Assembly: GCA_964637955.1 (NCBI GenBank) | Contig: CAZWXQ010000001.1 | Coordinates: forward strand, 292,849 to 356,848 | Length of the DNA: 64,000 nucleotides | Source of the DNA: an uncultured Gammaproteobacteria bacterium | Lineage (GTDB): Bacteria; Patescibacteriota; Microgenomatia; Levybacterales; UBA12049 | Direction of reading: 5' to 3' | Shown here: piece by piece, positions 1 through 64,000 of the stretch | How positions within the stretch are numbered: the stretch's first letter is position 1 | Layout: each line of letters begins with the position of its first letter | The notes under the pieces: model-generated | Told to the model about the DNA's origin: nothing | Databases searched by the model: none | The model's input: only the letters and a program-made list of their open reading frames with translations | Position numbers and translations under genes: made by a program

Positions 1-26
1 TTGTTTTTGTTTATAATAATTATTCA

Positions 27-1007
27 TTAGGACTTTCTATTTTTAAGTAATTCTATTAACTCTAAAAATTCTATTTTACTTTTTGCAAGCTTTTTGGATT
101 CATCGTAATAATTATTGATTAAGTCATTTGCAAAATCTATTGCACCACTTTCATAAAAAATATTTCTTATTTTATCCTTATTTTTAATTTTTTTACCAAA
201 TACTTTTTTCAGTTCAATTTTTTGTGTTTTTGTTCCATTTTTAAAAACATAGTTTGAAATTAAAGTATGCTTTCCCTCTTCCATGTCACCAAGTGTTTTT
301 TTCTTTCCATTAAAATCAGAAATAATATCAAGCAAGTCATCTTGGATTTGAAAAGCGAGCCCTAGATTTTTTCCAAGATTTTGTAAAAGTTTTATATTGC
401 TGTTGCTATAATTATCGCTTAACAGAAGTCCAATTTGCATAGGTTTTATAAACGTGTACCCTGATGTTTTTAAAAGTGTTTTCTTAAAAATAATATCGTT
501 TGAAACTTTTTCTTTTTTATCCAAATTTATGTCAATTGCTTGTCCAAGAAAAACTTCAGAAGTCATCTCGGAAAATAAATTATATAAATCAACTGATTGA
601 TTTCTGTCCAATTTTAATCTTGATGCAATTTCCCAAGCCCATGAATAAAGATAGTCGCCAATCAGAATTGCTTGCGAATTTCCAAACTCTTGGTTTATGG
701 TATTGATTCCGTGTCTTGTAGATGAATTATCCATAATGTCATCATGCACAAGACAAAAATTATGAAACAGCTCAATGAAAACTAGAATCTCTAAAATTGT
801 TTTTCTTTCTTTACCGCCAAATGAGCAGTAGGTCAAATATGCAATAAATGGTCTTATTCTTTTTCCATCAGAAATAAATTTATCTAAATATAGAAAAGAA
901 TCTTTTAGAAATTTGAGTTCTTTATCATTTGAGATTTCTAGAATCTTATTATTAATGAAATTTGAAACAAGCGGATCGAATTCTTTTTTAAATTCTCTTA
1001 ATTCCAT
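27..1007 (-). CDS. trans-polyprenyl diphosphate synthase (FPP/GGPP synthase family)
   Basis: 326 aa ORF; both aspartate-rich motifs of E-polyprenyl synthases present (LVHDDIMDNSSTRHG = DDxxD; FQIQDDLLD). Tail-to-head with uppS. Confidence 0.75.
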   Translation of the reverse strand: MELREFKKEFDPLVSNFINNKILEISNDKELKFLKDSFLYLDKFISDGKRIRPFIAYLTYCSFGGKERKTILEILVFIELFHNFCLVHDDIMDNSSTRHGINTINQEFGNSQAILIGDYLYSWAWEIASRLKLDRNQSVDLYNLFSEMTSEVFLGQAIDINLDKKEKVSNDIIFKKTLLKTSGYTFIKPMQIGLLLSDNYSNSNIKLLQNLGKNLGLAFQIQDDLLDIISDFNGKKKTLGDMEEGKHTLISNYVFKNGTKTQKIELKKVFGKKIKNKDKIRNIFYESGAIDFANDLINNYYDESKKLAKSKIEFLELIELLKNRKS

Positions 1008-1789
1008 TATTTTCGTCCTCCAAAGCGTCTTTCTCTCTGAGAATAATCCACAATTGCATCTATAAAATCTTCTGATCTAGTTTCAGGAAGCATTTTATTT
1101 ATTGAATAAAATTCAGAGTTCTCAACTATCCAGCCAAGATCTGAAACTCTGTTTTCTCCAGACGTTCGAATAATAAGATCTGCTGGTGTAACAGCTCCTT
1201 CTCCATCTCTTAATTTCCTGAGTAATTCCATATCAATTTTAGTTTCCTTTGGTATTTTATGCACTTTTTGCATCATTCGAAGTTCTTGATCAGATCCAGA
1301 ATAATCAAGTGCGATACAAAATATTTTCGGACCATTATTTTTGGTTATTTCCTCTATACTTTCAATGGTATTTTTTAGAAAATTTGGAATTCTATCGCGG
1401 CGTCCAATGCAAATAAATCTCATATTTTTTTCTTCCAAATCTTTCAGCGCCTCTTTAATTCCTTTATCAAAAATTTTCATTAATGATTCAATTTCTTTTT
1501 CATCTCTTTTCCAGTTATTGGATGAAAATGCCCAAACCGTTAGAGTATTAATTGGTAAATCTTGAAATTTTTTGATAATTTTTTGAAGCACTTTAAAACC
1601 GTGACGATGACCAAAAGTGGGAACTCTTTGAAATCTCTTAGCCCATCTTCCGTTTCCATCCGGAATTATGAGAACGTGGTATGGGTATTTTTCTTCTGGA
1701 ATATTTTTAAGTTGTGGAAATTCTTCAAAAATACTTAAATTCTGCTTATTCATGAGGTTAATTATATGAAAATTGAGGCTGATAAGCAA
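1007..1789 (-). CDS. uppS: undecaprenyl diphosphate synthase (cis-prenyltransferase)
   Basis: 260 aa; HVLIIPDGNGRWAKR signature of UPP synthase family; expected length. Confidence 0.85.
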   Translation of the reverse strand: MLISLNFHIINLMNKQNLSIFEEFPQLKNIPEEKYPYHVLIIPDGNGRWAKRFQRVPTFGHRHGFKVLQKIIKKFQDLPINTLTVWAFSSNNWKRDEKEIESLMKIFDKGIKEALKDLEEKNMRFICIGRRDRIPNFLKNTIESIEEITKNNGPKIFCIALDYSGSDQELRMMQKVHKIPKETKIDMELLRKLRDGEGAVTPADLIIRTSGENRVSDLGWIVENSEFYSINKMLPETRSEDFIDAIVDYSQRERRFGGRK

Positions 1790-1815
1790 TTTTTATGATA
1801 AAATACAAAGCATAT

Positions 1816-1887
1816 CGGGGTGTAGTTTAGTGGTAGAATGCGCGGCTGGGGGCCGTGTGGTCCAAGTTCGATTCTCGGCACCCCGAC
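1816..1887 (+). tRNA. tRNA-Pro (anticodon GGG)
   Basis: 72 nt cloverleaf readable by hand: acceptor CGGGGTG/CACCCCG, anticodon stem CGCGG/CCGTG with loop CTGGGGG (U33, GGG, G37), T-loop TTCGATT (T-stem with one A:C mismatch), discriminator A, no encoded CCA. Confidence 0.75.
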
Positions 1888-1900
1888 TTATTATTTATCA

Positions 1901-2749
1901 ATGTCTATAGATCTTCAAAAAAATACAAAGCGTTATTTTAATTCAATCGAATCTAGATTGGGCTATGCTCTTCTTTTAAAAGGGCGAAAGCATTTTGGTT
2001 ACTACCCTAAAGGTAAAGAAGATATCTCCACACTTGAAGCACAAGAAAATATGGAGAATATTCTTGCCAAAAAGCTTTCTCTAAAAAGTAATTCTTATGT
2101 TTTAGATGCTGGATGCGGAGAAGGTAAAGTGGCAATTTATCTGGCTAAGAAATTTAATTTAAATATAACAGGAATTGATCTTCTAGATTGGGCTATTAAT
2201 AATGCTTGCAAAAATGCAGATAAAGAAAATATAGAAAAAGTAAATTTTAAAGTCATGGATTATACGGATTTGGATTTTGATGATAATTCATTTGACGGAC
2301 TTTACACCATGGAAACATTTGTTCATAGTCCTGATTATAAAAAAGGATTGAAAGAATTTAAGCGCGTATTAAAACCAAATGGTAAACTTGTTATGTTCGA
2401 GTATTCGATGAAGCCTCTAGATCAAATGGAAGATCGTGACAGAAAATTAGCTAAATCTATAATAGAAAATAGCGCTATGCATAGTATTCCATTTTTTACT
2501 CATGGTAGTTTTCCTAAGATTTTAAAGGACGCTGGTTTTAAAAACATTGAAGTAGTAAATTTGACTGAAAGAATAATGCCTTTAATGCATAAGTTTTATA
2601 AAGGAGGCAAAATACCTTATAAAATAATTAAGCTATTAAGATTACAAAAATACTTTGTAAATGCCGTTAGTGGAGTTGAAGGTTATGAAAGTATATATTT
2701 AAGAAAATCAGATCTGTGGAGATATAATTTAATAACAGCATCCAAGTAA
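1901..2749 (+). CDS. class I SAM-dependent methyltransferase
   Basis: Track ORF 1838-2749 overlaps the tRNA; internal ATG at 1901 (MSIDLQ...) avoids it. VLDAGCGEGK motif I, acidic motif II (D), length ~280 aa typical of small-molecule/rRNA MTases. Confidence 0.7.
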   Translation: MSIDLQKNTKRYFNSIESRLGYALLLKGRKHFGYYPKGKEDISTLEAQENMENILAKKLSLKSNSYVLDAGCGEGKVAIYLAKKFNLNITGIDLLDWAINNACKNADKENIEKVNFKVMDYTDLDFDDNSFDGLYTMETFVHSPDYKKGLKEFKRVLKPNGKLVMFEYSMKPLDQMEDRDRKLAKSIIENSAMHSIPFFTHGSFPKILKDAGFKNIEVVNLTERIMPLMHKFYKGGKIPYKIIKLLRLQKYFVNAVSGVEGYESIYLRKSDLWRYNLITASK

Positions 2750-2787
2750 TTATTAATTCCTTGAAAATAGGATTAGGCATGTTTGTT

Positions 2788-2816
2788 CCAGGTTCTATTC
2801 CCGGTACCCCCGACCA
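2788..2816 (+). other. tRNA 3'-end-like fragment (T-arm + acceptor 3' strand + CCA), no 5' half
   Basis: CCAGG-TTCTATT-CCCGG-TACCCCCG-A-CCA. Same T-arm architecture, including the A:C mismatch, and same acceptor 3' strand as tRNA-Pro at 1816-1887, with a compensatory change. No matching 5' acceptor strand upstream. Confidence 0.4.
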
Positions 2817-2859
2817 AATTTAAATAATCGTAATTTCGATTATTTAAATAATTATTAAG

Positions 2860-3888
2860 TTAAGAAGATCTTTTCATTTTCTCGGGAATTAATCTAGAAG
2901 GAGTAACATTTTCCACCCAAATAACTCCATCATATTTATTTGGTAAATCAACTGTTTGAGAATATATTTTTACATCTTGAGGATCAAAAACTGAGCCAAC
3001 TTCAAAAACCGTTTGTGTACCAATATTCCATGATTCAAATAACGGGTTTATTTTTATTCCCCGTAAATCAGTGATAGAAAGTGGTTTTCCTGCTTCTTTA
3101 AAAAGTCTTGCATAAGAATTTTCTTGAGGTTCGGGAAGAGAAAATGTTTCAATATCGCCTGATGTTTCTGCTTTAAAATCTCCTTTTCTTGCAAGGAAGC
3201 TACCACTACCAAAAATCGTAGCAAAGTTTATGTAATTTTCCCCTAACCTTTCTTTAAGATGCGCTCCGGTTGTTTTAAAACCTGGAATATTTAGATTTGC
3301 GATATGGGTATTATGTCCCCAAAATACGAGTTTAGTCTCATCGCCCTTTTCCTCTAAAAATTTAATGCAGTTTTGAGCCATTGCTTCGTCGCGTAGATTG
3401 CTACTTTCTCTTTTTTTATCACCCACAGGTACATCACAACCAAAAAAACTAATTTGATTATCGGGATTTTCGTGATTGTATCTTTTCATCCACAAAATCA
3501 TTTCTAAAACTTCCAGGTTTCTCGTTATCCAGTAGCCAAGATTCTCCAATAGTTCTTCCGGATCTTCTTCCTGGTTATGCACGAAGTCATTTATTTTTTT
3601 TGCTGGTTCTTCCGGTACTTCCATAATTAATCCATTAAAATCTGCCTCTGTTACTAAAAAACGGAAAAGTTTATCTTTCATTTGCGAGAATTCACGGTTG
3701 CCATGAGTTGCTTCCCCTAACCCCACAATTCTTGCTCCTGACACAATTTCTTTAAAAGGATGAAGTTCAGCGGTAATCTCTTCGGGATTTGGTGAAGCTA
3801 TTGGTATTGAATTTTTGGAAAGCCAATTAACTGCTTCGTTTATTTCTGAAGTATTCTCCCGGCTGTCTGTAATTGTGGTTTCATCCAT
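2860..3888 (-). CDS. erythromycin esterase (Ere) family hydrolase homolog
   Basis: 342 aa; VGLGEATHGNREF and VFWGHNTHIA motifs parallel the LGENSHF / HNAHI motifs of Ere-family proteins. Function beyond the family is not inferable. Confidence 0.55.
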   Translation of the reverse strand: MDETTITDSRENTSEINEAVNWLSKNSIPIASPNPEEITAELHPFKEIVSGARIVGLGEATHGNREFSQMKDKLFRFLVTEADFNGLIMEVPEEPAKKINDFVHNQEEDPEELLENLGYWITRNLEVLEMILWMKRYNHENPDNQISFFGCDVPVGDKKRESSNLRDEAMAQNCIKFLEEKGDETKLVFWGHNTHIANLNIPGFKTTGAHLKERLGENYINFATIFGSGSFLARKGDFKAETSGDIETFSLPEPQENSYARLFKEAGKPLSITDLRGIKINPLFESWNIGTQTVFEVGSVFDPQDVKIYSQTVDLPNKYDGVIWVENVTPSRLIPEKMKRSS

Positions 3889-3953
3889 ATAATATTAATA
3901 ATATCAAAATCGGTTCTTGTATTTTTCGTAAATAAGTTTTATTATATTTCGGA

Positions 3954-5045
3954 ATGGCCAAGTCAACAAAAACCTCAGTACCCTCAGGTGAGCAAGTAGA
4001 GCAATCCGCTAAATTAGATGCAGTTCGAATGGCTATGGAGCAAATCGAAAAGCAGTATGGTCGAGGATCTATCATGCGTATGGGCGAAAGTTCTCAAAAG
4101 TTTGACATTCAAGTTATTTCAACAGGGATACTTCCTGTAGATATCGCTCTTGGAGTTGGAGGTTTACCTCGAGGCAGAATTATTGAGATTTATGGGCCCG
4201 AAGCATCAGGAAAAACTACTCTCGCTTTATCTCTTATTGCTGAAGCTCAGAAAACAGGTGGAGTGGCAGCCTTTATAGACGCTGAGCATGCGCTTGATCC
4301 TATTTGGGCTCAAACTGTAGGAGTAAAACTTGATGAACTCCTTATTTCACAACCTGATACAGGAGAGCAAGCGCTTGAGATCGCTGAGAGTTTGATTCGT
4401 TCAGGTGGAGTAGACGTTTTGGTAATTGATTCCGTTGCAGCACTTGTGCCAAGAGCTGAAATTGAAGGAGAAATGGGAGATTCTATGATGGGTCTTCATG
4501 CAAGACTTATGTCTCAGGCTCTAAGAAAACTAACCGGTGTAATTTCCAAAAGTAAAACTGTAGTTATTTTTACGAATCAGTTAAGACAAAAAATCGGAGT
4601 AATGTTTGGAAATCCTGAAACCACTACAGGAGGATTGGCTCTTAAGTTTTATGCATCAGTTAGGCTCGATTCTAGAAAAATAGAAACATTAAAAGAAGGA
4701 GATAAGGTAATTGGGTCAAGGCATAGGATAAAGATAGTTAAGAATAAAGTATCCTCGCCTTTTAGAATTGCAGAGTATGATGTTACGCAGGATGGGATTT
4801 CTAAAACTGGTGCAATTGTAGACGTGGGAGTAGAGATGGGAATAATAAGTAAATCTGGAGCATTTTACAGATATGGTGAAGAAATGCTGGGACAGGGAAA
4901 AGAAGCCACAAAAGAATACCTTAAAGAAAATGAACAGCTTGCAAATAAGATAACTGAAGAGATAATGAAAAAGAATAAATCAGGCGGAACTCCAGTTGAA
5001 GTTGGAGTAGAGGAAGACGAGGACGAAGAAGAAATAGATCAATAA
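3954..5045 (+). CDS. recA: recombinase RecA
   Basis: 363 aa; canonical RecA sequence incl. Walker [13 protein letters not shown] and acidic C-terminal tail. Confidence 0.97.
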
Positions 5046-5104
5046 TCCCCATGGCTCCGTTAGTGCCCAGTATTAAATATTTAGTCAAATGTTAAAATGT
5101 ATCT

Positions 5105-5614
5105 ATGGTAGATTTGTCGCAATCTGATTCAAGCGGGATGCAAGCAAAAGCATCGGAAATATTCGAAAGATATTATAATCTAAGTCTGCGTTATTTGTCT
5201 TACAGGCCAAGAAGTGAAAAGGAAGTTTTCGATTATCTCCGAGAAAAACAAAAAAAATCCCCATCACTTAGTGATGAAATAATAAATCAAATAATCGAAA
5301 AACTTAAAGATTATAAATTTATTGATGATGTAAAATTTACACAACTTTGGATTGAACAGAGGACAAGATATAAAAATCAACCAACCAGAGCTATTGAATA
5401 TGAGTTAAAGCAAAAAGGTGTCAGTCAAAGTTTGATAAAAGAAAGTCTTGGAGAGGGTAGAAAAGAAACAGATTTGGAGAGTGCAAAAAAACTTGCCGTA
5501 AAGAAAATGGATTTTTATAGAGGTTTGGATCCCGATAAAAGACGAGAGAAAGTTATGAATTATTTACTTCGAAAAGGATTTAATTACGATATTGTCAGAA
5601 AAGTGGTCAATTAA
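5105..5614 (+). CDS. recX: recombination regulator RecX
   Basis: 169 aa; immediately downstream of recA; three-helix repeat composition with conserved Y/L/K pattern typical of RecX. Confidence 0.7.
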   Translation: MVDLSQSDSSGMQAKASEIFERYYNLSLRYLSYRPRSEKEVFDYLREKQKKSPSLSDEIINQIIEKLKDYKFIDDVKFTQLWIEQRTRYKNQPTRAIEYELKQKGVSQSLIKESLGEGRKETDLESAKKLAVKKMDFYRGLDPDKRREKVMNYLLRKGFNYDIVRKVVN

Positions 5615-5628
5615 GATATACTTTACTC

Positions 5629-7761
5629 ATGTCAGATATTCCTAGACCGGAGCCAATAACTCCATTATATGTAGAGCAAGGGCCCAGCCCGATTATACTA
5701 ACTGATTCCCAGAAGCAAGCTGTCAGAGACATAACTCTTGGGATAGCTCAAGTAGATGAAAGAGTAAGGATAGCAGCACAAGAAGATGTTATAGCAACTC
5801 TTCAGAACGGAAATCCTCTCAATAGACTTTTTCAAGATGAAAACGGAAAAGTAAAAGGGTATATGGCGTGTCAGGATTTTGGTGAAGGACAGGCATATCT
5901 TAAGTATTTTGGTACGCTGACAGGATCTACAGACAGAAATCTTTTACGTAAAATCTCAGCTTTTTTAGATTTTGCCAGAGAAAGTGGTTATAAAAGATTA
6001 AGTTTTCATGGCTGGAATGATCGGCTTAATCAAGTTATGGTGAGGCGATTTGGATTTAATCGTATTCGGAGAGATACATATGGTGACTTGGGTGCTGATT
6101 TTTTTGAAGTAGATTTAACTAATAATACTCCCTCCGAACCCGGAGCCAAAACTAGTCGGCCAGAAATAACAGAAGAAATAAAAGAGGCTTTTAAAAAGAA
6201 GCAATTAGCGAGACTTTCAGAAGAATATCAGGCAACTGTAGATAAATTTCCAAAAGACGAGAGAGTCGATAGAGAAAGTTTTCTATCCCAGGCCTATTCC
6301 ACTTTAAGTACTCGTTTATCTACGCAGGAAGGTTTTACTTTTGGCGAACTTCAACAAGCGATACTTAGATTAAAGTTGGCAAGACATTTTCAGCAGAATG
6401 ATACTTTAGATCTCAACAGTCTATTTGATGCAATAATAGAATCTCCTGGCTTTATGAAATCCGATAGGGGTTCGCTCCACCGCCTTTTGGAAGTACATGA
6501 AATTAAAACTCTAGAAAAAATCGCAGAAATACGAAAAAGAAGAGCAGAGATAAAAGGAGATGAGGTAAATCCATTTGAAGCACTCTTAACTGCAAAATCT
6601 GAAAAATATTATCTGGCTAGACTTCTCAATATGCCTCATTTAGAAAAAGAGTCAGAGTACATGGCAAATTGCGTGGGAACTAGTGATTCATATGCTAATC
6701 GGATAAAAAATGGAGATATTGAAATACTTTCTTTTCGTCGTGTTCCGCAGTTTAATCCAAGAACAGGTAGATGGGAGGGAGACGAGCCTGTAATTACTAT
6801 TGAATATGATCTTAGAGCTGGGAAAATAGAACAAATAAAAAAGAAAGGAGATGAATATCTTTCTCCAGAAGATTCTTTTGTAGAAGATTTATTTGATGTA
6901 CTAAAAAGACTAAAAGATACACACACTGACAACGGAAAACCTAGAATCGTACGAAATATAAATGAGAGTGAGCTTACGAACTTTGACGTAAAAGATGGAT
7001 ATCTTCTTACCGACAGGGGAGAGGTGCATTTTAGAGATGTTGATCCAGAAGATGCTCCATTTGTTCTAAAGTTTGGAAGAATTGACATAGATTCTGATTT
7101 TTCTAGACAAGACAGCGCTAATTTGATTCGAATTTCTGAGGGAATCGTTTTTTCTCCTGACGAAATAGCTAGGTATCCTAGTGAAATAAATGAATATACT
7201 AAAGCATATGTTGGAAAACTAGATGGAATCTTTGACAAAATACGAAAATTCAACATAGAACACGTTTATACCTCTTTTCCTGAAGGAAGAATAAGATTTG
7301 ATACAGTAACGATTGGCGGAAAATCTAATGAGGAGCTGCAAAGAGAAATGAAAGACTCTGGAATAAATATTTCAGAATATGTAGCTTCAATGATGAAAAA
7401 TCCTGATTTTACTACACTTTCTGAACCTCGAGAAACTAATCTTGTAAGATTAAAAGTCGGTGAATTAGGCTTGCCTGATGACTATCCCACAACAGAGCAG
7501 ATATTTAAAAGAGCAGAAGAACTTGGCTTAGAACTTTGCCCCCCGGATCTTGGGCCTAATTACAGACTTGCCTATAAAGATCAACCGATGAATGGGTTTT
7601 CTATTGGAATGAAGCCAATCACCGACTCGGGCGGCGTTCCCTGGGTCTTCCATTTGGAGCACACTGCTGATGGGTTGTGGTTGCTCTGCAACTTCGCCGA
7701 TCCTGGCAACAGGTGGAATCCGAGGAGTGGGTTTGTTTTCAGTCTACCTAAATCGAGTTGA
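5629..7761 (+). CDS. large hypothetical protein (710 aa), possible N-terminal acyl-CoA N-acyltransferase-like fold
   Basis: Long uninterrupted ORF 15 bp downstream of recX, same strand; no recognisable catalytic motifs; soluble. Confidence 0.6.
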   Translation: MSDIPRPEPITPLYVEQGPSPIILTDSQKQAVRDITLGIAQVDERVRIAAQEDVIATLQNGNPLNRLFQDENGKVKGYMACQDFGEGQAYLKYFGTLTGSTDRNLLRKISAFLDFARESGYKRLSFHGWNDRLNQVMVRRFGFNRIRRDTYGDLGADFFEVDLTNNTPSEPGAKTSRPEITEEIKEAFKKKQLARLSEEYQATVDKFPKDERVDRESFLSQAYSTLSTRLSTQEGFTFGELQQAILRLKLARHFQQNDTLDLNSLFDAIIESPGFMKSDRGSLHRLLEVHEIKTLEKIAEIRKRRAEIKGDEVNPFEALLTAKSEKYYLARLLNMPHLEKESEYMANCVGTSDSYANRIKNGDIEILSFRRVPQFNPRTGRWEGDEPVITIEYDLRAGKIEQIKKKGDEYLSPEDSFVEDLFDVLKRLKDTHTDNGKPRIVRNINESELTNFDVKDGYLLTDRGEVHFRDVDPEDAPFVLKFGRIDIDSDFSRQDSANLIRISEGIVFSPDEIARYPSEINEYTKAYVGKLDGIFDKIRKFNIEHVYTSFPEGRIRFDTVTIGGKSNEELQREMKDSGINISEYVASMMKNPDFTTLSEPRETNLVRLKVGELGLPDDYPTTEQIFKRAEELGLELCPPDLGPNYRLAYKDQPMNGFSIGMKPITDSGGVPWVFHLEHTADGLWLLCNFADPGNRWNPRSGFVFSLPKSS

Positions 7762-7897
7762 GTTTTTAAGCCAATAGTATTATAATTATGCTAGACAATT
7801 GAAGTTGTCAGTGAAGGTTATGAAATTAAATTTATACCTCAGCTTGATTAGAGAATAAGTCTCCCCGCATTGCGAGGCTTCTTTTGTTTTATAAATT

Positions 7898-9157
7898 ATG
7901 GCATCTGATTCAGATTTAATATCATTAGAAAAAAAACTTATCGAAAGACAGGAAAAGTTAGAGCACGATCGTGAAGATTTGGAAAGCGATAAGAAAAAAC
8001 TTACAGCAAAACTGGATGAATATTCAGAAAAACTTCAAAAAGTTTCAGGTCTTACTGCTGACGAAGCAAAATCAGAACTACTTAGAGTAGTTGAAGAAAG
8101 AGAAGCGCAAACCCTTGCTAAGATAATCCGCGAGCGAGAAGAAGAGGCAAAAAGAACTGCAGACAAGAGATCTCAAGAAATCGTAGTGGAGGCTATGAGG
8201 CATGGTGCAGTTAGCTACATTCCTGAATACACAGTTTCAATTGTAAGAATTCCAGACGAGGAAATAAAGGGAAGAATAATTGGAAAAGAAGGCAGAAACA
8301 TCAGAGCATTTGAGCAGGCAACAGGAGTCGATGTGGACCTAGATGAAGAAGGAATCATAAGGTTATCATCATTTGATCAGGTAAGGCGTGAAATTGCGCG
8401 TCGTTCGCTTGAGAAGCTAATTACAGATACTAGAGTTCAGCCATTCAGAATAGAAGAGATAGTTGAAGAGACAAAAAAAGAAGTAGAGCGAATAATGTTC
8501 CAAGAAGGAGAAAAGCTGGCTCATGAAGCAGGCGTTTTCAATCTTCCTGCAGAACTTATTGGAATTCTAGGTCGATCAAAATTCAGAACTTCATATGGTC
8601 AGAATTTGACTCTTCATTTGCTTGAGACCTCTAAGATTGGTATTCATTTAGCTGAGGAAGTGGGAGCTGATGTAAATGTGGTTAGAATTGCAGCGCTTGT
8701 TCATGACATTGGAAAAGTAGTTCCAGGAGATGGAAGTCACGTAAAGCTCGGAGTGGATCTTCTTAAAAAATATAATATACCTCAACCAATTATTGACTGC
8801 GTAGCTCAGCATCATGAAGATCTTCCATTTACTTCAGTTGAATCAGTTATCGTACACGTTGCTGATGCTATTTCTGCTGCGCGTCCTGGAGCAAGGTATG
8901 AAGATGTAGAAGAGTATGGCGTAAGGCTAAGTGAAATGGAAGACATTGCGAAGAAGTATGATGGCGTAGAAGACGCATATGCATTTGAAGCAGGACGTGA
9001 GCTTCGCGTGATTATTGATCCAGGTAAACTTGATGATAATGCTACTACATTACTTGCAGATAAAATCCGAGAAGAGGTAAGCAAATCTCTTGCAATTCCA
9101 GGTGAAGTAAAAGTAACCGCAATCCGTGAATTCCGCGCAGTCTCAGGAAACGAGTAA
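7898..9157 (+). CDS. rny: ribonuclease Y (KH + HD domains), lacking the usual N-terminal TM anchor
   Basis: N-terminal coiled coil, KH motif GRIIGKEGRNIRAFE, HD motif IAALVHDIGK; 419 aa (about 100 aa shorter than Bacillus RNase Y). Confidence 0.85.
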   Translation: MASDSDLISLEKKLIERQEKLEHDREDLESDKKKLTAKLDEYSEKLQKVSGLTADEAKSELLRVVEEREAQTLAKIIREREEEAKRTADKRSQEIVVEAMRHGAVSYIPEYTVSIVRIPDEEIKGRIIGKEGRNIRAFEQATGVDVDLDEEGIIRLSSFDQVRREIARRSLEKLITDTRVQPFRIEEIVEETKKEVERIMFQEGEKLAHEAGVFNLPAELIGILGRSKFRTSYGQNLTLHLLETSKIGIHLAEEVGADVNVVRIAALVHDIGKVVPGDGSHVKLGVDLLKKYNIPQPIIDCVAQHHEDLPFTSVESVIVHVADAISAARPGARYEDVEEYGVRLSEMEDIAKKYDGVEDAYAFEAGRELRVIIDPGKLDDNATTLLADKIREEVSKSLAIPGEVKVTAIREFRAVSGNE

Positions 9158-9211
9158 ACTTCATTTCTTGTCTCGTTTGTAGGAATATAGACAATTGAAC
9201 ACTTTCAATCT

Positions 9212-9334
9212 ACTTGCCCCGCTCAATACTTTAGCGGGATTGCAGATTTATTATAAATGAACATATTTTTTGGACTTGCCCCGCTCAAATTTAGCGGGAC
9301 TTCGTACTATCGAACAAATTAGTGGGACTTGACA
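9212..9334. promoter_or_regulatory. two 27-29 bp near-palindromic repeats plus a third half-site overlapping the hup -35
   Basis: ACTTGCCCCGCTCAATACTTTAGCGGGAT (9212-9240) and ACTTGCCCCGCTCAAATTTAGCGGGAC (9274-9300), each CCCGCT-N9-AGCGGG. Half-site TTAGTGGGACTT at 9319-9332 abuts TTGACA. Confidence 0.4.
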
Positions 9335-9358
9335 GAGTCTTCGTTAACGCTGTATTGT
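9329..9358 (+). promoter_or_regulatory. sigma70-like promoter for hup (TTGACA-18-TATTGT)
   Basis: TTGACA 9329-9334 and TATTGT 9353-9358; about 60 nt upstream of the HU start with RBS AGGAAGAGGTGA. Confidence 0.4.
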
Positions 9359-9420
9359 TAAGATAATCAAATGACTGCTGGCTTAATTAATTTAAGCTAA
9401 TTAGGAAGAGGTGATTTATT

Positions 9421-9693
9421 TTGACTAAAAAAGATTTAATAGTGCACGTTTCAAAAAAGGCAAACCTGACCAATAAAGCTTCAGCGGAAGCTGTTCAGGC
9501 AATGCTAAATGGAATTAGAGATTCTTTAAAAAGAGGAGAAAAAGTCGTAATAACAGGATTTGGTACTTTTTCAGTAAGAAAGCGTTCTGAAAGGCCAGGT
9601 AGAAATCCAAAAACAGGAGAGAAGATTACGCTTCCGGCAAGACGCGCTCCGGGATTTACTCCCGGTAAAACTCTAAAAAAAGCTGTAAGATAA
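9421..9693 (+). CDS. hup: DNA-binding protein HU (bacterial histone-like)
   Basis: 90 aa; GFGTF...R..R.GRNP.TGE...I beta-arm signature; TTG start preceded by strong SD. Confidence 0.85.
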   Translation: MTKKDLIVHVSKKANLTNKASAEAVQAMLNGIRDSLKRGEKVVITGFGTFSVRKRSERPGRNPKTGEKITLPARRAPGFTPGKTLKKAVR

Positions 9694-9809
9694 TTTTTGG
9701 TTGTCATCCCAAGCTCGGTTGGAGATCTAAATTTCTTGACATAAAATCAGGAAGGTTGTTTTTCTTCGCATTAGTTCTTCCCCTAATACTTCTTTGATAT
9801 AATCAGTCT

Positions 9810-10781
9810 ATGGCGATAAAAGTAAAAAATTTAGTTAAAGAATATTCCGTGTATAAAAAAGATTCTGGGATTTCAGGATCTATAAAGTCCGTTTTTTCAA
9901 GAAAGTATGAAATAGTAAATGCAGTTGAAGATATTTCTTTTGAAATAGATGAGGGAGAGCTCATTGGCTTTATAGGACCGAACGGAGCCGGGAAAACTAC
10001 TACGCTTAAATGTCTTTCAGGTCTTTTATATCAAACATCAGGAGAAATTGAAGTTTTAGGATTTACCCCCCAAGAGAGAAATTATAAGTTTTTAAAGCAA
10101 ATCGGATTAATTATGGGCCAGAAAAACCAACTCTGGTGGGATCTTCCAGCAGTTGACAGTTTTGTTTTGCAAAAAGAAATTTATCAAATTTCTGACTCAA
10201 ATTATAAAAGAACTTTATCAGATCTTTTAGACTTACTTGATGGACATGAAATTTATAAAGTTCCTGTAAAAAAACTTTCCCTTGGTCAGAGAATGAAAAT
10301 GGAGATAGTATCAGTACTTCTCCATAATCCAAAAGTGCTCTTTCTTGATGAGCCTACTATTGGATTAGATGTCGTGATGCAAAAGTCTCTCCGAGAATTT
10401 CTAAGAGAATATAATAAAAAATATAATTCCACGATTCTTTTAACCAGTCATTATATGAAAGATGTGGAAGAATTATGTAAAAGAGTAATAGTGATAAATC
10501 ATGGGAAAATTCTTTATGATGGTGATTTGTCAGATTTAATTAAAAAATATGCACCGTATAAAAACATAGGAATTACCTTTAATGACGATGTCGATCCGAA
10601 AGCTTTTAAAGATTTTGGAGAAGTTGATGATTACGAGAATCAAAAACTTAAGCTTCTTGTTAACAGAGATAAAGCAAGCGAAGCGGTTTCGAAGATTTTG
10701 TCAAAATATGATGTTGAAGATATAAATATTGAAGACCCCGAGATAGAAGATGTTATTAGGAAAGTTTTTGGTGATAAATAA
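9810..10781 (+). CDS. ABC transporter ATP-binding protein
   Basis: Walker A GPNGAGKTT, ABC signature LSLGQRMK, Walker B LFLDEPTIGLD, H-loop. Confidence 0.9.
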   Translation: MAIKVKNLVKEYSVYKKDSGISGSIKSVFSRKYEIVNAVEDISFEIDEGELIGFIGPNGAGKTTTLKCLSGLLYQTSGEIEVLGFTPQERNYKFLKQIGLIMGQKNQLWWDLPAVDSFVLQKEIYQISDSNYKRTLSDLLDLLDGHEIYKVPVKKLSLGQRMKMEIVSVLLHNPKVLFLDEPTIGLDVVMQKSLREFLREYNKKYNSTILLTSHYMKDVEELCKRVIVINHGKILYDGDLSDLIKKYAPYKNIGITFNDDVDPKAFKDFGEVDDYENQKLKLLVNRDKASEAVSKILSKYDVEDINIEDPEIEDVIRKVFGDK

Positions 10782-10849
10782 ATCTTCTTTAAAAATCAAC
10801 ACAGGCTTTGATGATTAATTAGATTTTAATATTAAGTAAAGACTTATAT

Positions 10850-11644
10850 ATGAAAAAATATATAATTGCTGCAAAAAATACTTGGGATGAGGCATTAAGT
10901 TACAGATTTAATTTTTTAATTTGGAGGCTTCGAAATGTAATACTTCTTTTATCTACTTATTTTCTTTGGTTGGCTGTAATTCCTGTAGGCACAAATGTGT
11001 TTGGTTATGATCAATCTTCTATGATCACCTATATTCTTTTAACTGCAATCGTAAGAGCTGTAGTAACTTCAAATAGAAGTTATGCAATTGGGCAGGAGAT
11101 AAACGAAGGAAATTTATCGAATTTTTTACTTCAGCCCATTAATTATTTTGCATATTGGTTTTCGAAAGATATCGGTGATAAGCTTATGAACCTCGTTTTT
11201 TCAATAGCTGAACTTGCTATAATTTTTGTACTTCTAAAACCTCCAATCTACATCCAAACAAGCCCAGAATATATTTTATTTTTCATCATTTCAATAATAC
11301 TTGCTGTTATTTTGTATTTCTTCATTAATATCTTATTGGGACTTATTGGTTTTTGGAGCCCCGACGTTTGGGCTCCAAGATTTATTTTTTGGATAGCTGT
11401 AGGATTTTTTGCAGGCGAATATTTTCCTTTAGATATTTTACCATCAGCTATTTATGATGTTTTTAAAATTCTTCCATTTTCATATTTAATTTATTTCCCT
11501 ATTAAAGTATATTTGGGACAATTTACATACACGGAAATTTTTGTAGGATTCTTAATTACAACAATATGGATTGGAGTATTCGCAATAGTTGTAAACCTTG
11601 TTTGGAAGAAAGGATTGAAATCTTATACAGCTCAAGGTAGATAG
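10850..11644 (+). CDS. ABC-2 family transporter permease
   Basis: 264 aa, 6 predicted TM helices, directly downstream of the ABC ATPase. Confidence 0.7.
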   Translation: MKKYIIAAKNTWDEALSYRFNFLIWRLRNVILLLSTYFLWLAVIPVGTNVFGYDQSSMITYILLTAIVRAVVTSNRSYAIGQEINEGNLSNFLLQPINYFAYWFSKDIGDKLMNLVFSIAELAIIFVLLKPPIYIQTSPEYILFFIISIILAVILYFFINILLGLIGFWSPDVWAPRFIFWIAVGFFAGEYFPLDILPSAIYDVFKILPFSYLIYFPIKVYLGQFTYTEIFVGFLITTIWIGVFAIVVNLVWKKGLKSYTAQGR

Positions 11645-11686
11645 TTCAATTAGCGAAGTATATTTGAGACTGATAAGAATAAAATT

Positions 11687-12469
11687 ATGAAAAGATATTT
11701 GAAGCTTTGGTACATGTATAGTTTATATTCAACTCAGATTGGACTTCAGTCTAGATTTGGCGCTGTTCTTTTTTTAGTTGGGAAGTTTATGAGATTTGGA
11801 ATTTTTTTGTTTTTTATTTTTCTTCTTTCATCAACTGTTAAAGAAATTTCTGGATACACTTTCTGGGAGATGATGTTAATTTTTGCTACATTTAATTTAA
11901 TCGATGTCTCATCTCAATTATTTTTTCGAGAAGTTTATAGATTTAGAAATTATGTTATAGATGGCAGTGTTGATTATTTTCTAGTCCGTCCAATGAAGCC
12001 ACTTTTTAGATTTTTATTTGGAGGAGCTGATATTTTTGACGTTCCACTTTTTATAATCTCAATTTTGTTAGTCATTTTGAGTTTGGTTAAGATTGGAGAT
12101 GTGAATTTTGTTGGTTTAATCTCTTATGTTGTCTTGATTTTAAACGGATTTATGATTGCTTTGTCCTTTCATGTTTTAGTTCTGACAATAGGTATACTTT
12201 CAACGGGCGTTGATAATGCTCTGTGGCTTTATGGAGATATAACAGAAATGGGAAAAATTCCGATAAATTTATATAAAAAACCATTAAGTTCTATTCTAAC
12301 TTTTGTAATTCCCGTAGGAATAATGATTACTTTTCCTGCCCAAGCTGCTTTCGGAGAGCTTTTACCTCAACTTATTTTGATTTCTTTTATGATAGGTTTT
12401 GGGCTTTTAGCTTTTTCAGCAATTTCTTGGAGATTTGCCTTGAGAAAATACGCTAGTGCCAGTAGCTAA
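11687..12469 (+). CDS. ABC-2 family transporter permease (second subunit)
   Basis: 260 aa polytopic membrane protein, same operon. Confidence 0.7.
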   Translation: MKRYLKLWYMYSLYSTQIGLQSRFGAVLFLVGKFMRFGIFLFFIFLLSSTVKEISGYTFWEMMLIFATFNLIDVSSQLFFREVYRFRNYVIDGSVDYFLVRPMKPLFRFLFGGADIFDVPLFIISILLVILSLVKIGDVNFVGLISYVVLILNGFMIALSFHVLVLTIGILSTGVDNALWLYGDITEMGKIPINLYKKPLSSILTFVIPVGIMITFPAQAAFGELLPQLILISFMIGFGLLAFSAISWRFALRKYASASS

Positions 12470-12505
12470 ATTTACTACTATAAGATATTATGGTATAATT
12501 ATCAT

Positions 12506-12855
12506 GCTGGGAAGAAGATCTACTACTGGCTCGCATTCGCGATCCTAGAGGAAAGTCCAGACAGCATAGGAAAAGGATTGGGGCGTAAGCCCCGACTAGA
12601 AATAGCTGGTACTTAAATCCTTATCTTACTAAAAGGGATTTAAAGCAGGTTTTGAATTAACAAAACCTGAGAGCAACAGAGACGAGTAAGAGTGAAACGG
12701 GCAATCCTACCTGCTGCAACCTTTGAAAGACACATTTGAGTTTTCCTAACGAGTGTCGATAAAGGGCATCTCGATTAAATTGAGATAAGATGACTATCGT
12801 CATTTTTAAGAAAGATTGTAGATTGAAACAGAATCTGGCTTATTATCTTCCCAGC
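12506..12855 (+). ncRNA. rnpB: RNase P RNA (bacterial type A)
   Basis: P1 stem GCTGGGAAGAAG...CTTCCCAGC; P4 halves AGAGGAAAGTCCAGAC and AACAGAATCTGGCTTA (cf. consensus AGGAAAGTCCGGGC / ACAGAACCCGGCTTA). -10 box TGGTATAAT immediately upstream; no ORF in region. Confidence 0.8.
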
Positions 12856-12916
12856 ACAAAATATCTTTATTTTTTTGCAAATTTGTAGAAATGCTTAAAT
12901 AAAAATCGTTATTGCT

Positions 12917-13047
12917 ATGCACTGCATAACATCTTATACCTATTTTCTGCGCAAAAAGGCACTTCATGCTATGTCGCATAGCATTTTGTACTTATTGTCT
13001 TCGGACAAAAGCACTGATGTTATGTAGAGCATAACATCTTGTATTCG
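12917..13047. repeat. three degenerate ~49-bp tandem repeats, each with a palindromic hairpin
   Basis: TATGCAcTGCATAACATCTTATACC / GCTATGtcGCATAGCATTTTGTAC / GATGTTATGtagagCATAACATCTTGTATTC. The third overlaps the last codons of the convergent helicase gene. Confidence 0.45.
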
Positions 13048-15905
13048 CAATTAACGCAAAGAACATTCTTGCTACAGTGAAAATCACTTTTTTCAATATC
13101 ATGAATTTTATTAATAAGTTCTTCTTCAAGTGAATCTAAATCTTCTTTTGTGAACTGCATAGTTTTCTTGCTGTTACTTTCCAGGAAATGCAGAGATAGA
13201 GTAATATCTTCTGGCTTTCTATTTAGTAGAGGATCTTTAATTTTTGTGGCGGCAAGAGCATAAATCGCAAGTTGAAGTCTATGAGCAGAGTCAGCTTTTG
13301 GATTATCTTGGCCGGTTTTATAGTCTATGATTTCAATTCCATCCTGTGTTTTATCAATCCTGTCAATTTTTCCAAAAACTTTTACCCCGTTTTTTAATGC
13401 GAAGTTTATAGGAAGTTCGAGACCAATTGGGGTTACTTCTTTTTTAAATTCTTTTTCAAAATATCTAGTGAGTGCTTTTTTTGCTTCTTCAAATCTTTCT
13501 TCTTCGTGCTTTTTGTTTAAATACCCTTCGTTAATCCATTCCTCATGCAAAAGATTCAGTAAGTATTCTAAATTAAGATTAACATTTTCTTGATGGGCTT
13601 TGTAAAATTTATACAACGCATTGTGAATTGAGATTCCAAAACTTTGGACTGATGAAACTGGAGTGGGAATATTAAAAATCACTTTTGCTTTATAGTGAAG
13701 TGGACAAATATCAAACATTTGTAAATTTGAATAAGTTATATAATCAATTTTAAGGGGTTGTTTCTTTTCTTTTATTTCTTCATGCTCATGGTACGGAGCT
13801 AGAACTTCAGTTAATGATAGTTGTTCTGATCGAATTTGACTTTTTTGTGAAGTTTTTAAATCAGGAGTTGCTTCATAAACAAATGGAGAAATTTTCTTTG
13901 TTCTTTTTCCAGTTCCATAATAATCTGCAGCTGTAAAATAAAGTTTTTCGCGGGCTCTGGTCATTCCTACATAAAAAAGCCTTCTTTCTTCTTCGAGATG
14001 AAAATCAATGTCAGTTGGTAATTTTTCTTTGATAATTCCTTCAGGGAGAGGAATTTTTTCTGATCTTTCTCGAGAAGGAAATCTATCAGAAACGAGATTT
14101 ATTAAAAACACTACTTCAAATTCCAAACCTTTTGATGAGTGAACGGTGAGTATATTTACAGCATCTCTATCTTTCATGTCTACATCAGCAGCAGTTGGAC
14201 TATCTCCCATTTGTAGCATGAGATTTAGCCATTCAGTTACAGTAAAAACATTTGAATCTGGTCTATCAGTTTCAAAATTTTTAATTCTGTCAAAGAACTT
14301 AGCAATATTTTGAACTCTTCTTTCTTCAATTACAGATTCAGCTTTTTGTAAAGATTCAAATAGTCCTGAGTCTGCAATAAAGTAATAAAGAACCTGACCA
14401 GCTGAATCTTTTTTACTTCTCTCAAGGTGTCTTAAAATCATTTCTTTAAATTTTTTAAGTTTTTCTTGAGAGTCTGTTTTTAGAAAAGATTGATCAATTG
14501 AGTCTAGGCTTTGAAAAAGATTAAGATTTTTCTTTTTCGCATAATTAAAAAGATAGATTATTTCTACATATGGAATTTTAAAAATATCCATTGATAAAAC
14601 TCGAAATAGTGAAACTGAGTCGGAAGGATTTGTTAAGAAATTTAAATAAGCAATTAGGTCTTTTATTTCATCCTGATTAAAAAGATATGATGGGCCAAGA
14701 AATTGATATGGGACGCCTCTTCTTTGAAGAGCTTGAGTGATTGGAGCAGCATGATTATTTGCCCTAACTAAAATCGCTATGTCTTTGTAATTATATTTTT
14801 TCTTCGTGATTTTTTGAATGGTTTTAGCAATTTCATCTGCTTCGTCTTCTGATTTAATCTGATGTATTAATTCAATTTTTTCATTATTATCGCTTTTATT
14901 GCTTTTAAGTTTTTTATCAATCTTTTCAACAACTTCAAGTCTATTTGGATTATTATTTTGAATTAGTCTGTAAGATGCATCGAGAATTGCTTGAGTTGAT
15001 CTATAGTTTTGATTAAGAGTAATATTTACAGCCCGAGGGAAGTTCTTTTTAAACTGTAAAACATTTGATACTGCTGCACCCCTAAATCTATAAATAGATT
15101 GATCGTCATCTGCCACAACTGTAATGTTTTTGTCATCACCTGAAAGGAGAATCGCTAGCTCGTTTTGTGCAAAGTTGGTGTCTTGAAATTCATCGACTAA
15201 AACATATTTAAATTGGTTTTGATATCTATTTAAAATTTCTGGTCTTTTTCTAAAGAGTAAAAGTACATTTGAAATGAGATCAGAAAAATCCATGAGAGAA
15301 TATTTTATCTTTAATTCCTCGTAACCTTTATATGCATTTGCTAGTTCCAAATATTGTTTGCTGTCATCTGACTTTTGCTTTAATGCCCATTTTAGATATT
15401 CCGTTGGAGTGATGTCTTCATCTTTTAGTCTGGAAAAATGTGACAGAAGTGCTTCAATAAATTTAGTGGGATTTCCAAGGGGTCTAAAAATATTAAGTCC
15501 TAATTCGAAAATATTTTGCCTTAACAATAATACTGATTCTGAATCAGAAATTTGTTTGTAGTTTGAATCAAGTCCAATTTGGTGAGCTTCGTCTCTCATA
15601 ATTCTGTCGCAGAAAGCATGAAAGGTGTGAATCCAAAGGTTAGTATATCCATAGGGAAGTAAGACATCGATTCTTTCTTGCATTTCAAATGATGCTTTTT
15701 CAGTAAATGTCAAAGCCAATATTTCACTTGGCTTTAACCCTTTTTCTATTACAAGAAATCTTAATCTTTCTGTTATTACTGTGGTTTTTCCAGTTCCTGC
15801 ACCCGCAATTATTAATAGTGGTCCATCTCCAAAATTTATTGCTTTCTTTTGTTCTTCGTTAAGTAGCTTTTCTGACATTAGATTTGTAGATATTAACTCT
15901 AGCAC
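13020..15905 (-). CDS. UvrD/PcrA-family SF1 DNA helicase fused to C-terminal PD-(D/E)xK (Cas4/AddB-like) nuclease with 4-Cys cluster
   Basis: 961 aa; Walker A GAGTGKTTVITER, UvrD motifs (TFTEKA, LVDEFQDT, VGDDDQSIYRFRGA, VHSSKGLEF); C-terminal ~250 aa with DYKTG and Cys cluster (C..C....C...CVNC) as in RecB-family Fe-S nucleases. Confidence 0.85.
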   Translation of the reverse strand: MLELISTNLMSEKLLNEEQKKAINFGDGPLLIIAGAGTGKTTVITERLRFLVIEKGLKPSEILALTFTEKASFEMQERIDVLLPYGYTNLWIHTFHAFCDRIMRDEAHQIGLDSNYKQISDSESVLLLRQNIFELGLNIFRPLGNPTKFIEALLSHFSRLKDEDITPTEYLKWALKQKSDDSKQYLELANAYKGYEELKIKYSLMDFSDLISNVLLLFRKRPEILNRYQNQFKYVLVDEFQDTNFAQNELAILLSGDDKNITVVADDDQSIYRFRGAAVSNVLQFKKNFPRAVNITLNQNYRSTQAILDASYRLIQNNNPNRLEVVEKIDKKLKSNKSDNNEKIELIHQIKSEDEADEIAKTIQKITKKKYNYKDIAILVRANNHAAPITQALQRRGVPYQFLGPSYLFNQDEIKDLIAYLNFLTNPSDSVSLFRVLSMDIFKIPYVEIIYLFNYAKKKNLNLFQSLDSIDQSFLKTDSQEKLKKFKEMILRHLERSKKDSAGQVLYYFIADSGLFESLQKAESVIEERRVQNIAKFFDRIKNFETDRPDSNVFTVTEWLNLMLQMGDSPTAADVDMKDRDAVNILTVHSSKGLEFEVVFLINLVSDRFPSRERSEKIPLPEGIIKEKLPTDIDFHLEEERRLFYVGMTRAREKLYFTAADYYGTGKRTKKISPFVYEATPDLKTSQKSQIRSEQLSLTEVLAPYHEHEEIKEKKQPLKIDYITYSNLQMFDICPLHYKAKVIFNIPTPVSSVQSFGISIHNALYKFYKAHQENVNLNLEYLLNLLHEEWINEGYLNKKHEEERFEEAKKALTRYFEKEFKKEVTPIGLELPINFALKNGVKVFGKIDRIDKTQDGIEIIDYKTGQDNPKADSAHRLQLAIYALAATKIKDPLLNRKPEDITLSLHFLESNSKKTMQFTKEDLDSLEEELINKIHDIEKSDFHCSKNVLCVNCEYKMLCST

Positions 15906-15933
15906 GTATTGTTGTTATAATCAACGAAGTTAT

Positions 15934-16659
15934 ATGGGAAAAGCAGTAAAATTCGAATTGGAATTTATTAAAAAACAAAAAGAATCAAAAGACACATATT
16001 CTTTTTATTTTAAAAGACCAAATGAATTTGATTTTTTTTCAGGTCAATACGTAAAGTTGTTTTTAGATATTCTTAATCCTGATTCTCGTGGATCTTCAAG
16101 ATATTTTACAATCTCATCAAGTCCGGAAGAAAAAAAATATTTAATCATAACTACAAGAATTATTAAGAGTTCATTTAAATTAAAATTAAATCGTTTGAAG
16201 TCTGGAGAAAAAATCATGGCATTTGGACCTGTCGGATATTTTGATTTTTATCCTGAAAAACAAAAAAATTTAGTTTTTATTGCAGGTGGAATTGGAGTTA
16301 CGCCGTTTCATAGTATTCTAAAAACACTTGAGTTTAAGAAATCTAAAATAAATATTATATTGTTTAATTCTTTTGATTATAAACAGAATGTTGTTTTTTA
16401 TAGAGATCTTAAGAAAATTGAGAATGAAAATTTGAATATTAAATTAATTTATACATTAACTAAAGATGCGAATAATTATTTGGAGTTTGAAAAAGGAAGA
16501 ATTGATGAATCGCTAATTAAGAAATATATTGATGATTTGCATGAATATCATTATTTCATTACAGGTTCCGAGAATTTTGTAAATGATATATTTGAAATGT
16601 TAAGAAAAATTGGAGTACTGGAGGAAAAAATATTTAAAGAAGATTTTCCTGGTTATTAG
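15934..16659 (+). CDS. ferredoxin-NAD(P) reductase-type FAD/NAD(P)-binding oxidoreductase
   Basis: RYFTISSSP (RxYS FAD motif) and FIAGGIGVTPF (NAD(P) binding) motifs; start moved from 15781 to the ATG at 15934 to avoid overlapping the divergent helicase. Confidence 0.65.
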   Translation: MGKAVKFELEFIKKQKESKDTYSFYFKRPNEFDFFSGQYVKLFLDILNPDSRGSSRYFTISSSPEEKKYLIITTRIIKSSFKLKLNRLKSGEKIMAFGPVGYFDFYPEKQKNLVFIAGGIGVTPFHSILKTLEFKKSKINIILFNSFDYKQNVVFYRDLKKIENENLNIKLIYTLTKDANNYLEFEKGRIDESLIKKYIDDLHEYHYFITGSENFVNDIFEMLRKIGVLEEKIFKEDFPGY

Positions 16660-17668
16660 TTGCTAATTTTTCTAAATCTCCACCAATTTCATTTGATTTA
16701 TCCAGTTTTTTTCCAATTTTTTGAAATGATGTAACGACATTATTAAATTGCGAAGAAGAGTTTGTGATATGGCGCCCAAGAATTCCTAAGTTTTCATTTA
16801 CTTTATCATAATCCACTTTAAGTCCTCGAATCATTGCAAATATTTCCCTGGATTTTGTCTCAATTTTCTTTCCTTCGAATGATAATAGAATTACTTGAAG
16901 GTGAGCATAAAGTGTAGTAGGTGAAACAGCATAAATTCTTTTCCTTCTCGCATAATCTAGTATGTCGGGATTATCTGCAATTTCATAATAAACAGGCTCA
17001 CTTGGAATATACATAAGGCAAAAATCCATTGTTCCTTCATCTGGCAAAATATATTTTCTAGAAATATCATCTATGTGTTTTTTAACATCTCTAACAAATT
17101 CTTTTTTAAATGCGTCTTTTTCTGTAGCATTTTCTGCTTTTACCATTTTTTGAAAATTTTCCATCGGGAATTTAGAATCTATTGGTAAAATACCTGCATC
17201 AGTTTTTATAGCAGCATCCACTCTTTCACCATTTGAGAATTGATACTGAAGATTAAAACTATTTTTTGGAAAAGTTTGAGAAATTAGATCTTTTAATACT
17301 TCCTCTCCTATATTTCCTCGCAATTTTGGGCTTTTTAGAAAATCTTGAAGTTCTCGCATATTTCTTCCAATCTCTGACATTTCGCCAATCTCTTTATTTA
17401 CTTGACCAATTACTTCAGCAGCACGTGTCAGTCGGTCATTAATCTGTTTATTATTTTCTTGGAGCGTTTTGGTAAGATCTGCTGAATTTGCTCTCATCGA
17501 TTCATTCAAGCTTTTATTTGTTGCATCAATTGATCCCTGCATACTCTTAAGCCATTCAATGAGCGCTTTATCTGATTGAGGATTATTTTGTTTGCGACTT
17601 AGAAGAAAATATAAAGCTATGAAGCCAATACTTATTGCAGCTAAAACAATGAGCAGTTCGTTTTGCAT
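16634..17668 (-). CDS. rmuC: DNA recombination protein RmuC
   Basis: N-terminal TM helix, long coiled coil, conserved RmuC core incl. IDSKFP and DFCLMYIPSEP motifs. Confidence 0.7.
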   Translation of the reverse strand: MQNELLIVLAAISIGFIALYFLLSRKQNNPQSDKALIEWLKSMQGSIDATNKSLNESMRANSADLTKTLQENNKQINDRLTRAAEVIGQVNKEIGEMSEIGRNMRELQDFLKSPKLRGNIGEEVLKDLISQTFPKNSFNLQYQFSNGERVDAAIKTDAGILPIDSKFPMENFQKMVKAENATEKDAFKKEFVRDVKKHIDDISRKYILPDEGTMDFCLMYIPSEPVYYEIADNPDILDYARRKRIYAVSPTTLYAHLQVILLSFEGKKIETKSREIFAMIRGLKVDYDKVNENLGILGRHITNSSSQFNNVVTSFQKIGKKLDKSNEIGGDLEKLATNNQENLL

Positions 17669-17719
17669 ATTTAGTATTATATTTTATCATGTATGCGCAA
17701 GTGTAATTTTCTACTGAAA

Positions 17720-18805
17720 TTAAAAATAGAGGTTGGGGTCTGCATTTACTTCTAGAAAATCTTGCGTTTTATCATTGAAGAAAGCAGCCGCTCCAATCAT
17801 GGCCCCATTATCAGTGCATAATTTTCTTGATGGAATAAAAAGAGGAATTTCTAAAGATTTTTTTAGCTCATTTTCAAATGTATCTTTTAACTTGGTATTT
17901 GCTGCGACTCCTCCTCCGATAAGTATTGATTTGACGTTATATTTTAGTGCTGCTTTCATTGATTTTCGTACGATAACATCAGCTATTGCTTTTTCAAGAG
18001 ATGCGCAAAGGTCATATAGAATTTGTTTATCAGATTCTTTGAGTTGTTCCTCTAAGACTACTTGTTGCCAGCCAACTTTTGATCCTGGGTTAATTCTAAG
18101 AACTGGAAAGTGCTTATTGGTTTCATTCAGAAAAGATGTTTTTAAACCAGAAAAGGAAAAATCAAAATCACCACTACCAATCATAGGGCGTGGAAACTTA
18201 AATTCATTTTCATTTCCAGACTTTGCTAGTTTTGCAATTTTTGGTCCACCAGGATAGTTGTATCCAAGTAGTCTTGCGCATTTATCGAAACATTCTCCAG
18301 CGGCATCATCACGAGTGCCACCCAGCCATTTTATATCTCCATGTTTTTTTATTATAACTAAGTCAGTATGTGCTCCAGAAATTATTAATCCAAGTGCGGG
18401 AAATTTTATGTCCTCTTGTCCTTCATCAATAAAATTAGCATAAATATGTCCAAGTAAATGATTGGTTGGAATAAGTGGTTTTTTCCAAACATACGAAAGA
18501 GTTTTTGCTGTCTCCACGCCTATTAAAAGTGACCCAATAAGCCCAGGTCCATATGTAACCGCTATCGCGTCCAAATTTTCAATTTTTAATTTACAATTTT
18601 CAATTGCTTGTTTAATGACAGGGATTATAAATTTAATTTGCTCCCTAGCTGCATTTTCAGGTATTATTCCACCAGTTTTTCCATGGAGAGTTAATGAGGA
18701 GGAAATGACGTTTGATAATAGTTTTACCTTGTTTGATTTTGAATCACCTTCAATAATTGCTGCGCTAGTTTCATCGCAGCTTGTTTCGATGCCAAGAATT
18801 AGCAT
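17720..18805 (-). CDS. tsaD: tRNA N6-adenosine threonylcarbamoyltransferase TsaD (Kae1/YgjD)
   Basis: MLILGIETSCDETSAAI N-terminus, HxxGH and ASKL-like actin-fold motifs, 361 aa. Confidence 0.92.
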   Translation of the reverse strand: MLILGIETSCDETSAAIIEGDSKSNKVKLLSNVISSSLTLHGKTGGIIPENAAREQIKFIIPVIKQAIENCKLKIENLDAIAVTYGPGLIGSLLIGVETAKTLSYVWKKPLIPTNHLLGHIYANFIDEGQEDIKFPALGLIISGAHTDLVIIKKHGDIKWLGGTRDDAAGECFDKCARLLGYNYPGGPKIAKLAKSGNENEFKFPRPMIGSGDFDFSFSGLKTSFLNETNKHFPVLRINPGSKVGWQQVVLEEQLKESDKQILYDLCASLEKAIADVIVRKSMKAALKYNVKSILIGGGVAANTKLKDTFENELKKSLEIPLFIPSRKLCTDNGAMIGAAAFFNDKTQDFLEVNADPNLYF

Positions 18806-18808
18806 ATT

Positions 18809-19288
18809 TTAGAGGTTGTTTATATTAATTGTTGAACCTTCTTTTATATTATATTTTTCTGCAAGTCCGGCATTTATCTCAAGAACCTTGTCTGATTGAG
18901 AAGTTGGTTGATATAGCTGCGGATTATCATTATTGCTTGCTGGTACAGGAGCATTCGAAATAACAGTGGTTACCTTATTTCCATTTATATAAATAATATC
19001 AATTGGAAAATTCATATTTTTCATCCAGAAAGAATAGTAATCAGGTCTATTAAATACAAATAACATACCTTTATTTTCAGCTAATTTTTTTGTTTCAGAT
19101 AGGCCAATTTGTTGCTCTTTGTCTGAGTCTGCAATTTCAACTTTGAAAGTCTCATTATTGATAGATACTTCAGTTTTTTTAACTTTTGAAAATAAAAGTG
19201 AAACAATAAGGATAGTAAAGAAAATTACCACTGTAAGTCCCAATAGAAGTCTGATGTTATCTCTTAAGAAAAATTTTGATCTTTCCAT
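18809..19288 (-). CDS. DUF192-family protein (membrane-anchored)
   Basis: 159 aa; N-terminal TM, FPIDIIYINGNKV motif resembling DUF192/COG1430. Confidence 0.5.
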   Translation of the reverse strand: MERSKFFLRDNIRLLLGLTVVIFFTILIVSLLFSKVKKTEVSINNETFKVEIADSDKEQQIGLSETKKLAENKGMLFVFNRPDYYSFWMKNMNFPIDIIYINGNKVTTVISNAPVPASNNDNPQLYQPTSQSDKVLEINAGLAEKYNIKEGSTININNL

Positions 19289-19290
19289 AT

Positions 19291-19764
19291 TTATTTAATA
19301 CTATTTATATAATTACTGCTCGAAAATCCTTCCAGCTTTTTGATTTCTATAAGCTTGGCATTCACCTTTTTGCATTGTTCCTTTCTTCTAGAGATGTTTT
19401 TATCACCTTTAGTGAGTGCAATGTAATCAGGCTGAATTTGGACTATAAGTTTATCATAATCTTCGTTTTTTGTCATCCCCGAAAGTGGAATTATGTAGTC
19501 AACTGATGAAAGAGTTTTTAGAAGGGAGGATCTTATGTTCTGCGTGTTTATAGGCCTAGTATTTCCTTTATATTTTTTAATGTTTTCGTCGCTTTCAAGA
19601 AGTAGGAATAATTTATCAGCTATATTTTTTGAGTCCGAGAGAAATTTTATATGACCTGGATGTAAAATATCAAAGCATCCACCTACTAAAACAATGGTTT
19701 GTTTTTTTTGTTTTATGTTTTTTGAAATTTGGGCAGCTTCATCAATTTTTATAATTTTTTTCAC
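19291..19764 (-). CDS. cytidylyltransferase-like nucleotidyltransferase (HldE C-terminal/RfaE-II-like)
   Basis: 157 aa; IVLVGGCFDILHPGHIKFL (HxGH) and KG.TRPI motif as in heptose-1-P adenylyltransferase domain. Confidence 0.7.
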   Translation of the reverse strand: MKKIIKIDEAAQISKNIKQKKQTIVLVGGCFDILHPGHIKFLSDSKNIADKLFLLLESDENIKKYKGNTRPINTQNIRSSLLKTLSSVDYIIPLSGMTKNEDYDKLIVQIQPDYIALTKGDKNISRRKEQCKKVNAKLIEIKKLEGFSSSNYINSIK

Positions 19765-21221
19765 TGAGTTTTAGTGCCTCTTAAAAATACTGCTTGCCAA
19801 GGTCTGTAGTTTGATCGAAAGGTATCTGAAATAATTACTTTTCCATCTCTGGTAACCGTTCTGGTAAATACTGTGTTTGCTCCAGCCGCTGCGAAATCTA
19901 CTTGTTTTACAGTTCCTGCGGGAAGTGTTGGATCATCTTCAAATTTGGCTTCTGGGGCAGGGCTTTGATTTGTAATTACAGGAGTTGTAACTTCACTAAT
20001 TCTTCCGTCACTTGTGCCATAGATCATAAATGTAAGCCTTAGCTCTTCAGGATCTAGGATGCTTTGAACCAATATGTGATGTCCGGTGTCATTTTTAAAT
20101 TTAAAATCGACTGATGGAACATAAACTGTCGCATCGATTCCTGGTGAAGAATCTTGCTCATAATAACCTACTCTGTAAGCATGTGCATGTCTTTCAACTA
20201 TTGGGAGTCCTGCGTTCAATGCAGCTCTAAAAAGGGTAGTAGATACTTGGCAAATTCCACCCCCATCGCCCAGCACTGTTTTTCCTCCTGATATTACATA
20301 AGCTTGTTTGTATCCTGTTAACGAAGAAACATCGCCTACTGTTTTAGCAAATGAAAATGTTTCCCCAGGGGGAACTAGTGTTCCATTAACCCTGCTTGCT
20401 CCAAGCGCTACATTAAAAATTCTGCTTTCAATGGAATGTTGATAAGTGGAAGTGCCAGATCCAATTAATTCTTTTATTCCCATCTTATTAACTTTTTCTG
20501 TTGTAAGGTTTGGCGAGAGAGTTTTCACTGGTATATCAATTTTTATAATTCGTATGCTTTCTGAATTTGTAGAATTTCCACCCTTAGCAATGACTTGCTT
20601 CGTTAACTCCTCTTTATTAATCTCTCTTCCATTTTCGGATGCCCTAAACTCCGCAACCCTTCCATCTTGGAAATTAAATACTGCTTCAACTGGGGCCTTG
20701 TTTATTTTTACATACAATGGATCAAGTTTTTCCTCTAATTTTTCGTCAGAATACTTATATGCGGGGGAAAGATTTACGCCATTTATGTAAGATTGAATTA
20801 TCATTCCCACACTTGTTACGGGATCTTTTGTTCTTCCAATGCTCATTGCTTGAGTGGCGAGTAGGTTTTCATCGTATCCAAAGTCGATATCTTTTGCAGA
20901 AATAGTAGCTACCTCTTTTTCAAACTTAAATTCAAATTGAGAATTTGATAAATCACTATTTTTTTGGGTAAAATAATTTTTAACTTCGCTTTCTGATTTT
21001 TTGCTAAAATCCACTCCGTTTATGCTGACGCCAGGATAAATTTTGCCTTTATAATAGTTTTGGAATGCTAAATAGGTGAAACTCGTAATTAAAAATAGGG
21101 AAATTATTGCACCAACTGAGAACCAAAAAACAATTCGTGAAGCATTTTTTACATGCCTCTTTGTAATTTTTGGTTTCTGTTCTAATTCTTTTTCTTGTGT
21201 TTTAACTTTCGAAGATTTCAT
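19761..21221 (-). CDS. VanW-family protein (membrane-anchored, peptidoglycan-associated)
   Basis: 486 aa; N-terminal TM; VanW core GGGICQVSTTLFRAALNAGLPIVERHAH. Confidence 0.8.
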   Translation of the reverse strand: MKSSKVKTQEKELEQKPKITKRHVKNASRIVFWFSVGAIISLFLITSFTYLAFQNYYKGKIYPGVSINGVDFSKKSESEVKNYFTQKNSDLSNSQFEFKFEKEVATISAKDIDFGYDENLLATQAMSIGRTKDPVTSVGMIIQSYINGVNLSPAYKYSDEKLEEKLDPLYVKINKAPVEAVFNFQDGRVAEFRASENGREINKEELTKQVIAKGGNSTNSESIRIIKIDIPVKTLSPNLTTEKVNKMGIKELIGSGTSTYQHSIESRIFNVALGASRVNGTLVPPGETFSFAKTVGDVSSLTGYKQAYVISGGKTVLGDGGGICQVSTTLFRAALNAGLPIVERHAHAYRVGYYEQDSSPGIDATVYVPSVDFKFKNDTGHHILVQSILDPEELRLTFMIYGTSDGRISEVTTPVITNQSPAPEAKFEDDPTLPAGTVKQVDFAAAGANTVFTRTVTRDGKVIISDTFRSNYRPWQAVFLRGTKTQ

Positions 21222-21255
21222 TGATTAAGGAGTATTGGTATTATACTATATAATA

Positions 21256-22764
21256 ATGGAAGAAGGAACGTTTCCGAAAGATCCAGATAGTGCTATGCCC
21301 GAGCCTAAAGACTCCTGGGAAAATTCTTCCAATATTCTTAATAATCCATCTGAAGTAAATCCACATACTTCAAATCCTCCTCCAATTGTTTTTAAATCAA
21401 ATTCAGGAAATGAAAATGATGAGAAAAAATTATCTTCAGGAGATTCATCAAAGAAAATTTTAAAACTTGTAATTGGAATGTTTGTAGTATTGACTATTAT
21501 TCTTTCGGTCCTCACATTTATTGTGCCTAGATTTACTGAAAAAAAAGTTAAGGATGTGACACTTACTTACTGGGGACTTTTTGAAGATGAAAGTATAGTA
21601 AGGCCAGTTCTTGATCAATTTCAAGAAGAAAATCCCCACATTAAAGTTGAATATAAAAAACAAGAATTACCAGAATATTTAGACAGACTTTTGGTTCGTT
21701 CTGCAAATGGAAACGGGCCCGATGTTTTTAGATTCCATAATACTTGGTATCCAACTCTCTCTGGTCTTTTATTACCACTTCCTAAGGAGACAATTGAAAA
21801 AAGTCAATTTAATGATAATTATTACGATGTCACAAAAGGAGATTTAATTAAAAGAGGCACGATTTACGGCATACCACTTCATTCAGATACTCTCGCTCTT
21901 TTTATAAACACTTCTTTGTTTCAGCAAATGTCTTCAGAAACAGGTAGTGAAATTCCAATTCCTAATACTTGGCAAGAGTTTATAGACTCATCAGTGTCTT
22001 TAACGAAAAGAGATGAGAATGGAGCGATTTCAATTGCTGGAGCAGGTATTGGAACATATGATAATGTGACTCATGCTCCTGATATAATTTCTCTTTTGTT
22101 TGCTCAGAATGGTGTAGATCTTGCAAATCCTTCAGCAAGTCAAGAGAAAATAGCAGACGCAATGAGATTTTATACGAATTTTGCTGCTGTAGAAAATAAT
22201 GTTTGGGATGCAACGCAAGATTCTACAAAAATTGCTTTTTCGCAAGGAAAACTTGCTATGTATTTTGGTTATTCTTGGGACTTGGCCGACTTTAAAAAAC
22301 AGAATCCGAATCTTCAAATTAAAGTTGTACCTGTTCCTCAGTTGATAAGTGATGAGAAGATAAATATCGCGAGTTATTGGGTAGAGGGAATCTCTCAGAA
22401 AAGTAAGCATCCGACTGAATCTGCTCTACTTTTAAAATTCTTGGCAAGAAGTGATATTGCGGAAAAACTCTATGTAGAGCAAGCGAAATCTAGACAAATC
22501 GGGGAGCCTTATTCGTATAAGAGTCTTGCCGAGAAATTAAAAGATACGGACTCATTTATTTTTGTTGATCAGTCAAATACTGCAGAGTCTTCTATTTTCG
22601 TAAGTGATACTTTCAATGCGTCTTATAACGACAAATACAATGAGCATATTAGACAAGCTACAAATTCTATTTTAAATGGTGATTCTGAATCTAGTGCAAC
22701 AGAAGCTATGTTAAAAGGGTTCGCTCAAACCACGCTTGAATTCAGTGGAGCAAGTAAGAAGTAA
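21256..22764 (+). CDS. ABC transporter extracellular solute-binding protein (family 1, sugar-type), TM-anchored
   Basis: About 500 aa; N-terminal low-complexity cytoplasmic tail, single TM, then periplasmic-binding-protein fold. Start uncertain (TTG 21235 vs ATG 21256). Confidence 0.7.
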   Translation: MEEGTFPKDPDSAMPEPKDSWENSSNILNNPSEVNPHTSNPPPIVFKSNSGNENDEKKLSSGDSSKKILKLVIGMFVVLTIILSVLTFIVPRFTEKKVKDVTLTYWGLFEDESIVRPVLDQFQEENPHIKVEYKKQELPEYLDRLLVRSANGNGPDVFRFHNTWYPTLSGLLLPLPKETIEKSQFNDNYYDVTKGDLIKRGTIYGIPLHSDTLALFINTSLFQQMSSETGSEIPIPNTWQEFIDSSVSLTKRDENGAISIAGAGIGTYDNVTHAPDIISLLFAQNGVDLANPSASQEKIADAMRFYTNFAAVENNVWDATQDSTKIAFSQGKLAMYFGYSWDLADFKKQNPNLQIKVVPVPQLISDEKINIASYWVEGISQKSKHPTESALLLKFLARSDIAEKLYVEQAKSRQIGEPYSYKSLAEKLKDTDSFIFVDQSNTAESSIFVSDTFNASYNDKYNEHIRQATNSILNGDSESSATEAMLKGFAQTTLEFSGASKK

Positions 22765-22860
22765 AAGTACTACTAGAGGGCATTGACAAGGGTTTTCATT
22801 TGTTCTAGTATTGGCAATAATAACATTCCCTCATCTTTTTCCGAGGGATTTTCTATATAT

Positions 22861-23322
22861 ATGGACAGTAAAAAAATATATTTAACAAAAGAAGGATTGG
22901 ATGAACAGCAAAAGGAATATGATGACCTTACTAAGGTAAAAAGACCGGAAATCCTTGAGCGACTTTCTGCGGCTCGAAATATGGGTGATCTGTCAGAGAA
23001 TGCAGAATACACCGTTGCTCGTGAAGAGCTCTCTTTTATCGATGGGCGAATTGATGAATTGGAAGAAATTCTAAAACAAGTGGTTATTATTAGTAATAAT
23101 CATTCAAGTACGATAAAATTGGGTTCAACAGTGAAAGTCCACACAGGAAAAGATAATGAAGAGTTTACTGTTGTTGGCGAATGGGAAGCAGACCCTAAGG
23201 AGAAAAAGATTTCACATGAATCTCCACTTGGAAAAGCTTTGATTGGTAAAAAAGTTGGAGAAAAAGTAGAAGTTGAAGCTCCTGCTGGGAAAATTGTATA
23301 CACAATCGAAGCAATTGAATAA
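22861..23322 (+). CDS. greA: transcription elongation factor GreA
   Basis: 154 aa from the internal ATG at 22861 (MDSKKIYLTKEG...); GDLSENAEY motif and C-terminal FKBP-like domain. Confidence 0.85.
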   Translation: MDSKKIYLTKEGLDEQQKEYDDLTKVKRPEILERLSAARNMGDLSENAEYTVAREELSFIDGRIDELEEILKQVVIISNNHSSTIKLGSTVKVHTGKDNEEFTVVGEWEADPKEKKISHESPLGKALIGKKVGEKVEVEAPAGKIVYTIEAIE

Positions 23323-23331
23323 GGTTAAAGA

Positions 23332-24546
23332 ATGACCAATTCTCAAAACGATCACATCTCCAAATTTTATAACTTCCTAGAAGAATCCATTTCAAATTTT
23401 AAATCTCCAAAAATTGTAGAATCAGGGCAAGGTGCATATCTAAAAATAGATGGGATAGATAAGTTAAATTTTTGTTCTAGTCATTATTTGGGATTTCCTC
23501 AAAATCCACGGATTAAAGAAGCTGTCAAAACAATAGTAGATAAGTATGGAATAGCAACTGGTTATAGAACTTTGGCAGGTTCTCACGCTTTACACATAGA
23601 GCTTGAAAGCTCTATTGCTAAATTTAAGGGGACGCAGGATTCTGTTACCTTTTCGAGCGCGTATTTAGCAAACTGTGCAGCAATAACTACAATTATTGGA
23701 AAAGAAGATATTGTGATTTCAGATGAGCTTAATCATGCTTCAATAATTGACGCGGTAAGACTTTCTGGAGTAAAAAATAAGTTAATTTATTCGCATACAG
23801 ATATGGCAAGTCTTGAAGAAAAATTAAAAGAAGCAGATTTTCTTAGGAAGACTCCAAAAAGTAATGGTGATTCTCCTTTGGTTTTAGTAATTACTGATGG
23901 TGTATTTTCTATGGATGGTGACATAGCTCCACTCCCAAAAATATTGAAGTTAGCAAGGGAGTCTGGTGCATTGGTTATGGTCGATGATGCTCACGGTGAA
24001 GGAGTGTTGGGAAAGGGTGGAAGGGGCGTTGTAGATCACTTTGGATTGTTAGGAGAAATAGATATTGAAGTCGGAAGTTTATCCAAAGCATTTTCATCAA
24101 GCGGAGGATTTATCGCAGGAAATAAAAATATTGTCACTTATTACAAGATGAATGCCCGTCAGAGACTTTTTTCAGCATCATTATCTTTGGCTGATAGTGC
24201 AGCAGCACTTGAGGCAATTAAGATTTTAATTGAATCTGATGAGCCAGTTAAAAAACTTTGGGAGAACGTTGAATATCTTAAAAAAGGATTTAGTGATCTA
24301 GGATTTGATACTGGAAAAAGTGAATCTCCAATTACACCAGTTATGATAGGAGATGAAGATAAGGCAAAAGAATTTAGCTTAAAATTATTTGAAGAAGATG
24401 TATATGCAACACCAATTGTTTTTCCAATGGTTGCTAGAGGAAAAGCTAGAATTAGAGTGATTCCATCTGCAGCTCATAGCAAGGAAGACCTTGATAAGGG
24501 AATTGCAGCTTTTGATAAAATCGGAAAGCAGCTTGAAATAATATGA
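23332..24546 (+). CDS. kbl: 2-amino-3-ketobutyrate CoA ligase / glycine C-acetyltransferase (class II PLP aminotransferase, AONS family)
   Basis: 404 aa; PLP-lysine motif GSLSKAF; overlaps the downstream tdh by 4 bp. Confidence 0.75.
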   Translation: MTNSQNDHISKFYNFLEESISNFKSPKIVESGQGAYLKIDGIDKLNFCSSHYLGFPQNPRIKEAVKTIVDKYGIATGYRTLAGSHALHIELESSIAKFKGTQDSVTFSSAYLANCAAITTIIGKEDIVISDELNHASIIDAVRLSGVKNKLIYSHTDMASLEEKLKEADFLRKTPKSNGDSPLVLVITDGVFSMDGDIAPLPKILKLARESGALVMVDDAHGEGVLGKGGRGVVDHFGLLGEIDIEVGSLSKAFSSSGGFIAGNKNIVTYYKMNARQRLFSASLSLADSAAALEAIKILIESDEPVKKLWENVEYLKKGFSDLGFDTGKSESPITPVMIGDEDKAKEFSLKLFEEDVYATPIVFPMVARGKARIRVIPSAAHSKEDLDKGIAAFDKIGKQLEII

Positions 24547-25487
24547 AAAAAATTTTGGTAACTGGAGCATTTGGTTTAGTCGGCACTGAGCTTGTTGACG
24601 CACTTCATAATAAATATGGTAAAGAAAATGTAATTGCAGTTGCTCATAGCAAAAAGCCTGAAAAATTTGAAGGTATTTTGGAGCAAGGAGATGTTACAGA
24701 AAAAGAAAGCATCGTTAAGATAGTTAAAAAACATAAAGTTGATACTATTTATCATCTTGCAGGAATACTTTCAGTGGGAAGTGAAAAAACTCCTTCGTTG
24801 GCATGGGATGTCAATTTAAATGGTTTAAGAAATGTTTTAGATGTAGCAAAAGACGAGAGTCTAAAAGTTTTCTGGCCGAGTTCAATTGCCGCTTTTGGTC
24901 CAACTACCCCAAAGGAAAACACTCCTCAACAAACAGTTCTTGAACCTACAACTATCTATGGCGTTGCTAAAGTTGCTGGAGAGCTTTTATGTCAATATTA
25001 TTTTAATAGATACGGTGTGGATGTTCGTAGTCTTCGCTATCCAGGTCTTAACGGGTGGAAAGCAGAGCCTGGAGATGGGACTACTGAATATGCGATTCAT
25101 ATTTTTTATGGCGCAATAAGAGATGGAAAATATGTATGTCCTCTAAAGCCAGACACAAGGCTCCCGATGATGTATTTAGACGATGCAATCAAGGGTACAA
25201 TAAAGCTTATGGAAGCAGATCCAGAGTCTATTGCTATTAGAACAAGTTATAATTTCGCAGGAATTTCATTTACGCCTGCTGAGCTCGTTGTAGAAATTAA
25301 AAAAATAATGCCCGAGTTTGAAGTTACTTACGTCCCAAATAGCTCTCAGGCGATTGCTGATTCTTGGCCTAAGACGATCGATGATTCTAAGGCGAGAACT
25401 GATTGGGGCTGGAAGCCAGAATTTGATCTTCCTAAAATGACAGAAGCCTTAATGGAAAATTTAAAAAACAAACTTAAATCCTCTTAA
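24543..25487 (+). CDS. tdh: NAD-dependent epimerase/dehydratase-fold protein, likely SDR-type L-threonine 3-dehydrogenase
   Basis: GAFGLVGTEL Rossmann motif, YxxxK; ~314 aa; translationally coupled to kbl as in known tdh-kbl operons. Confidence 0.6.
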   Translation: MKKILVTGAFGLVGTELVDALHNKYGKENVIAVAHSKKPEKFEGILEQGDVTEKESIVKIVKKHKVDTIYHLAGILSVGSEKTPSLAWDVNLNGLRNVLDVAKDESLKVFWPSSIAAFGPTTPKENTPQQTVLEPTTIYGVAKVAGELLCQYYFNRYGVDVRSLRYPGLNGWKAEPGDGTTEYAIHIFYGAIRDGKYVCPLKPDTRLPMMYLDDAIKGTIKLMEADPESIAIRTSYNFAGISFTPAELVVEIKKIMPEFEVTYVPNSSQAIADSWPKTIDDSKARTDWGWKPEFDLPKMTEALMENLKNKLKSS

Positions 25488-25522
25488 TTTTATTTCCATC
25501 ACTTTTTTGAGATAATCCAAAC

Positions 25523-26512
25523 ATGAAAAAATATAGCTTAGCTGTTTGTGGTGGAACCTTTGACTTGCTTCACTCAGGTCACAAAAGTTTTTTGAAAGAA
25601 ATTTTTGAAAATTCTGAAAGAGCGATAATTGGCTTAACTTCTGATGAATATGCTGCTAAGAAAAATTTGGAAATTCAAAAATTTGATTTTAGAAAAAATG
25701 AGCTGATAAATTATCTAAATACTTTTGCTAAAGACGATTATGAGATTTTAGAAATACATGATGTTTTTGGTCCCTTGTTAGACAAGGATTTGATGGTAGA
25801 AGCTTTATTCGTAACACCTGAAACTAAAAATGGTGCAGAAATTGTAAATAAAAGAAGAAAAGAGTTAAATTTCGTGTCCTTAAAAGTTGAAATCATAGAT
25901 ATGAAAAAGGCTGAAGACGGAGGTTTCATTTCTAGCACTAGAATTAGAAAAGGAGAAATTAATAGAGATGGACACGTTTACATAAAAAAAGAATGGTCAG
26001 CTAAAACTTTTCGATTGCCACAAACTCTTAGGAATGAATTGCAAAAACCTTTTGGCAAAATCTTACATAAAGTTCCTGATAAATTGGAAGGATCAAAAGT
26101 TATAACAATTGGAGACATAACAACACAAGAATTCAATAAAAAAAGTATAAATCAAATTCTTTCAATTGTAGATTTTCAAGTTCAGAGAGAAGAAAAATTT
26201 ACTGAAATTTCCGAATTGGTTTTTAATGGTAAAACTGAGATTGAAAAGGTTAAAAATTTAGCTGGGGAGATTAATGGAAAGATATTTGGAAAGATTAAAA
26301 ATTCATTAGAATCAAAGAATAGAAAAATAATTCTCATAGATGGAGAGGAAGACTTAATCGTAATTCCTGCAATTTTAATATCTCCATTAGGATTCAGGAT
26401 TTATTATGGTCAACCAAATGTGGGACTTGTTGAAATAATTGTTAAAGAAGAAATTAAAGAAAAAATTTATAAGTTATTAAATAAGTTTGAAGTATATTTT
26501 TTTGACAAATAA
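25523..26512 (+). CDS. bifunctional archaeal-type phosphopantetheine adenylyltransferase / DUF359 GTP-dependent dephospho-CoA kinase
   Basis: N-terminal GGTFDLLHSGH (HxGH nucleotidyltransferase); C-terminal half with GDITT and IDGEEDL motifs of the DUF359 family. Confidence 0.65.
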   Translation: MKKYSLAVCGGTFDLLHSGHKSFLKEIFENSERAIIGLTSDEYAAKKNLEIQKFDFRKNELINYLNTFAKDDYEILEIHDVFGPLLDKDLMVEALFVTPETKNGAEIVNKRRKELNFVSLKVEIIDMKKAEDGGFISSTRIRKGEINRDGHVYIKKEWSAKTFRLPQTLRNELQKPFGKILHKVPDKLEGSKVITIGDITTQEFNKKSINQILSIVDFQVQREEKFTEISELVFNGKTEIEKVKNLAGEINGKIFGKIKNSLESKNRKIILIDGEEDLIVIPAILISPLGFRIYYGQPNVGLVEIIVKEEIKEKIYKLLNKFEVYFFDK

Positions 26513-26627
26513 ATTTTATTTTGAGATAATGCATTTTATGTTTAAGTTCGAAGTTTCTAAAAAGTCTAAGAAGAACCTCTCTTTGAGGGGCTTTGTCTTG
26601 GCGTAAAGTTTCAGAAACTTAAAAGAC

Positions 26628-26654
26628 AAACCCCTCTATAGGAGGGGTTTTTTA
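26628..26654 (+). terminator. intrinsic terminator
   Basis: AAACCCCTC-tatag-GAGGGGTTT followed by TTTT; a second weaker hairpin (CCTCtctttGAGG) about 45 nt upstream. Confidence 0.6.
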
Positions 26655-26695
26655 GTGGTTAAAAATTTATTAGTCATTATTCAAGAAATATTATT

Positions 26696-27547
26696 ATGAG
26701 TGAATTTATTAATTATTCAAATGCAGATTTTAGTGCTAGCCTAAATGATAGTTCGATTGGTCAGGTTTTTGCTGGAGAACTGAATGTTCATGCTCAGATT
26801 TCAATTGCAAATATTGAAACGCTTGGATATTGTCCAGATTTGAATCGGATAACTGAGGCTATACATAGAGAACCCGGAACTGTTTTGGATTCATCACTTG
26901 AGTCAGTAGTAAATAGTTTTATGCAAATGAAAGCAGTCACTTTAATGGATGGAGCTGAAGCTGTTGGTTATGTTAGGTATACACCTCTTTTAGATGGAGA
27001 TAAAAAAAGACAATTAGGTCTTAGGGATGATTTTCCAGATATTGACGAGACAGGAACAGCGATCATTTTACGCGAATATAGAGGACATCATTATTATCCA
27101 AGACTTCGAACTGCTCTTTTATCTTTAAGAGCACAGGATATGAAAGATGGAAAAGTTTTAATTCTAGGTACAACTAAAAGTCCAAAAATTATTGAATCGC
27201 TTGATGATTCAAATGCGTTGGGTCTGGAATTTGACGTAGTTGATTTTATGGAGGTTGAAAATGTCTCAGCTCACACTTGTGTTTGTGAAGGAGATTTTGG
27301 AAATGGATTCCAGAATGGTATAAACTGTCCAAATAGAGCTACGAATGAAGATTTGATTCAAATAGCTAGGCATGATTGGCAAGGACTCCAAAAAAGAGGT
27401 AGAATGATTGATGGGAAAATTCCCTGTACACTGTACTTATCAAACGCTCGTTTAGCTAGATCTTTGAATGATGAGGTACGAGAGCAATTTGGATCTTTAG
27501 ATAACTTGATAAAAGCGCTTAAGGATGTGGGACATTATGAAAAATAA
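26696..27547 (+). CDS. hypothetical protein (283 aa, soluble)
   Basis: Clean ORF with its own terminator upstream; no recognisable motifs; overlaps the downstream M20 peptidase start by 23 bp. Confidence 0.5.
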   Translation: MSEFINYSNADFSASLNDSSIGQVFAGELNVHAQISIANIETLGYCPDLNRITEAIHREPGTVLDSSLESVVNSFMQMKAVTLMDGAEAVGYVRYTPLLDGDKKRQLGLRDDFPDIDETGTAIILREYRGHHYYPRLRTALLSLRAQDMKDGKVLILGTTKSPKIIESLDDSNALGLEFDVVDFMEVENVSAHTCVCEGDFGNGFQNGINCPNRATNEDLIQIARHDWQGLQKRGRMIDGKIPCTLYLSNARLARSLNDEVREQFGSLDNLIKALKDVGHYEK

Positions 27548-28607
27548 AAAATTATTAGATCAATTTTTGGAGTTAGTAAAAATAGATAGTCCTACTGGGC
27601 AAGAAGATAAAATCGCTGATTATATTTTGAACTATTTTAGAGAAAGAAAAATAGGAGTTAATAAAGATCCATTCGGAAACGTTATAGCAAAAATTAGTGG
27701 TTATGGTGAGCCTTTGTTTTTGTCTGCGCATATGGACACTGTGGAGCCAGGTAGAGGAATTCAGCCGATCATAAAGAATGGAGTTATAAAAAGCTCAGGT
27801 GACACTATTCTTGGTGCTGACAACAAAGATGCATTATCATCAATACTTTCAGTAGTAGATTATTTAATTCAAGAGAAAATTGAATATCGAAGTTTGGAGC
27901 TGGTTTTTACAGTTAGCGAGGAATCTGAATGTTTAGGTGCTGTAAAGCTTGATTATAAAAAAATTAAATCTAAAAAAGGTTTTATTTTTGATGCTGCAAA
28001 GCCAATCGGAACAATTATAACTGCCTCTCCATATTATCTAAGATTTGATATTGAAATTTTAGGAAATTCTGCTCATGCATCTCGTCCTGAGATAGCAAAC
28101 AATTCAGTATTAGTTTTCGCTGATGCTATGAGGAGAATAAAGCTTGGGAAAATTGACGATAAAACAATCGCAAATATTGGAATTGTTTCTGCTGGACATG
28201 CAAGAAATACTATTCCTGGACAGATGAAATTGATAGGGGAAGTAAGAAGTTTTGAAAATGGTGTTGTCGAAAAAGTTTCAAAAAATATTGTGAGTGAATT
28301 TGATAAATCGGCAAAAAAATATGGTTCAAAAATTAAATCTGATATTGTTTTAGAGAACCCAGGGTATGAGTATAGTCAGAGTGATCCAATTATAAAGTTT
28401 GCAGAAAAAATACTCTTAAAAAATGGTGAAAAAGTATTTCTAGAAAGATATCAAGGATGTAGTGATGCTAATATTTTTATAGATAAAGGATTAAAGATTT
28501 TAAATTTTGGTAATGGAAGTAAAAATGCGCATACAATTAATGAAGAAATTTCTATAAAAAATTTGGAAAGACTTTTTAACTTAATTCTTTCATTAGTAAC
28601 TTCGTAA
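27525..28607 (+). CDS. M20-family metallopeptidase (peptidase T-like)
   Basis: LSAHMDTVEPG and GADNKDALSSIL metal-binding motifs; 360 aa. Confidence 0.8.
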   Translation: MWDIMKNKKLLDQFLELVKIDSPTGQEDKIADYILNYFRERKIGVNKDPFGNVIAKISGYGEPLFLSAHMDTVEPGRGIQPIIKNGVIKSSGDTILGADNKDALSSILSVVDYLIQEKIEYRSLELVFTVSEESECLGAVKLDYKKIKSKKGFIFDAAKPIGTIITASPYYLRFDIEILGNSAHASRPEIANNSVLVFADAMRRIKLGKIDDKTIANIGIVSAGHARNTIPGQMKLIGEVRSFENGVVEKVSKNIVSEFDKSAKKYGSKIKSDIVLENPGYEYSQSDPIIKFAEKILLKNGEKVFLERYQGCSDANIFIDKGLKILNFGNGSKNAHTINEEISIKNLERLFNLILSLVTS

Positions 28608-28622
28608 TAGTAAAATACGAAT

Positions 28623-30866
28623 ATGTTTTGGATAGATAAAATTTCAGAAGAAATAATAAAAAGTGGAAATTATAAGCCGTACTGGGTGGACGATATGAAA
28701 ACTCCAAGCGGTTTTGCTCATGTGGGGTCTCTTATGGGTCCTGTAATTCACAGCATGGTTTATAAGAGTCTCAAGGATAAAGGACAAGAAGCTAAATTTA
28801 CTTTTATAATTAATGATTTTGATCCTGCTGATGATCTTCTTCCTGAAATTCGAGGCACACATGAAGCGGAGCTTGGAAAACCGTTAAAGCTTGCAAAGTC
28901 ACCAGATCCCAAATTTGAAAGTTTTGCAGATTTATTTGGAAATGATTTTATAACTGCAATAAAAAATCTTGGAGTGGATGCGCAAATTTTATCTTCATGG
29001 GAAATGTATCACGAGGGAAAATTTGATGACGTAATAAGACTTGCTCTCGACAATGCTGAAAAAATTCAAGATATTTATCAAAGAGTTTCGGGTAGTCAAA
29101 AAAAACAATCAGGATGGCTACCTTTTCAAGTAATTTGTGAGAATTGTGGAAAGCTAGGTACTACCAAGGTATATGCTTGGGACGGTGATAGAGTTTCATA
29201 TAAATGTGAACCTGATTTAGTTGTTTGGGCAAAAGGTTGCGGACATGAAGGAAAAATTTCTCCATTTGGTGGAACTGGAAAACTTCCTTGGAAAGTTGAC
29301 TGGCCTGCTCATTGGAAGGTGATTGGAGTGACCATAGAAGGAGCTGGAAAAGACCATGCTTCAAAAGGTGGATCTTATGATATTGCGATGACAATCTGTC
29401 GCGAGGTATTTGATTTTGATCCTCCATTCAAAATGCCATATGAGTTCATCTTAATAGGAGGTAGAAAAATGTCTTCGTCTAAAGGATTAGGCTTAAAGGC
29501 TCATGATTTGGTAGATATTCTTCCACCAGAAGTAGCAAGATTTTTATATGCAAGAAATGGAATAAAATCTCAAACGAATTTTGATCCAGACGATAAAAAT
29601 GCGATCCCTGTTCTTTTTGATGATTATCAAAAAGCAGCGGAAGCATATTTTAGTAAAACAGATGAGGATTTAGGTCGTGCGTTTGAAATTTCACAAGTTG
29701 ATGAAATAAAAAGGCCACCTTCTGTGAGGTTTAGCGTGCTTGCTCAGTGGGTCCAAATGCCAAATATGGAACAGAAGATTAAGGAGGAAGATCTTGAGCA
29801 GTGGGCTAAGTATGCAAAGGTTTGGGTGGAAAGATTTGCTCCGGAAGATATGAAATTTGAAGTTAAAAAAGAATTACCTGAAAATTTAAATTTAAATGAA
29901 AAACAAAAAGAATTTCTTATAAAACTTAATGAAAAAATTGGTTCTTATAAATCCGGAGAAGATTTTCAAATTGAAATTTATGAATTAGGAAAAGAGCTTA
30001 AGCTTGATGGAAAAGAAGCATTTCAGGCAATTTATCTAAGTCTTTTAGGAAAAGATCACGGGCCAAAAGCTGGTTGGTTAATTCTTTCTTTAGATCCAGG
30101 ATTTGTAAAAAATAGATTTGAAGAAGCTTCAAAAGAATCCATAAATTCAAATAATAAATCTACTATTATAAAATTAAATAAACCAGAAATTTTTTCAATT
30201 GATGCAAATTTAGCAGAAAAATTTCCTAGTCTTTCAGTGGGAATTGCAATAATTAAAGGTGTTTCTATAAAAGAAAAAGACGAGGAGTTGGAAAAAGAAA
30301 AAGAGGAATTATTAAAATCATTTGAGAATTTGACTACAGAAGGGTTGGGGGCATTCCCAGAAACAATGTCTTACAGGAGGCTTTATAAAGAAATGGGAGT
30401 TGATTGGCATTCAAGGCGCCCTAGTCCTGAAGCATTGCTTCGTCGTGTCGCTTTAAAAAAAGGCTTGTATTCTATAAATACAGCAGTTGATGCATATAAT
30501 CTTGTTGTAATGAAAAATAGAGTTTCAGTTGGCGCATTTGATTTAGATAAAATTGAATTTCCTACGCTTTTAAGACTAGCAAAAAATGATGAAGAAATAC
30601 ATCTTCTTGGAGATGATGATTCTACAAGATATACAGAAAAAGAAATAGCATACTTTGATAAAAATGGTGGATATAATATGGATTTTAATTTTAGAGATGC
30701 TAAGAGAACTGCTGTAGGAATGGAAACTAAAAATATTTATTTAAATGTAGATGGAATTTATGATGTTACGCCAGAAAAAGTTTTAGAAGTTTTAGAAGAA
30801 GCAGTAGAAAAAATATTAAAATATTGTGGTGGAGAAATAGTATTTCTCGGAGTAGAGAAAGCATGA
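28623..30866 (+). CDS. lysS: class I lysyl-tRNA synthetase with C-terminal B3/4-like domain
   Basis: N-terminal about 520 aa aligns by eye with archaeal class I LysRS (PSGFAHVGS, WKVDWPAHW, GAGKDHASKGGSYD, KMSSSKG). C-terminal about 220 aa resembles the B3/4 tRNA-binding/editing fold. Confidence 0.85.
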   Translation: MFWIDKISEEIIKSGNYKPYWVDDMKTPSGFAHVGSLMGPVIHSMVYKSLKDKGQEAKFTFIINDFDPADDLLPEIRGTHEAELGKPLKLAKSPDPKFESFADLFGNDFITAIKNLGVDAQILSSWEMYHEGKFDDVIRLALDNAEKIQDIYQRVSGSQKKQSGWLPFQVICENCGKLGTTKVYAWDGDRVSYKCEPDLVVWAKGCGHEGKISPFGGTGKLPWKVDWPAHWKVIGVTIEGAGKDHASKGGSYDIAMTICREVFDFDPPFKMPYEFILIGGRKMSSSKGLGLKAHDLVDILPPEVARFLYARNGIKSQTNFDPDDKNAIPVLFDDYQKAAEAYFSKTDEDLGRAFEISQVDEIKRPPSVRFSVLAQWVQMPNMEQKIKEEDLEQWAKYAKVWVERFAPEDMKFEVKKELPENLNLNEKQKEFLIKLNEKIGSYKSGEDFQIEIYELGKELKLDGKEAFQAIYLSLLGKDHGPKAGWLILSLDPGFVKNRFEEASKESINSNNKSTIIKLNKPEIFSIDANLAEKFPSLSVGIAIIKGVSIKEKDEELEKEKEELLKSFENLTTEGLGAFPETMSYRRLYKEMGVDWHSRRPSPEALLRRVALKKGLYSINTAVDAYNLVVMKNRVSVGAFDLDKIEFPTLLRLAKNDEEIHLLGDDDSTRYTEKEIAYFDKNGGYNMDFNFRDAKRTAVGMETKNIYLNVDGIYDVTPEKVLEVLEEAVEKILKYCGGEIVFLGVEKA

Positions 30867-31429
30867 AAATAGATAAGATAGTTTTGGTAAGTGGAAATCC
30901 AGGGAAAGCTCGTGAGATTCAAAGAATTTTAGATATTCCAATTGAAACTAGAGAAATAGATCTTGAAGAAATTCAAGAGATTGATCTTGAGAAAGTAGCG
31001 CTTAATAAATTAAATCAAGCATATTCCATTGTCAAAGCTCCCGTGATGATTGATGATATTTCTCTTGAAGTTGAAGTTTGGAATAAATTTCCAGGACCTT
31101 TAATTAAATGGCTCTTGAAGGCAGGAGATGGAGACGCAAAGATTCTTCTTAAAATGCTTGGAGATGAGGAAAATAGAAATGTAAAAGCAAGGCTTGCCAT
31201 TGGATTTCATGATGGAGAAAGCCAACATGTTTTTATCGGTGAAGTTGATGGCCAAATTGCACATGATATAAAAGGAAAAAATGGATTTGGATGGGATCCA
31301 ATTTTTATTCCTAATGGTGAAAGTGAGACTTTTGCGCAGATGGATCCAGAAAAGAAAGATAGTATCTCTCACAGGGGTCGTGCACTTAAAGAATTTAGAG
31401 ATTTCCTAAAAAAGAATTACGAGGTATAA
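30863..31429 (+). CDS. rdgB: non-canonical purine NTP pyrophosphatase (RdgB/Ham1)
   Basis: VSGNPGKAREIQ, GFGWDPIF, SHRGRAL motifs; start at the ATG at 30863 overlapping the lysS stop (ATGA). Confidence 0.85.
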   Translation: MKIDKIVLVSGNPGKAREIQRILDIPIETREIDLEEIQEIDLEKVALNKLNQAYSIVKAPVMIDDISLEVEVWNKFPGPLIKWLLKAGDGDAKILLKMLGDEENRNVKARLAIGFHDGESQHVFIGEVDGQIAHDIKGKNGFGWDPIFIPNGESETFAQMDPEKKDSISHRGRALKEFRDFLKKNYEV

Positions 31430-31514
31430 TACAGATTAGAATTTTAAATTTTAAATATTAAATATTAAATTTTCATTAAATTATAATTTAGAAAATATTA
31501 ATAAAATTAAGAAT

Positions 31515-32774
31515 ATGATTGATATAAAAATTATCAGAGAAAATCCGAAACTTATTGCTCAAAAATCAAAAGAAAAAAATATTGATATTGATATTGATTA
31601 CATTTTAGAAATTGATACAAAAAAAAGAGAAATTGATCAAGAAGTCCAGACAATTCGCGAAAAAAGAAATTTACATGTTTCTGGAATAAAAGGAAAACCA
31701 ACTGAAGAACAAATTAAGATTGGTGCGGAAATAAAAAATGAATTGGAGCAAAAAGAACATGCTCTAGTTGCGCTCGAAGAAGAATTAAAAGAACTTTTAT
31801 ATAAAATCCCAAATCCGGTAAAGCCTGATGTTAAGGTAGGAAAAGATGAAAGTGAGAATGAAATAATTAAAAAAGTAGGAGAACCTAGGAGGTTTGATTT
31901 TAAGGTTCGAGATCACCTAGAGCTTGGGGAAATGTTAGAGATAATCGATGTAAAAACTGCAGCAAAAATTTCAGGAGCCAGATTTTATTACCTTAAAAAT
32001 GAAGGAGCACTTCTGGAATTTGCTTTGAAGCAATATGCATTTGAAGTCCTTATGAATAATGGTTTCTCTCCAATTATTCCTCCTGTTTTAGTAAAAAAAC
32101 AGGTTTTAACAGATTTGGGATATACGCAGATGGGAGAAGATGAAAATATTTTTTCACTAGATAAAGATGATCTGTATCTTGTGGGAACAAGTGAGCAGTC
32201 AATTGTTCCAATGTATAAAGATGAGACGCTGAAAAAATCAGATCTTCCAAAAAGATATGCTGGGTTTTCTACTTGCTTTAGAAGAGAAGCAGGAAGTTAT
32301 GGAAAAGATACAAAAGGAATAATAAGAGTCCATCAGTTTGATAAAGTAGAAATGGTTTCATTTGTGGAAGAAGGTAAAGATGATGAGGAGCATGAATTTA
32401 TGCTTGGACTTGAAGAGGAAATGTTTGGAGCACTAGGAATTCCATATCAAGTTCTTAGAATTTGCTCAGGAGATCTTGGTTTTAATGCGGCAAGAAAATA
32501 TGATATAGAAGCATGGCTTCCATCTCAAGAAAAATATAGAGAGGTAACTTCTACATCAACTGTTACAGATTTCCAATCAAGAAGATTAAACATGAGGTAT
32601 CAGGATGGCGATGAAAAAAAATATTTAAATGTTTTAAATGGCACAGCTTTTTCTATGGCACGTCCGATAGTAGCAATCCTAGAAAATTATCAACAGGAAG
32701 ATGGATCTGTTTTAATTCCTGAGGTTCTACAAAAATACATGGGTGGACAAACTGTTATAAAACCTCGGAAATAA
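31515..32774 (+). CDS. serS: seryl-tRNA synthetase
   Basis: 419 aa; N-terminal coiled coil, class II motifs 2 and 3 (FRRE.GS, GSGLA-like), conserved C-terminal region. Confidence 0.95.
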   Translation: MIDIKIIRENPKLIAQKSKEKNIDIDIDYILEIDTKKREIDQEVQTIREKRNLHVSGIKGKPTEEQIKIGAEIKNELEQKEHALVALEEELKELLYKIPNPVKPDVKVGKDESENEIIKKVGEPRRFDFKVRDHLELGEMLEIIDVKTAAKISGARFYYLKNEGALLEFALKQYAFEVLMNNGFSPIIPPVLVKKQVLTDLGYTQMGEDENIFSLDKDDLYLVGTSEQSIVPMYKDETLKKSDLPKRYAGFSTCFRREAGSYGKDTKGIIRVHQFDKVEMVSFVEEGKDDEEHEFMLGLEEEMFGALGIPYQVLRICSGDLGFNAARKYDIEAWLPSQEKYREVTSTSTVTDFQSRRLNMRYQDGDEKKYLNVLNGTAFSMARPIVAILENYQQEDGSVLIPEVLQKYMGGQTVIKPRK

Positions 32775-32920
32775 ATTTTCAATTTTCAATTTCTAATTTT
32801 TATTGAATGTTTTAAATTCAAATTTTTAAACATTTATTATTCATTGAAAATTAATAATATTAAATTAAAAATTAACTCAGAGGGTTTTTTATTAGCCTCA
32901 CGTCTGCTATAATTACTTGT

Positions 32921-35725
32921 ATGTTTAGCGTCCTCGGAAAGATATTTGATTCCAATGATAAAGAAGTTAAGAAGCTTGCTCCCCTAATTTCTGAAATTAA
33001 TTCCCTTGATGAAAAAATGAGGAAATTAAAAGATGGTGATTTCCCTAAAAAAACTGAAGAACTAAAAAAAAGATTAGAAAAAGGTGATTCTATAGCAAGT
33101 GTGACTCCAGAAGCTTTTGCATTGGTCAGAGAAGCAGCTAGAAGAAGTATAGGACAGCGTCATTATGATGTTCAGCTTATGGCTGCAGCATCGCTTTCTC
33201 TTGGTAAAATTTCTGAGCAAAAAACTGGAGAAGGAAAAACTCTTTCTGCTATACCCGCGCTTTATTTGCATGCATTGACGGGTCGGGGTGTTCATTTGGT
33301 TACAGTTAATGATTATCTTGCAAGACGCGATGCTGGATGGATGGGCCCAGTGTTGAATTTACTCGGAATGACCGTATCATCCATAATTAGCGAGCAATCA
33401 TTTATGTATGATTCTAGTTATACGAATCCAGATGTTCATGATTTTAGACTTGCCCATTTGAAACCAGTTACTAGAAAAGAAGCATATCAAGCGGATATAG
33501 TTTATGGAATAAATTCTGAATTTGGATTTGATTATCTTAGAGATAATATGGCTCAGAATATTGATCAGGTTGCTCAGCGGGATTATTATTTTGCAATTGT
33601 GGACGAGGTCGATTCAGTTCTTATTGATGAAGCTAGAACGCCACATATTATTTCTCAGCCTGATGAGACTCCTACGAATAAATATTATGAGTATGCAAAA
33701 TTAGTAGATAAGCTCTCATCTGACACAGATTATAAAATCGATGAAAAACTTCATACAGCTCATCTTACAGAACATGGTCTTGGCAAGATAGAGAAGCTTT
33801 ATGGAATACAAAATATATACGAAAAAGATTTTGATACAGTTTATCATATAGAGGCCGCCCTTAAGGCCCGAACGCTTTTCAAAAAAGAGAAAGATTATAT
33901 TGTAAAAGATGGAGAAATAATTCTCGTTGATGAGTTTACAGGTAGGTTAATGGAAGGAAGGCGTTTGTCAGATGGTCTTCATCAGGCGATAGAAGCAAAA
34001 GAAGGAGTAGCTATTCAAAGAGAGTCTAAGACGATTGCAACAGTTTCACTCCAGAATTACTTTAGGATGTACGAGCATCTGGCAGGCATGACAGGAACCG
34101 CTGTGACAGAGTCTCAGGAATTCCACAAAATCTATAAGCTAGATGTAATAGTTATTCCCACAAATAAATCAGTTCAGAGAAAAGATATGTCGGATGCCAT
34201 TTATAAAACAGGAAGAGCTAAGTTTAGCGCAGTAGTTAAGGAAATTGAAGAAGCGCATAAGACAGGACAGCCTGTTCTAGTCGGTACAACTTCCATCGAA
34301 AAAAATGAAATTCTTTCCCAGCTTTTAAGAAGAAAAGGAATAAAGCACGAATTATTAAACGCTAAGAATCATGAAAGAGAAGCTGAAATTATTTCAAAAG
34401 CAGGAGTAAAAGGAGCAGTTACAGTAGCTACAAACATGGCTGGTCGCGGTGTTGATATTATACTCGGTGGTGAATCTCCAAAAAATGAAGATGGCAGTGA
34501 AGATCAGAACTCAAAAGAATGGAAAGCATGGAAAAAGAATCATGATGAAGTGCTTGAGCTTGGTGGCCTTTATGTAATAGGAACAGAAAGACATGAATCT
34601 CGAAGAATTGATAATCAGCTAAGGGGAAGATCTGGACGCCAAGGTGATCCTGGAAGATCTAGGTTTTTCGTAGCACTGGACGATGAAATTATGAGAATTT
34701 TTGGTGGAGATTCTATAGCTGGGCTTATGACAAGATTTAATATGCCTGAGGATGTGCCGCTTGAGCATCCAATTGTTTCACGAGCAATCGAGCAGGCTCA
34801 ATCAAAAGTGGAAGGTTTTAATTTCGATCATAGGAAACAGGTGGTCGAGTATGACGATGTGTTAAATAAGCAAAGACATATAATTTATTCTAAGAGACGT
34901 GAAGTTCTCGAAGGAGCTAAGGACGAAAAGGCAAATCTTAAAGATGAAATTATAAGAAATATTGAGAACTCAATTACACAGTCGGTAATGTCAGCGCAGC
35001 TTACTCCAGATGCTGAAAAATTAAACGAAAATATTGTTGCAGATTTTACTACTATTATTAAATTTGATGACGAGTCTCAAAAAGAGCTTGTAAATCAGTT
35101 AAATAATCTAAGTGGGTCAGAAGAGAAAATAAAACTTCTAAATAATATTGCAGTTAAAATGTATGAATCTCGAGAGAAGCAAATTGATCCAAAAGTCATG
35201 AGGCAGCTTGAATATTTCGTAACTCTTTCAGTTATAGATAATCTTTGGATGGATCATTTGGATGTGGTAAATAATCTTCGTGAAGGAATTGGGCTTCGAG
35301 CATATGGTCAGAAAGATCCACTTGTAGAATATAAAAATGAAGCCTTCAGACTCTTTGAAACACTTATGAATGGAATTGATGACGAAATAGTTCATAGGAT
35401 TTTTAAAATGCATGTAGCAAGTGATCATGATCATATTCATACAGATGAAATACCTGCGGGCGGTGAGATGGGTGCTGATGAAGTGTCAGAAAATAAGAAT
35501 TCGAAAAATAAAAAAATTAATGTAAATGCGCTTACATCAAGTATAAGCGTATCGAGTTCATCTTCTGGGTCTGGAGTAAGTTCTGGAATTCTTACAACAT
35601 CGACTTCTCTAGGATTAGCATCTACTTCTGGAAGCAGCGCTCCTCCGGCCAAAAAGCCAGGAAGAAATGATCCATGCTGGTGTGGTTCAGGTAAAAAATA
35701 TAAGCGCTGTCATTACCCAAATTAA
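32921..35725 (+). CDS. secA: preprotein translocase ATPase SecA
   Basis: 934 aa; DEAD motor motifs, C-terminal zinc finger CWCGSGKKYKRCH; Ser/Gly-rich low-complexity insertion before the zinc finger. Confidence 0.97.
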   Translation: MFSVLGKIFDSNDKEVKKLAPLISEINSLDEKMRKLKDGDFPKKTEELKKRLEKGDSIASVTPEAFALVREAARRSIGQRHYDVQLMAAASLSLGKISEQKTGEGKTLSAIPALYLHALTGRGVHLVTVNDYLARRDAGWMGPVLNLLGMTVSSIISEQSFMYDSSYTNPDVHDFRLAHLKPVTRKEAYQADIVYGINSEFGFDYLRDNMAQNIDQVAQRDYYFAIVDEVDSVLIDEARTPHIISQPDETPTNKYYEYAKLVDKLSSDTDYKIDEKLHTAHLTEHGLGKIEKLYGIQNIYEKDFDTVYHIEAALKARTLFKKEKDYIVKDGEIILVDEFTGRLMEGRRLSDGLHQAIEAKEGVAIQRESKTIATVSLQNYFRMYEHLAGMTGTAVTESQEFHKIYKLDVIVIPTNKSVQRKDMSDAIYKTGRAKFSAVVKEIEEAHKTGQPVLVGTTSIEKNEILSQLLRRKGIKHELLNAKNHEREAEIISKAGVKGAVTVATNMAGRGVDIILGGESPKNEDGSEDQNSKEWKAWKKNHDEVLELGGLYVIGTERHESRRIDNQLRGRSGRQGDPGRSRFFVALDDEIMRIFGGDSIAGLMTRFNMPEDVPLEHPIVSRAIEQAQSKVEGFNFDHRKQVVEYDDVLNKQRHIIYSKRREVLEGAKDEKANLKDEIIRNIENSITQSVMSAQLTPDAEKLNENIVADFTTIIKFDDESQKELVNQLNNLSGSEEKIKLLNNIAVKMYESREKQIDPKVMRQLEYFVTLSVIDNLWMDHLDVVNNLREGIGLRAYGQKDPLVEYKNEAFRLFETLMNGIDDEIVHRIFKMHVASDHDHIHTDEIPAGGEMGADEVSENKNSKNKKINVNALTSSISVSSSSSGSGVSSGILTTSTSLGLASTSGSSAPPAKKPGRNDPCWCGSGKKYKRCHYPN

Positions 35726-35761
35726 TCCGTCTCACATCTGTTATAGTAATATACTAAGCTT

Positions 35762-36436
35762 ATGGATGATCAAGAAGTACAGAAAAACCCAGATATAGAA
35801 GGTGAAGTTATTCCTAAGAGTTTATTGCAGAATATGTCTATATATCTCTATTCAAACTCTGACTTTGATAGAGCTTTATACTTGGAGAGGAAGGCGCGGG
35901 AGTTAGGTCTTACAAAAGATGAATTGTTTGCAAGAGTTAACCAGTTCGTTAAAGACAGAATAAGATCTAAGGAAAAGGGACCTTTGCTCCATTATCATAA
36001 AACAACTCTTGATAAATTTGCAAACATTGTTCTTTCCGGTGAGCTTCTCTCGAGGCCTATATTAAAAGAAAAATATCCAGATCAACAACTGTCTCCTTCT
36101 TCGTCAAGTGATAATGTGATGATGACGCGAGACATATATAACGCTGATGGTACGCTGAGAAAGCCTGGTCTTCTACCACACGTAGCAGCTTGGGGAGAGG
36201 TAGCATTTGTTTTTTCACCTAGTGTTATGGATTTAGAAGGATATGATGCAACTGGAATGTATCCAACCGCAAGCGAAATACCTCTAAGGGAAACATTAGA
36301 TACAGTATTGGTAAGAGATGAAGTGAAATTAGCAGGTGTTAAGCAATTACTATTGGATCATGGAATTGAAGTTCCTGTAAGAACCGAGACATGGTGGACA
36401 AATAATGTATATCCACCTCACGCTAATGAATTATAA
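35762..36436 (+). CDS. hypothetical protein (224 aa)
   Basis: Clean ORF, no recognisable motifs. Confidence 0.45.
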   Translation: MDDQEVQKNPDIEGEVIPKSLLQNMSIYLYSNSDFDRALYLERKARELGLTKDELFARVNQFVKDRIRSKEKGPLLHYHKTTLDKFANIVLSGELLSRPILKEKYPDQQLSPSSSSDNVMMTRDIYNADGTLRKPGLLPHVAAWGEVAFVFSPSVMDLEGYDATGMYPTASEIPLRETLDTVLVRDEVKLAGVKQLLLDHGIEVPVRTETWWTNNVYPPHANEL

Positions 36437-36470
36437 GTTAAGCAATTCTCCAAAATAATTAGTTTTTGTA

Positions 36471-36652
36471 GTTTCCTATTCGAATAGCAGTTGCCTCTTT
36501 CGCTTAAGCTTCAAAGGCCAAGCAAAAAATGTTTACCCTGAGCGAAGCCGAATGGGTCACTATCCTAACTGATTAGCTTGTCATATCAATCTAAGCGCAT
36601 GATTCAGATGCCTCACAGAAAAAAATTCTGGCCTCAAAAATTTTCCTATTTT
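36471..36652. repeat. non-coding element A (about 180 bp), bounded by direct TTTCCTATT
   Basis: Begins with the perfect 12-bp palindrome CTATTCGAATAG in TCCTATTCGAATAGCAGTT; 3' part ...GCCTCACAGAAAAAAATTCTGGCCTCAAAAATTT; paralog at 38031-38150. Confidence 0.4.
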
Positions 36653-36734
36653 GTGATAATTTATTGTCTATTAAATTTCTTAGAAGTCTTCTTTTATAAT
36701 CACCCGTTACCTCATGGTCTGATATAATTTTTTT

Positions 36735-37496
36735 ATGGATTTATTAGAAAGAAACATCAAATCTACAGATAATCATATCTCAATTTTAACCTCAGATACG
36801 AAGCATCCAAAATTATGTATTATTGAAATACACGGCGGTATAGAAGGAGACAAATGGGATGTTGCTGAGGAGAGTAAGGATTTAGTAAATTATTGTTTGA
36901 AAAATGAAATTTTATATATTTCAGTAGATCTATCAAATAATGGAACACAAGTAAATCAATCCTTGAATGAGGTTTTATTTAGTAAAAGAGAAGAAGACTT
37001 AAATTCAGTAATTTCTTTTGTTAAGGACGAATATAAATGTCCAGTAATCTTAATTGGAACTAGTCTTGGTGGTTTAATTGCAATTAATACTGCTTCAAAA
37101 AATACAGAAAAAATAATTGGCTTAGTTATTAATTGTGGTGTAGTAAATCCTGAGGATTTAATAAAGAGAATAGTAGTGGAAGAAGATTTCAATCAATGGC
37201 ACACAAGCGATATGTTAAATGTTTTTAACATAAACCTGCCTTATTCTTTTTTTGAAGATATTAAAAATTTAAATACTCCTGATAAGATTAAATCTTTAAA
37301 TATTCCAATTTTGTGGTTTCATGGTGAAGAAGATGAGCTTGTTCCTATTGAGCAAGTAGAAGATTTATCTTTAGAAAATAAGTCAATAAAGTTAGTAAAA
37401 GTTGAAAATGGAAAACATAGATTTGGAGTAAGTATGCAGCCAGGAAAATGGGAAGAGCGATTAGAAAATTTTATTCAGATGATATTAAATTCTTAA
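36735..37496 (+). CDS. alpha/beta-hydrolase fold protein
   Basis: 253 aa; nucleophile elbow GTSLGG, Asp and His (GKHRF) consistent with a catalytic triad. Confidence 0.65.
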   Translation: MDLLERNIKSTDNHISILTSDTKHPKLCIIEIHGGIEGDKWDVAEESKDLVNYCLKNEILYISVDLSNNGTQVNQSLNEVLFSKREEDLNSVISFVKDEYKCPVILIGTSLGGLIAINTASKNTEKIIGLVINCGVVNPEDLIKRIVVEEDFNQWHTSDMLNVFNINLPYSFFEDIKNLNTPDKIKSLNIPILWFHGEEDELVPIEQVEDLSLENKSIKLVKVENGKHRFGVSMQPGKWEERLENFIQMILNS

Positions 37497-37953
37497 TTTT
37501 ATCTACTGTTTCTTGTATTGTTAAGTTCGAATTATCAATAATCTTAATGTCATTTAGTTTTGCTATCATATTATTTATTACTGTAGATTCATTTATTCCT
37601 ACCCTCTCATAGTCGTCATTAATGTGTCTTTGATTTAATATTTCTGGTTTAGTAATTAGAGCTATGGTTTTTATATTTTCGTTTCCATTGAATAACTTTG
37701 TCTGTTCTTCAAGATCTTCATTTCTTGCATATACAAATGAAACAAATATTTGCGAATATCCTTCTTCAATATAGTTATTTGCTAGACTTGCTATGTTTTT
37801 ATACCTTAGATGTTTTTGTAGCGATCTATCAGAAGGATTTGTAGCTAATGCAAAATCACCTTCAATATGTGCACTATTATTAGTGCTTTCAAGAAGTAGT
37901 TTGGCAGTTTTGCTTTTTCCTGTGCCAGGTGCGCCTGTAATAATAATTATCAT
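37471..37953 (-). CDS. P-loop NTPase / small-molecule kinase-like (AAA_33-type)
   Basis: 160 aa; N-terminal MIIIITGAPGTGKSKTAK Walker A; overlaps the convergent hydrolase gene 3' end by 26 bp. Confidence 0.55.
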   Translation of the reverse strand: MIIIITGAPGTGKSKTAKLLLESTNNSAHIEGDFALATNPSDRSLQKHLRYKNIASLANNYIEEGYSQIFVSFVYARNEDLEEQTKLFNGNENIKTIALITKPEILNQRHINDDYERVGINESTVINNMIAKLNDIKIIDNSNLTIQETVDKIKNLISSE

Positions 37954-38030
37954 TAATGAAAGTATACAACAAAATATTGGGTCTTTAGCCTACTTGTTTA
38001 AAAAGATATTTGTTTATAAATATATGAGAT

Positions 38031-38150
38031 ATCCTATTTGAATAGCAGTTCAAACGTTGCCACTTTTATAGTGATTTAAGCCGCTAAGCCAATCTAAAAG
38101 ACTAGTTTAAGTGTCTCACAGACATATTTTTCTAGCCTCATGAATTTCTA
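38031..38150. repeat. non-coding element B (about 120 bp), paralog of element A
   Basis: TCCTATTTGAATAGCAGTT (18/19 identical to A), CAATCTAA core and 3' ...GTCTCACAGACATATTTTTCTAGCCTCATGAATTT. Confidence 0.4.
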
Positions 38151-38230
38151 TAATTTGGTTCTCCTTCCATAACAAATCATTATATCTTTTGGATTCGTTT
38201 TAGGACTCATTTGTTTGATATAATTTATGT

Positions 38231-38635
38231 ATGAGTTTATTTTTAAAGCTTTATCTGATAGCACTTCCTACTTTCTTTGTGATTGATTTCATTTGGCTTG
38301 CTTTGATTGCGAGAAAATTTTACATAGATCAACTTGGTCAATTAATGAAAACTAATATTAATTGGACTGCGGCAATTATTTTTTACTTATTATTTATAGT
38401 TGGTCTCGTAATTTTCGCGATTGCACCTGCTTTTGAAAAAAAATCATTAGCTTCAGCTATTTTATTGGGAGGATTATTTGGTTTTTTCTCATATGCCACA
38501 TATGACCTTACTAATCTGGCAACGCTTAAGAATTGGCCTCTGACGGTTACAATTGTAGATTTAATCTGGGGAGTCGTATTGGCAGGATCTATATCTGGAA
38601 TAACATTTTTTATAGCATCTAAATTTGGGCTATGA
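38231..38635 (+). CDS. small integral membrane protein (DUF2177-like)
   Basis: 134 aa, 4 predicted TM helices. Confidence 0.5.
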
Positions 38636-39396
38636 ATTACTTTTTAGCTCTTGCCTCGATTTTATTTATTTATGTAAATATATGGTTTATTATTTCAATT
38701 TTCAAAAGAAGAAATGATGTGGCTGATGAAGCATGGGGACTTGGTTTCGTTTTACTTGCTTGGGTTTCTTTAGCTTTGTCTAGTTCGTTATCATTTCAAA
38801 ATATTTTAATTAATATTTTAGTAACCATTTGGGGATTAAGATTATTTTTGCACATTCATAAAAGACACAAAAATAAGGATGAAGATTCTCGGTATGCTGC
38901 TTGGAGAAAAAGCTGGAAAAATTTTTATTTAAGGAGTTATCTTCAGGTTTTTTTACTTCAAGGTCTATTTTTATACACAGTTTCTTTACCTGTATTAATT
39001 GTAAATAAAAATCCAATCGATGATTTAAACGTTTTTATTTTAATTGGTTTGATTGTTTGGTTTATAGGATTTTATTTCGAATTTACCGCTGATAAAGAAC
39101 TTAGAAATTTTTTAAAAGTTGAAGAAAATAAAGGAAAAATTATGGATAAAGGTTTGTGGAGGTATTCCAGGCACCCGAATTATTTTGGTGAAGTGACGCA
39201 GTGGTGGGGTATTTGGATAATTTCTCTTCCCTCGATTTATGGAATTTTTGGGATAATAGGACCAATTACTATTTCAGTTTTAATTTTATTTGTTTCTGGA
39301 ATTCCTCTTCTTGAAAAGAAATATAAAGGAAGAGCAGATTTTGAAGATTATAAAAGAAGAACTAGCGTATTTTTACCATTACCACCCAAAAAATAA
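38632..39396 (+). CDS. membrane protein of the DUF1295 / isoprenylcysteine carboxyl methyltransferase / steroid 5-alpha-reductase-like family
   Basis: 254 aa polytopic; C-terminal [14 protein letters not shown] motif. Confidence 0.6.
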
Positions 39397-39398
39397 AT

Positions 39399-40028
39399 AT
39401 GAAAAAAATTTTAATTTTAGGATCAACCGGAGATCTAGGAAAAGTTTTACTTGGTATTTGTTTGGAGAAAAATTACAGTGTAAATGTTTTAGTTAGAGAT
39501 AAGATTAAGGTTAGTTTATCAAATGAAAATTTGAAAATATTTGAGGGTCAAGTGACGAAAGGAGAAAATTTATCAGAAGCACTAAGCGGTGTAGACGTTG
39601 TAATTTCTGTTCTGGGACATGGATTTAGATCACCATATCCTATTCAGGAAAATGTAATGAAAATTTTAATTCCTCTAATGGAAAAACATAAAGTTAAAAG
39701 ACTCATTACTATAACAGGTGCAGGTCTAAAAACCTCAGAGGATCCTAACTCTTTAACTTTAGCTATTTCTGAAAGGATTTTAAACTTAGTTGATCCCTAT
39801 AGAATAAATGATGCAAGAGTACAGCAGGATTTAATTGAAAAAAGTAATTTAGACTGGACTATTGTTAGGACTCCAGTCCATGTAGATAAAGGGAATTTAA
39901 AAATTAAGCATGCAGGTTATAGGCAACCAAAACTTTGGCAAAGAATTTCTAGAATTGCCATTTCAAATTTTATGATTGAAGTTATTGAAGAGAATGAATG
40001 GATAAAAAAATCTCCAATCATTTTTTGA
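39399..40028 (+). CDS. NAD(P)H-binding (NmrA/atypical SDR) protein
   Basis: MKKILILGSTGDLGKVL Rossmann motif, 209 aa. Confidence 0.7.
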   Translation: MKKILILGSTGDLGKVLLGICLEKNYSVNVLVRDKIKVSLSNENLKIFEGQVTKGENLSEALSGVDVVISVLGHGFRSPYPIQENVMKILIPLMEKHKVKRLITITGAGLKTSEDPNSLTLAISERILNLVDPYRINDARVQQDLIEKSNLDWTIVRTPVHVDKGNLKIKHAGYRQPKLWQRISRIAISNFMIEVIEENEWIKKSPIIF

Positions 40029-40072
40029 TTTAAATCATTGATAAAATATTAAATTTAAAATATCCTTAATAT

Positions 40073-40849
40073 ATGTTAAGTAATTTAAAAGCAGTAAAAA
40101 TTTTATCATTATTTTTCTATCTAATAATGATAATTGTTAATTCAGCTGCAATAATTCTTCCAATTAATGGAATAACGACTTCGGAAATTTCGGACTCATA
40201 TCCTAATTTATTTACTCCAGCCGGTATAACTTTTTCAATTTGGAGTGTAATTTATCTTTTGCTTGGATTTTATGTTATTTATCAATTTCTAAATAAAAGT
40301 AAAGATGATGAGAAGACATTTTTGGAAATAAATAAATATCTTATAATTACTTCCATCATTAATTCTCTGTGGATATTTGCATGGCAATATAAAATTATTT
40401 GGTTAAGTTTACTTTTAATGATTGGTCTTCTCCTGTCATTAATTAAGATTTCAATTGTTATTGATTTTTCAAAAATTAAATATAAAACTAAATTAATTAC
40501 AAAGATTCCTTTCGGAATATATTTTGGTTGGATTACTATTGCGACAATAGCAAATGTTACAGTTTTTTTAGTAAGTATAGGATGGAATGGTTTTGGTATG
40601 CCCGATTATATTTGGATGATAATGGTTCTAGTCATAGGTTTAATTATTTCTTCGTTGACAACGTTAAGATTTAAAAATATTGCATATGGGTTAGTGCCTG
40701 TTTGGGCATATTTTGGAATATGGATTAAGCATACTTCTGTGAGTGGATTTAACAATAATTATCATCAAGTTATTGTTACCATTCTGTTATGTTTATTAAT
40801 TCTAATTGGAGTTAATTTATATCTTGTCTTTAAGAAAGAGGCTATTTAG
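40073..40849 (+). CDS. polytopic membrane protein, TspO/MBR-like (tentative)
   Basis: 258 aa, 7-8 TM; PNLFTPAGITFSIWSVIY resembles the TspO KPxWxPPxWVFPxxWTxLY region; Trp-rich. Confidence 0.35.
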   Translation: MLSNLKAVKILSLFFYLIMIIVNSAAIILPINGITTSEISDSYPNLFTPAGITFSIWSVIYLLLGFYVIYQFLNKSKDDEKTFLEINKYLIITSIINSLWIFAWQYKIIWLSLLLMIGLLLSLIKISIVIDFSKIKYKTKLITKIPFGIYFGWITIATIANVTVFLVSIGWNGFGMPDYIWMIMVLVIGLIISSLTTLRFKNIAYGLVPVWAYFGIWIKHTSVSGFNNNYHQVIVTILLCLLILIGVNLYLVFKKEAI

Positions 40850-41035
40850 AAATCTACAATATAAGAATTTAATTCATCTATAGAATTAATTATTTAACTA
40901 TATCCAGAATTTTATTTTTAGATATATTTGATTTAATAATATATTTGTTCGCTCCAAATTTAATATCTTGCAATTCATAGAAAATTTATTCAGAATAAAT
41001 TTACAATTTAGCCTCAGAGTAGTATAATACCAGCC

Positions 41036-41581
41036 ATGGTTGATGGGACACGAAGACACAATATAAAAGATGCCCTTTTAAGTATAGGAGGATCAGCTGT
41101 TTTAGTAGGAGCTGTAGGTCTTGTTGCTGCACCTGCCTTTACTGGTGAAAGTGGCTATGATAGAGAAGCAAGAATTATTCGAGAGTTTGGATTATTGGGT
41201 GACGTTCAGCTATTTGACATAAGAAATATACCTTTAATGGATAATGCTCCAGGTGGATTTGTGATCTATGAAAAAGAAGTTGTGACTCCAGAGCCTTTTT
41301 CTCAGACAAAAGACGTTGAAATGCTTAGATTTGCATGGACATCAGAAGGTAAAGATGTGGATCCAATTATTTCTGAAATCCCATTAGATAAAGTTGATTT
41401 TATTCCTCTAGATAATGACTTAGTAGATCCATTTATTCATTTTCATTTTGATCCCCAAGCAAGAGACAGAAAAAATCCGAATGATTACTTAGCAAACCAG
41501 CTTACTTCTGCAGAATTTTATCTAGGACCGAAAGCAGCACGTGATTTTAGAGCAGATCAAGAAATTTACAAGGCTCAGTAG
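41036..41581 (+). CDS. hypothetical membrane-anchored protein (181 aa)
   Basis: N-terminal TM (SAVLVGAVGLVAAPAF), acidic extracytoplasmic domain. Confidence 0.45.
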   Translation: MVDGTRRHNIKDALLSIGGSAVLVGAVGLVAAPAFTGESGYDREARIIREFGLLGDVQLFDIRNIPLMDNAPGGFVIYEKEVVTPEPFSQTKDVEMLRFAWTSEGKDVDPIISEIPLDKVDFIPLDNDLVDPFIHFHFDPQARDRKNPNDYLANQLTSAEFYLGPKAARDFRADQEIYKAQ

Positions 41582-41685
41582 TTATTAATTTAAGCTTCGG
41601 TCTCTTCAATAATTATTCATTTTTATTCTTCCAAAGAGTTGATCAATGTCACATAAAATCATTAGTAATTGTATATAATAAAAGT

Positions 41686-42972
41686 ATGAATATTAAAAAA
41701 ATATTTGCCTCAGAAATACTTGATAGTCGTGGAAATCCAACTGTTCAAGCTATAGTTGAACTTGAAGATTCAAGTATTGGTGTTGCCTCGGTGCCTTCTG
41801 GAGCCTCGACAGGAATTCATGAAGCAGTAGAGCTTCGAGACAACGATGAAAATAGATATAGAGGATTTGGAGTTCTCAAAGCAGTAGAAAATGTGAATAA
41901 CGAAATTTCTTCAGCTTTGGTCGGAAAAAATGCAGAAGATCAACATGAAATTGATCGCTTAATGATCGGATTGGATGGAACTGAAAATAAAGAGAGGCTT
42001 GGAGCAAATGCCATTCTTTCAGTTTCACTTGCTGTTGCCAGAGCACAGGCAAATTCAGAAAAAAAAGAACTATTCGAATACTTGGTTCGCTTTAATCCAA
42101 ATTTTTCAGGAAGTTATCTTATGCCAATTCCTGAGATGAATATCCTTAACGGCGCAAAGCACGCCGGATGGAGTACGGATTTTCAGGAATATATGGTCTT
42201 TCCTGTAAAGGCAGATTCTATAAAAGATGCGATAAGAAAAAATGCAGAAATCTATATGCATTTAAAAGATTTGCTTAATGAAAAAGAATATTCAACTTTG
42301 GTTGGTGATGAGGGCGGATTTGCTCCAAGGGTATTATCGAATGAAGAGCCATTTGAGTTAATTTCTAAAGCAATTGAAAAAGCAGGATATAAATTGGTTG
42401 AAGAAATTTGTTTCGGAATAGACGTTGCATCATCAGAATTTTTTAAAGATGGAATTTATGAGTTAAAAAAAGAAAATAGAAAGGTAAATTCGGATGAATT
42501 GTCAGATTTTTATGACAGTCTTAAAAAGAAATATCCAATTATTTCTATCGAAGACCCTTTTTCTCAAGATGACTTTGATGCGTTTTCTAGATTTAGAGAA
42601 AAGTTTGGTGATTCGCTACAGATAGTGGGAGACGACTTGTTTGTTACAAATACAAAAAGACTTGAAATGGGAATTGAAAAAAAGAGTGCAAATGCAATTC
42701 TAATAAAATTGAATCAGATTGGTACATTAACTGAAACAATTGATGCTATTCTTTTGGCAAAGAAAAATAATTTATCAACAATTATTTCCCACAGGAGCGG
42801 TGAAACAGATGATACATTTATAGCAGATTTGTGCGTTTCCATGAATGCAGGGCAAATAAAAAGTGGCGCACCTACTAGGGGCGAGAGAGTAGCAAAATAT
42901 AACAGGCTTATGGAGATTGAAAATTTGTTAAAAGATAGAGCTTTACATGCAACTTTTCCGTTTAGTAATTAA
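41686..42972 (+). CDS. eno: enolase (phosphopyruvate hydratase)
   Basis: 428 aa; canonical enolase N-terminus and active-site motifs (SHRSGETED-like SHRSGETDDT). Confidence 0.97.
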   Translation: MNIKKIFASEILDSRGNPTVQAIVELEDSSIGVASVPSGASTGIHEAVELRDNDENRYRGFGVLKAVENVNNEISSALVGKNAEDQHEIDRLMIGLDGTENKERLGANAILSVSLAVARAQANSEKKELFEYLVRFNPNFSGSYLMPIPEMNILNGAKHAGWSTDFQEYMVFPVKADSIKDAIRKNAEIYMHLKDLLNEKEYSTLVGDEGGFAPRVLSNEEPFELISKAIEKAGYKLVEEICFGIDVASSEFFKDGIYELKKENRKVNSDELSDFYDSLKKKYPIISIEDPFSQDDFDAFSRFREKFGDSLQIVGDDLFVTNTKRLEMGIEKKSANAILIKLNQIGTLTETIDAILLAKKNNLSTIISHRSGETDDTFIADLCVSMNAGQIKSGAPTRGERVAKYNRLMEIENLLKDRALHATFPFSN

Positions 42973-42999
42973 TTGAAAGATTTTCTTTATGTCTTAATA

Positions 43000-45462
43000 T
43001 TATTTTCCTAGCTTTTCTTCAAGCTCTCTGAGAGCAATTGAGGTTTTGAGAACAGTATCCGGCTGAAGACTTACAGAATCAATTCCTTCAGTAACTAAAA
43101 ACTCTGCAAAATCTTCAAAGTCTGATGGTCCTTGTCCGCAAATTCCGACCGGGAGACCCTTTTCATGGGCTCCATGGATAAGCATTTTAATAAGTTTTTT
43201 AACTGATTCGCTTCTTTCATTTCCAATATGGGCGACTAGTTTTGAATCACGATCTAGTCCCAAGGTAAGCTGGGTTAAATCATTTGATCCAATTGAAAAT
43301 CCATCAAAAATTTCAGCAAATTCTTCAAGTTCAAGAATATTTGAAGGAATTTCAGCCATAACCCAGACTCTAAGTCTTTCATCAATTTCTTCTTTTCTTG
43401 CTACTTCGCGAGCGCCGTCCACTTTATGATGTTCGAGTCCATATTTTTTCATGGTCTCAATAACTTTTCTTCCTTCTTCGGGTGTTCTACAGAAAGGAAT
43501 TAAAATTTGAAGATTATACATGCCCATTTCTTCTCTAACTTTTTTTATAGCTTTACATTCAAGTGAAAATGCTTCTTCAAAATTTGGGTCATAATATCTA
43601 CTTGTTCCCCGCCATCCTATCATAGGATTTTCTTCTTCGGGTTCAAAATATTTCCCTCCAAGAAGTCCAGCGTATTCATTTGTTTTAAAATCGCTAAATC
43701 TTAAAAGTACTTCATGAGGATAAAATGCTGCTGCAATCATACTTATTCCATAGGCAAGCTTTTCTACATAATAATCTGTTTTATTTTCATAACCATGAGT
43801 CATCTCTTCGATCTGTTTTCTCACATCTTCGTCTTTAACTTGGTCAAAATGAATGAGAGCATTTGGATGAACTTTTATAAAGTTAGTGATTACAAACTCC
43901 TCGCGAAGAAGTCCAACTCCTTTATTTGGGATAAATGAATATTTAAACACGTAGTCTGGATCTGCAACGATCATTTTTATTTTGGTTTTGGGAGGAGTGA
44001 AATCTTTTAAGTCAGTTTTCTTAATATGAAACTTTAGTAGCCCTTCGTAAACTTTTCCTCTTTCTCCTTCAGAGCAGACTACCGTAATTTCTTTTCCGGT
44101 CTCAACTTCTTTTGTGGCGTTTCCTGTACCCACAACAGCGGGGATTCCCAGTTCTCGAGAGACAATTGCTGCATGAGAAGTTCTTCCACCTGAATTAGTA
44201 ACTATTGCGCTTGCCTTTTTCATAATTGGCTCCCAATCCGGATCAGTTATTTCTGCTACTAATACTTCGCCGTCCTGAAATTCATCAAGTTGCTTAGGTT
44301 CTTTTATAAACCTTGCTTTACCATGACCTATTTTTGCTCCTACTGACGCACCTTCCACGAGAACTTTTCCATGCTCTTCAAGAATATATTCTTCAATAGA
44401 ATTTGCATCCTCCCTTGCATGAACCGTTTCAGGTCTTGCTTGTACAATGTATAATTCTTCTCCGTCATATGCCCATTCTGTATCCATAGGTTTTTCATAA
44501 TGATCTTCGATAATCATTCCCCAACGAGCCAGTTTGAGAATCTGATCATCGGTGAGGACAAATCTTTTTCTATCGTTTTCATGCACAATTAGTTCTTTTG
44601 TAGGCTTATTGCCTTCATGTGAATAAACTAACTTTTTTTCTTTGCTCCCAAGCTTTTTATTTATTAATGCATTTTTATTAAGTTTTAATGTAGGTTTAAA
44701 AACCATAAATTCATCTGGGGTTACAATTCCCTTAACTATGTATTCACCAAGTCCCCATGACCCGTTTATAAGAACAACATCTCTAAATCCACTCTCAGTA
44801 TCAAGGGTAAACATTACCCCTGAGCATCCTTTGTCGCTTCTGACCATTTTTTGAACTGCACATGAAAGCGCTATTTTGAAATGATCAAAATGTTGGTCTT
44901 GTCTATATGAAATTGCACGATTAGTGAAAAGTGAAGCAAAAGCCATTTTAATTGACTCGAGTAAGTGATGATTTCCATGAACATTTAAGTAAGATTCTTG
45001 CTGTCCGGCGAAAGACGCATTGGGTAGGTCTTCAGCGGTAGCAGAGCTTCTAACTGCAACATCAAGCTCGGATACATCAGTATTTAATTTTTCAGCCAAC
45101 TTTTTGTAAGCATCTACAATTTCTGACTCAAGTTCTTCAGGAAATTTAGCCGACATTATGAGATCTCTTACTTTTCTCCCTGTGTTTTGTAAGTTATGAA
45201 TATTGTTTGTATCAAGATCTTTTAATAAGTCATGAATTTTTGTGGTTAGTTCGTTTTTTTCAAGAAAATATCTATAAGAATATGCTGTAACTGCAAACCC
45301 GAAGGGAACTTTTATTTTTTCATGAGGAAAAATTTTATTTTCAGCAGATACTAGATTTTGATACATTTCACCAAGATTTGCATTCTTTCCTCCTACGAGC
45401 GCAACATCATCTTTTCCTATCTCATCAAACCATAATATAAATTTCTCTTCTTTGGGCAGCAT
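43000..45462 (-). CDS. ppsA: phosphoenolpyruvate synthase (pyruvate, water dikinase)
   Basis: 820 aa; phosphohistidine motif GGRTSHAAIVSRELGIPAVVG; PEP-utilising C-terminal TIM barrel with conserved Cys (ICGQ). Confidence 0.9.
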   Translation of the reverse strand: MLPKEEKFILWFDEIGKDDVALVGGKNANLGEMYQNLVSAENKIFPHEKIKVPFGFAVTAYSYRYFLEKNELTTKIHDLLKDLDTNNIHNLQNTGRKVRDLIMSAKFPEELESEIVDAYKKLAEKLNTDVSELDVAVRSSATAEDLPNASFAGQQESYLNVHGNHHLLESIKMAFASLFTNRAISYRQDQHFDHFKIALSCAVQKMVRSDKGCSGVMFTLDTESGFRDVVLINGSWGLGEYIVKGIVTPDEFMVFKPTLKLNKNALINKKLGSKEKKLVYSHEGNKPTKELIVHENDRKRFVLTDDQILKLARWGMIIEDHYEKPMDTEWAYDGEELYIVQARPETVHAREDANSIEEYILEEHGKVLVEGASVGAKIGHGKARFIKEPKQLDEFQDGEVLVAEITDPDWEPIMKKASAIVTNSGGRTSHAAIVSRELGIPAVVGTGNATKEVETGKEITVVCSEGERGKVYEGLLKFHIKKTDLKDFTPPKTKIKMIVADPDYVFKYSFIPNKGVGLLREEFVITNFIKVHPNALIHFDQVKDEDVRKQIEEMTHGYENKTDYYVEKLAYGISMIAAAFYPHEVLLRFSDFKTNEYAGLLGGKYFEPEEENPMIGWRGTSRYYDPNFEEAFSLECKAIKKVREEMGMYNLQILIPFCRTPEEGRKVIETMKKYGLEHHKVDGAREVARKEEIDERLRVWVMAEIPSNILELEEFAEIFDGFSIGSNDLTQLTLGLDRDSKLVAHIGNERSESVKKLIKMLIHGAHEKGLPVGICGQGPSDFEDFAEFLVTEGIDSVSLQPDTVLKTSIALRELEEKLGK

Positions 45463-45497
45463 ACATTTAGCATAACAAGAAATTTTTTATCGATCAA

Positions 45498-45511
45498 GTG
45501 ATTTAAATCAC
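45498..45511. promoter_or_regulatory. perfect 14-bp palindrome GTGATTTAAATCAC in ppsA promoter region
   Basis: About 36 bp upstream of the ppsA start codon (minus strand); candidate operator. Confidence 0.35.
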
Positions 45512-45606
45512 AAAAGATATTTATATTTAGCCTTGTTTTGAGATTAATATTCCAAATTTAATTAAAAGTAAATAGAAGAATTTTTAAAAGATTTAAAAGC
45601 CTGAAT

Positions 45607-46113
45607 TTATCCTAAGTATTTTTTAGCTATATTTACTATCTCATCAGGTTCTATATTTGCTTTAATAACAAATTCTTCTGCGCCACCAAGCCTTTGGGTA
45701 TCGCGGATATTATCGCTATTTCCCGAATTTGAAAGCATAACTACTGGTATGTACTTAAAAGCTGCATAAGTAGGATTATGTTTAAGTTCTGAAAGCATAG
45801 TTTTTCCATCCATAACCGGCATTCTTATATCTAGGATTATTAGTCGGGGATTTTTCTCTACAGTTTTCTTAAGTCCATCCTCTCCATTAATAGCTATGAT
45901 CGTTTCATATCCAGCTTCATTTAAAATTTGCTGATAAGCAGTTGCTATATCAGATTCATCTTCTACGATTAAAACTATTTTTTTGGCCACTGGAGGAGTA
46001 TCTTGCGTTGGCGTTTGTGAAGGCTGGGATTGCCTTTGAAATAATTTGCCAATAATTATCATATTTATGTCAAATCTATTTAATAGTATCCTACCTAGGA
46101 ATTTTAATTTCAA
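45607..46113 (-). CDS. stand-alone response-regulator receiver (CheY-like) with Q/P/T-rich N-terminal extension
   Basis: LIVEDE...D...LIILDIRMPVMDG...K receiver signature; SD AGGTAGGA upstream of the ATG at 46113 (alternative ATG at 46062). Confidence 0.75.
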   Translation of the reverse strand: MKLKFLGRILLNRFDINMIIIGKLFQRQSQPSQTPTQDTPPVAKKIVLIVEDESDIATAYQQILNEAGYETIIAINGEDGLKKTVEKNPRLIILDIRMPVMDGKTMLSELKHNPTYAAFKYIPVVMLSNSGNSDNIRDTQRLGGAEEFVIKANIEPDEIVNIAKKYLG

Positions 46114-46183
46114 GTAAATGAAATATAAATATTAAATTAGCTGATTCTTGACAAAATATATGTTATTTGTCACATTTTAATTA

Positions 46184-47278
46184 ATGCCAAAATCTAAAAA
46201 AGTTAAAAATCTTTCTTACCTCAAAATTGCAATAATTGCATTTCTGCTCTTATTTCTTCCGCTTTCTGTCTATGGTGTTAAGAATAGGACAGTCACAGAT
46301 TCGCATGCAAGTCAAATCTCATCGCCTTTAAATTCATATTCATTATCATTTACTCCAATACAAAACTTCTATCCTACAAGATCTGACAGTAGTCAGTATG
46401 TTTATGCAGCGCTATGGAAAGATAGTGATGGGAATAATGTAAAGCAATTTTCTAATCTTAATGCACAGTGGAAATTTGATCCAAGTTATTATTCAATTAA
46501 AAATACACATACAGAATATCATGATAATTGTCCTATTGTTAGGGCTGGATCACGTCCTTGCATCGTATTTATAGTTGAAGTAATCCCACAAAAAGCCGGT
46601 AATACAAGTATGCAATTAAACTTGACAGATAATCAAGGCGGAGAGGTGTGGAATGCAGAGCCGGCAACAATAGTTGATAATAGTGTTAATGCGCCAACTC
46701 AAAATCCAAACAATACAGGTATATCTACTTATTCACTCTCATTTGAGTCTGATCCAATTAAAAAGTGGTGGCCGATTGCTTCAAATCAATATGAAGATAT
46801 AACTGCAGCATTATGGAAAGATAGTGATGGTGCAAATGTAAGTAAATTTACAAATCTCCAGACTGAATGGCAATTTGATCCTAAGTATATTTCTGTTGCA
46901 TGGACTTCTAGTAAATATTTTGACACTTGTCCGGTTCCTACTGCCGGTGGAAGACCATGCATTTACTTTTATGCTTCAGTTCAGCCACAAATGCCAGGAA
47001 ATACAAATGTTCAGCTAAAAGTTAAAGATGGGAGCGGAGAAGAAGCCTGGAATGCTTATCCGTTAATAATTGAAAATATAAGTGATAATCCAAATCCTAC
47101 CATTAATCCAACTTCGGTTCCTGTCCCTGAAGGAAGTAATTATAAAAATCTTGAACAGAAGGTTAATTTACTCGAGCAACAACTTCAAGAACAAAATGTT
47201 AAAATTGATAACACTCAAAATACTTTGGATAAAATTTTAAGCTTCTTAAAAAAAATTTTTAGATTCTCGCCTCAATAA
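46184..47278 (+). CDS. secreted protein with two tandem ~110-aa paralogous domains and C-terminal coiled coil
   Basis: Signal/TM (IAIIAFLLLFLPLSVYG); repeat 1 YVYAALWKDSDGNNVKQF...CPIVRAGSRPCIVF; repeat 2 ITAALWKDSDGANVSKF...CPVPTAGGRPCIYF. Confidence 0.55.
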   Translation: MPKSKKVKNLSYLKIAIIAFLLLFLPLSVYGVKNRTVTDSHASQISSPLNSYSLSFTPIQNFYPTRSDSSQYVYAALWKDSDGNNVKQFSNLNAQWKFDPSYYSIKNTHTEYHDNCPIVRAGSRPCIVFIVEVIPQKAGNTSMQLNLTDNQGGEVWNAEPATIVDNSVNAPTQNPNNTGISTYSLSFESDPIKKWWPIASNQYEDITAALWKDSDGANVSKFTNLQTEWQFDPKYISVAWTSSKYFDTCPVPTAGGRPCIYFYASVQPQMPGNTNVQLKVKDGSGEEAWNAYPLIIENISDNPNPTINPTSVPVPEGSNYKNLEQKVNLLEQQLQEQNVKIDNTQNTLDKILSFLKKIFRFSPQ

Positions 47279-47324
47279 TTATATTTATCGAAACATAAAG
47301 ATTTAAATATTATAGAATTGAATT

Positions 47325-47993
47325 GTGTTTTATTTATTTATCTTCATAAGTGAATTCTTAATTCTTCTTTTTCTTTCTAGAATACTAAGTAGATCGATTT
47401 CTGCAGCTATTTATAAAATTACAAATAATGCTTATGGTTCTCTGAGGATTTTTCATTTTATCTTTTTGCCAGGAGTTATAGTTCACGAGTTGGCGCATTT
47501 AATAAGCGCAGAAGTTATGTTTGTAAAAACCCATGGACTTAGTTTGACACCAGTTAGAAATGGTGATCAGCTCACTATGGGAAGTGTCCAAATTGAAAAG
47601 ACAGATCCTATAAGGCGTGCGATAATAGGATTTGCTCCGGTTTTGGTAGGAATTGTTTTAATTGGAGCCGCGACTTTTTATCTTCTTTCAGATAAATCAC
47701 CTTTTGGTGACATTATAAATTATTTCCTTATTTTCATAATAGTTTTCGAAATTGGAAATACTATGTTTTCAAGCAGGAGAGACATTGAAGGCACCGTGGA
47801 GCTTTTAATAGTTTCTGTTTTAGTCATTGGATTACTTTTTGTTTTAGGAATAAGTTTTCAGCCTGTAATTGATTTTATAAACTCATCAAGTGTTCAATCC
47901 ATTTTGCTAAACGGAATTAAACTCCTTTGGATTCCAATTGCTGCAGATATTGTTATTATTTTACTTACTAAGTTTCTTGTACTCAGAAAATAA
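47325..47993 (+). CDS. polytopic membrane protein with HExxH motif (putative intramembrane metallopeptidase-like)
   Basis: FLPGVIVHELAHLISAEV within a predicted TM helix; 222 aa. Confidence 0.35.
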   Translation: MFYLFIFISEFLILLFLSRILSRSISAAIYKITNNAYGSLRIFHFIFLPGVIVHELAHLISAEVMFVKTHGLSLTPVRNGDQLTMGSVQIEKTDPIRRAIIGFAPVLVGIVLIGAATFYLLSDKSPFGDIINYFLIFIIVFEIGNTMFSSRRDIEGTVELLIVSVLVIGLLFVLGISFQPVIDFINSSSVQSILLNGIKLLWIPIAADIVIILLTKFLVLRK

Positions 47994-49713
47994 ATTTATA
48001 GATATAAGTATTATTGTATTTCTTAACTAATTTTAATTTTGAATTACTATTTAACTTTTCAATTATCTTTCCACCCTTATCAATTTTTTTATTATTAATA
48101 ATGAAGCCATCATTATGGAGCATATCGTATTGATCTTTATGAACAATAATATAGTCCAATCCTAATGATCTTAATTGAGTAATTGTTTTATCCGATGGAA
48201 ATGTTTCATCAAGGTTGTAAGCTAATTTTTGCCAAGGTTCTGGAGTGAATCCTCCACCACCATTCATGGTTCTTCTATAATTTATCGTTGAATAATAAAG
48301 TCTCCATAGTTCAATTGTCGCATAATCAGTCATGTTCCAATTATATATAGGCATCTCAAGATAAATAGAGTCTTTTGGAGTCGTAGAGAGGAAGTGGTGT
48401 TCTGGAGGGAAATCTTTTACTGTTGGCATTGGGATTAGTTTCATGGGGAATCTTAGTTCTGCAACGCAACCTAAGATTAATAGCGCATAAATTATAAACT
48501 TTTTACTTTTATCCTGTCCTTCAAGTATTTTTGTAAATACTATGCTTATTACTATTGCAGCTCCAATCATGAAAAGCATTTCCCATCTTGCTGAGTTTCG
48601 AAAGCCCTGAAAACCTGGAATCAGATAGTAAAAAAGTGCATATGGCAAAGGAATTATGGAGGGATTATGAATTGTTTGACGACCCATATGCAAAACAGGT
48701 CCAAGGCTTAATATAAAGCCTAGAATTGAAATTGATAGAAATGAATTTAGATTTACATTTTTTTTCTTAAGATTTTTAAATGCATAGATAAAACTAAAAA
48801 TAACTAAGATTGAAAATACTGCCCCTAAAAATCCTGGCTTAAATTCATTATTTTGTGAAAACCTATTTATCGGTAAAGAGTTTAAAGTAGTATCGAGTTT
48901 TGAAAAATCAGAAGAATAAAGCATATCTTCTGGTTGGATAGCAAAATGAACAGTATCTTTTAAAGTTCTTACATAACCAAATTCCTTTGAGATTCGAAAA
49001 TAAGGAATCATAATTGGAATAATTGCCGACATGAAAAGTATAAAAATTAGAATATTCTTTTTTGAAACTGCTTTTAAAGTTTCTTTTTTATCAAACAGCC
49101 AGTTAAAGAAAAATATTATTAAATAAGAAATGAGAATAAAATAACCAGCGAGGAAATTGTTATACGTTTGAAGTACTAAAAACATAAAAGAAATTATGAG
49201 GTGTTTAGTTTTTTTACTCTTCATGAAATTGATGAAAAATAAAAGAGAAAGAGGAGTAAGTACTATAAAAAGCATCTGGAGGTGGGCATAGAAACTAAGA
49301 TATGCTGGGGAAAAAATTACTAAAATTCCAGCTAAGATTGATGCGAAGAAATCCTTTGTAATTCTGTAAGCCAATAAATAAAGTGAGAAGCCTGTTAAAA
49401 CTATTCCGGAAATTACGATAAAGTTATTTGTAATTATTGGCTCTTTAGTAATAAGATATGGAATCATAGAAAAAAGAGCGGTAATTATATTTGGATCAGA
49501 TGAAGCAGGTCCTATTTGATAGGGATAAAAAATATTTGTTGTAAAAATATTTTGGATATTACCAGTTAGTACTGATTGAATAATCCATGTATGAATCCAA
49601 GTGTAGATAAAATTATCTCCGTAACCCGTCGTTAGAGTAGTCAGATGAAATGCCCACGGAAAAGTAATAAAAATTCCAGAGATTAAAAATATTAAAAAAG
49701 CTAATAGTTTCAC
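47983..49713 (-). CDS. large polytopic membrane protein, GT-C-fold glycosyltransferase-like (ArnT/PMT/YfhO-like)
   Basis: 576 aa, more than 10 TM helices with C-terminal soluble domain; assignment by architecture only. Confidence 0.4.
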   Translation of the reverse strand: MKLLAFLIFLISGIFITFPWAFHLTTLTTGYGDNFIYTWIHTWIIQSVLTGNIQNIFTTNIFYPYQIGPASSDPNIITALFSMIPYLITKEPIITNNFIVISGIVLTGFSLYLLAYRITKDFFASILAGILVIFSPAYLSFYAHLQMLFIVLTPLSLLFFINFMKSKKTKHLIISFMFLVLQTYNNFLAGYFILISYLIIFFFNWLFDKKETLKAVSKKNILIFILFMSAIIPIMIPYFRISKEFGYVRTLKDTVHFAIQPEDMLYSSDFSKLDTTLNSLPINRFSQNNEFKPGFLGAVFSILVIFSFIYAFKNLKKKNVNLNSFLSISILGFILSLGPVLHMGRQTIHNPSIIPLPYALFYYLIPGFQGFRNSARWEMLFMIGAAIVISIVFTKILEGQDKSKKFIIYALLILGCVAELRFPMKLIPMPTVKDFPPEHHFLSTTPKDSIYLEMPIYNWNMTDYATIELWRLYYSTINYRRTMNGGGGFTPEPWQKLAYNLDETFPSDKTITQLRSLGLDYIIVHKDQYDMLHNDGFIINNKKIDKGGKIIEKLNSNSKLKLVKKYNNTYIYKFIF

Positions 49714-49757
49714 AAATTTTTCTCATTCTAGCATATGATGAGGGGTTTGCAATTGAT

Positions 49758-50852
49758 TTAGCTTGAGTATTTTTGATAAAGATCATTAATCATTCTTAAT
49801 TCATTGTAATTTCGTGTCTGATCTTTAAGAGTTACGTTTTCAAGCTGGTCTGTTACTGCTTGAGATTCTATGAAGTTATCGAGTACGCTTTTTTTCCATC
49901 CAGCTTCAATCTCTCCTATACTTAATCCAGAAATTTCTTCCATACTTTGAATAAAATTTTGTCGATTTACATTTCCGACCCATCTCTTGAAATTGTTAAC
50001 CCCAAATGTATCTATAAAGTACTTTATAAAAGATCCACCTTTTAAATAATCTGAATCATTTGGGGAGGTATCGTATCTGTCTAAAATATTATCTGTTTCG
50101 CTCGACAAGCTAAAGCAATTTGCTATTGAAAAATCAGTACGTCCTTTTTGGTTTATCATTTTTATTAGTTGGTCATCGCTTATCTTTTTCCATTCGCCCA
50201 TGAAGTCGGTGAATTTATCTCTTGCATGATTGATCATGTGGAGCCTTAAGTAGTCATGAGCATCTTTTCCTGACCCAAAATGATCAAAAAATGTAGCTAA
50301 GCCTTCATGTAGAAATGGAATGAAATAGGCTTCCTTGGAGAATAATGCAGGAGCAAGAATTCCATGTCCAATTGCCTCATGCAAACTTGTTGTATAGGCC
50401 GCAGGAGTCAATTCTGAATCAGGTTTTTTTCTAGTGGTTGTTTTACTGAAGCGAGCATGACTCCAGCTGCTCGAAGTAGGGCTTTCGCGGCCATACGTGT
50501 GTAAGCCATTAATTAATCCATTTCGGTCTCGTCTGGAAACTCGAACTACCTGGAAAGTGTCAGGCATTTCAATTTGGAATAAATCTTTAGCTATTTTTAA
50601 TCCTCCTTCAAGATAATATGCCATGTCTTCCGGACCTTGAAGCGTTGGAGTATCAAAATCCTCGTAGATTTTATTATCCTGAAAAATTACTATAAAGTGG
50701 GGTGACTGCGCATAATGAATATCTGGATGTTTTATGCGATCAAGATCTAATCCGTCAATAATTTTCTGTCTCTCTGGTATGTGGGTTGGTTTTACAGATA
50801 CTTCAGGTGAACCCTCGTAGGTTACATTTTTTTGTGCATCACCAGATTCCAT
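49758..50852 (-). CDS. hypothetical protein (364 aa)
   Basis: Clean ORF; HEAIGHG segment is not a canonical HExxH. Confidence 0.45.
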   Translation of the reverse strand: MESGDAQKNVTYEGSPEVSVKPTHIPERQKIIDGLDLDRIKHPDIHYAQSPHFIVIFQDNKIYEDFDTPTLQGPEDMAYYLEGGLKIAKDLFQIEMPDTFQVVRVSRRDRNGLINGLHTYGRESPTSSSWSHARFSKTTTRKKPDSELTPAAYTTSLHEAIGHGILAPALFSKEAYFIPFLHEGLATFFDHFGSGKDAHDYLRLHMINHARDKFTDFMGEWKKISDDQLIKMINQKGRTDFSIANCFSLSSETDNILDRYDTSPNDSDYLKGGSFIKYFIDTFGVNNFKRWVGNVNRQNFIQSMEEISGLSIGEIEAGWKKSVLDNFIESQAVTDQLENVTLKDQTRNYNELRMINDLYQKYSS

Positions 50853-50967
50853 TTAAATATTAAATCAAAATATGCTCTCAATAACAATTTAACTTTCAGA
50901 ACCTCATTCATCTTTAATATGTTTTGTGTTACGATTTAGATAGCACCTTTCAGGGTGTTTAATTACT

Positions 50968-52650
50968 ATGTTACTGCCCGATAGTCAGATTTTGGAGCTT
51001 CTAAAACAGTCTGGTTTGGTTGATCAGAAGACAATGCAGGATGTTGTGGTTTCTGCCGCTAATGCAAGAATTCCTCTACAAGAAGCTGTGATTGAAAAAA
51101 ATGTTATTACAGACGATAAACTTGGTCAGCTTATCGCAAACTTCATAAAGTATCCTTTTGTAGTTCTGGATAAAAGTCAGATTCCCGAGGAAGTGTTTCG
51201 AATAGTTCCTGAAAGAATCGCTAGAAAGCATAGGATTGTCGCTTTTGCCAAAGATGCTACTGGAGTAAAAATGGCAATGGCTGATCCTGTCCACATAAAA
51301 CTTGCTGATTCTATTTCTAAAAAAACCCAAAGAAAAGTAACTGTGTTTATGGCTACAGAGAGAAACATAGAGAACGTGCTCCAGCTTTATAGAAAAAATC
51401 TCCAAACAACTTTTGATGATCTTTTGCAGGAAGAAATTACTAGAACAAATACTACCATGGATGATGCCCCAATCATTAAGATTGTTGATCTACTTATCGC
51501 TTATGCATATCGCGAAAAGGCATCAGATATTCATATTGAGCCTGAAGAAAAAAATTCATTGGTTAGATTCCGAACAGATGGAATTTTACATGACGTGCTT
51601 TATGTAGATAAAAAATTGCACGATAGAATTATTACTAGAATTAAAGTTTTGTCGCGTCTTAGAACAGATGAGCACATGAGTGCTCAGGATGGAAAACTCC
51701 GAACTATAGTTGATGAAGACAGTTTGGATATTCGTGTTTCCATAATTCCAGTTACTGAAGGAGAGAAAGGGGTTCTTAGACTTTTATCATCGCAATTTAG
51801 GCAGTATTCTCTTCATGATCTTGGGATGAATGATAAAGATCTTATGAAAGTAAATAATGGAGTAAATAAATCTTATGGCATGATTCTTTCAACCGGTCCA
51901 ACTGGTTCTGGAAAGACAACTTCAATTTATTCGATTTTAAATATCCTAAATACTAGAGATAGGAATATTACGACCATTGAGGACCCCGTTGAGTACAGGA
52001 TGAAGGGCGTAAATCAGATTCAGGTAAATGAAAAAGCAAATCTTACTTTTGCGAATGGATTAAGGTCTGTTCTTCGTCAGGATCCCAATGTTATTTTTGT
52101 GGGTGAAATCAGAGATGGTGAAACAGCAGGGATTGCGGTAAATGCTGCGCTCACGGGCCATTTGGTGGTTTCGACAGTTCATACAAATGATGCAGCGACC
52201 ACGCTTCCTAGATTAGTGGACATGAAAGTAGAGCCATTTCTTGTGGCATCAACTATTAATGTAATTATCGCTCAAAGACTTGTGAGAAAAATTTGTGAGT
52301 CCTGCAAGATTCCAGTTGTTATAAAAAGATCTGAGTTAATTAAGGAAATTCCTGAAGTTACTATCGCGAAGCATTTTGGTCTTGGGGAGGATCTAAAAGG
52401 ATTTGAAGGCAAGGGTTGTAAGATTTGTCATGCTACTGGTTATTCTGGTCGTATTGGTATTTTTGAAATAATTTCTATGTCTGAAAAAATAAAATCCCTT
52501 ATCGCTCAAAAGAAAGACTCAAATGAAATAAAAAAAGAAGCAATAGCAGAAGGAATGACTACAATGCTTGAAGATGGAATGGATAAAGCAGCAAAAGGCT
52601 TAACAACGGTTAAGGAAGTGTTTAGAGCTACAAAAGCTGAAGCAACTTAA
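50968..52650 (+). CDS. pilB: type IV pilus assembly ATPase PilB (GspE family)
   Basis: N-terminal GSPII_E_N-like domain, Walker A GPTGSGKTT, Asp/His boxes, tetracysteine motif CESCK...CKICHATG. Confidence 0.92.
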   Translation: MLLPDSQILELLKQSGLVDQKTMQDVVVSAANARIPLQEAVIEKNVITDDKLGQLIANFIKYPFVVLDKSQIPEEVFRIVPERIARKHRIVAFAKDATGVKMAMADPVHIKLADSISKKTQRKVTVFMATERNIENVLQLYRKNLQTTFDDLLQEEITRTNTTMDDAPIIKIVDLLIAYAYREKASDIHIEPEEKNSLVRFRTDGILHDVLYVDKKLHDRIITRIKVLSRLRTDEHMSAQDGKLRTIVDEDSLDIRVSIIPVTEGEKGVLRLLSSQFRQYSLHDLGMNDKDLMKVNNGVNKSYGMILSTGPTGSGKTTSIYSILNILNTRDRNITTIEDPVEYRMKGVNQIQVNEKANLTFANGLRSVLRQDPNVIFVGEIRDGETAGIAVNAALTGHLVVSTVHTNDAATTLPRLVDMKVEPFLVASTINVIIAQRLVRKICESCKIPVVIKRSELIKEIPEVTIAKHFGLGEDLKGFEGKGCKICHATGYSGRIGIFEIISMSEKIKSLIAQKKDSNEIKKEAIAEGMTTMLEDGMDKAAKGLTTVKEVFRATKAEAT

Positions 52651-52653
52651 AAT

Positions 52654-53709
52654 ATGTTTAAGAGGTCAAAAATTACTTTAAAAAACTCAGAGAAATTAAA
52701 TTTACTTAGTAATTTATCTACAATGATTTCTTCTGGTATTCCTATTCTTGAAACAGTTGATTCTCTGCTCGAAGATTCAAAAGGCGGCACACAAAAAGTT
52801 CTCCAAATAATACGCGAAGATATGCTTCAAGGAAACCATCTTTACACTTCGTTTACAAAGTTTCCTGATATTTTCGATAAAGTTACAGTAAATGTAATAA
52901 GAGCTTCAGAGGAGGCTGGAACGCTTGATGTTACTTTGAAAGATATTAGAGATCAGCTCGAAAAAGAAATTGAATTCCAGGATAAGCTTAAGTCCGCGAT
53001 GATTTATCCTATTTTTATTGTAATTGTATTCTTTGGCGTTATGGTGATGATGCTCGTTGTAGTAATGCCTAAAATTTCGACAGTATTCTCAAGACTTAAA
53101 GTAGACCTACCTCTCCCAACTCGCATTATGATAGCAATGTCAGATATAGTTACGCAGTATACAATTCCTCTATTGGCTGGAACCTTGGTGTTGGTATTTT
53201 TCATGATAATTCTTTATCGAGCACAGAAAAAAAGAATATTAGGCATGGTTTATAAATTGCCATTGATTTCAACATTGGTTAAGGAAATTGATTTAGCACA
53301 TTTTTCGAGAAGTATGTTCTTGCTTTTATCTTCAGGAATTACTATTACAAACGCTCTTGAATTATCTCAGGAGGTTGTAATGAGAAAAGATATTGCCAAA
53401 GCGATTGCTCACGCAAAAGAAACTGTTCTTTCGGGAAAAAATTTATCTCAAGGATTTAGAGACGAAAAAAAGATTTTTTCTGGAATAATTATAAAACTAG
53501 TAGAAGCAGGTGAAAAAACAGGAACTTTAGACAAGTCTTTGGCTGATGTATCGAAGCAGATGGATTATAAAGTTAGCAACACGCTCACGACACTAACCGC
53601 AATGCTTGAGCCGGTAATGCTTGTTGCTGTAGGAATTTTAGTGGGTGGAATGATGCTAGCAATAATCGCTCCTATTTATGGATTAATTGGAAAAGTTGGA
53701 GCAAGGTAA
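52654..53709 (+). CDS. pilC: type IV pilus platform protein PilC (GspF family)
   Basis: 351 aa; duplicated GspF domains, 3 TM helices. Confidence 0.88.
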   Translation: MFKRSKITLKNSEKLNLLSNLSTMISSGIPILETVDSLLEDSKGGTQKVLQIIREDMLQGNHLYTSFTKFPDIFDKVTVNVIRASEEAGTLDVTLKDIRDQLEKEIEFQDKLKSAMIYPIFIVIVFFGVMVMMLVVVMPKISTVFSRLKVDLPLPTRIMIAMSDIVTQYTIPLLAGTLVLVFFMIILYRAQKKRILGMVYKLPLISTLVKEIDLAHFSRSMFLLLSSGITITNALELSQEVVMRKDIAKAIAHAKETVLSGKNLSQGFRDEKKIFSGIIIKLVEAGEKTGTLDKSLADVSKQMDYKVSNTLTTLTAMLEPVMLVAVGILVGGMMLAIIAPIYGLIGKVGAR

Positions 53710-53710
53710 A

Positions 53711-54289
53711 ATGGCAAATCAAAAAATTTGGTTAAAGAAAGATTCGAATAAAGGTTTTATACAGCACCAATTAAATAGGTATTGGTTTAGATCATTGAAT
53801 CAAAAAGCAAAATATGATGCTGGATTTACTTTAATAGAGCTTTTGGTGGTCATTACGATTAGTTCAATTTTGTTCGCGTTAATCGCTTTTAATTTGGCTG
53901 GAATCCAAGATAGAACTGCTCATCGTGCGGGTGTAAATACAATTATTTCTGATTTAAAGCTCCAACAAATAAAAGCAATGACTGGCTCAACTGAAGGTAG
54001 AAGTGCGAGCGATAATTATGGAATTTATTTTATGACAGATCGATACGTATTGTTTCATGGAAATTCCTATAGCGCATCAGAGCCAACAAATTTTACAATC
54101 GAACTGCCTGAAAACATTCGAATACAAAGCACGGCTTTCCCTGGAAATTCTGTATTGTTTTCGAAAGTAAGCGGAGAAGTTGCAGGTTTTACTTCTGGTA
54201 ATAACACAATAGTAATAAGAGAAACAAATTTAAATAGTGATAAGACTATAACTATTAATAGATATGGTGTAATTACATCTGTAAATTAA
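53711..54289 (+). CDS. prepilin-type N-terminal cleavage/methylation domain protein (minor pilin/pseudopilin)
   Basis: Class III signal ...AG|FTLIELLVVITISSIL with Glu+5; unusually long (about 38 aa) leader. Confidence 0.7.
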   Translation: MANQKIWLKKDSNKGFIQHQLNRYWFRSLNQKAKYDAGFTLIELLVVITISSILFALIAFNLAGIQDRTAHRAGVNTIISDLKLQQIKAMTGSTEGRSASDNYGIYFMTDRYVLFHGNSYSASEPTNFTIELPENIRIQSTAFPGNSVLFSKVSGEVAGFTSGNNTIVIRETNLNSDKTITINRYGVITSVN

Positions 54290-57271
54290 ATGAAAATATT
54301 TAATTTTTTAAAAAGCAAAAAGGGTAATTCTATAGTTGAGATTCTACTCGTGATAGGACTTGCAGCAATTCTTATTCCGGCAATATTAACTGGCATTGTT
54401 GCTACGAGAGAGGGGAGAGCTCAACATGATCAAAGGGTTGAGGCAGTTTCTATGTTAACAAATGCTCAAGAGGCTGTTAAAAGTATTGCTTTAAGGAATT
54501 GGGCGCTTGTTGCTACAAATGGAACTTTTCATCCCACGATTTCTGGAAACGCATGGATTCTTTCAAATGGATCCATAACCCAAAATGGATATACAACAAG
54601 TGTTGTAGTAAGTGATGTCTATAGAGACGGTACTGGTGCAGTTGTATCAAGTGGGGGCACTCTTGATCCAGCTACAAAACAAGTTACAACCACTATTTCC
54701 TGGACGACGCCGTTTAATTCTCAGGTATCAGCTATCTCATATTTTTCTCGTTATAAAAATCAAGTGTATACAGAAACAACTGCTGCGCAGTTTACTGCCG
54801 GTACGCTAATAAATACGCAGGTAACAAATGTTTCTGGTGGTGAAGTTAAATTAACTAATAATAATAAAGCTAAATGGTGTTCTCCTGCTTTTAATTCGGC
54901 TACGATTGATTTGCCTGATGGACCACCTGTAGCAGTTGCAGCTACCGCGAGTGCTACTTCTGTAAATACACCAAATGACGCTTACGTGGCAGTCTCTCCG
55001 CTTACTACAAATTCAATTAAGATGGTACATGTAAATGTAACTGCTAATACAGATCCGCCAACGACTTCTCAAAGAGGTAAATTTACATTAAATTCATCTG
55101 AATACAGTAATCCTTCATATGTTCCTTCTGGACTTGATCTAACTAATACTTTTAAAACCAATGATGTGAAGTATTATAAATCAGCTGGCGGCAACACTTA
55201 CGCTCTCATTGCAACAGATTTACCGACCAAAGAAGTTATTGCTGTTTGGGTTAACGACGGAGATTCCAGTAACGATAATAATACATCTGGAGAATTCCAA
55301 GATCCCGTAAATAAAATTTATAAGTATAAAACATTCTTTAATACAAGAATATTTAACTCAGCAGCAGGTTTGGATACCGGTTTTATTAATCCATCTGGTA
55401 ATTCTTCCGAAACTTCAAGCGCAGGAGATAATAATGGGTTTCAGTCAAATCCTACAAGAGCTTATTCAGATAATAATTCATTTGCAGTGGATACAGATAG
55501 TGGTAGTGGTACAGGAACTAGTTGTACAGGAGCTGATAAGGATAAGCATCGTTTTTATAATTACAGCCTACCACTTGCATCTGGTGTAACTATAAATGGA
55601 ATTGAATTACGCCTAGATGCAAGAGTTGATAGCGTGACAGGTTCACCTTTTGAATGTGTACAGCTTTCATGGGATGGAGGTACTTCCTGGACAACTGCAA
55701 AGAGTACATCAAATCTTACTACTGGTGAAGTTACATATACTTTGGGTGGTTCTGCTGATACATGGGGACGTACTTGGACTACGTCAAATCTGTCTAATTC
55801 TAATTTTCGTGTTCGTGTAGTTAATGTTGCAAGTAATACATCTCGTGATTTTTCTCTGGACTATGTTGGAGTGAAAGTTTATTACAGCGGAGTTTCAGCT
55901 ACAAATGATCAGGCGCCGTTTGATTATGGAGCAAAATCTATAACAGTGCTTGGAGATAAAGGCTATGTAGCTTCTGGAGGATATTTATATACTTTTGATT
56001 TAAGTAATATTGACAGTAAATCCTCATCTGCAGAGCTTGATCAGGTCGGATGTAGAATTGAAATTCAGGGATATGATTGCAAGCCTGGAGCTTCAGCGAG
56101 TAGTTTAAAGTACGATATAGGAGAGACTGGAACTTCATGGAGCGATGTAGGATCACCTGCACATAATGACTGTTCTGATGGGGGAAATATTGAGTTAAAT
56201 GCCGACAATCATATCACAGGTGTACAGGTGGGAGGAAGTAATTATATATATGTTGCAGTTGGAGCTGGATATGATTCCGAGCTAAACATAGTAAATGCAA
56301 CAAACGTACCAGATTTAGCTTCAGCTCCGGCTATAAATAGTAATAGTTGCGGAAGATCAACTGGAGGTCATGCTGGGTGGAAATTGGTTGGTTCACTTGA
56401 TTTTAATTCTAGACCAGGCACAGAAGAAGCTGCGAATTCTGTATATGTCAAATCTGATGGGACGCGGGCATATATATCTTCAAATGGAGGAATTGATGCA
56501 AATAGTGATGGTACGCCAGACAGTAAACAGTTCTATGTAATTAACACTACAAATAAAACTTCTCCTGCATTCTTAGCAGGGGCCCCAGGATCTCCTACAT
56601 ATGGTCCAACGAGTGGGTTCTACTATGGAACTGGAGCTAATGCAGATTTATTTCCAAGACGCTCCCTTACGGTTCTTAACGGAGATAGGGTAGTTCTTGT
56701 GGGAAGTGATGGAAAAAGTAATGTTGATGATGCGCAGGAATATCAGGTATTAAATAGCGAGGTAGAAACAGCACCTGCATATTGTGCGGGACTTAATTTC
56801 GATCAAGGCTTTAACGACTTAACCTCAGTCACCGAAGCTGATACAGATAATTATGTTTACATGGTAGCGAACACCAACTTAAATGAGCTTAAGATTATTG
56901 AGGGGGGTCCTGATAATGCCCTTTATGTTGCCTCAGGTACATTTGAATCGCAAACTTTTGACGCATCTGCTGGGAATATGTTTAATAGATTTTTTGCGAC
57001 GAGCACAGTTCCGTCAAATACAACATTAACTTATCAGGTTGCAATTGCCGATGCTGTAAGTGGAAGTTGTAGTGGAGCATCTTATAACTACATCGGTCCT
57101 GATGGAACAAATAATTCATTTTTTTCATCGGCCTCAGAGTTGCCTAAAAATGACGATGGCTCTGGATTTGAGAACCCAGGTAGATGCATGAGATATAAAG
57201 TTTATATGTCATCAGTAGATCAACAGCAGACTCCAGTGCTTCAAGATTTTGGAGTAAATTATTCATACTAA
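54290..57271 (+). CDS. giant (993 aa) prepilin-like protein, putative pilus-associated adhesin
   Basis: N-terminus KKG|NSIVEILLVIGLAAIL (Gly-1, Glu+5, hydrophobic helix) followed by about 950 aa of Thr/Ser/Gly/Asn-rich beta-type sequence. Confidence 0.7.
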   Translation: MKIFNFLKSKKGNSIVEILLVIGLAAILIPAILTGIVATREGRAQHDQRVEAVSMLTNAQEAVKSIALRNWALVATNGTFHPTISGNAWILSNGSITQNGYTTSVVVSDVYRDGTGAVVSSGGTLDPATKQVTTTISWTTPFNSQVSAISYFSRYKNQVYTETTAAQFTAGTLINTQVTNVSGGEVKLTNNNKAKWCSPAFNSATIDLPDGPPVAVAATASATSVNTPNDAYVAVSPLTTNSIKMVHVNVTANTDPPTTSQRGKFTLNSSEYSNPSYVPSGLDLTNTFKTNDVKYYKSAGGNTYALIATDLPTKEVIAVWVNDGDSSNDNNTSGEFQDPVNKIYKYKTFFNTRIFNSAAGLDTGFINPSGNSSETSSAGDNNGFQSNPTRAYSDNNSFAVDTDSGSGTGTSCTGADKDKHRFYNYSLPLASGVTINGIELRLDARVDSVTGSPFECVQLSWDGGTSWTTAKSTSNLTTGEVTYTLGGSADTWGRTWTTSNLSNSNFRVRVVNVASNTSRDFSLDYVGVKVYYSGVSATNDQAPFDYGAKSITVLGDKGYVASGGYLYTFDLSNIDSKSSSAELDQVGCRIEIQGYDCKPGASASSLKYDIGETGTSWSDVGSPAHNDCSDGGNIELNADNHITGVQVGGSNYIYVAVGAGYDSELNIVNATNVPDLASAPAINSNSCGRSTGGHAGWKLVGSLDFNSRPGTEEAANSVYVKSDGTRAYISSNGGIDANSDGTPDSKQFYVINTTNKTSPAFLAGAPGSPTYGPTSGFYYGTGANADLFPRRSLTVLNGDRVVLVGSDGKSNVDDAQEYQVLNSEVETAPAYCAGLNFDQGFNDLTSVTEADTDNYVYMVANTNLNELKIIEGGPDNALYVASGTFESQTFDASAGNMFNRFFATSTVPSNTTLTYQVAIADAVSGSCSGASYNYIGPDGTNNSFFSSASELPKNDDGSGFENPGRCMRYKVYMSSVDQQQTPVLQDFGVNYSY

Positions 57272-57279
57272 GATTTTTT

Positions 57280-57801
57280 ATGAAAATTAATTTTTTGACA
57301 CATATAAGAATTAGAAGAAAATCGTCGGGTTTTACATTAATTGAGCTTCTTATTTATATGGGATTATTTTCAATATTAACTACGATTACTCTTCAATTAT
57401 TTGCGACAATTTTTGATGCTGAGACTGAGGCGGAAGCAGTTTCCTCGATAACAAGTGACAGTAAATTTATTATGAATAGATTTACATATGATCTTAATCG
57501 GTCTTCAAGTGTTACGACGCCTGTTAGCTTAGGGACTCAAAGTGCCACACTAACTATGGTTATAAATTCACAAAATCTAAGATATAGTCTAGACAGTGGA
57601 AATCTTAAATTAGATAACCTCACAACTGGCACTTCTGATAATTTAAATACAAATGAGACTACGGTTTCAAACTTATCTTTCATAAGACTTGATGGGGGAG
57701 GAAATGATGCTGTTCAAATTACATTTACTCTTACGTCAGTCGCAACAGATACTTCAGGTAAGCAAATTAAAACGTATACCACATCAGGAGGAATTAGATA
57801 A
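57280..57801 (+). CDS. minor pilin (prepilin N-terminal domain)
   Basis: SSG|FTLIELLIYMGLFSIL. Confidence 0.7.
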   Translation: MKINFLTHIRIRRKSSGFTLIELLIYMGLFSILTTITLQLFATIFDAETEAEAVSSITSDSKFIMNRFTYDLNRSSSVTTPVSLGTQSATLTMVINSQNLRYSLDSGNLKLDNLTTGTSDNLNTNETTVSNLSFIRLDGGGNDAVQITFTLTSVATDTSGKQIKTYTTSGGIR

Positions 57802-58172
57802 TGCAAAAAGAAAGTCAAAAAGGTCAATCGTTAATAACGATTTTATTTTTTGTGGTAATTTCAATTACTATTATTACTGCAATATCATCTATTATTTTAA
57901 ATAGCACTTCGACTGGTTCTAGCATTGAGCAAGGTAGTATTGCATATTATAGTGCTGAGTCAGGAGCCCAAAATGCAATATTAAGACTACTTAGGGATCC
58001 AAATTATACAGGGGAAACCATGAGTCTTAATGATGGTACTGTGACAATAGTTGTTAGCGGAGGTGTAATCACGTCAACTGCTCATGTGGCAAATTCCATT
58101 AGGAAAATAGAAGTCCAAACAGGATACAATAATAATATTCTTACAATTTCATCATGGAAAGAGATAAATTAA
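57801..58172 (+). CDS. pilin-like/pseudopilin-like membrane-anchored protein (degenerate prepilin motif)
   Basis: KG|QSLITILFFVVISITII, Thr instead of Glu at +5; 123 aa. Confidence 0.4.
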   Translation: MQKESQKGQSLITILFFVVISITIITAISSIILNSTSTGSSIEQGSIAYYSAESGAQNAILRLLRDPNYTGETMSLNDGTVTIVVSGGVITSTAHVANSIRKIEVQTGYNNNILTISSWKEIN

Positions 58173-58990
58173 AAAAAGAAATTTCTAAAAAACCAAGCGG
58201 AATTTTCTTCGTAGATGGAGCTAGGGCATTTTACTTTGAGCAAAGTTTAAGTGCTCCAATTCCGCTTGAGATTACACTAGATATTTTTAATGATCTAGAG
58301 CTAATTAATAGGAAAAAGCTGGAAACATTAATTAAAAATTTTATAATTTCCCAAAAGCTTGGGCCTAAGAATATAATCCTTCTTCTATCAGCACAGTTAA
58401 CTTTTGACAAGGATTTTCCTCGTGGATCAATTGAGGTTGAGAAAAATATAGAAGAATTTCTAGAGCTTGTTCCTTTCGAGCAAGTAATTAGCAAAAAAGC
58501 TTTATTTGCAGGGAGAACTAAAGTAATCGCTGCGAATAAGGAATTTTGTGACGCAATAAAAGCTACGTTTATAAATTCAGGTTTTATAGTAAGTGGGATT
58601 TATCCGCTGTCTCTTTGTCTTGAGCTTGCTCCAGAACTTCAATCAAGTATGGATTTAAATTTGGTCATTAATAAGGTTCCTGACTTAAAAGATTTTAATC
58701 TTATGCCAACGCCTGAAATGGCAATAAATTCTCCAGATAAAGAAAAGCCTGACAAAATTAGACTTTACTTAATGATTGGGTTAATGTTAATTCTTGGTAT
58801 AGTTATGGTATTTCTTTTATACAGAAATATTTTGGCCCCCGAAAAATCCAAGAAATCAAATATTCTTCCGACAGTAATGCCAGTAGTTGAAAAAATTGAA
58901 AAAGAAATTCCTGCGACATCATCAGCGGATTTTGAATCTTCAGAATCTGCAGAGCTTTCTGTTACAAAAATTCCAACACAAATTCGCTAA
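58154..58990 (+). CDS. pilus assembly protein, PilM/PilN-like (bitopic)
   Basis: About 190-aa cytoplasmic domain, single TM (LYLMIGLMLILGIVMVFLLY), short acidic extracytoplasmic tail; assignment by position/topology. Confidence 0.3.
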   Translation: MERDKLKKEISKKPSGIFFVDGARAFYFEQSLSAPIPLEITLDIFNDLELINRKKLETLIKNFIISQKLGPKNIILLLSAQLTFDKDFPRGSIEVEKNIEEFLELVPFEQVISKKALFAGRTKVIAANKEFCDAIKATFINSGFIVSGIYPLSLCLELAPELQSSMDLNLVINKVPDLKDFNLMPTPEMAINSPDKEKPDKIRLYLMIGLMLILGIVMVFLLYRNILAPEKSKKSNILPTVMPVVEKIEKEIPATSSADFESSESAELSVTKIPTQIR

Positions 58991-59020
58991 ATTGCTCCAA
59001 TTTAGCTTCAAAATTACCCC

Positions 59021-59050
59021 TTGACAATTAGTTTAAGTCATGGCAATAAT
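59021..59050 (+). promoter_or_regulatory. candidate promoter for major pilin gene (TTGACA-18-AATAAT)
   Basis: TTGACA 59021-59026; AATAAT 59045-59050; start codon 10 nt downstream (short leader, no SD). Confidence 0.3.
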
Positions 59051-59059
59051 AGATTATAA

Positions 59060-59536
59060 ATGAAAAACATAAGTGCAAATAATTCAAAAAGAGGTTTCAC
59101 ATTAATAGAGCTTTTAGTAGTAATTGGTATTCTCGCTATTCTTCTTTCAATTGTTCTTATTGCTATTAATCCAGCAAGACAATTTGGACAAGCAAATGAT
59201 ACAAAAAGAACAAGTGCAGTAACGCAAATCCTTAATGCAATCGGTGCATATCAAGCAAGTAACAAGGGAAATCTACCTGCAGAGGTATCAGGTTTAACAG
59301 TTGGCACACCGGAATTACTTAATGATACTAATTTTCCAAATCTTTGTGCAGAATTAGTTCCAGATTATATCCCAGCTCTTCCTACAGATCCATCACTTAA
59401 CACTCCTGATATCGAATTGGCTGATTGCGGAGCATACAATACTGGATACACGATTACATTAAAAGCAAACAATAGAGTTACTATTACAGCTCCTCAAACA
59501 GAAGTAGCAGCAACTCCAATCGAGATCACAAGATAA
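59060..59536 (+). CDS. type IV major pilin (PilA-like)
   Basis: 158 aa; short leader MKNISANNSKRG|FTLIELLVVIGILAILLSIVLIAINP, Cys pair near C-terminus (C...C) for a disulfide loop. Confidence 0.8.
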   Translation: MKNISANNSKRGFTLIELLVVIGILAILLSIVLIAINPARQFGQANDTKRTSAVTQILNAIGAYQASNKGNLPAEVSGLTVGTPELLNDTNFPNLCAELVPDYIPALPTDPSLNTPDIELADCGAYNTGYTITLKANNRVTITAPQTEVAATPIEITR

Positions 59537-59568
59537 CTTGTAAAATCTTCAGAATTTAAGCATCATTT

Positions 59569-60627
59569 TTAATCACTTATATTAAAATAGTGAATTGGTA
59601 TATCAAGGAAAGGATTGAAAGCAATAATAAATCTGTCAGGAGTTAATCCCAACTGTGATTTAAGATTTTTAAAGTAAGCAACTTGTGTCTCAATCATTGC
59701 AAGATCAACAGAGCTGATGTCTGAATTCCTAATTATTTCGGGTACAGAAACACCAATCATTCCACTTTCCATTCTGCTTGTCTGATCATGGACAGCTAAT
59801 ATCATTTCTTCTATTACCGGAAGTCTATCTTTTCCTTTAGGCATGCCTGTTTTAACTAAAGTTTCTGCATGGGCGGTCATTATTTGTTCTTCGTGTTCTG
59901 TCTCAGCTGTTGAGCTTGGAATTTCCAAAAAATCCATTCGAGAAACTTTTTCTCTAATAATTAATCCCGCTTGAGTTTGATCCATTTCTTCATCTCCGGT
60001 TACTAGAAGTTTATTTTCTCTAAGAAATTCAATAAGATTTTCATTTCGTATTAAAAAAATTCCATCACTTGACTTTTCCATTATTTTTTTTCTGATTTCT
60101 AAGGCTTTTTTTTCAATTCGAGGGTCTGCTACTAGAGCTATATAGAAAGTATCTACTTTATGTTCAGGATTCTCAGCTCTTAGCCTTAAGGTGCTTAGTC
60201 CTCTATCGGTTACTCCTACTCCAACATTTTCTGCAATTAATACTTTTCCTTCAGGAAGTTTCGCCAATCTTTTTTCGATCATATCATGATAATGATAAGA
60301 GAAAGGAATAGACCATTCTGTATCCCAGTATGATCTTGGTCCTATGTCATATTTTTCTTGTGTATCGACCAGAGCATCATCAAAAAATATGGTATCTGCA
60401 GATTTTTGGCCATTAGTTAGAGAAGGAAGTGCAGCGCCAAATTGAGTTACAACAGTAGTTTTGCCACCCCTGGGTGGGCCAAATATCTCTATCAATTCAA
60501 TTTCATTTTCACTAATTTCAAATATGATTCTCTCTAATATACTTTTACCATTACCTTCAACTATGTTTCTTAAAATTTCCGTAGCGGGTTCAGGCGGTGG
60601 AAGCGGTTCTGTAAAAATTTCATGCAT
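59569..60627 (-). CDS. P-loop NTPase-domain hypothetical protein
   Basis: GPPRGGKTTVV Walker A at about aa 50; 352 aa; 8-bp overlap with the upstream His-phosphatase gene. Confidence 0.45.
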   Translation of the reverse strand: MHEIFTEPLPPPEPATEILRNIVEGNGKSILERIIFEISENEIELIEIFGPPRGGKTTVVTQFGAALPSLTNGQKSADTIFFDDALVDTQEKYDIGPRSYWDTEWSIPFSYHYHDMIEKRLAKLPEGKVLIAENVGVGVTDRGLSTLRLRAENPEHKVDTFYIALVADPRIEKKALEIRKKIMEKSSDGIFLIRNENLIEFLRENKLLVTGDEEMDQTQAGLIIREKVSRMDFLEIPSSTAETEHEEQIMTAHAETLVKTGMPKGKDRLPVIEEMILAVHDQTSRMESGMIGVSVPEIIRNSDISSVDLAMIETQVAYFKNLKSQLGLTPDRFIIAFNPFLDIPIHYFNISD

Positions 60628-61267
60628 ATATTTTAACCTTCTTATTTCGATATCTTAAATATTTAGTAGCATTATTAATATTAATTTCCATTATTTCGCC
60701 ATACTTAGGAGATCTCGAAAAATTTGGGAAGAATTTTGATTGAAAAGCCATTAAAGTTGTTTCATGTGTAATAGCAATTAAATCAGTGAGAGTCGAAACT
60801 TCTTTGGATTCAGAAAATCTATATACAGAGTCAATAACCTCAGCTGGGGTTTGAATTTTATTTTCTTTTAGAATTTCGGGCGATAATTTTATCCAAGTTT
60901 CGAGTGCATTTTGCAGAGGATAACCTAGATCTAAAACTTTATGTATTGAGTCTGCTGTTTGAAAAATTTTTCTTGCACCAGATTTTTGGAAGCTAATTTT
61001 CGATAACTTATTTTGAGTTTTTAATCTTCTTAATTCAGTCTCTAGTCGAATGCCGGACTCCTTAGCTCTTTTTCTACTGCTGTAAAAAATTCTAACAGTG
61101 TGTTCCTCATCGTCAGATATACATTCAATTATTTTGTTCGCGTTTAATAATATCTGAGAGACTCCATTTCTGCTGAGTCTGCTATTGCTGAAGCCGTATG
61201 TGACTGGCTGAGCATGCCTCATTAGGTAAATTCGAAGATACTTTTCAGTTGTGCTTGAACTTTTCAT
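60620..61267 (-). CDS. histidine phosphatase superfamily (SixA/PGM-like) protein
   Basis: IYLMRHAQP (RHG-type motif) and AITHET second His region; 4-bp overlap with the HK gene stop. Confidence 0.5.
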   Translation of the reverse strand: MKSSSTTEKYLRIYLMRHAQPVTYGFSNSRLSRNGVSQILLNANKIIECISDDEEHTVRIFYSSRKRAKESGIRLETELRRLKTQNKLSKISFQKSGARKIFQTADSIHKVLDLGYPLQNALETWIKLSPEILKENKIQTPAEVIDSVYRFSESKEVSTLTDLIAITHETTLMAFQSKFFPNFSRSPKYGEIMEININNATKYLRYRNKKVKIYA

Positions 61268-62418
61268 TTTAGCTTTGGTAATGTAACTGAAACTAAAGTG
61301 CCATGATTTTCTTCGGAAGTAACTGTTATTTTTCCATGATGTTTTATAATTATTTTTTTAATTAAATATAGTCCAAGTCCCATACCTGATTTCGTATGTC
61401 CTTTCCCCTTATAAAATTCATTAAATATATTTGGAATTTCTTCTTTTTTTATGCCAGTTCCATTATCTTCGACTGAAATTTTAATTTTTCCTTCTTGTTC
61501 ACTTAAACTAACTTGGATTAGTTTTTCCCAAACATTATGCTTTGCAGCATTATCTAGGAGATTAATTATTACTTGCATTAGCTTATTCGGGTCTCCAATT
61601 AATTTAATAACATTTAGCCCTGTTTTATTTTTAAATTGTACTTTTGATTTTTTATGACTTACCTTGAATGACTGTAATGATTTTTCTATAATCTCAACGA
61701 TATTTAATTCCTCAAACTCGAATTTAAAGTTGCCAGTTTTTATTTGGCTAAGTAATAAAAGTTCATCGATTAATTTTGTTAGTCGGGTCATTTCGTAAAG
61801 CAAGTTATTTATCCACTCGATATCAAATTCTTCTCCTTTTTTAACTTTATTTTTTAGGAGTTGAGTATAAATGTACATTGTCGTTATTGGAGTTTTGAGT
61901 TCGTGTGAGGCCATTGAAATAAATAAATCTCTTGTATTTAGCGCGTTTTCGACTTCATGATAAAGTTGTGCTTTTCTAATTGCTAGAGATGCGAAAGGAG
62001 TAATGAAATTTAATATTTCCTGATCGCTTTTAGTGAATCTTTTCTTTTTTGTATGCACAGAAATTACGCCAATTGATTTGCCTCTATTTATTAAAGGTGC
62101 CATAAGATCATATTTTGTTTCAGTATCTCCAATTTCTGGATGAATCTTATATATTTCTGAAAAGTTAAGGATTAGAGGCTTTTGAGTTTTAAAAACAGTA
62201 TAAGTGTAACCATCTTTTCGAGGACTGATAGTATTTAGATGATGGGACGTAGAGTAAACCCTTTTTAGTTGATTTTTTTCTGCCATGAATATCGACGCAT
62301 CAGTACCGTTCAATAGTAAAATTACCTCCTTAGCGATCTCTTTATAGGTAGAGTCTAGATTTAACGGTGTAAGGAACTTTAGTGTTGATTTATAGACTAA
62401 ATCTAAAGATTTTTTCAT
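61264..62418 (-). CDS. sensor histidine kinase (cytoplasmic, GAF-like N-terminal domain + HisKA + HATPase_c)
   Basis: H-box SMASHELKTPIT, N-box NLLDNAAKH, G1 DNGTGI, G2 GLGLYLIKKI; no TM helices. Confidence 0.85.
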   Translation of the reverse strand: MKKSLDLVYKSTLKFLTPLNLDSTYKEIAKEVILLLNGTDASIFMAEKNQLKRVYSTSHHLNTISPRKDGYTYTVFKTQKPLILNFSEIYKIHPEIGDTETKYDLMAPLINRGKSIGVISVHTKKKRFTKSDQEILNFITPFASLAIRKAQLYHEVENALNTRDLFISMASHELKTPITTMYIYTQLLKNKVKKGEEFDIEWINNLLYEMTRLTKLIDELLLLSQIKTGNFKFEFEELNIVEIIEKSLQSFKVSHKKSKVQFKNKTGLNVIKLIGDPNKLMQVIINLLDNAAKHNVWEKLIQVSLSEQEGKIKISVEDNGTGIKKEEIPNIFNEFYKGKGHTKSGMGLGLYLIKKIIIKHHGKITVTSEENHGTLVSVTLPKLK

Positions 62419-62426
62419 TCCGAGAT

Positions 62427-62493
62427 TATAGCATAGGATTTGTAAAGATTAGGTATGAAAAATATCCTATAGCATTTGATTTTTATAGCATTT
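62427..62493. promoter_or_regulatory. three copies of TATAGCAT(T/A) in the HK upstream region, one forming TAGCAT-ttt-ATGCTA
   Basis: Copies at 62427, 62469, 62486; candidate response-regulator binding sites. Confidence 0.3.
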
Positions 62494-62915
62494 TATGCTA
62501 AAATACACCCTTATGAACGTGTTAACAGACAGTTTGAGAGCGATAATTTGGTTTAGTTTGTGCATAATTATGGCTGTAAGTATGCTTACATTTGCACTAG
62601 TTTATTCTGGATTTTCATTCGTTTTCAAAAAGCTTGCTTGGAAAGATTTATCCCTACCTTCTCTTAAAATTGCCAGGTAGCTTCATACAAAAATCATACT
62701 GCATTTTTATTGGCCTTCGATCTAAAAGCTCTATCATTAGATCATGATAAATATAATAAAAGCTTTTAAGGAAATATGGACATATCCTCTCAGTAAGAGT
62801 GAGCAAAAACTTGCTAAAAACAACACAGATTTTGGTAAAAATGAGCTCGTAATTTCGGAATTTTTTAAATCATTTGAGGCCTTTTCTAAGCCTAGAAAGT
62901 ATAGCTTTAAATAAC

Positions 62916-63590
62916 TTATTCTCCTTTTAGAATGTAGCCAAATCCTCTTATAGATTTAATTAATTTTGGTTCAAATCCATTATCAATTTTTTTCCTCAAA
63001 TAACCAACATAAATATCTACTGAGCGAGTTTCAATATCTGGAGATGCAGACCAGATTTTGTTTAAAATCATATCGCGGGTTAGAACTTTACCTTTATTTA
63101 TTAATAAATATTCTAGAAGACGAAATTCTGTCGGGCTTAATTCGATTAGATTTTTGCCTCTTTTTACTTCATGTGTTTCCTGATTTAGTTCTAAATCAGC
63201 AATTTTTTTAATTGCATCATTTGAGCTAGTAGCTCTAAGTCTTGCTTTAATTCTTGCCATAAGTTCCTCGAGGGTGAATGGTTTTGTAACATAATCATCA
63301 GCTCCAAGATTTAGTCCTTTAACAATGTCTGCAGTATCATTTCGTGCGCTTAGAATAATTACTTTAAGCTCAGGGTATTTTTTTCTAATTTCAAGACAGA
63401 CGCTTTCACCGCTCATGTTTGGAAGGCCAAGATCTAGAAGGACTAGATCTGGTTGAGAGATGGAAATCATGTTAAGTGCTTTTATGCCATCGGATGCAGT
63501 TTGAATATGAAATCCATTTTCCTCAAGCGACTCTTTCAGATATGCTTGAAGTTCTGTTTCATCTTCAACAATGAGAATTGTGCTCATCAT
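62916..63590 (-). CDS. OmpR/PhoB-family response regulator (receiver + winged-helix)
   Basis: ILIVEDE...LVLLDLGLP...K receiver; C-terminal trans_reg_C (LTPTEFRLLEYL...V.TR..I...IW....D....RSVDIYV..LRKK). Confidence 0.9.
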   Translation of the reverse strand: MMSTILIVEDETELQAYLKESLEENGFHIQTASDGIKALNMISISQPDLVLLDLGLPNMSGESVCLEIRKKYPELKVIILSARNDTADIVKGLNLGADDYVTKPFTLEELMARIKARLRATSSNDAIKKIADLELNQETHEVKRGKNLIELSPTEFRLLEYLLINKGKVLTRDMILNKIWSASPDIETRSVDIYVGYLRKKIDNGFEPKLIKSIRGFGYILKGE

Positions 63591-63705
63591 TGAGAAATTA
63601 TAACTATTAAGCTAACAAACTGCAAATGAATTTCAATGTTCTTACAGCTTTCATACAATTTATTGATAATAGTTTTCAGATCAAAAATTTAAGATAAATG
63701 ATGTT

Positions 63706-63999
63706 ATGACTATTATTGCTTGGGTAATATTTGAAATTATGATGGGTATTATTGCAAATTCACTAGATCCTGATCCAGCATATGGAGGCATACTTGGAGC
63801 AATATTTTTGGGTTTAGCAGGAGCACTCATTGGAGGAATAATAAGCTTAATTTTTAGTAGATCTGGAATTGTTTCTAGTGTAAATTTAACAACACTTCTT
63901 ATTGCTCTGAGTGGTTCTTTTATTGTATTAATGAGGGAGATCTATATGGAAAACTTAAAAAAAGATTCTGATAAATCTACATCTTCATTTTTAAATTTA
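63706..63999 (+). CDS. GlsB/YeaQ/YmgE-family (transglycosylase-associated) small membrane protein, 3' end beyond window
   Basis: MTIIAWVIFEIMMGIIANSLDPDPAYGGILGAIFLGLAGALIGGIISLIF matches the family pattern; not in the ORF track because no stop before the window end. Confidence 0.6.
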   Translation, partial: MTIIAWVIFEIMMGIIANSLDPDPAYGGILGAIFLGLAGALIGGIISLIFSRSGIVSSVNLTTLLIALSGSFIVLMREIYMENLKKDSDKSTSSFLNL

Positions 64000-64000
64000 A

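Follow-up and report, generated by a model that had tools for sequence, protein, structure and literature searches.

We found that Levybacteria, a lineage of tiny-genome CPR bacteria, very probably carry out the last two steps of CoA synthesis with a single polypeptide. In this protein, a phosphopantetheine adenylyltransferase (PPAT) domain of the archaeal/eukaryotic type is followed by a DUF359/arCOG04076 domain, the family of the archaeal GTP-dependent dephospho-CoA kinase (DPCK); both enzyme activities are assigned here from homology, a structure model and analogy with characterized proteins. Well conserved itself, the gene belongs to a large and under-annotated family of CPR bacteria, and the domain arrangement of this family was already known from archaea.

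Domain architecture of the fusion protein

The window, i.e., the whole stretch of DNA that was analysed, is 64 kb (64,000 nucleotides) long. The bifunctional PPAT/DPCK gene occupies positions 25523..26512 of its + strand, starts with ATG and encodes 329 amino acids without interruption (stop codon included in the coordinates), and its product has two-domain matches in both Pfam and NCBIfam. NCBI and Logan assemblies contain a protein 100% identical to it (P0001), and the longest contig encoding this protein measures 360,851 bp. The ORF coordinates and motifs quoted in the original prediction for this locus agreed exactly with the ORF listing and with the residue positions: the motif CGGTFDLLHSGH corresponds to residues 9–20 of the translated ORF, GDITT to residues 197–201 and IDGEEDL to residues 272–278. 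The gene content of the window is typical of CPR bacteria (RecA, RecX, RNase Y, SecA, GreA, UppS, type IV pilus genes and two-component systems), and the window is assigned to Levybacteria on the basis of the gene order that it shares with named Candidatus Levybacteria/Levyibacteriota MAGs. A CPR context had previously been suggested by a class I LysRS in the window, which proved to be real (28623..30866; PF01921, 295 bits).

The N-terminal half of the protein (residues 1–155; 25523..25987, + strand) scored 150.8 bits with NCBIfam model NF001985, whose cutoff is 104, residues 2–153 covering profile positions 2–153 of 157. Pfam PF01467 (CTP_transf_like) was found at residues 8–143 (52.7 bits vs. 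a cutoff of 21; E = 6.6e-14), and a sequence search against PDB aligned residues 8–152 with 3do8, an Archaeoglobus PPAT (A. fulgidus), at E = 2.7e-18. The HxGH nucleotidyltransferase motif is represented by H17-S-G-H20 (25571..25582, + strand) within GGTFDLLHSGHK; residues G11, T12, F13, D14, L15, H17, G19, H20 and K21 are invariant among 19 homologues of 43–84% identity. The same homologues also share S137, T139, R140, I141 and R142 of a second nucleotidyltransferase motif, ISSTRIR (residues 136–142; 25928..25948, + strand), which aligns to ISSTRIK of 3do8. Together with the fold described below, these matches and invariant motifs support the earlier assignment of this half as an archaeal/eukaryotic-type PPAT with an HxGH signature. 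Bacterial CoaD models were absent from the NCBIfam matches of the fusion protein. The Thermococcales PPAT equivalog model NF041124 matched in the right place with 86.9 bits, far under its cutoff of 290; this shortfall would weaken a claim of strict orthology and not one of PPAT family membership, as the model is lineage-specific.

The C-terminal half (residues 162–326; 26006..26500, + strand) had been attributed to the DUF359 family on the basis of GDITT and IDGEEDL, and the attribution held. Pfam PF04019 matched residues 200–323 over the full profile (positions 1–126 of 126) with 96.5 bits vs. a cutoff of 25 and E = 1.2e-27; in the HMM scan that had been proposed for the two domains, CTP_transf_like and DUF359 both exceeded their gathering scores. 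Residues 162–324 matched PDB 8jvc, the GTP-dependent DPCK of T. kodakarensis, at E = 5.4e-20 in a sequence search, and pairwise alignment with this protein, TK1697, showed 34% identity over 173 residues. TK1697 has been characterized as a DUF359/arCOG04076 protein with GTP-dependent DPCK activity, in agreement with the function given for the family in the original prediction, and its function in vivo is impaired by D48A and D67A and more weakly by D125A (Shimosaka et al. 2019, PMC6650551). Alignment to 8jvc and TK1697 equated D198 (26114..26116, + strand) with catalytic D48, D217 (26171..26173, + strand) with catalytic D67, and D277 of the GEED motif (26351..26353, + strand) with D125; the TK1697 copy used (P0274) begins two residues later than the published numbering. 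All three aspartates are invariant among the 19 homologues (43–84% identity), and so are their GD, VD and GEED contexts across the family alignment. Models of PF01121 and CoaE (Pfam and NCBIfam) found no match in the fusion protein, nor did an E. coli CoaE probe. Similar to the PPAT half, the Thermococcales DPCK equivalog model NF041125 matched in the right place with 85.1 bits, far under its cutoff of 300. With both equivalog cutoffs missed, the proposed orthology of the two halves rests on family-level models and on individual residues.

The two regions of homology are separated by a short linker, VYIKKEWSA (residues ~153–161; 25979..26005, + strand), as defined by the ends of the alignments. 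The 3do8 alignment stops at residue 152 and the alignment with 8jvc and TK1697 begins at residues 162–163, so that only about 8 residues separate the PPAT and DPCK homologies. W158 in this linker is invariant in the alignment of 19 homologues.

An AlphaFold2 model of the fusion protein, built from the 19-sequence alignment, had a mean pLDDT of 90.7 and a pTM of 0.85. Among PDB structures, Foldseek placed 8jvc/8jvg first (E = 4e-15 to 3e-14; TM 0.78–0.82 normalised to target length) and 3do8 next (E = 4e-9; TM 0.81, also normalised to target length). The predicted fold finds the same two structures as the sequence searches did. Bacterial CoaD structures matched at the fold level only, with 12–17% identity.

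Search for other CoA genes

The original prediction had called for a check of canonical coaD and coaE. In the 64-kb window neither gene is present, nor are coaBC and panK. Domain searches of window ORFs of at least 120 amino acids revealed no CoaE, CoaBC, PanK, AcpS or ACP domain, and tblastn probes of E. coli CoaD, CoaE, AcpS and AcpP found nothing in the window, the CoaD probe reaching E = 0.25. The same probes found nothing in 0.92 Mb of related loci.

Two other ORFs of the window were considered as candidates and rejected. One, a CTP_transf_like ORF on the - strand (19291..19764), was examined as a canonical CoaD; its best model was rfaE domain II-like (99 bits), and the PPAT model gave 44 bits vs. 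a cutoff of 104. The other, a 160-aa P-loop ORF also on the - strand (37471..37953), showed weak tblastn similarity to the N-terminus of CoaE, but it matched AAA_18 and Gar/GrdA-like models and contained no CoaE domain.

Distribution and origin of the fusion

Both Pfam domains were detected in all of the 120 best homologues (323–350 aa, typically ~325) in a search among 5.8 billion proteins. Where names were given, these 120 proteins were called "pantetheine-phosphate adenylyltransferase" or "cytidyltransferase-like" and were derived from Candidatus Levybacteria/Levyibacteriota or Patescibacteria. When the DPCK half alone was used as query in an exhaustive HMMER search, 2,094 representatives of clusters at 50% identity were detected at E ≤ 1e-3, including 1,021 at E ≤ 1e-10. 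Most of the 150 best DUF359 representatives (133) were fusions of at least 300 aa with the domain located at ~160–330, and the shorter members of this set were N-truncated fragments or miscalled genes. An example is Curtissbacteria P0266 (186 aa). A standalone state of DUF359, either before fusion or after fission, was considered for this protein and rejected: the 470 bp upstream are in frame, contain no stop codon and encode the whole of a PPAT domain, which makes the annotated start an internal Met.

Among GTDB species representatives, 505 stretches encode a relative of the fusion protein. We found both domains in one ORF in 65 of the best 80 of these loci, 57 of which were bacterial and 8 archaeal. 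Informative titles among the 57 bacterial loci were Levyibacteriota, Gottesmanbacteria, Woesebacteria, Microgenomates, one Paceibacterota and "Patescibacteria group". The eight archaeal fusions came from Poseidoniales/MGII, Thalassarchaeaceae and Thermoplasmata MAGs (L048, L049, L054, L056, L057, L059, L068 and L079), and the other archaeal loci among the best 80 (Nitrososphaerales, Methanobacteriaceae, Hadarchaeales and others) matched the PPAT half only, at 41–47% identity. The earlier description of such a protein as unusual for a bacterium holds for bacteria generally, but in Microgenomates-type CPR the fusion is the norm, with hundreds of homologues. Literature searches found no paper describing the PPAT-DUF359 family in CPR or Patescibacteria.

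Many records titled "uncultured Gammaproteobacteria bacterium" were also observed, sharing gene order with named Levybacteria and having neighbors 60–86% identical to theirs. Because of this shared gene order and these neighbors, such titles are placeholder mislabels.

PPAT-arCOG04076 fusions such as AIF21550.1 (group II/III euryarchaeota) have previously been noted in uncultured archaea, where they were the clue to the archaeal DPCK (Shimosaka, Makarova, Koonin & Atomi 2019, mBio, PMC6650551); PSI-BLAST in that study retrieved archaeal homologues only. The archaeal fusions contain the same domain families in the same order (PPAT N-terminal, DUF359 C-terminal), have the same inferred two-step function and are of similar length (~345 aa vs. 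329 aa). However, the Levybacteria fusion sits in a bacterial host and is only 27–33% identical to them. TK1697 (PDB 8jvc, 8jvf and 8jvg) shares D48, D67 and D125 as well as the fold with the C-terminal domain, but it is a standalone protein of 175–177 aa, whereas the Levybacteria DPCK is fused to PPAT. Similarly, the HxGH and ISSTRIR motifs are common to the N-terminal half and archaeal PPATs (COG1019; P. abyssi/TK2128 type; 3do8), and this half is 41–47% identical to standalone PPATs from Nitrososphaerales and Methanobacteriaceae. Archaeal PPATs occur alone or, in some archaea, are joined to an NTP phosphatase (NF002250); the fusion partner in Levybacteria is DUF359 instead.

To approach the origin of the fusion, an NJ tree was built for each domain from Kimura distances with 100 bootstrap replicates; the method is crude, and deep nodes had <50% support for both domains. 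In both trees the MGII fusions formed one clade (99–100% bootstrap). One split of the DPCK tree, with 100% support, separated MGII fusions and archaeal standalone DPCKs from the Levy, Gottesman and Woese (Microgenomates) sequences, and in the PPAT tree, another 100% split grouped Levy and Gottesman sequences with standalone Nitrososphaerales and Methanobacteria PPATs and not with MGII fusions. These topologies argue against a recent transfer of the fused gene from MGII to CPR and appear compatible with both an ancient transfer and independent fusions. Because of the split in the DPCK tree, a single fusion event common to CPR and archaea is no more than one possibility.

Genomic neighborhood

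Upstream of the fusion gene are two genes of threonine degradation on the same strand: kbl (2-amino-3-ketobutyrate CoA ligase / glycine C-acetyltransferase; 23332..24546, + strand) and tdh (SDR-type L-threonine 3-dehydrogenase; 24543..25487, + strand). The Kbl protein matched KBL structures in PDB at E = 1e-82 to 1e-95 and NF005394 with 422 bits, below the equivalog cutoff of 460, and Tdh matched L-threonine dehydrogenases in PDB at E = 1e-107 to 1e-125. The start of tdh overlaps the stop of kbl, and its end is located 35 bp 5' of the fusion gene. In the Kbl reaction, 2-amino-3-ketobutyrate is split with the help of free CoA, which yields glycine and acetyl-CoA. Because of this need for free CoA, the neighborhood fits a CoA-related role of the fusion.

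A consensus scan detected two terminator-like hairpins downstream of the fusion gene on the + strand (26576..26653), at 26576–26590 and at 26633–26647, the latter followed by a T run. No terminator-like site was detected on this strand between 22700 and 26576, and the hairpin at 26576–26590 was the first after greA. These hairpins probably end a kbl-tdh-PPAT/DPCK transcript, as judged from the arrangement of the sites. Promoter-like sites were no commoner in the consensus scan than in shuffled sequence.

The order NT2-VanW-SBP-GreA-Kbl-(Tdh)-fusion-...-LysRS-Ham1-SerRS-SecA is repeated in roughly 24 Levybacteria loci; kbl is upstream of the fusion in 16 of these related loci and tdh is syntenic in 8. 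The GC content of the fusion gene is 28.1% (26.5% in the DUF359 half), compared to 33.5% for the window and an average of 34.7% (sd 3.1) for genes; the GC3 of the fusion gene, 19.4%, lies in the genome range. Recent horizontal transfer was considered in view of the low GC and received no support, since GC3 is not unusual and synteny is conserved. Because gene order is conserved across loci, the fusion gene is native and vertically inherited in Levybacteria; it is a housekeeping gene there and in related Microgenomates (CPR), where it is likewise vertically inherited.

Proposed function and alternative readings

In the proposed mechanism, the N-terminal domain would transfer AMP from ATP to 4'-phosphopantetheine, giving dephospho-CoA, through the HxGH and ISSTRIR motifs, and the C-terminal DUF359 domain would phosphorylate the 3'-OH of dephospho-CoA to yield CoA through the Asp triad D198/D217/D277. 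The phosphate donor is probably GTP, by analogy with TK1697 of T. kodakarensis. The gene is probably co-transcribed with kbl-tdh, a pathway needing free CoA for the conversion of threonine to glycine and acetyl-CoA, and the cell may feed the enzyme with scavenged 4'-phosphopantetheine.

Several other readings of the protein were weighed against this one. It is improbable that the fusion is a paralogue serving, e.g., another adenylylated and phosphorylated cofactor, with CoA made by canonical CoaD and CoaE encoded elsewhere in the genome. Such a reading is compatible with the fact that the contig to which the 64-kb window belongs is 360 kb or longer, with the scores below NF041124 and NF041125, and with the second small nucleotidyltransferase in the window, which indicates that the superfamily is used more than once; but the PPAT subfamily model NF001985 exceeded its curated cutoff, neither the window nor 0.9 Mb of related loci yielded a CoaD- or CoaE-like gene, and in Levybacteria the family is nearly universal and its position syntenic. 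Besides, the joining of consecutive pathway enzymes is strong functional evidence, which correctly predicted the DPCK in archaea.

Current annotation implies a different reading, in which only the PPAT half is catalytic and the DUF359 half is a degenerate regulatory or oligomerisation module: both NCBI and JGI annotation point this way, NCBI naming homologues "pantetheine-phosphate adenylyltransferase" only, and the DUF359 half is lower in GC (26.5%) and more divergent between lineages. We consider this very unlikely, because the three catalytic aspartates and their GD, VD and GEED contexts are invariant, the PF04019 profile was covered from end to end, and the predicted fold superposes on TK1697 (TM 0.78–0.82 normalised to target length). 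The annotation gap itself is explained by the available model: the kinase half is unnamed by NCBI because NF041125 is a Thermococcales-specific DPCK equivalog with a cutoff of 300 bits. Finally, the C-terminal domain might be coupled to PPAT as a kinase or pyrophosphokinase for another substrate, a thought raised by the distant HHpred relationship of arCOG04076 to thiamine pyrophosphokinases (Shimosaka et al., PMC6650551). This is very unlikely, as the best sequence and fold matches were DPCK, thiamine pyrophosphokinases were absent from the PDB and Foldseek matches, the fusion protein had no Pfam TPK match, and the fused partner makes dephospho-CoA, pointing to that compound as the substrate. 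The two-step CoA synthase described above is the reading that we adopt.

Discussion

COASY is a single polypeptide in which a PPAT of the archaeal/eukaryotic type is followed by a DPCK, and it supports CoA formation from imported 4'-phosphopantetheine. The Levybacteria fusion would be a functional analogue of this eukaryotic enzyme assembled from two archaeal-type domains: both are two-step single polypeptides, and their PPAT domains are of the same type. In contrast, the COASY kinase is a P-loop, CoaE-type DPCK, whereas the Levybacteria kinase has an unrelated DUF359 Rossmann-like fold without a PF01121 match; in the kinase half, the two proteins are analogues and not homologues. A further parallel is provided by mycoplasmas, which are also reduced-genome, host-dependent bacteria. 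Those encoding only PPAT and DPCK, the last two CoA steps, have been proposed to scavenge 4'-phosphopantetheine (PMC8721197), although their enzymes are encoded by separate, bacterial-type CoaD and CoaE genes.

A broader scenario may be put forward tentatively, and at present we regard it as rather doubtful. The fusion could be the sole CoA-pathway enzyme in Levybacteria and related Microgenomates, making these cells dependent on 4'-phosphopantetheine from hosts or neighbors, and the CPR fusion could have arisen independently of both the MGII fusion and COASY, as a third convergent "CoA synthase", its archaeal-type domains having been obtained by transfer between domains of life. If this were true, 4'-phosphopantetheine would be one concrete metabolite tying CPR cells to their partners, and absence of the upstream pathway would lead to a testable hypothesis, namely that 4'-phosphopantetheine is exchanged in CPR symbioses.

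The 2019 description implies that the archaeal family of GTP-dependent DPCKs is restricted to archaea, but the family extends beyond them. In databases, hundreds of CPR proteins bear the name of PPAT only and, because the NCBI DPCK model is Thermococcales-specific, the last CoA step will mistakenly be counted as absent in metabolic reconstructions of CPR bacteria. These observations do not overturn current understanding; their practical value lies in the correction of CPR metabolic reconstructions and in a 4'-phosphopantetheine dependency that can be tested.

Gene neighborhood upstream of the fusion gene

The gene encoding the fused PPAT-DUF359 protein (CoA synthase gene) is directly preceded on the forward strand by a kbl-tdh pair (23332-25487), in which the stop codon of kbl overlaps the start codon of tdh. 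The two enzymes form a CoA-dependent catabolic module converting threonine to glycine and acetyl-CoA. This CoA-dependent module is found in a genome in which sparse metabolism is expected. Further upstream, a second small cytidylyltransferase-like gene (19291-19764, reverse strand) was considered as a PPAT and rejected, its product being rfaE-domain-II/TagD-like (99 bits). In 10 Levybacteria loci this gene was observed again in the same neighborhood, ~4-6 kb upstream and on the opposite strand.

Downstream spacer, orphan gene and other features of the window

The 183-bp spacer located 3' of the fusion gene (26502-26695) contains a putative promoter, a short ORF and three hairpins. A consensus scan identified the promoter as near-consensus, TTGACA-17-TG-GATAAT, with 11/12 matches, and the ORF has 25 codons (MHFMFKFEVSKKSKKNLSLRGFVLA). 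The first hairpin and the terminator hairpin (CCCCTCtataGGAGGGG), the latter followed by T6, each have bases in common with the middle one (GGGGCTTTGTCTT...AAGACAAACCCC). Judged from its sequence, this layout is attenuator-like and lies upstream of an orphan gene (26696-27547, forward strand); a search of Rfam gave no match. The orphan ORF (283 aa) had no match in Pfam or NCBIfam. It was present only in L001 and L002, two contigs of the same organism, and was absent from the other Levybacteria loci compared.

A class I lysyl-tRNA synthetase (LysRS) gene is located at 28623-30866 on the forward strand. Its 747-aa product has the PF01921 domain at residues 2-359 and, in addition, a C-terminal B3_4 domain (PF03483, residues 584-736), which is the fold of the editing domain of the PheRS beta subunit. 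Because the LysRS frame in related Levybacteria loci is only ~507 aa from stop to stop and is directly followed by Ham1, the B3_4-bearing extension seems to be specific to the organism of the window.

The window also carries a type IV pilus cluster with PilB-like (50968-52650) and PilC-like (52654-53709) genes and three N_methyl pseudopilins. No Pfam match was found for ORFs of 575, 363, 993, 123, 278, 351 and 214 aa, located at 47983-50852 and 59569-61267 on the reverse strand and at 54290-57271 and 57801-58990 on the forward strand; those at 54290-58990 are inside or adjoin the pilus cluster.

Related proteins and their records

Several GTDB records among the related loci (L003-L006, L010, L015, L017 and others, e.g., CAZMGC01, CAYORA01 and CAZAZU01) have TPA_asm titles that do not match their content, reading “uncultured Gammaproteobacteria bacterium” or “uncultured Pseudomonadales bacterium”. 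These records show the Levybacteria gene order, with neighbors 60-86% identical; their titles are placeholder mislabels, which should not be used for taxonomy. In Candidatus Curtissbacteria (MFBX01000024.1, locus L083, ~3500-4561), OGD92762.1 is annotated as a 186-aa “DUF359 domain-containing protein”. Its annotated start is an internal Met and the ORF continues upstream in frame across the full PPAT domain (ACGGTFDYLHRGH...); therefore, the deposited gene model is truncated.

Candidatus Aenigmatarchaeota (JBHIDR010000009.1, L066, 5275-6990) has a 572-aa open frame in which ~240 residues without assignment come before a PPAT domain (residues 243-394). The DUF359 profile had no match in this frame, which may represent a PPAT fusion of another kind, here in a DPANN archaeon. 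Two bacterial fusion proteins, from Patescibacteria SKW302 (L055) and bacterium E14_metabat.bin.3 (L065), paired with each other in the DPCK tree (85% bootstrap), where a split with 100% support left them on the archaeal side; the PPAT tree placed them on the side of the archaeal MGII fusions and Woesebacteria. Their positions in the two trees hint that acquisition in CPR occurred a second time, as a separate event.

Follow-up and report, generated by a model that had tools for sequence, protein, structure and literature searches.

Why should a class I LysRS carry a B3/B4-type domain at its C-terminus, and what could such a domain do there? The question is raised by a complete open reading frame of 747 aa plus stop at positions 28623..30866 (+ strand) of the window, the 64-kb stretch of DNA analyzed here; all further features given below are likewise located on the + strand. 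The original prediction had described a class I LysRS fused to a C-terminal B3/4 domain within one ORF, which is exactly what we find, and all motifs that it quoted, the C-terminal strings included, were recovered in the translation, where LPWKVDWPAHWKV corresponds to aa 221-233. The architecture is that of a class I LysRS bearing a complete CtdA-family deacylase-type unit on its C-terminus via a flexible tether.

The joining of two separate genes by an assembly or annotation artefact, which the original prediction had itself considered, can for all practical purposes be dismissed. Nothing was found that speaks for it, the reading frame is continuous across the linker, and the 747-aa gene recurs in identical form in two other independent assemblies and sequencing runs. 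In addition, the same fused architecture is present in 114 of the 120 best homologs, and module and LysRS share one ORF at every one of the genome loci examined (80/80). The view that this is not a textbook architecture was borne out, but the fusion is not rare.

The first 504 aa (28623..30134) form the class I LysRS core, as determined by PF01921, TIGR00467 and Foldseek, and unfused relatives end exactly at this point. Of the ~520-aa synthetase part proposed originally, the class assignment holds, while its length has to be reduced to about 504 aa. In the core, a Rossmann fold at aa 2-359 forms the catalytic domain, and aa ~360-504 form the helical domain that binds the anticodon. The Pfam profile tRNA-synt_1f (PF01921) matches aa 2-359 with E=7e-88, the NCBIfam model lysS_arch (TIGR00467) matches aa 1-500 with 351.1 bits and passes its curated equivalog cutoff of 147.55, and the fold of the core resembles that of the class I LysRS 1irx_A (Foldseek E=1e-38, TM 0.85, 29% identity). 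The HIGH-type signature HVGS (aa 33-36, 28719..28730) and the KMSKS-type loop KMSSSKG (aa 282-288, 29466..29486) were found in the translation as predicted. Among 84 homologs, H33 is nearly invariant, and G35, K282, M283, S286, K287 and G288 are invariant. From these features, the gene is predicted to encode a functional class I LysRS that catalyzes lysylation. In sequence and fold, the core matches the class I enzymes known from archaea and some bacteria (P. horikoshii 1irx), with which it shares the HIGH and KMSKS variants as well as the helical anticodon-binding domain. However, characterized class I LysRS end at ~500-520 aa and have no editing domain, whereas the query contains ~243 additional aa.

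These additional residues begin with a flexible linker (aa 505-523, 30135..30191) of low complexity, which has a GC content of 0.16 and varies in length and sequence between homologs, with 0% of its columns conserved at ≥98%. In the AlphaFold model, aa 508-512 display pLDDT values below 50, and the full-length model reaches a pTM of 0.66, with the relative position of the two bodies not fixed by the model. A disordered and variable linker of ~20 aa is consistent with a tethered, semi-autonomous deacylase.

The linker is followed by the CtdA-like B3/B4 module (aa 524-747, 30192..30863), which is the equivalent of a whole free-standing deacylase of ~225 aa; query positions 20-236 align to positions 3-220 of free-standing proteins of 220-240 aa. 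The B3/4 part had been placed in the last ~220 aa, and the domain is indeed there, with its extent now corrected to ~225 aa (aa ~524-747) after the ~20-aa linker. A Pfam scan identified B3_4 (PF03483) at aa 584-736 (30372..30830) with a score of 78.7 bits, where the gathering cutoff is 29.3 (E=5e-22, profile positions 2-174 of 174), in agreement with the predicted fold. The structure model of the module (pLDDT 91.4, pTM 0.89) likewise has a B3/4-type fold. Its top fold match in Foldseek is the canavanyl-tRNAArg deacylase CtdA (9f7e_A; TM 0.81/0.80 over 229 columns, E=2.9e-15), followed by CtdA 9mkl with a TM of 0.81 and PheRS-beta with ~0.60. The top PDB sequence match is CtdA 9f7e as well (E=2.5e-4), although sequence identity between module and CtdA amounts to only 17-18%. 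The CtdA-specific helical insert is present in the module, as revealed by whole-protein fold comparison.

On sequence as well as fold, we therefore abandoned a PheT-type identity of the B3/4 domain in favor of the CtdA type. The whole protein scores only 19 bits with the pheT model TIGR00472, far below the cutoff of 402. The module shares the core fold and PF03483 with the B3/B4 domain of PheRS beta (PheT; 3pco, 6oz5, 1pys), and it has in common with it the Asn corresponding to N254 and an 'AFD' motif after the pocket position; like it, the module would act in cis on a synthetase as a domain for post-transfer editing. The E. coli editing residues R244, H265, G318 and E334 are not kept, Tyr being found at the position of R244 and Gly at that of H265, and topology and inserts differ. 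Moreover, the PheRS domain is embedded among B1-B8 of a class II (alpha-beta)2 enzyme, whereas the module is terminal and tethered, and its partner is a monomeric class I enzyme for a different amino acid.

The resemblance to CtdA (Hauth et al. 2023, PMC10018355; Maldonado et al. 2025, PMC12449066) extends to the active site. N626 (30498..30500), which is invariant in the 84 homologs, aligns with CtdA N105 and PheRS N254. According to the published description of CtdA, this Asn positions the catalytic water and N105A inactivates the enzyme, and both N105 and G116 are essential and conserved in CtdA-1 and CtdA-2 (PMC12449066). The equivalent of G116, which is essential for pocket size, is G637 in the segment G637-A638-F639 (30531..30539), where F639 replaces E118; G637 and F639 are invariant and A638 is nearly so. 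The segment N685..D687..N689-F-R691-D692 (NMDFNFRD, 30675..30698), also invariant in the 84 homologs, represents an acidic, Lys-type pocket signature with N685, D687 and D692 in place of C166, R168 and Q173. N708 (30744..30746) stands in place of I189 in the alignments of the 84 homologs. The motifs R-P-S-x-E-A-L-x-R-R and (W/F)N(W/F)R(Q/D) are kept as in CtdA, which shares with the module its fold, helical insert and whole-protein length. Of the six published CtdA pocket residues, four are replaced, and of the seven signature positions compared here, five are. The canavanine pocket residues of CtdA-1 (E118, C166, Q173 or E, I189) are not found in the module. Because F639, N685, D692 and N708 occupy their positions, the module is not a CtdA sensu stricto (CtdA-1); it may be related to the uncharacterized 'CtdA-2' clade, which the 2025 paper reports from Chloroflexi, Bacillota and archaea. 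CtdA is free-standing and associated with ArgRS/tRNAArg, unlike the LysRS-fused module, which does not fall within the stand-alone range of 180-260 residues used by the published survey.

No other part of the protein is as conserved as the module: among the B3_4 columns, 33% are invariant at ≥98%, compared to 16% in the catalytic domain, and the identity of homologs to the query ranges from 62-74% in the module and from 53-75% in the core. Across the 84 homologs, the invariant positions cluster where CtdA and PheRS have their amino-acid pocket.

The fusion was found in at least 181 species genomes, retrieved by two patterns of which one was the NMDFNFRD-type motif, and these belong mostly to Microgenomates-type Patescibacteria and in addition to Anaerolineae. 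The survey of its distribution, which had been suggested as a check, shows that, among LysRS homologs recovered from Microgenomates-type Patescibacteria, the fused form is the typical one. Trees were constructed by neighbour-joining only. Class II LysRS, an enzyme non-homologous to class I, carries close relatives of the module (up to 55-68% identity), while more distant ones are fused to ArgRS, TyrRS and MetRS. Read over the seven sites, the pocket signature is NGECRQI in CtdA and most commonly NGECREV in ArgRS-fused modules, together NGECR(Q/E)(I/V), and NGHTNQP in those fused to TyrRS. Modules fused to class I LysRS display NGFNDDN at 73 of 76 genome loci, and those fused to class II LysRS do so in all cases (4/4). 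This form was detected in Patescibacteria, Anaerolineae and Asgard archaea, on both LysRS classes and on no other synthetase, as well as in a few free-standing close relatives, e.g., P0126, a protein of 229 aa with unrelated neighbours. Some N-terminal fusions to class II LysRS (P0185, P0206) bear a CtdA-like signature, NGDCAEV or NGECSEV, and not the Lys-type one. Overall, the pocket signature tracks the amino acid of the partner synthetase.

The nearest relatives without the module have cores that are 76-86% identical and show the same gene order. An unfused LysRS is encoded in GCA_964490105.1, for example. In the closest of them, L086 (86% identical), a global DNA alignment reveals an exact indel: an in-frame segment of 729 nt (243 codons) at 30131..30859 is absent, with 82% identity in the core flank and 73% in the Ham1 flank. 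Because so close a relative lacks it, the module is dispensable for aminoacylation. This would fit an accessory role in quality control, but its repeated loss among close relatives could just as well reflect a marginal or conditional role. In the comparison of fused and unfused homologs, no active-site residues of the core were found to co-vary with the presence of the module. Only core positions 76 and 92 differ, in a lineage-specific manner, and since the query has the unfused state at both, they carry no functional signal. As a pair, these near-identical loci, one with the module and one lacking it, constitute a ready-made natural control.

We consider it probable that the tethered module serves in post-transfer editing and removes from tRNALys a non-cognate amino acid, which is probably cationic. 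In this mechanism, tRNALys would be mischarged by the synthetase itself or by another enzyme, its 3' end would enter the module pocket and the ester bond would be hydrolyzed, while Lys-tRNALys would be spared. N626 would position the water as CtdA N105 does and G637 would keep the pocket open as does G116, whereas F639, N685, D687, D692 and N708, in place of the canavanine-recognizing E118, C166, R168, Q173 and I189, would provide a different specificity set. We infer editing from homology and the fold match to CtdA, a proven aminoacyl-tRNA deacylase; hydrolytic activity of the module is accordingly putative, as is its catalytic competence because of the four replaced pocket residues, and tRNALys is its presumed target. 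Regarding the presumptive substrate, the two pocket aspartates suggest a positively charged side chain. By double-sieve logic, a low-confidence guess would be an amino acid that is isosteric with lysine or shorter, for instance ornithine, 2,4-diaminobutyrate or thialysine. The guess of ornithine is weakened by a single study, according to which class I LysRS, unlike class II, forms no Orn-tRNALys (PMC8001834).

Both tRNA binding and editing had been put forward as possible roles in the original prediction, and our results support such a role, with editing as the favored form. A non-catalytic appendage for tRNA binding or handling, which would raise the affinity of LysRS for tRNALys or hold the acceptor end, would agree with the need of class I LysRS for tRNA even in amino-acid activation, as stated in a review (PMC7373986), and with the contacts between PheRS B3/4-fold domains and the tRNA acceptor end described for PheRS (PMC12449066). 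Accessory tRNA-binding domains also occur in some relatives, e.g., an additional tRNA_bind domain in P0148. Yet the invariance is concentrated at the amino-acid pocket, the signature varies with the partner amino acid but is the same on the two unrelated LysRS classes, relatives with 86% identical cores manage without the module, and a free-standing form exists (P0126), so that we regard this explanation as unlikely. Editing is better supported than mere tRNA binding because conservation of the pocket is very high, the signature tracks the partner's amino acid across non-homologous synthetases and the closest relatives dispense with the module.

Loss of catalysis, with the module acting as amino-acid sensor, regulator or oligomerization domain, appears quite improbable to us. 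It would account for the replacement of four of the six published pocket residues, and since CtdA is dimeric, the module could dimerize the normally monomeric class I LysRS. Class II LysRS, however, is already a dimer and nevertheless bears the same module, both CtdA-essential residues, the Asn that positions the water and the Gly of the pocket, have been kept, and the free-standing form argues for an autonomous activity. We judge it highly improbable that the module is a deacylase with a target other than tRNALys, either CtdA-like on canavanyl- or analogue-tRNAArg, or a general one that is merely tethered. The only characterized relatives do act on tRNAArg, and P0185 and P0206 show that a CtdA-like signature can be joined to a LysRS, but NGFNDDN, the signature of the crown clade, differs from CtdA at five of the seven sites and occurs, among synthetases, with LysRS only, whereas ArgRS carries the CtdA-type signature.

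An editing function of the tethered module would be in line with the Rosetta-stone pattern formed by module relatives on class I and class II LysRS, ArgRS, TyrRS and MetRS. Tentatively, and with somewhat less than even confidence, we propose that synthetases for which textbooks give no post-transfer editing domain (LysRS of both classes, ArgRS, TyrRS and MetRS) have repeatedly acquired a dedicated one from among the CtdA-type deacylases, that the signature is a code for amino-acid specificity and that NGFNDDN corresponds to a natural lysine antimetabolite. If this is true, the widespread and highly conserved NGFNDDN would point to such an antimetabolite as a threat to translation in the organisms that have this form, and a functional prediction would follow for uncharacterized free-standing CtdA-2-like proteins. 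A comparable situation is known from AlaX and the AlaRS/ThrRS editing domain and from YbaK/ProXp and ProRS INS, where one fold occurs both free-standing and fused and specificity varies between subfamilies, although their folds are unrelated to that of the module.

To our knowledge, descriptions of the B3/B4-CtdA fold have until now been confined to PheRS and free-standing proteins, and ArgRS is regarded as being without any editing. A full-text literature search that also took in AARS Online, the 2020 aaRS review and the papers on CtdA returned no description of a fusion of LysRS or ArgRS with B3/B4 or CtdA; the 2025 CtdA survey, as published, left out proteins outside 180-260 aa. The only LysRS editing described in the review consulted is pre-transfer cyclization by the class II enzyme (PMC7373986). 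If true, hydrolytic editing by a domain of LysRS itself would be a new entry among translational quality-control mechanisms, and the CtdA family, which was discovered in 2023 and has so far comprised one substrate and free-standing members only, would extend to cis-acting forms and new specificities. Our results suggest that some uncultivated bacteria proofread lysine-tRNA, an ability not known from any LysRS. The hypothesis could also reveal which lysine-like metabolites threaten organisms such as CPR bacteria, which scavenge amino acids. Because the same module with the same pocket is found on two non-homologous LysRS, the hypothesis is unusually well constrained and directly testable.

Within the 64-kb window, neither a second LysRS nor a second copy of the module was found. 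Searches with Rfam and ARAGORN detected no regulatory RNA (e.g., T-box) or tRNALys gene near the locus, the only tRNA being tRNA-Pro at 1816-1887. A recent foreign origin of the module was rejected on the basis of its GC, GC3 and codon usage, which resemble those of neighbouring genes. A functional link to the upstream M20 (PepT-like) peptidase gene was likewise discarded, as this gene also lies beside the unfused LysRS of L086 and does not recur as a neighbour at other loci. Downstream, a Ham1/RdgB-type NTP pyrophosphatase gene (30863..31429) overlaps the LysRS stop with its ATG (ATGA), and the same overlap is present at the unfused loci L001 and L086.

A single uninterrupted ORF of 747 aa combining a class I LysRS with a B3_4 module was found in the window (28623..30866, plus strand). 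All motifs named in the original prediction were recovered from its translation, namely HVGS (aa 33-36), WKVDWPAHW (aa 223-231), KMSSSKG (aa 282-288) and the C-terminal strings. The part taken there for a class I LysRS matches PF01921 (aa 2-359, E=7e-88) and the NCBIfam equivalog TIGR00467 lysS_arch (aa 1-500, 351 bits; cutoff 147.55), and the query core is a regular member of this family. The proposed C-terminal B3/4 domain was likewise borne out by Pfam, PF03483 (B3_4) being wholly covered at aa 584-736 (E=5e-22; 78.7 bits, gathering score 29.3). One continuous reading frame crosses the core/module junction, and two other sequencing runs, independently assembled, gave a 747-aa gene identical to this one and flanked by the same neighbours. 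A mis-join of two ORFs was ruled out on these grounds, and the chance that the fusion is an artefact is negligible.

Alignment with 119 homologs divided the protein into a LysRS core (aa 1-504), a low-complexity linker of variable length (aa 505-523) and a CtdA-like module (aa ~524-747). Unfused relatives terminate exactly at the end of the core (...EEAS(K/A)); no linker column is ≥98% conserved, and the lowest pLDDT of the AlphaFold model (aa 508-512) lies within the linker. In the full-length model each body is confidently predicted (mean pLDDT 91.1), while the pTM of 0.66 indicates that the two are not fixed relative to one another. Foldseek searches with this model returned the P. horikoshii class I LysRS 1irx as top match (E=1e-38, TM 0.85), followed by the canavanyl-tRNAArg deacylase CtdA (9f7e and 9mkl, TM 0.80-0.83 normalised to the CtdA chains), with PheRS beta chains ranking below. 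Against CtdA, a model of the module by itself (pLDDT 91.4, pTM 0.89) reached a TM of 0.81 over ~229 columns; against the B3/B4 region of PheRS beta it reached no more than ~0.60. Structure prediction thus confirmed the B3/B4 fold and placed it nearer to CtdA than to PheRS beta; by sequence, the closest solved relative is also CtdA (9f7e, E=2.5e-4, aligned over residues 66-210 of 231), with E. coli PheT coming second. An exhaustive search with the 243 residues aa 505-747 against 1.84 billion cluster representatives gave 1892 hits at a threshold of E<=1e-3, of which 557 also passed E<=1e-10. Since query positions 20-236 match complete free-standing proteins of 220-240 aa end to end, the appended unit corresponds to an entire CtdA-like protein, beyond the B3/4 core.

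With the whole protein as query, the two-domain architecture was present in 114 of the 120 best homologs (739-785 aa). All of these are annotated as plain lysine--tRNA ligase, and those with names belong to Levy-, Gottesman- or Parcubacteria or the 'Patescibacteria group'. Scanning one genome per species with two module motifs yielded 181 genomes, the best 80 being mostly Levy-, Davies-, Gottesman- and Roizmanbacteria. Module and LysRS shared one ORF in all 80, short ORFs occurring only where a contig ends. The architecture, described beforehand as not a textbook one, is indeed absent from textbooks and yet common in these lineages; Anaerolineae and Aggregatilineales also have class I fusions, of a more divergent kind. 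Many of the MAG records that carry this gene, which is typically of Microgenomates type, go under the title 'uncultured Gammaproteobacteria', 'Lysobacterales', 'Sulfotelmatobacter', 'Methylomirabilota' or 'Eisenbacteria' (including loci L004, L010, L013, L014, L016, L019, L021, L025, L053 and L058), which probably reflects mislabelled or contaminated bins rather than a genuinely wide distribution. Across the 114 fused homologs, ≥98% invariance was seen in 33% of B3_4-region columns, compared with 16% in the catalytic and 9% in the anticodon-binding domain. In pairwise comparison with the query, modules are 62-74% identical and cores 53-75%. The invariant module residues include the blocks DWHSRRPSPEALLRRV, VDAYN, SxGAFD, LLG, NxDFNxRD..RT, NVDG and CGG.

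The remaining 6 of the 120 best homologs (504-505 aa) lack the module. At 76-86% identity (best fused homolog 75.6%), no other cores come as close to that of the query. In a neighbour-joining tree of the cores, the query was nested in an otherwise unfused clade in 27 of 30 bootstraps. Just two positions separate fused from unfused cores, and the query has the unfused state at both. The locus of its nearest relative, P0027 (unfused, locus L086), shows the same order of M20 peptidase, LysRS and Ham1 genes as the window, while a second unfused locus, L001, shares the longer synteny SBP-GreA-aminotransferase-epimerase-...-LysRS-Ham1-SerRS-SecA. Global DNA alignment with L086 revealed an exact in-frame difference of 729 nt (243 codons; window 30131..30859 versus L086:2826/2827) between core flanks that are 82% identical. 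The ATGA stop/start overlap with Ham1 is kept in both versions, and the composition of the module is that of the neighbouring sequence. Because the closest cores are unfused and the indel is exact and in frame, the module is dispensable for aminoacylation by the query core, its presence being polymorphic among close relatives. Its history in this clade would involve either at least four losses or one loss followed by regain.

In the CtdA study by Maldonado et al. (PMC12449066), the pocket comprises N105, G116, E118, C166, Q173 and I189; N105A, G116H/W and Q173G are reported to inactivate the enzyme, and its activity and specificity to vary with residue size at C166. The study gives N105 as the only pocket residue in common with the PheRS editing site, and N105 and G116 as kept in both CtdA clades. 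A HMMER alignment and a MAFFT alignment of 104 modules equate these two with N626 and G637 of the query, both invariant, while E118, C166, R168, Q173 and I189 correspond to F639, N685, D687, D692 and N708. The catalytic scaffold is thus, as judged from the alignments, kept, whereas the specificity residues are swapped for others that are just as invariant, two of them aspartates. By fold and scaffold residues the module belongs to Pfam B3_4 and to the wider CtdA-like family. CtdA sensu stricto was rejected as an identity, since the canavanine pocket residues differ and the module is fused whereas CtdA is free-standing; a PheT-type editing domain was rejected because the H265/G318/E334 context is absent and the topology differs.

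Among the 150 best module representatives (50%-identity clusters), 57 are free-standing proteins. C-terminal modules occur on class I LysRS (11 complete proteins plus fragments) and on class II LysRS (10 complete proteins, TIGR00499/NF001756 above cutoff; the module of P0127 is 55% identical to the query's). N-terminal modules occur on two further class II LysRS (P0185, P0206), on eight ArgRS (P0172, P0184, P0188, P0203, P0207, P0230, P0253, P0265) and on TyrRS (P0241 with the module alone, P0239 with an additional N-terminal YbaK-type tRNA_edit domain); in the MetRS P0250 the module is inserted before the C-terminal tRNA-binding domain. P0148 (1072 aa) joins class II LysRS, tRNA_bind, module and an HD domain, P0172 apparently has two B3_4 stretches, and the class II fusions P0133 and P0134, one of them from a Promethearchaeota (Asgard) MAG, continue for ~160-210 aa past the module with no Pfam match. 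Class II fusions were found in 4 of the 80 species genomes, with modules 65-68% identical to the query's. At CtdA positions 105, 116, 118, 166, 168, 173 and 189, CtdA itself reads NGECRQI and ArgRS-fused modules most commonly NGECREV, or close variants; TyrRS-fused modules read NGHTNQP. NGFNDDN was found in class I LysRS fusions (73 of 76 genome loci) as well as class II fusions (4 of 4 genome loci and 5 of 10 representatives). A neighbour-joining module tree, without support values and indicative only, places both LysRS classes in one clade, class II forms being deep as well as crown-nested, and clusters ArgRS-fused modules with CtdA.

That ArgRS-fused modules carry essentially the signature of CtdA, whose proven substrate is canavanyl-tRNAArg, bears out the reasoning that a fusion partner points to the tRNA on which the module acts, and the ArgRS fusions suggest a cis-acting canavanine-type editing domain. 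ArgRS is generally held to have no editing. As NGFNDDN occurs on two non-homologous LysRS, the module would be tied to lysine or tRNALys and not to either synthetase structure; we therefore give little credence to a deacylase for another tRNA, the least probable of the readings of the module weighed here. The same signature is found in P0126, a truly free-standing gene (229 aa, 56% identical) with unrelated neighbours. A role in 'tRNA binding or editing' had been proposed at the outset, and pocket conservation together with the partner-linked signature supports this and sharpens it to editing. A non-catalytic tRNA-binding appendage is accordingly improbable, and a sensor or dimerisation unit somewhat more so.

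On balance we favour a deacylase that edits tRNALys, the reading with most support being a post-transfer editing domain on a tether. Mis-aminoacylated tRNALys would be hydrolysed in the module pocket, which the CCA end may reach by translocation or by release and recapture, the latter being the mode of free-standing CtdA. The roles envisaged are placement of the water for N626, an open pocket for G637 and, for the F/N/D/D/N set, choice of the substrate and exclusion of lysine. The two aspartates suggest a substrate with a cationic side chain. By double-sieve logic the natural candidate would be an analogue either shorter than lysine or isosteric with it, such as ornithine, diaminobutyrate or thialysine, which is a guess. 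At millimolar ornithine, Orn-tRNALys is formed by class II but not class I LysRS, according to the one relevant statement found (PMC8001834).

The sections consulted of a review (PMC7373986) describe LysRS editing as pre-transfer only and for class II, and Ser/Thr-tRNALys as trans-edited by ProXp-ST factors. A 2025 phylogenetic survey covered reference proteomes and proteins of 180-260 residues only, a filter by which every fusion would have dropped out. The literature searched contained no mention of this domain fused to LysRS or ArgRS. The fusion sequences are public, with precomputed Pfam hits, so that the architecture is visible in databases yet, as far as found, undescribed. It is common in existing data, and the function of the module rests entirely on inference. 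What would be new here is the setting of a CtdA/B3-B4-type synthetase editing domain, together with its predicted specificity. That both LysRS classes, and ArgRS too, bear a dedicated editing-type domain is surprising to a specialist, and the editing hypothesis for the LysRS module is open to direct testing.

A PepT-like M20 metallopeptidase gene (27525..28607, plus strand) precedes the LysRS gene by 16 bp and scores 257 bits with TIGR01883, slightly under the cutoff of 274. It adjoins the unfused LysRS in L086 and is missing from L001, showing no recurrent link to the fusion. Its start is overlapped by 23 nt by a 283-aa ORF (26696..27547, plus strand) with no Pfam or NCBIfam match, in whose place L001 shows a pair of unannotated ORFs (78 and 223 aa). 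No Pfam match was obtained for a 224-aa ORF at 35762..36436 (plus strand). ARAGORN and Rfam detected no rRNA, T-box or tRNALys in the 64-kb window, its sole RNA gene being tRNA-Pro(GGG) (1816..1887, plus strand). The stretch 4001..10000 differs from the adjoining 10-22 kb in its higher GC content (0.37-0.39; flanks ~0.30) and its positive AT skew.

What the first reader, a model, noticed from the sequence alone, without database searches (positions are those of the whole stretch)
50968..59536. Type IV pilus locus: pilB-pilC, five prepilin-like genes, a PilM/N-like gene and a major pilin
The nine same-strand genes are contiguous. A GspE-family ATPase and a GspF platform protein are followed by four ORFs with class III signal peptides (G|FTLIE, G|NSIVE) and one with a degenerate motif. 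Then come a bitopic assembly-like protein and a separately promoted major pilin. No prepilin peptidase (PilD) or retraction ATPase (PilT) lies inside the window. The arrangement resembles the compact, Gram-positive/CPR-style Tfp locus implicated in episymbiont attachment and DNA uptake.
Basis: partly seen in the sequence, partly recalled or inferred. Interest (0 to 1): 0.6.

Follow-up and report, generated by a model that had tools for sequence, protein, structure and literature searches.

The report
Microgenomates type IV pilus operon
This is a real type IV pilus gene cluster from an ultrasmall Patescibacteria (Microgenomates) bacterium; such clusters are known, and the main point of interest is a 993-residue pilin that probably carries an adhesin at the pilus tip.

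Summary
The cluster is real, but it has eight genes, not nine. They are:
- PilB ATPase (T2SSE, E 4.5e-125).
- PilC platform (T2SSF).
- Three pilin-like genes with conserved class III signal peptides (192, 993 and 173 aa).
- A 123-aa pilin-like gene that keeps Gly-1 but never has Glu+5.
- A 278-aa bitopic protein whose cytoplasmic domain folds like PilM/GspL.
- A 158-aa major pilin behind a 69-nt gap holding the best promoter-like site in the region.

No PilD, PilT, PilN/O or secretin is encoded among the window's ORFs of at least 90 aa. The same gene order recurs in most of 72 related loci. Every informatively titled record is Microgenomates or Patescibacteria.

The new detail is the 993-aa protein, a modular pilin. 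It has an N-terminal pilin module, a roughly seven-bladed beta-propeller and a C-terminal beta-sandwich. The propeller is interrupted by a ~175-aa Asp-box domain that has no Pfam, NCBIfam or PDB match. That domain is 55-65% identical to domains of surface proteins in other phyla. Relatives lack it, or carry a different domain at the same site.

Verdict: a new member of a known kind, of moderate interest.

The parts
50968..52650 (+). PilB-type assembly ATPase (560 aa) with an N-terminal MshEN/T2SSE_N domain
   Evidence: Pfam T2SSE E 4.5e-125 and MshEN E 3.4e-14. The best NCBIfam match is type_IV_pilB, 524 bits, below the equivalog cut-off of 675.65; GspE scores 507 bits. Walker A GPTGSGKT is at residue 310, a Walker-B-like VIFVGEIRD at 375, and two CxxC motifs at 443 and 484, the tetracysteine motif typical of PilB/GspE. 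Related loci are 52-75% identical.
52654..53709 (+). PilC/GspF platform protein (351 aa)
   Evidence: Pfam T2SSF E 3.6e-48 in two stretches. NCBIfam GspF, PilC and ComGB all match below their cut-offs. It starts 3 nt after the pilB stop.
53711..54289 (+). Minor pilin (192 aa), GspH/ComGD-like; the start codon is uncertain
   Evidence: N_methyl E 3e-8. Weak ComGD (1.3e-7) and GspH (1e-5) matches. The G|F(S/T)xxE motif is conserved in the orthologues inspected. The ATG at 53711 was used by a gene caller. In-frame TTG codons at 53687 and 53795 would give a 44- or 10-residue leader.
54290..57271 (+). Giant modular pilin (993 aa) with a class III signal peptide KG|NSIVE. Predicted layout: alpha-1 helix at residues 14-69, pilin beta-sheet at 78-153, beta-propeller at ~196-355 plus ~540-880, and a C-terminal beta-sandwich at 881-993
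   Evidence: No Pfam, NCBIfam or PHROG hit. The AlphaFold2 model has mean pLDDT 85.2, with a 56-residue N-terminal helix, a small sheet and then all-beta structure. Foldseek against PDB returns only generic beta-propellers. The KG|Q(S/T)L(V/I)E motif is conserved in the orthologues inspected. All 10 Cys are invariant in 70 orthologues. Distant homologues hit the LVIVD repeat (E 4e-12) and weakly N_methyl. Full-length identity across Microgenomates is 55-74%.
55361..55894 (+). Inserted ~175-aa Asp-box beta-sandwich domain (residues 358-535 of the giant pilin) that interrupts the propeller
   Evidence: It is a separate homology unit, 55-65% identical to domains, often C-terminal, in hundreds of proteins of other architectures. 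Partner domains include PA14, PKD, fn3, Kelch, CARDB, He_PIG and CHAP. Source names include Chloroflexota/Anaerolineae, Methylobacter, Micromonosporaceae and Hodarchaeales. No Pfam model covers it. A profile search finds no PDB sequence relative; the best is E 0.14, an Asp-box motif in sialidases. It is present in 43 related loci and absent in 22. L059 carries a different domain at exactly the same site.
57280..57801 (+). Minor pilin (173 aa)
   Evidence: N_methyl E 5.5e-8. Weak ComGE, ComGF and GspJ matches. The KG|FTL(V/I)E motif is conserved in most orthologues inspected.
57801..58172 (+). Glu5-less pilin-like protein (123 aa), a candidate tip or cap subunit analogous to GspK/PilX/ComGG
   Evidence: No family hit. 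The N-terminus is KG|QSLITILFFVV. In the 12 orthologues inspected (63 were collected), Gly-1 and the hydrophobic helix are kept and position +5 is always T or S, never E. It overlaps the upstream gene by 1 nt and the downstream gene by 19 nt.
58154..58990 (+). Bitopic PilM/GspL-like assembly protein (278 aa): cytoplasmic truncated actin-like domain (~15-185), one TM helix (201-227) and a short Pro/Ser/Thr-rich external tail
   Evidence: No sequence-family hit. The AlphaFold2 model has pLDDT about 85-90 over residues 15-185 and a disordered tail. Foldseek against PDB: PilM 5eox E 2.3e-6, GspL cytoplasmic domain 4pht E 3.4e-5, Thermus PilM 2ych E 5e-5, EpsL 1yf5 E 6e-5, then FtsA. The alignment of 29 homologues shows a conserved N-domain and TM helix and a variable tail.
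58986..59050 (+). Intergenic control region: a 9-bp-stem palindrome (58986-59006) that overlaps the pilM-like stop codon, then a sigma-70-like site TTGACA-18-AATAAT (59021-59050)
   Evidence: The promoter-like site scores 11/12, the best match on either strand in 50700-59800. It lies 10 nt upstream of the major-pilin ATG. The total count of such sites is not above the shuffled expectation, so only its position is suggestive.
59060..59536 (+). Major pilin (158 aa; 12-residue leader MKNISANNSKRG|FTLIELLVVIGILA)
   Evidence: N_methyl E 1.5e-9. GspG-like over residues 11-111, E 5.9e-9, below the cut-off. Weak PDB hits to the N-termini of type IV pilins. It is the last gene in most related loci, 46-68% identical over full-length matches, and often duplicated in tandem.

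Best explanation
This is the core operon of a monoderm-type type IV pilus (type IV filament) from a Microgenomates (Patescibacteria/CPR) bacterium.

Shown here: it encodes a PilB ATPase, a PilC platform, a bitopic protein with a PilM/GspL-fold cytoplasmic domain, one abundant-type pilin gene set apart behind a promoter-like site, and four minor pilin-like proteins.

Inferred mechanism:
1. A prepilin peptidase encoded elsewhere cleaves the pilins after the conserved Gly.
2. The four minor pilins form the priming or tip complex on PilC. They are the GspH/ComGD-like 192-aa protein, the 993-aa modular pilin, the 173-aa protein and the Glu5-less 123-aa cap.
3. PilB, tethered to the membrane by the PilM/GspL-like protein, then polymerises the 158-aa major pilin beneath them.
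4. This places the 993-aa pilin at the filament tip. Its bulky propeller, Asp-box and beta-sandwich head cannot fit in the filament body.
5. The head acts as the ligand-binding adhesin, most likely for a glycan on a host cell or surface. It would be the functional counterpart of PilY1 and of Saccharibacteria PilX2.

Whether the pilus retracts is unknown, because no PilT gene lies nearby.
For: Machinery:
- T2SSE, MshEN, T2SSF and N_methyl hits are above threshold.
- PilB has Walker A, Walker B and tetracysteine motifs.
- The 278-aa protein has a PilM/GspL fold plus one TM helix.

Operon:
- Gaps of 0-8 nt or overlaps link the first seven genes. A 69-nt gap with the best promoter-like match precedes the major pilin.
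- These eight families are the only ones shared by 53 or more of the 72 related loci, and the commonest pattern has the same order.

Pilin nature of the 993-aa protein:
- A conserved G|Q/N-S-L/I-V-E motif.
- A predicted 56-residue alpha-1 helix plus a small sheet.
- N_methyl hits in orthologues.

Adhesin reading:
- All 10 Cys are invariant.
- Distant homologues carry LVIVD propeller repeats and a ConA-like Laminin_G_3 domain.
- A different domain sits at the same propeller site in L059.
- The Asp-box domain otherwise occurs in multidomain surface proteins alongside PA14, PKD, CARDB and Kelch.

Precedents:
- In Nanosynbacter lyticus TM7x the propeller-bearing pilin PilX2 is needed for efficient host binding (PMC11623550).
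- Modular pilins with grafted lectin or vWA modules are widespread and are thought to be tip-located (PMC8179133).
- Type IV pilus genes are enriched across CPR genomes (PMC6744442).
Against: - No prepilin peptidase, PilT, PilN/PilO or competence genes lie in the 64-kb window. No second PilB-like gene lies within 10 kb in any related locus. Processing and retraction therefore rest on genes not seen.
- The 993-aa protein has no significant sequence match to any characterised pilin beyond the N-terminal motif. The profile search against PDB gives E 0.013 at best.
- PilY1 is not among the top 50 fold hits. Those hits are generic propellers with low TM-scores.
- The propeller and the insert are the most conserved parts of the protein. 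Mean pairwise identity is 0.64-0.68, against 0.47-0.49 for the pilin module. That is the opposite of what a host-specific adhesin under diversifying selection would show.
- Tip location, ligand and expression are all unmeasured.
Confidence: 0.8

Rival explanations
1. The same machine is primarily a competence (DNA-uptake) pilus. The strongly conserved head of the 993-aa pilin would bind DNA, or another invariant ligand, rather than a host glycan, feeding nucleic acid to an organism that cannot make nucleotides.
For: - The minor pilins weakly resemble ComGD, ComGE and ComGF.
- The propeller and insert are more conserved than the pilin module. The whole protein is about as conserved as PilB. That fits an invariant ligand.
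- CPR type IV pili are proposed to serve DNA uptake (PMC6744442).
- An essential pilin lies next to recA in TM7x (PMC11623550).
- recA and recX are in this window at 3954-5614.
Against: - No ComEA, ComEC or DprA is in the window. recA is 45 kb away.
- Homologues carry lectin-type modules (Laminin_G_3; a weak CBM16-like match) where this protein has its insert.
- The gene order differs from comG operons, where the major pilin comes third, and a PilM/GspL-like gene is present.
- PilB carries a full N-terminal region that ComGA does not match: the ComGA model aligns only to residues 176-440.
- TM7x T4P-2 mutants keep wild-type competence.
Confidence: 0.2
2. The 993-aa protein is not polymerised into the filament. 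It would be a membrane-anchored surface adhesin, or a PilY1-like priming factor, that merely uses a pilin-like N-terminal helix as an anchor.
For: - N_methyl does not reach significance on this protein.
- Its +1 residue is N or Q rather than F.
- TM7x PilX1 and PilX2 are also predicted to lack canonical PilD signal peptides.
Against: - Gly-1 and Glu+5 are conserved in the orthologues inspected. Glu5 is the residue used for subunit-to-subunit contact in filaments (established pilin biology).
- The gene is embedded between minor pilin genes with 0- and 8-nt spacers.
- The model shows a canonical lollipop pilin module ahead of the head.
Confidence: 0.15
3. The locus is a type II secretion-like pseudopilus that exports proteins, rather than a surface pilus.
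For: - Sources name the orthologues 'type II secretion system protein' or 'PulG'.
- GspE, GspF, GspG and GspH models give hits.
- The 278-aa protein resembles GspL.
Against: - All Gsp hits fall below the equivalog cut-offs, and type_IV_pilB scores higher than GspE.
- No secretin, GspC or GspM is present.
- CPR cells lack an outer membrane (PMC6744442).
- A 993-aa adhesin-like pilin has no known role in a piston-like pseudopilus.
Confidence: 0.05

Closest known systems
Saccharibacteria (Nanosynbacter lyticus TM7x) type IV pili T4P-1/T4P-2 and the minor pilin PilX2 (PMC11623550)
   Same: [quoted passage not shown] In both, the largest minor pilin carries a beta-propeller and is the candidate tip adhesin. 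A second TM7x pilin (PilX1) carries a jelly-roll module. T4P locus 2 of TM7x also lacks PilT.
   Different: Here all pilins and the machinery sit in one operon, whereas TM7x splits them over four loci. No separate PilN or PilO is present. The propeller pilin has a canonical Gly-1/Glu+5 motif, while PilX2 is reported as non-canonical. The propeller is LVIVD-like rather than RCC1-like and is interrupted by an extra domain.
Modular type IV pilins (Streptococcus sanguinis PilB and PilC; Raynaud et al. 2021, PMC8179133)
   Same: Both have a class III signal peptide and a small pilin module with bulky functional modules grafted on. In both, the size argues for a tip location. Lectin-type modules are common in this group. 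That paper also lists an 860-residue Falkowbacteria (CPR) pilin with 12 copies of IPR013211, which I recall to be the LVIVD repeat (from memory, not checked).
   Different: The head here has three modules (propeller, Asp-box insert, beta-sandwich) totalling about 800 residues. None of them is detected by Pfam in this protein. One module is nested inside another rather than appended.
PilY1 of Pseudomonas and Myxococcus type IVa pili
   Same: Both are large tip-associated proteins with a roughly seven-bladed beta-propeller, encoded among the minor pilin genes and thought to prime assembly and mediate adhesion.
   Different: PilY1 has no pilin N-terminus and is held by the minor pilins. There is no sequence or Pfam match here. 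PilY1 is not among the top 50 structural matches.
GspL/EpsL of type II secretion and PilM-PilN of type IVa pili
   Same: The 278-aa protein has the truncated actin-like cytoplasmic fold followed by one TM helix. That is the GspL topology and the equivalent of a PilM-PilN fusion. Méheust et al. describe a 'GspL domain PilM' family in CPR.
   Different: It is only 278 aa. It has no ferredoxin-like external domain, only a roughly 50-residue disordered Pro/Ser/Thr tail. It has no Pfam PilM, GspL or PilN hit. No PilO or GspM partner is present in the operon.
Com (ComG) competence pilus operon of Firmicutes
   Same: Both are compact monoderm operons that begin with the ATPase and platform genes and include four minor pilins, one of them lacking Glu5. 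Weak ComGD, ComGE and ComGF profile matches are found.
   Different: The major pilin is last and set apart, not third. A PilM/GspL-like gene is present. PilB is full length with an MshEN domain. One minor pilin has 993 residues.

Membership tests
Type IV filament / type IV pilus system | GspE/PilB-family assembly ATPase | tested here: met
   T2SSE E 4.5e-125 against a cut-off of 24.9 bits. Walker A, Walker B and 2x CxxC motifs are present.
Type IV filament / type IV pilus system | GspF/PilC polytopic platform protein | tested here: met
   T2SSF E 3.6e-48 in two stretches.
Type IV filament / type IV pilus system | Pilins with a class III signal peptide (Gly-1, Glu+5, hydrophobic alpha-1 N-terminus) | tested here: met
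   N_methyl is above the gathering score in three proteins. The motif is also present in the 993-aa protein and is conserved in the orthologues inspected.
Type IV filament / type IV pilus system | Prepilin peptidase (PilD, Peptidase_A24) | tested here: inconclusive
   Absent from every ORF of 90 aa or more in the 64-kb window. It is not among the ten gene families recurrent in 9 or more of the 72 related loci that were Pfam-scanned. The rest of the genome could not be searched. PilD is reported as widespread in CPR.
Type IVa pilus (retractile) | PilT retraction ATPase | tested here: inconclusive
   No second T2SSE-family ORF is in the window. No second PilB-like tblastn hit lies within 10 kb in 72 related loci. 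The rest of the genome was not searchable.
Type IVa pilus | PilM-PilN-PilO alignment subcomplex | tested here: not met
   Only one protein with a PilM/GspL-like fold fused to a TM helix is present. No PilN or PilO Pfam hit occurs in the window.
Type II secretion system | Secretin GspD plus GspC, GspL and GspM, with GspE and GspG equivalogs | tested here: not met
   No Secretin hit. GspE scores 507 bits against a cut-off of 630, and GspG 36 bits against 88.85.
Com (ComG) competence pilus | ComGA, ComGB, ComGC-GG equivalogs and the comG gene order | tested here: not met
   All ComG models score below their cut-offs: ComGA 249 against 300, ComGB 155 against 240, ComGC 24 against 75. The gene order also differs.
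Modular type IV pilin (sensu Raynaud et al. 2021) | [quoted passage not shown] | tested here: met
   The motif KG|NSIVE is present. The AlphaFold2 model shows an alpha-1 helix and sheet followed by propeller, insert and sandwich. The insert domain also occurs in non-pilin surface proteins.
PilY1 / Neisseria PilC family | Sequence match to the PilY1 C-terminal propeller; no pilin N-terminus | tested here: not met
   No Pfam or NCBIfam hit at E <= 0.1. The protein has a pilin N-terminus. PilY1 is absent from the top 50 Foldseek hits.
LVIVD-repeat beta-propeller (PF08309) | Pfam LVIVD repeat hits | tested here: inconclusive
   The window protein has no hit at E <= 0.1. Distant homologues that share its N- and C-terminal regions do hit LVIVD: P0199 at E 4e-12 and P0219 at E 4.4e-9.
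PilM (PF11104) / GspL cytoplasmic domain (PF05134) | Sequence-profile match; actin-like fold | tested here: inconclusive
   There is no sequence-profile match. The fold match to PilM and GspL has probability 1.0 and E 2e-6 to 6e-5, with modest TM-scores of 0.30-0.37.

The most novel reading that the evidence does not exclude
The loop between propeller blades at residues ~356-539 of the giant pilin may be a plug-in site. Microgenomates lineages there carry the ~175-aa Asp-box domain (43 loci), a different PT-linker-flanked domain (L059) or nothing (22 loci). Ligand specificity of the pilus tip would then be set by a swappable cassette.

The Asp-box domain itself may be an undescribed extracellular domain family. 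It is shared at 55-65% identity by CPR bacteria, Chloroflexota, Proteobacteria and Actinobacteria, and partial copies occur in Asgard archaea. That would imply either one highly conserved ligand or recent wide horizontal spread.
Probability: 0.4. Interest if true: 0.55.

Novelty: new member of a known kind. Interest (0 to 1): 0.38.

Why it matters
Type IV pili are thought to be how ultrasmall Patescibacteria find and hold their hosts and take up DNA. Experiments exist only for Saccharibacteria. This locus gives a compact eight-gene blueprint, conserved in order, for the large and uncultivated Microgenomates class.

It also nominates one protein as the likely tip adhesin. That protein is unusually well conserved, which makes it a practical target for antibodies, pull-downs or host-identification experiments across many lineages.

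The unannotated Asp-box domain is widespread enough to merit a family definition of its own.

Tried and rejected
- Sequence searches of the 993-aa and 278-aa proteins against PDB found nothing significant.
- PHROGs found nothing.
- A profile of the insert domain against PDB gave only an insignificant Asp-box resemblance to sialidases, E 0.14.
- A profile of the pilin module against PDB matched only the N-termini of pilins, E 0.013.
- Foldseek of the whole 993-aa model returned generic propellers such as DDB1, phage nozzle proteins and WD40.
- The L059 replacement domain looks CBM-like by eye (NGSFE start). It has no Pfam hit and only an E 0.08 match to a CBM16 structure, so I do not claim it.
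- I considered that the nine-gene count might come from a small missed ORF. None of 50 aa or more lies on the + strand between the eight genes.
- I considered the HExxH-containing membrane protein at 47325-47993 as an alternative peptidase. It has no family hit, and prepilin peptidases are aspartic enzymes.

Full report
**1. Observation**

The interval 50968-59536 holds eight consecutive + strand ORFs, not nine. An independent gene call on a Logan contig carrying the identical locus gives the same genes.

| Gene | Coordinates | Length |
|---|---|---|
| PilB | 50968-52650 | 560 aa |
| PilC | 52654-53709 | 351 aa |
| minor pilin | 53711-54289 | 192 aa |
| giant pilin | 54290-57271 | 993 aa |
| minor pilin | 57280-57801 | 173 aa |
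| Glu5-less pilin-like | 57801-58172 | 123 aa |
| PilM/GspL-like | 58154-58990 | 278 aa |
| major pilin | 59060-59536 | 158 aa |

The first seven genes are separated by 0-8 nt or overlap. A 69-nt gap precedes the eighth.

A six-frame scan finds exactly four canonical class III signal-peptide motifs in the whole 64-kb window, all in this locus. One of them belongs to the last gene.

Pfam and NCBIfam confirm the following:
- PilB: T2SSE E 4.5e-125, MshEN E 3.4e-14.
- PilC: T2SSF E 3.6e-48.
- N_methyl above threshold in the 192-, 173- and 158-aa proteins.

PilB has a Walker A box, a Walker-B-like box and two CxxC motifs.

I scanned 57 ORFs against Pfam: the 49 outside the locus, all of 90 aa or more, and the eight locus genes. 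There is no Peptidase_A24, no second T2SSE, no secretin and no PilN or PilO.

The surroundings are ordinary chromosomal genes: recA, recX, RNase Y, HU, secA, serS, class I lysS, enolase and ppsA. Rfam and ARAGORN find one tRNA and no other RNA gene.

**2. The three genes without family hits**

*The 278-aa protein.* AlphaFold2 on 29 homologues gives a confident N-terminal domain (residues 15-185, pLDDT about 85-90). A helix follows at 201-227, then a disordered Pro/Ser/Thr tail. Foldseek against PDB ranks P. aeruginosa PilM first (E 2.3e-6). Next come the GspL and EpsL cytoplasmic domains (E 3.4e-5 and 6e-5), Thermus PilM (E 5e-5) and FtsA. This is GspL topology without an external domain, in effect a minimal PilM-PilN fusion.

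*The 123-aa protein.* In the 12 orthologues inspected (63 were collected), Gly-1 and the hydrophobic helix are kept. Position +5 is always Thr or Ser, never Glu. That is the hallmark of the cap subunits GspK, PilX and ComGG (established knowledge). So the motif is a conserved feature and not decay.

*The 993-aa protein.* Its motif is KG|NSIVE here and KG|Q(S/T)L(V/I)E in orthologues. The AlphaFold2 model on 70 orthologues has mean pLDDT 85 and shows these parts:
- A 56-residue alpha-1 helix.
- A small antiparallel sheet (residues 78-153), together forming a lollipop pilin module.
- About 28 strands grouped in fours, consistent with a seven-bladed propeller (~196-355 and ~540-880).
- A beta-sandwich inserted at residues 358-535.
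- A C-terminal beta-sandwich at residues 881-993.

Foldseek returns only generic propellers. All ten cysteines are invariant, as expected for an extracellular, disulfide-stabilised protein. Distant homologues share the N- and C-terminal regions and hit the LVIVD propeller repeat. One of them has a ConA-like Laminin_G_3 domain in its middle.

**3. The insert**

An exhaustive HMMER search shows that residues 358-535 form their own homology unit. Hundreds of proteins of 180-3100 aa match only this stretch at 55-65% identity, and many end exactly with it.
- Partner domains include PA14, PKD, fn3, Kelch, CARDB, He_PIG, TIG and CHAP.
- Named sources include Chloroflexota/Anaerolineae, Methylobacter, Micromonosporaceae and Hodarchaeales. 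The Hodarchaeales protein matched in 11 stretches, the best of them covering residues 422-535 of the query.
- No Pfam or NCBIfam model covers the domain, and it has no PDB sequence relative.
- It contains an Asp-box (SWDGGTSW) and two conserved Cys.

Among 72 related loci, 43 orthologues have the insert and 22 (about 800 aa) lack it, with otherwise collinear sequence. In L059 a different ~165-aa domain flanked by Pro/Thr linkers sits at exactly the same junction, FFNTKIYG...NDQAPFGYG.

**4. Relatives and taxonomy**

A scan of one genome per species recovered 72 loci. All informative titles are Levyibacteriota, Woesebacteria, Shapirobacteria, Gottesmanbacteria, Roizmanbacteria, Microgenomates or Patescibacteria. 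Many third-party assemblies titled 'uncultured Gammaproteobacteria' carry the same locus and are presumably mislabelled.

The nearest loci (L002-L007, L031) are 74-75% identical in PilB and 60-65% in the giant pilin. One of them is titled Levyibacteriota, so the window is probably from that group.

Clustering all ORFs of these loci shows that the eight families are the only ones present in 53 or more loci. The commonest pattern is the window's order. The next most frequent neighbours are a single-domain response regulator (37 loci), a GAF histidine kinase (17 loci) and an Hpt protein (16 loci). They often lie directly upstream of pilB, between pilC and the pilins, or after the major pilin.

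**5. Mechanism**

Shown: the parts list, the operon packing, the conserved motifs, the predicted folds and the conserved synteny.

Inferred:
- Pilins are processed by a peptidase encoded elsewhere.
- The four minor pilins prime assembly.
- PilB drives polymerisation of the 158-aa pilin on PilC, with the PilM/GspL-like protein as membrane tether.
- The 993-aa head is displayed at the tip as the binding module.

The adhesin reading rests on several lines. Lectin-type modules occur in homologues. The insert otherwise occurs in surface proteins. Saccharibacteria PilX2 is a propeller-bearing pilin needed for efficient host binding (PMC11623550). Modular pilins are well documented (PMC8179133).

One observation sits uneasily with a host-specific adhesin. 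The propeller and insert are more conserved (0.64-0.68 mean pairwise identity) than the pilin module (0.47-0.49). The whole protein is about as conserved as PilB. That favours an invariant ligand, either a common cell-wall glycan or DNA as in the competence rival, or a structural role in assembly.

**6. Comparison and novelty**

Type IV pili are a known, enriched feature of CPR genomes, including a 'GspL-domain PilM' (PMC6744442). Modular pilins, including a CPR example with many propeller-type repeats, have been catalogued (PMC8179133). The locus is therefore a new member of a known kind.

Three things appear not to have been described:
- The conserved eight-gene Microgenomates arrangement.
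- The nested three-module head of its giant pilin, with a variable insertion site.
- The cross-phylum Asp-box domain, which has no family model.

**7. Verdict**

Interest is moderate at 0.38. The locus is ordinary as a pilus locus. The giant pilin and its orphan domain are worth following up.

Noticed in passing
window 61264-62418 (-), 62916-63590 (-), 45607-46113 (-); related loci L002-L073: A GAF histidine kinase and an OmpR-type response regulator lie 2-4 kb downstream of the major pilin. A single-domain receiver lies 5 kb upstream of pilB. In related loci a single-domain response regulator (37 loci), a GAF histidine kinase (17) and an Hpt protein (16) are the most frequent neighbours. They often sit directly next to or inside the pilus gene block, which suggests a dedicated phosphorelay controlling the pilus.
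   Followed up: partly
loci L002-L073 (record titles): Dozens of third-party MAG records titled 'uncultured Gammaproteobacteria', 'Pseudomonadales' or 'Saccharibacteria' carry this Microgenomates-type operon at 53-65% identity with identical gene order. The titles are probably placeholder or wrong taxonomy.
   Followed up: no
related loci L029, L049, L052, L058 and others: The major pilin gene is duplicated in tandem, two or three copies, in about 15 related loci. The window has a single copy.
   Followed up: no
window 53687-53830: The start of the 192-aa minor pilin is ambiguous. ATG 53711 gives a 36-residue leader. In-frame TTG codons at 53687 and 53795 would give 44- or 10-residue leaders. 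Only the last is typical of type IVa pilins.
   Followed up: partly
window 28623-30866 (+): A class I lysyl-tRNA synthetase (tRNA-synt_1f) is fused to a C-terminal B3_4 domain in a 747-aa protein, an unusual architecture.
   Followed up: no
window 5629-7761 (+): A 710-aa protein with a weak PcfJ-like match (E 2.1e-5, just below the gathering score) lies immediately downstream of recA-recX.
   Followed up: no
window 1816-1887 and 1838-2749 (+): tRNA-Pro(GGG) overlaps the 5' end of the listed methyltransferase ORF, so the real start of that gene must lie further downstream.
   Followed up: no
window 47325-50852: Three genes just upstream of pilB have no Pfam hit. They are a 222-aa membrane protein with an HELAH motif, a 576-aa polytopic membrane protein and a 364-aa protein with an HEAIGH motif. 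The latter two are also adjacent to pilB in the closest relatives L031 and L003.
   Followed up: partly
window 25523-26512 (+): A cytidylyltransferase-like domain is fused to DUF359 in one 329-aa protein.
   Followed up: no
P0188 / P0439 (Hodarchaeales / Promethearchaeota): Giant Asgard-archaeal surface proteins (3109 and 4148 aa, partial) are involved; the 3109-aa one (P0188) matched in 11 stretches, the best covering the C-terminal half of the insert domain, and also carries Laminin_G_3 and DUF2341.
   Followed up: partly

Follow-up and report, generated by a model that had tools for sequence, protein, structure and literature searches.

The means by which uncultured CPR bacteria locate other cells and stay attached to them are, to our knowledge, still poorly understood, and experimental evidence exists for Saccharibacteria only. 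A 64,000-nucleotide stretch of Microgenomatia DNA (hereafter, the window) contains a type IV pilus operon in which one gene encodes a 993-aa protein that begins like a pilin. What would so large a pilin do? Modular pilins, taken here as proteins that combine an N-terminal pilin module with at least one further structural module whose occurrence is not restricted to pilus biology (Raynaud et al. 2021, PMC8179133), are widespread, CPR bacteria included, and their bulky modules confine them to the pilus tip (PMC8179133). Efficient host binding by the saccharibacterium Nanosynbacter lyticus TM7x requires PilX2, a minor pilin that bears a propeller (PMC11623550). Here, we ask whether the giant pilin of the window belongs with such proteins, and what its head might bind.

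A giant pilin encoded by a single reading frame

The gene is a single unbroken ORF, beginning with ATG, as judged from the ORF listing and its translation, and the 993-aa product is identical to a protein already on record (P0001). A preliminary description of this ORF had named a frameshifted fusion of two genes as one way in which it might prove artefactual. Such a fusion is excluded, because more than 120 homologues are colinear with the protein over 96–100% of its length (more than 100 counted as both colinear and of the same length); in addition, the same single ORF is present at 43 genome loci. Full-length relatives comprise more than 120 cluster representatives, all at 55–74% identity and drawn from the Microgenomatia (Levy-, Woese-, Roizman- and Shapirobacteria). 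Many of the MAG records that carry the operon are titled 'uncultured Gammaproteobacteria', which we read as a placeholder label; on at least two contigs so titled, there are proteins that fall into one cluster, at ≥90% identity, with a protein that NCBI names as Levybacteria.

The N-terminus, MKIFNFLKSKKG/NSIVEILLVIGLAAILIPAILTG, consists of a basic 12-residue leader with terminal Gly, followed by Glu at +5 and ~20 hydrophobic residues. This prepilin signature, recognized at the outset, is conserved beyond chance: all of 60 orthologues taken from other genomes have Gly before the helix and Glu at +5, and a 41-sequence family alignment has E17 in every sequence and G12 in nearly every one. Glu17 (+5) lies in the N-terminal half of helix alpha-1, which is hydrophobic. 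At +1, the window protein has Asn rather than Phe or Met, the methylated residue that is usual in pilins and not a strict requirement; the 60 orthologues have Gln (52), His (3), Ala (2) or others (3). Pfam N_methyl (PF07963) matches 25 of 41 family members (best E 8.1e-06). The window protein itself has no Pfam match at E≤1, N_methyl included, and matches neither TIGR02532 nor an NCBIfam pilin model. Sequence searches of the PDB with full-length and N-terminal profiles returned nothing beyond weak matches of the N-terminal profile to type IV pilin N-terminal helices (geopilin, E 0.024; PilA, E 0.074).

The AlphaFold2 (AF2) model predicts a pilin fold up to residue 162, with a long alpha-1 helix and an antiparallel beta-sheet of 5–6 strands (78–85, 88–93, 101–112, 124–138, 144–153 and 157–162). 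Beyond this pilin module (residues 1–162), the model places a propeller, a jelly roll and a beta-sandwich (Table 1), and the protein would thus be a modular pilin as defined above.

The remainder of the protein had been characterized as beta-rich, low-complexity sequence full of Thr, Ser, Asn and Gly. Its composition bears out the last point (S 11.6%, T 10.0%, G 9.4%, N 8.7%), and the AF2 model is indeed almost all beta past residue 70. It is not low-complexity sequence, however. Shannon entropy is 3.3–3.8 bits in each 40-residue block, full-length identity is high, and discrete domains are predicted with confidence; on entropy, conservation and pLDDT, a low-complexity or disordered tail is ruled out. 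About 150 columns are invariant in the 41-sequence alignment, among them 10 Cys, which would fit an extracellular protein.

Table 1. Features of the giant pilin gene and of the surrounding pilus operon, in coordinates of the window
Feature	Position	Strand	Basis
Whole gene, candidate modular minor pilin	54290..57271	+	stop codon 57269-57271
Leader peptide MKIFNFLKSKKG, residues 1-12	54290..54325	+	read directly; predicted prepilin-peptidase cut after Gly12
Predicted pilin alpha-1 helix, residues 13-69	54326..54496	+	AF2 DSSP helices 13-37, 40-69
Predicted pilin head, residues 70-162, antiparallel beta-sheet against helix	54497..54775	+	AF2, pLDDT 70-91
Linker between pilin head and propeller, residues 163-200		+	
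Predicted beta-propeller, first part, ~residues 201-356, ~blades 1-2	54890..55357	+	
Predicted inserted jelly-roll module, residues 357-536, CBM/lectin-like fold	55358..55897	+	
Predicted beta-propeller, second part, ~residues 537-876, ~blades 3-7	55898..56917	+	AF2 model, LVIVD matches in relatives
Predicted C-terminal beta-sandwich, residues 877-993, no known family	56918..57268	+	AF2 strands 882-992
pilB/gspE-type assembly ATPase	50968..52650	+	Pfam T2SSE 4.5e-125 + MshEN; syntenic 55/70 loci
pilC/gspF-type platform protein	52654..53709	+	Pfam T2SSF 3.6e-48; syntenic 58/70 loci
Minor pilin, GspH/ComGD-like (G/FTLIE)	53687..54289	+	N_methyl 3e-08; 69/70 loci, Glu5 67/69
Minor pilin (G/FTLIE), weakly ComGE/ComGF/GspJ-like	57280..57801	+	N_methyl 5.5e-08; 65/70 loci, Glu5 61/64
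123-aa minor pilin without Glu5 (KG/QSLIT), predicted GspK/PilX-type cap	57801..58172	+	read directly
278-aa single-pass membrane protein, no known family	58154..58990	+	no Pfam match; syntenic 55/70 loci
Major pilin candidate, 158 aa (RG/FTLIELLVV)	59060..59536	+	N_methyl 1.5e-09, GspG-like 5.9e-09; 66/70 loci

The giant gene occupies a fixed place in a pilus operon

Genes of the operon are ordered pilB, pilC, minor pilin, giant pilin, minor pilin, Glu5-less cap pilin, membrane protein and major pilin, and each element is present in 55–69 of 70 related loci. For the minor pilin upstream of the giant gene, translation probably starts farther downstream than the listed TTG; the protein matches the NCBIfam models for ComGD (1.3e-07) and GspH (1e-05) below their cut-offs; NCBIfam matches of the minor pilin downstream are weak. 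In the 123-aa pilin, Glu is absent from +5 in all 62 orthologues, and 51 of the 62 have Gln at +1. Lack of Glu5 is a hallmark of GspK/PilX-type tip subunits; the match to the GspK model itself reaches only E 0.13. The 278-aa membrane protein, an orthologue of which (locus L081) weakly matches LytR_C, is a candidate alignment or assembly component of the pilus.

These genes resemble those of the GspH-I-J-K tip complex, in that four minor pilins are encoded, one of them without Glu5 as in GspK, and the order H-like, giant, J-like, K-like parallels that of gspH-I-J-K. The giant pilin, like its 60 orthologues, keeps Glu5 and so is not the GspK equivalent; going by gene order alone, it would hold the 'GspI position'.

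Within the 64-kb window, no prepilin peptidase gene (Peptidase_A24/PilD) was found. One candidate (30764-31429), picked out by a GxGDxK regular expression, is Ham1, and four ORFs with multiple transmembrane segments belong to the ABC-2 permease, DUF1295 or unknown families. BLASTP likewise found no second T2SSE-type ATPase in the window that could be PilT. At three related loci (L053, L070 and L033), extra genes lie between the giant pilin gene and the next minor pilin gene; some of their products have a Sec-type hydrophobic N-terminus, and none is a paralogue of the giant pilin. Scans for promoters and terminators gave counts no higher than in shuffled controls and hence no evidence on operon boundaries; the promoter-like sequence that scored best in this region (11/12, a consensus match only) lies at 59021-59050, just upstream of the major pilin candidate.

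The head is modelled as a seven-bladed propeller and a C-terminal sandwich

It had been anticipated that the region beyond the N-terminus might hold a beta-helix, lectin or Ig fold. This was close to the mark: the lectin part has its counterpart in a predicted jelly roll of lectin/CBM type, and the rest is modelled as a seven-bladed propeller and a beta-sandwich. The best structural matches of the propeller are, by far, WD40-type scaffolds that are non-catalytic. Comparison of the whole model with the PDB by Foldseek gave generic propeller proteins only (TM <0.2), and nothing informative beyond 'propeller'. LVIVD repeats (PF08309) are recognized in 2 of 41 relatives (best E 5.5e-4) and in P0161, a 654-aa positional orthologue (E 1.5e-9), and have no Pfam match in the window protein. 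Nor does the HMM for the C-terminal propeller of PilY1/PilC (PF05567, IPR008707) match the giant pilin. The C-terminal beta-sandwich has no Pfam or NCBIfam match. The 654-aa orthologue shares the pilin head region at 44% identity and keeps the C-terminal region, with residues 718–992 aligning at 37% identity.

The jelly-roll module is a cassette

According to the AF2 model, the jelly-roll module, which contains the Asp-box-like motif LSWDGGTSW, is inserted in the loop joining propeller blades 2 and 3. The module is a cassette. Among 61 orthologues, it is present in 43 and exactly missing in 17; the remaining one has at the same loop, between Pro/Thr linkers, a CBM_4_9-like domain (Pfam E 1.4e-4, below cut-off). 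At 56–63% identity, the same module also forms the C-terminus of secreted multi-domain proteins in Chloroflexota, Nitrospirota and Acidobacteriota, where its partners include PKD, PA14, Ig-like and CBM_3 domains, M14 and C39-like peptidases and CHAP. CBMs show the same behaviour.

In terms of sequence families, the module stands apart. Neither Pfam nor NCBIfam has a model for it; the module of the window protein matches no CBM model in Pfam, and an NCBIfam search with it returned nothing relevant. A set of 37 module sequences yielded one match to F5_F8_type_C (E 0.036) and weak matches to Reelin_subrepeat-B (13/37, best E 0.0023) and GEVED (9/37, best E 0.003). The module is accordingly no member of a CBM sequence family, and its likeness to jelly-roll CBMs (CBM32, CBM15, CBM4/6/22) and F-type lectins is one of predicted fold, of the galactose-binding-domain-like type, at only ~10% sequence identity. 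Jelly rolls bind proteins too. Cross-phylum conservation of ~57–60% is far above that usual for CBMs. Widespread, unusually conserved and present in several phyla, this extracellular domain merits definition as a family.

The GC content of the giant pilin ORF (0.39, versus 0.33 in the window) had hinted at recent horizontal gain of the module. Such a gain is unsupported: GC3 of the module (0.16) is as low as the lowest values in neighbouring genes (0.16–0.28), and the excess GC is thus probably due to amino-acid composition.

Proposed role of the giant pilin

A pilin of this size had been put forward as a candidate tip adhesin, and the idea gains from the conserved motif, the place of the gene among prepilin genes in a pilus operon, and the prediction of a pilin module followed by ~830 residues of binding-type domains. 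We think it probable, on balance, that the gene product is a modular minor pilin from a Levybacteria-like member of the Microgenomatia (CPR), located at the tip of a type IV pilus and binding a carbohydrate-containing ligand. In this scheme, the preprotein would enter the membrane via its N-terminal hydrophobic helix, and prepilin peptidase would cut behind Gly12 to release the 12-residue leader. Residues 13 to ~162, the pilin module, would then assemble with the three small minor pilins encoded alongside (GspH-like, weakly GspJ/ComGF-like, and the Glu5-less GspK/PilX-like cap) into a priming complex. PilB and PilC would polymerize the major pilin below this complex, leaving it at the pilus tip; the ~830 remaining residues would be too bulky for the filament shaft, which argues for display at the tip. 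There, the head may recognize a ligand that contains carbohydrate and belongs to another surface, for example a cell-wall glycan of a host bacterium or an environmental polysaccharide; the jelly-roll module would provide an additional binding site, both optional and exchangeable. A part in host-cell recognition, also suggested at the outset, would be conceivable on this scheme; we know of no cultured member of the Microgenomatia, so 'host' is itself an assumption.

Most likely, the giant pilin extends a known kind of protein, the modular pilins, and is not a new kind. In Streptococcus sanguinis, PilB carries a vWA module and PilC a concanavalin-A-like lectin module (PMC8179133, PMC9934059). 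Like these, the giant pilin combines a small N-terminal pilin module with bulky binding modules that would restrict it to the tip, and it is encoded with minor pilins in the pilus operon of an organism without an outer membrane. By analogy with PilC, a lectin-type module would point to glycan binding. No sequence relationship to PilB or PilC was detected, however, and the head of the giant pilin is much larger (~830 residues, three domains including a propeller), with one binding module nested within another domain rather than appended at the end. Because these domains lack database signatures, most of the family would escape surveys of modular pilins that rely on InterPro.

The pilus of TM7x offers a second comparison, made here from its published description. 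PilX1 has a lectin-like jelly roll and PilX2 a C-terminal seven-bladed propeller (PMC11623550), and both, like the giant pilin, belong to the minor pilins of CPR bacteria and have a non-canonical signal peptide. The two folds reside in separate proteins in TM7x, whereas in the giant pilin they are predicted in one. The PilX2 propeller is described as having RCC1 repeats; in the giant-pilin family no RCC1 was detected, and LVIVD repeats are found in few relatives. According to the authors of the TM7x study, conservation of pilin heads across the CPR is poor (PMC11623550), while the head of the giant pilin is 55–74% identical across several Microgenomatia orders.

Within the family, the head is in fact more conserved (65–67% identity) than the pilin part (45–49%), which is unlike a rapidly diversifying determinant of host specificity. 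Judged from the sequences, this pattern would suit either a very widespread ligand or a conserved role in mechanics or biogenesis. The latter leads to a serious, if unlikely, alternative: the giant pilin may be a pilin-fused functional analogue of PilY1, in which the propeller primes or stabilizes the pilus, counters retraction or senses surfaces, and adhesion is secondary or absent. PilY1/PilC of diderm type IVa pili, implicated in adhesion, is also a large seven-bladed propeller protein found at the tip with four core minor pilins (PMC8179133, PMC11623550). The propeller being the most conserved part, its occurrence at the same operon position in essentially all related loci, as for a core machine part, and the evolutionary dispensability of the module, absent in 17 of 61 orthologues, all favour such a factor.

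If the ligand were instead very widespread, the glycan-binding tip adhesin could take a more specific form, which we offer as speculation and consider rather doubtful. The Microgenomatia tip would present a conserved propeller 'socket', one loop of which takes interchangeable glycan-binding cassettes. The usual cassette would be the undescribed 175-residue jelly-roll family, kept at ~57–60% identity from CPR bacteria to Chloroflexota, Nitrospirota and Acidobacteriota since it recognizes a near-universal glycan of bacterial surfaces or matrices. Whether a pilin has the cassette, lacks it or carries another in its place would then decide the cells or substrates to which these ultrasmall bacteria attach.

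Other roles for the head fare less well. An enzyme displayed at the tip, with the propeller (with or without the module) acting as a glycoside hydrolase, lyase or other cell-wall-active catalyst and the jelly roll as a substrate-targeting CBM, is improbable: the closest structures are the non-catalytic scaffolds mentioned above, no catalytic family was found by Pfam or NCBIfam among 41 relatives, and no active-site motif is identifiable in the giant pilin. We regard as highly improbable that a large minor pilin captures DNA here, as the receptor of a competence (Com-type) pilus. ComZ of Thermus is a large minor pilin proposed to capture DNA, CPR bacteria rely on scavenged nucleotides, dprA lies ~6 kb downstream of the operon in one Roizmanbacteria relative, and the best sub-threshold NCBIfam matches of the neighbouring pilins are ComGC, ComGD, ComGE and ComGF. 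These Com matches, however, are far below cut-offs and limited to the common N-terminal helix, the predicted propeller and CBM-type folds are not known DNA-binding folds, and the TM7x pilus that carries the propeller pilin made no contribution to competence (PMC11623550). Finally, we give very little credence to a membrane-tethered surface adhesin that is never polymerized, its N-terminus being an uncleaved signal-anchor: the failure of the N_methyl model, the atypical +1 residue and the lack of PilD in the window would agree with this, but a plain anchor hardly explains why all 60 orthologues have a Glu within the transmembrane helix, at a spacing of exactly five residues from the conserved Gly, the gene sits among prepilin genes in conserved order, and the adjoining cap pilin has the same unusual Gln at +1.

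As a putative glycan-binding tip pilin, the giant-pilin family gives a large class, the Microgenomatia, a candidate equivalent of the propeller-bearing host-binding pilin of Saccharibacteria. The candidate is well defined: a single highly conserved gene always placed alike in the pilus operon, whose product is modelled with confidence and includes a 175-residue module that can be separated from the rest. Members of the family form a natural length series of ~650, ~800 and ~990 aa, plus the variant with a different CBM-like module, and this series is a ready comparison for what the module adds.

The giant pilin and its operon

The 993-aa giant pilin is encoded by a single uninterrupted reading frame, whose ATG abuts the stop codon of the preceding pilin gene (..aaattaaATG). 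Its N-terminus, MKIFNFLKSKKG/NSIVEILLVIGLAAILIPAILTG (the slash separates positions -1 and +1), comprises a 12-residue basic leader, Gly at -1 and Glu at +5, followed by a hydrophobic helix, bearing out the prepilin-type signature reported in the preliminary description. The same description called the remainder low-complexity sequence, which does not hold: despite the richness of the protein in Ser (11.6%), Thr (10.0%), Gly (9.4%) and Asn (8.7%), entropy is 3.3-3.8 bits in all 40-residue blocks.

When 5.8 billion proteins were searched, 741 matched the giant pilin. The best 120 of these are nearly all 955-1035 aa long, 55-74% identical to the query and colinear across 96-100% of it; one is an 810-aa partial match. 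In an alignment of 41 family members, mean column identity is 61% and about 150 columns are invariant, Glu17 and ten Cys among them. This degree of conservation, along with the full-length colinear relatives, leads us to dismiss a frameshifted fusion of two genes, the artifact for which a check had been proposed. In its source databases, the family goes by no more specific name than "type II secretion system protein", "PulG" or "hypothetical protein".

The giant pilin gene sits within a type IV pilus (T2SS-like) operon, the genes of which adjoin or overlap one another (Table). The neighbors occur in the same order in related loci from other genomes, each in 55-69 of 70. Neither a prepilin peptidase nor a PilT-type ATPase was found within the 64-kb window. 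The region's best sigma-70-like match (TTGACA-18-AATAAT, 11/12) lies 10 nt before the major pilin gene, a hint that this gene may have a strong promoter of its own; overall, counts of promoter-like matches show no excess over shuffled controls.

Table. Features of the pilus operon, its flanks and other parts of the window
Feature	Coordinates	Strand	Remarks
Class I lysyl-tRNA synthetase fusion	28623-30866	+	
Membrane-anchored protein with tandem units	46184-47278	+	364 aa
Multi-pass membrane protein	47983-49713	-	576 aa
ORF divergent beside pilB	49758-50852	-	364 aa
PilB/GspE ATPase	50968-52650	+	T2SSE 4.5e-125
PilC/GspF platform	52654-53709	+	T2SSF 3.6e-48
200-aa prepilin	53687-54289	+	N_methyl; GspH/ComGD matches below threshold
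Giant pilin	54290-57271	+	993 codons + stop
Module within giant pilin gene	55358-55897		~175 aa
173-aa prepilin	57280-57801	+	N_methyl
123-aa pilin-like protein (predicted cap pilin)	57801-58172	+	KG/QSLIT; no Glu5
278-aa single-pass membrane protein	58154-58990	+	no known family
Sigma-70-like match	59021-59050	+	
158-aa major-pilin candidate	59060-59536	+	N_methyl; GspG-like match
P-loop-like protein	59569-60627	-	352 aa

In T2SS and T4aP, the tip complex is capped by a GspK/PilX-type subunit, a minor pilin recognizable by its lack of Glu5. Glu5 is absent from all 62 orthologues of the cap pilin, 51 of which have Gln at +1; it is present in all 60 giant pilin orthologues, with Gln at +1 in 52. 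In the operon's remaining three pilins, +1 is Phe and Glu5 is kept nearly throughout. By this mark, the locus would have four minor pilins, including the giant pilin. Within the operon, only the giant pilin and the cap pilin have Gln/Asn instead of Phe at +1. This may reflect adjacent positions at the tip, or another N-terminal modification such as pyroglutamate formation.

Predicted architecture

We built an AlphaFold2 model of the giant pilin from the 41-sequence alignment (mean pLDDT 79.6). The pilin part is predicted to form a long helix (residues 13-69) and then a five- to six-stranded sheet extending to about residue 162, beyond which nearly all structure is beta. The model contains a seven-bladed propeller (about residues 201-356 and 537-876) interrupted by a jelly-roll domain (about 357-536), here termed the module. 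By our own assignment of blades, read off the DSSP strand list, the module would be flanked by strands 343-350, the last of blade 2, and 548-554, the first of blade 3. Residues 877-993 are predicted to form an additional beta-sandwich of no known family.

The module as an independent, exchangeable unit

An exhaustive phmmer search, run against 1.84 billion representatives, gave 3803 matches, 577 of them at E<=1e-30. It showed that residues 358-534 act independently of the rest: this stretch alone is matched, at 55-65% identity, by many proteins of 246-3109 aa. The module has no model in NCBIfam 20.0 or in Pfam-A (a copy that includes models up to 2025); some members give only weak Reelin_subrepeat-B and GEVED matches. 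Its features include an Asp-box-like LSWDGGTSW and four invariant Trp (W461, W467, W492 and W496); D380, D401, D418, H420, R509, D520 and D524 are invariant as well. Outside CPR, hundreds of secreted proteins carry it, from Chloroflexota, Nitrospirota, Acidobacteriota, Actinomycetota and other groups, at 56-65% identity to the CPR copy. For hosts in Chloroflexota, Nitrospirota and Acidobacteriota, identity is 56-63%; one Nitrospirota carrier, of the Manganitrophaceae, is encoded on a 4.6-Mb chromosome. There, the module usually forms the very C-terminus of a large secreted protein, often following Pro/Thr linkers and sometimes in tandem, and its partners include PKD, PA14, Ig-like, fn3, M14 carboxypeptidase, CHAP, C39-like peptidase, PGAP1-like esterase and CBM_3 domains. 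Examples beyond the window occur in fetched loci L072 and L074-L080 and in database proteins P0286-P0401. In another database protein, P0155 (3109 aa), 11 stretches match the query, the best being the module core (residues 422-535).

Orthologues were classed by aligning the query with the corresponding ORFs of the fetched loci (BLASTP). The module is present in 43 (893-1162 aa, mostly 969-1028 aa) and absent from 17 (793-834 aa if complete; two are incomplete), which align on either side and lack query residues ~356-538. Clean junctions read ...KYKTFFNTRIFNS-module-NDQAPFDYGA... in the module-bearing form and ...KYWTFFNTKQYQGDxRSTPNQDQAPFGYG... in the module-less form. One protein, the 1073-aa orthologue in locus L068, has a different insert of 237 residues at the same point. 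Flanked by Pro/Thr linkers, this insert resembles CBM_4_9 (Pfam E 1.4e-4; 22.7 bits, just below the 25.9-bit cut-off). In still other genomes, the identical operon position is occupied by a 654-aa family with a smaller LVIVD-type propeller, which is 44% identical to the giant pilin in the pilin module and 37% identical in the C-terminal third; this yields a series of positional orthologues of ~650, ~800 and ~990 aa.

Rough neighbor-joining trees, which carry no support values, suggest that the modules carried by pilins group in a single clade with one stray outsider, and that module-bearing and module-less forms intermingle at six or more places in the scaffold tree. This combination implies either repeated precise loss of the module or its transfer between alleles. 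GC3 of the module (0.16) falls close to the lower limit of the values for neighboring genes, and hence gives no sign of recent foreign origin.

Proposed function

The giant pilin is most likely a modular minor pilin. The sequence features, operon, predicted folds and comparative pattern computed here support its earlier designation as a candidate tip adhesin, and from them we infer cleavage, tip location and ligand as follows. The pilin module would be processed at Gly12 and would join the three small minor pilins in a priming complex that ends up at the pilus tip. The head, of ~90 kDa, would be exposed there, since it is too big for the filament shaft. Raynaud et al. made the same argument for PilB of S. 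sanguinis, by modeling its crystal structure into the filament (PMC8179133). The fold types, the CBM-like replacement in L068 and the behavior of the module elsewhere point to a carbohydrate-containing ligand.

The main rival explanation is that the head has a conserved mechanical or biogenesis role like that of PilY1. Propeller and module are 65-67% identical, versus 45-49% for the helix and pilin head. Conservation is thus higher in the head than in the pilin module, which argues against a fast-evolving determinant of host specificity, and favors either a very widespread ligand or a PilY1-type role. Less likely roles are those of an enzymatic propeller, the DNA receptor of a Com-type pilus or a plain membrane anchor. 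It is unlikely, in our estimation, that an exchangeable glycan-recognition cassette sets attachment specificity, with the undescribed domain recognizing a near-universal glycan.

As a modular minor pilin, the giant pilin can be likened in action to the S. sanguinis tip adhesins PilB and PilC, to PilX1 and PilX2 of the saccharibacterium TM7x and, functionally, to PilY1. It fails the sequence test for PilY1, as it does that for GspK. PilX2 is a minor pilin whose signal peptide is non-canonical and which bears a seven-bladed propeller; deleting PilX2 halves host binding. PilX1 has a lectin-like jelly roll, and host binding by TM7x is sugar-sensitive (PMC11623550). This pair, the only experimental precedent in CPR, fits the reading of the giant pilin as a tip binder. 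Full-text searches on Patescibacteria or Microgenomates pilins brought up the TM7x study, along with a T4SS preprint and a perspective article, and nothing else. The giant pilin falls within the definition of modular pilins, which are already widespread, CPR included (PMC8179133), and hence is not a new kind of system. What appears to be new is a ~1000-aa pilin family conserved in several orders of Microgenomatia; a binding module placed inside a loop of the propeller rather than at a terminus; its cassette-like presence, absence or replacement; and the module itself, as a strongly conserved cross-phylum extracellular domain lacking a Pfam or NCBIfam model in the releases searched.

Other observations

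Dozens of MAG records (TPA_asm, SRP.../binchicken isolates) with the CPR-type operon give the organism as "uncultured Gammaproteobacteria" or "Pseudomonadales" in their titles (e.g., L003, L004, L006-L009). In at least two such contigs, proteins cluster at >=90% identity with a protein named Levybacteria by NCBI; these organism titles therefore look like placeholders or errors.

Several further genes of the window are also worth recording. The one just upstream of the operon encodes a protein anchored in the membrane at its N-terminus, with two tandem ~115-aa units (..SLSF..ALWKDSDG.NV..F.NL...W.FDP.Y......Y.D.CP...AG.RPC..) and a C-terminal coiled-coil-like tail; it has no significant Pfam family. 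The ORF divergent beside pilB has an HExxH motif (LHEAIGHG) and no Pfam match, and could encode an unclassified metallopeptidase. Two further flanking proteins, one with ~10 transmembrane segments and the other with a P-loop-like GPPRGGKTT, look conserved and belong to no Pfam family. Finally, the B3_4 domain normally resides in the beta subunit of phenylalanyl-tRNA synthetase; in the window, a C-terminal B3_4 domain (5.3e-22) is fused to a class I lysyl-tRNA synthetase (tRNA-synt_1f, 7e-88).
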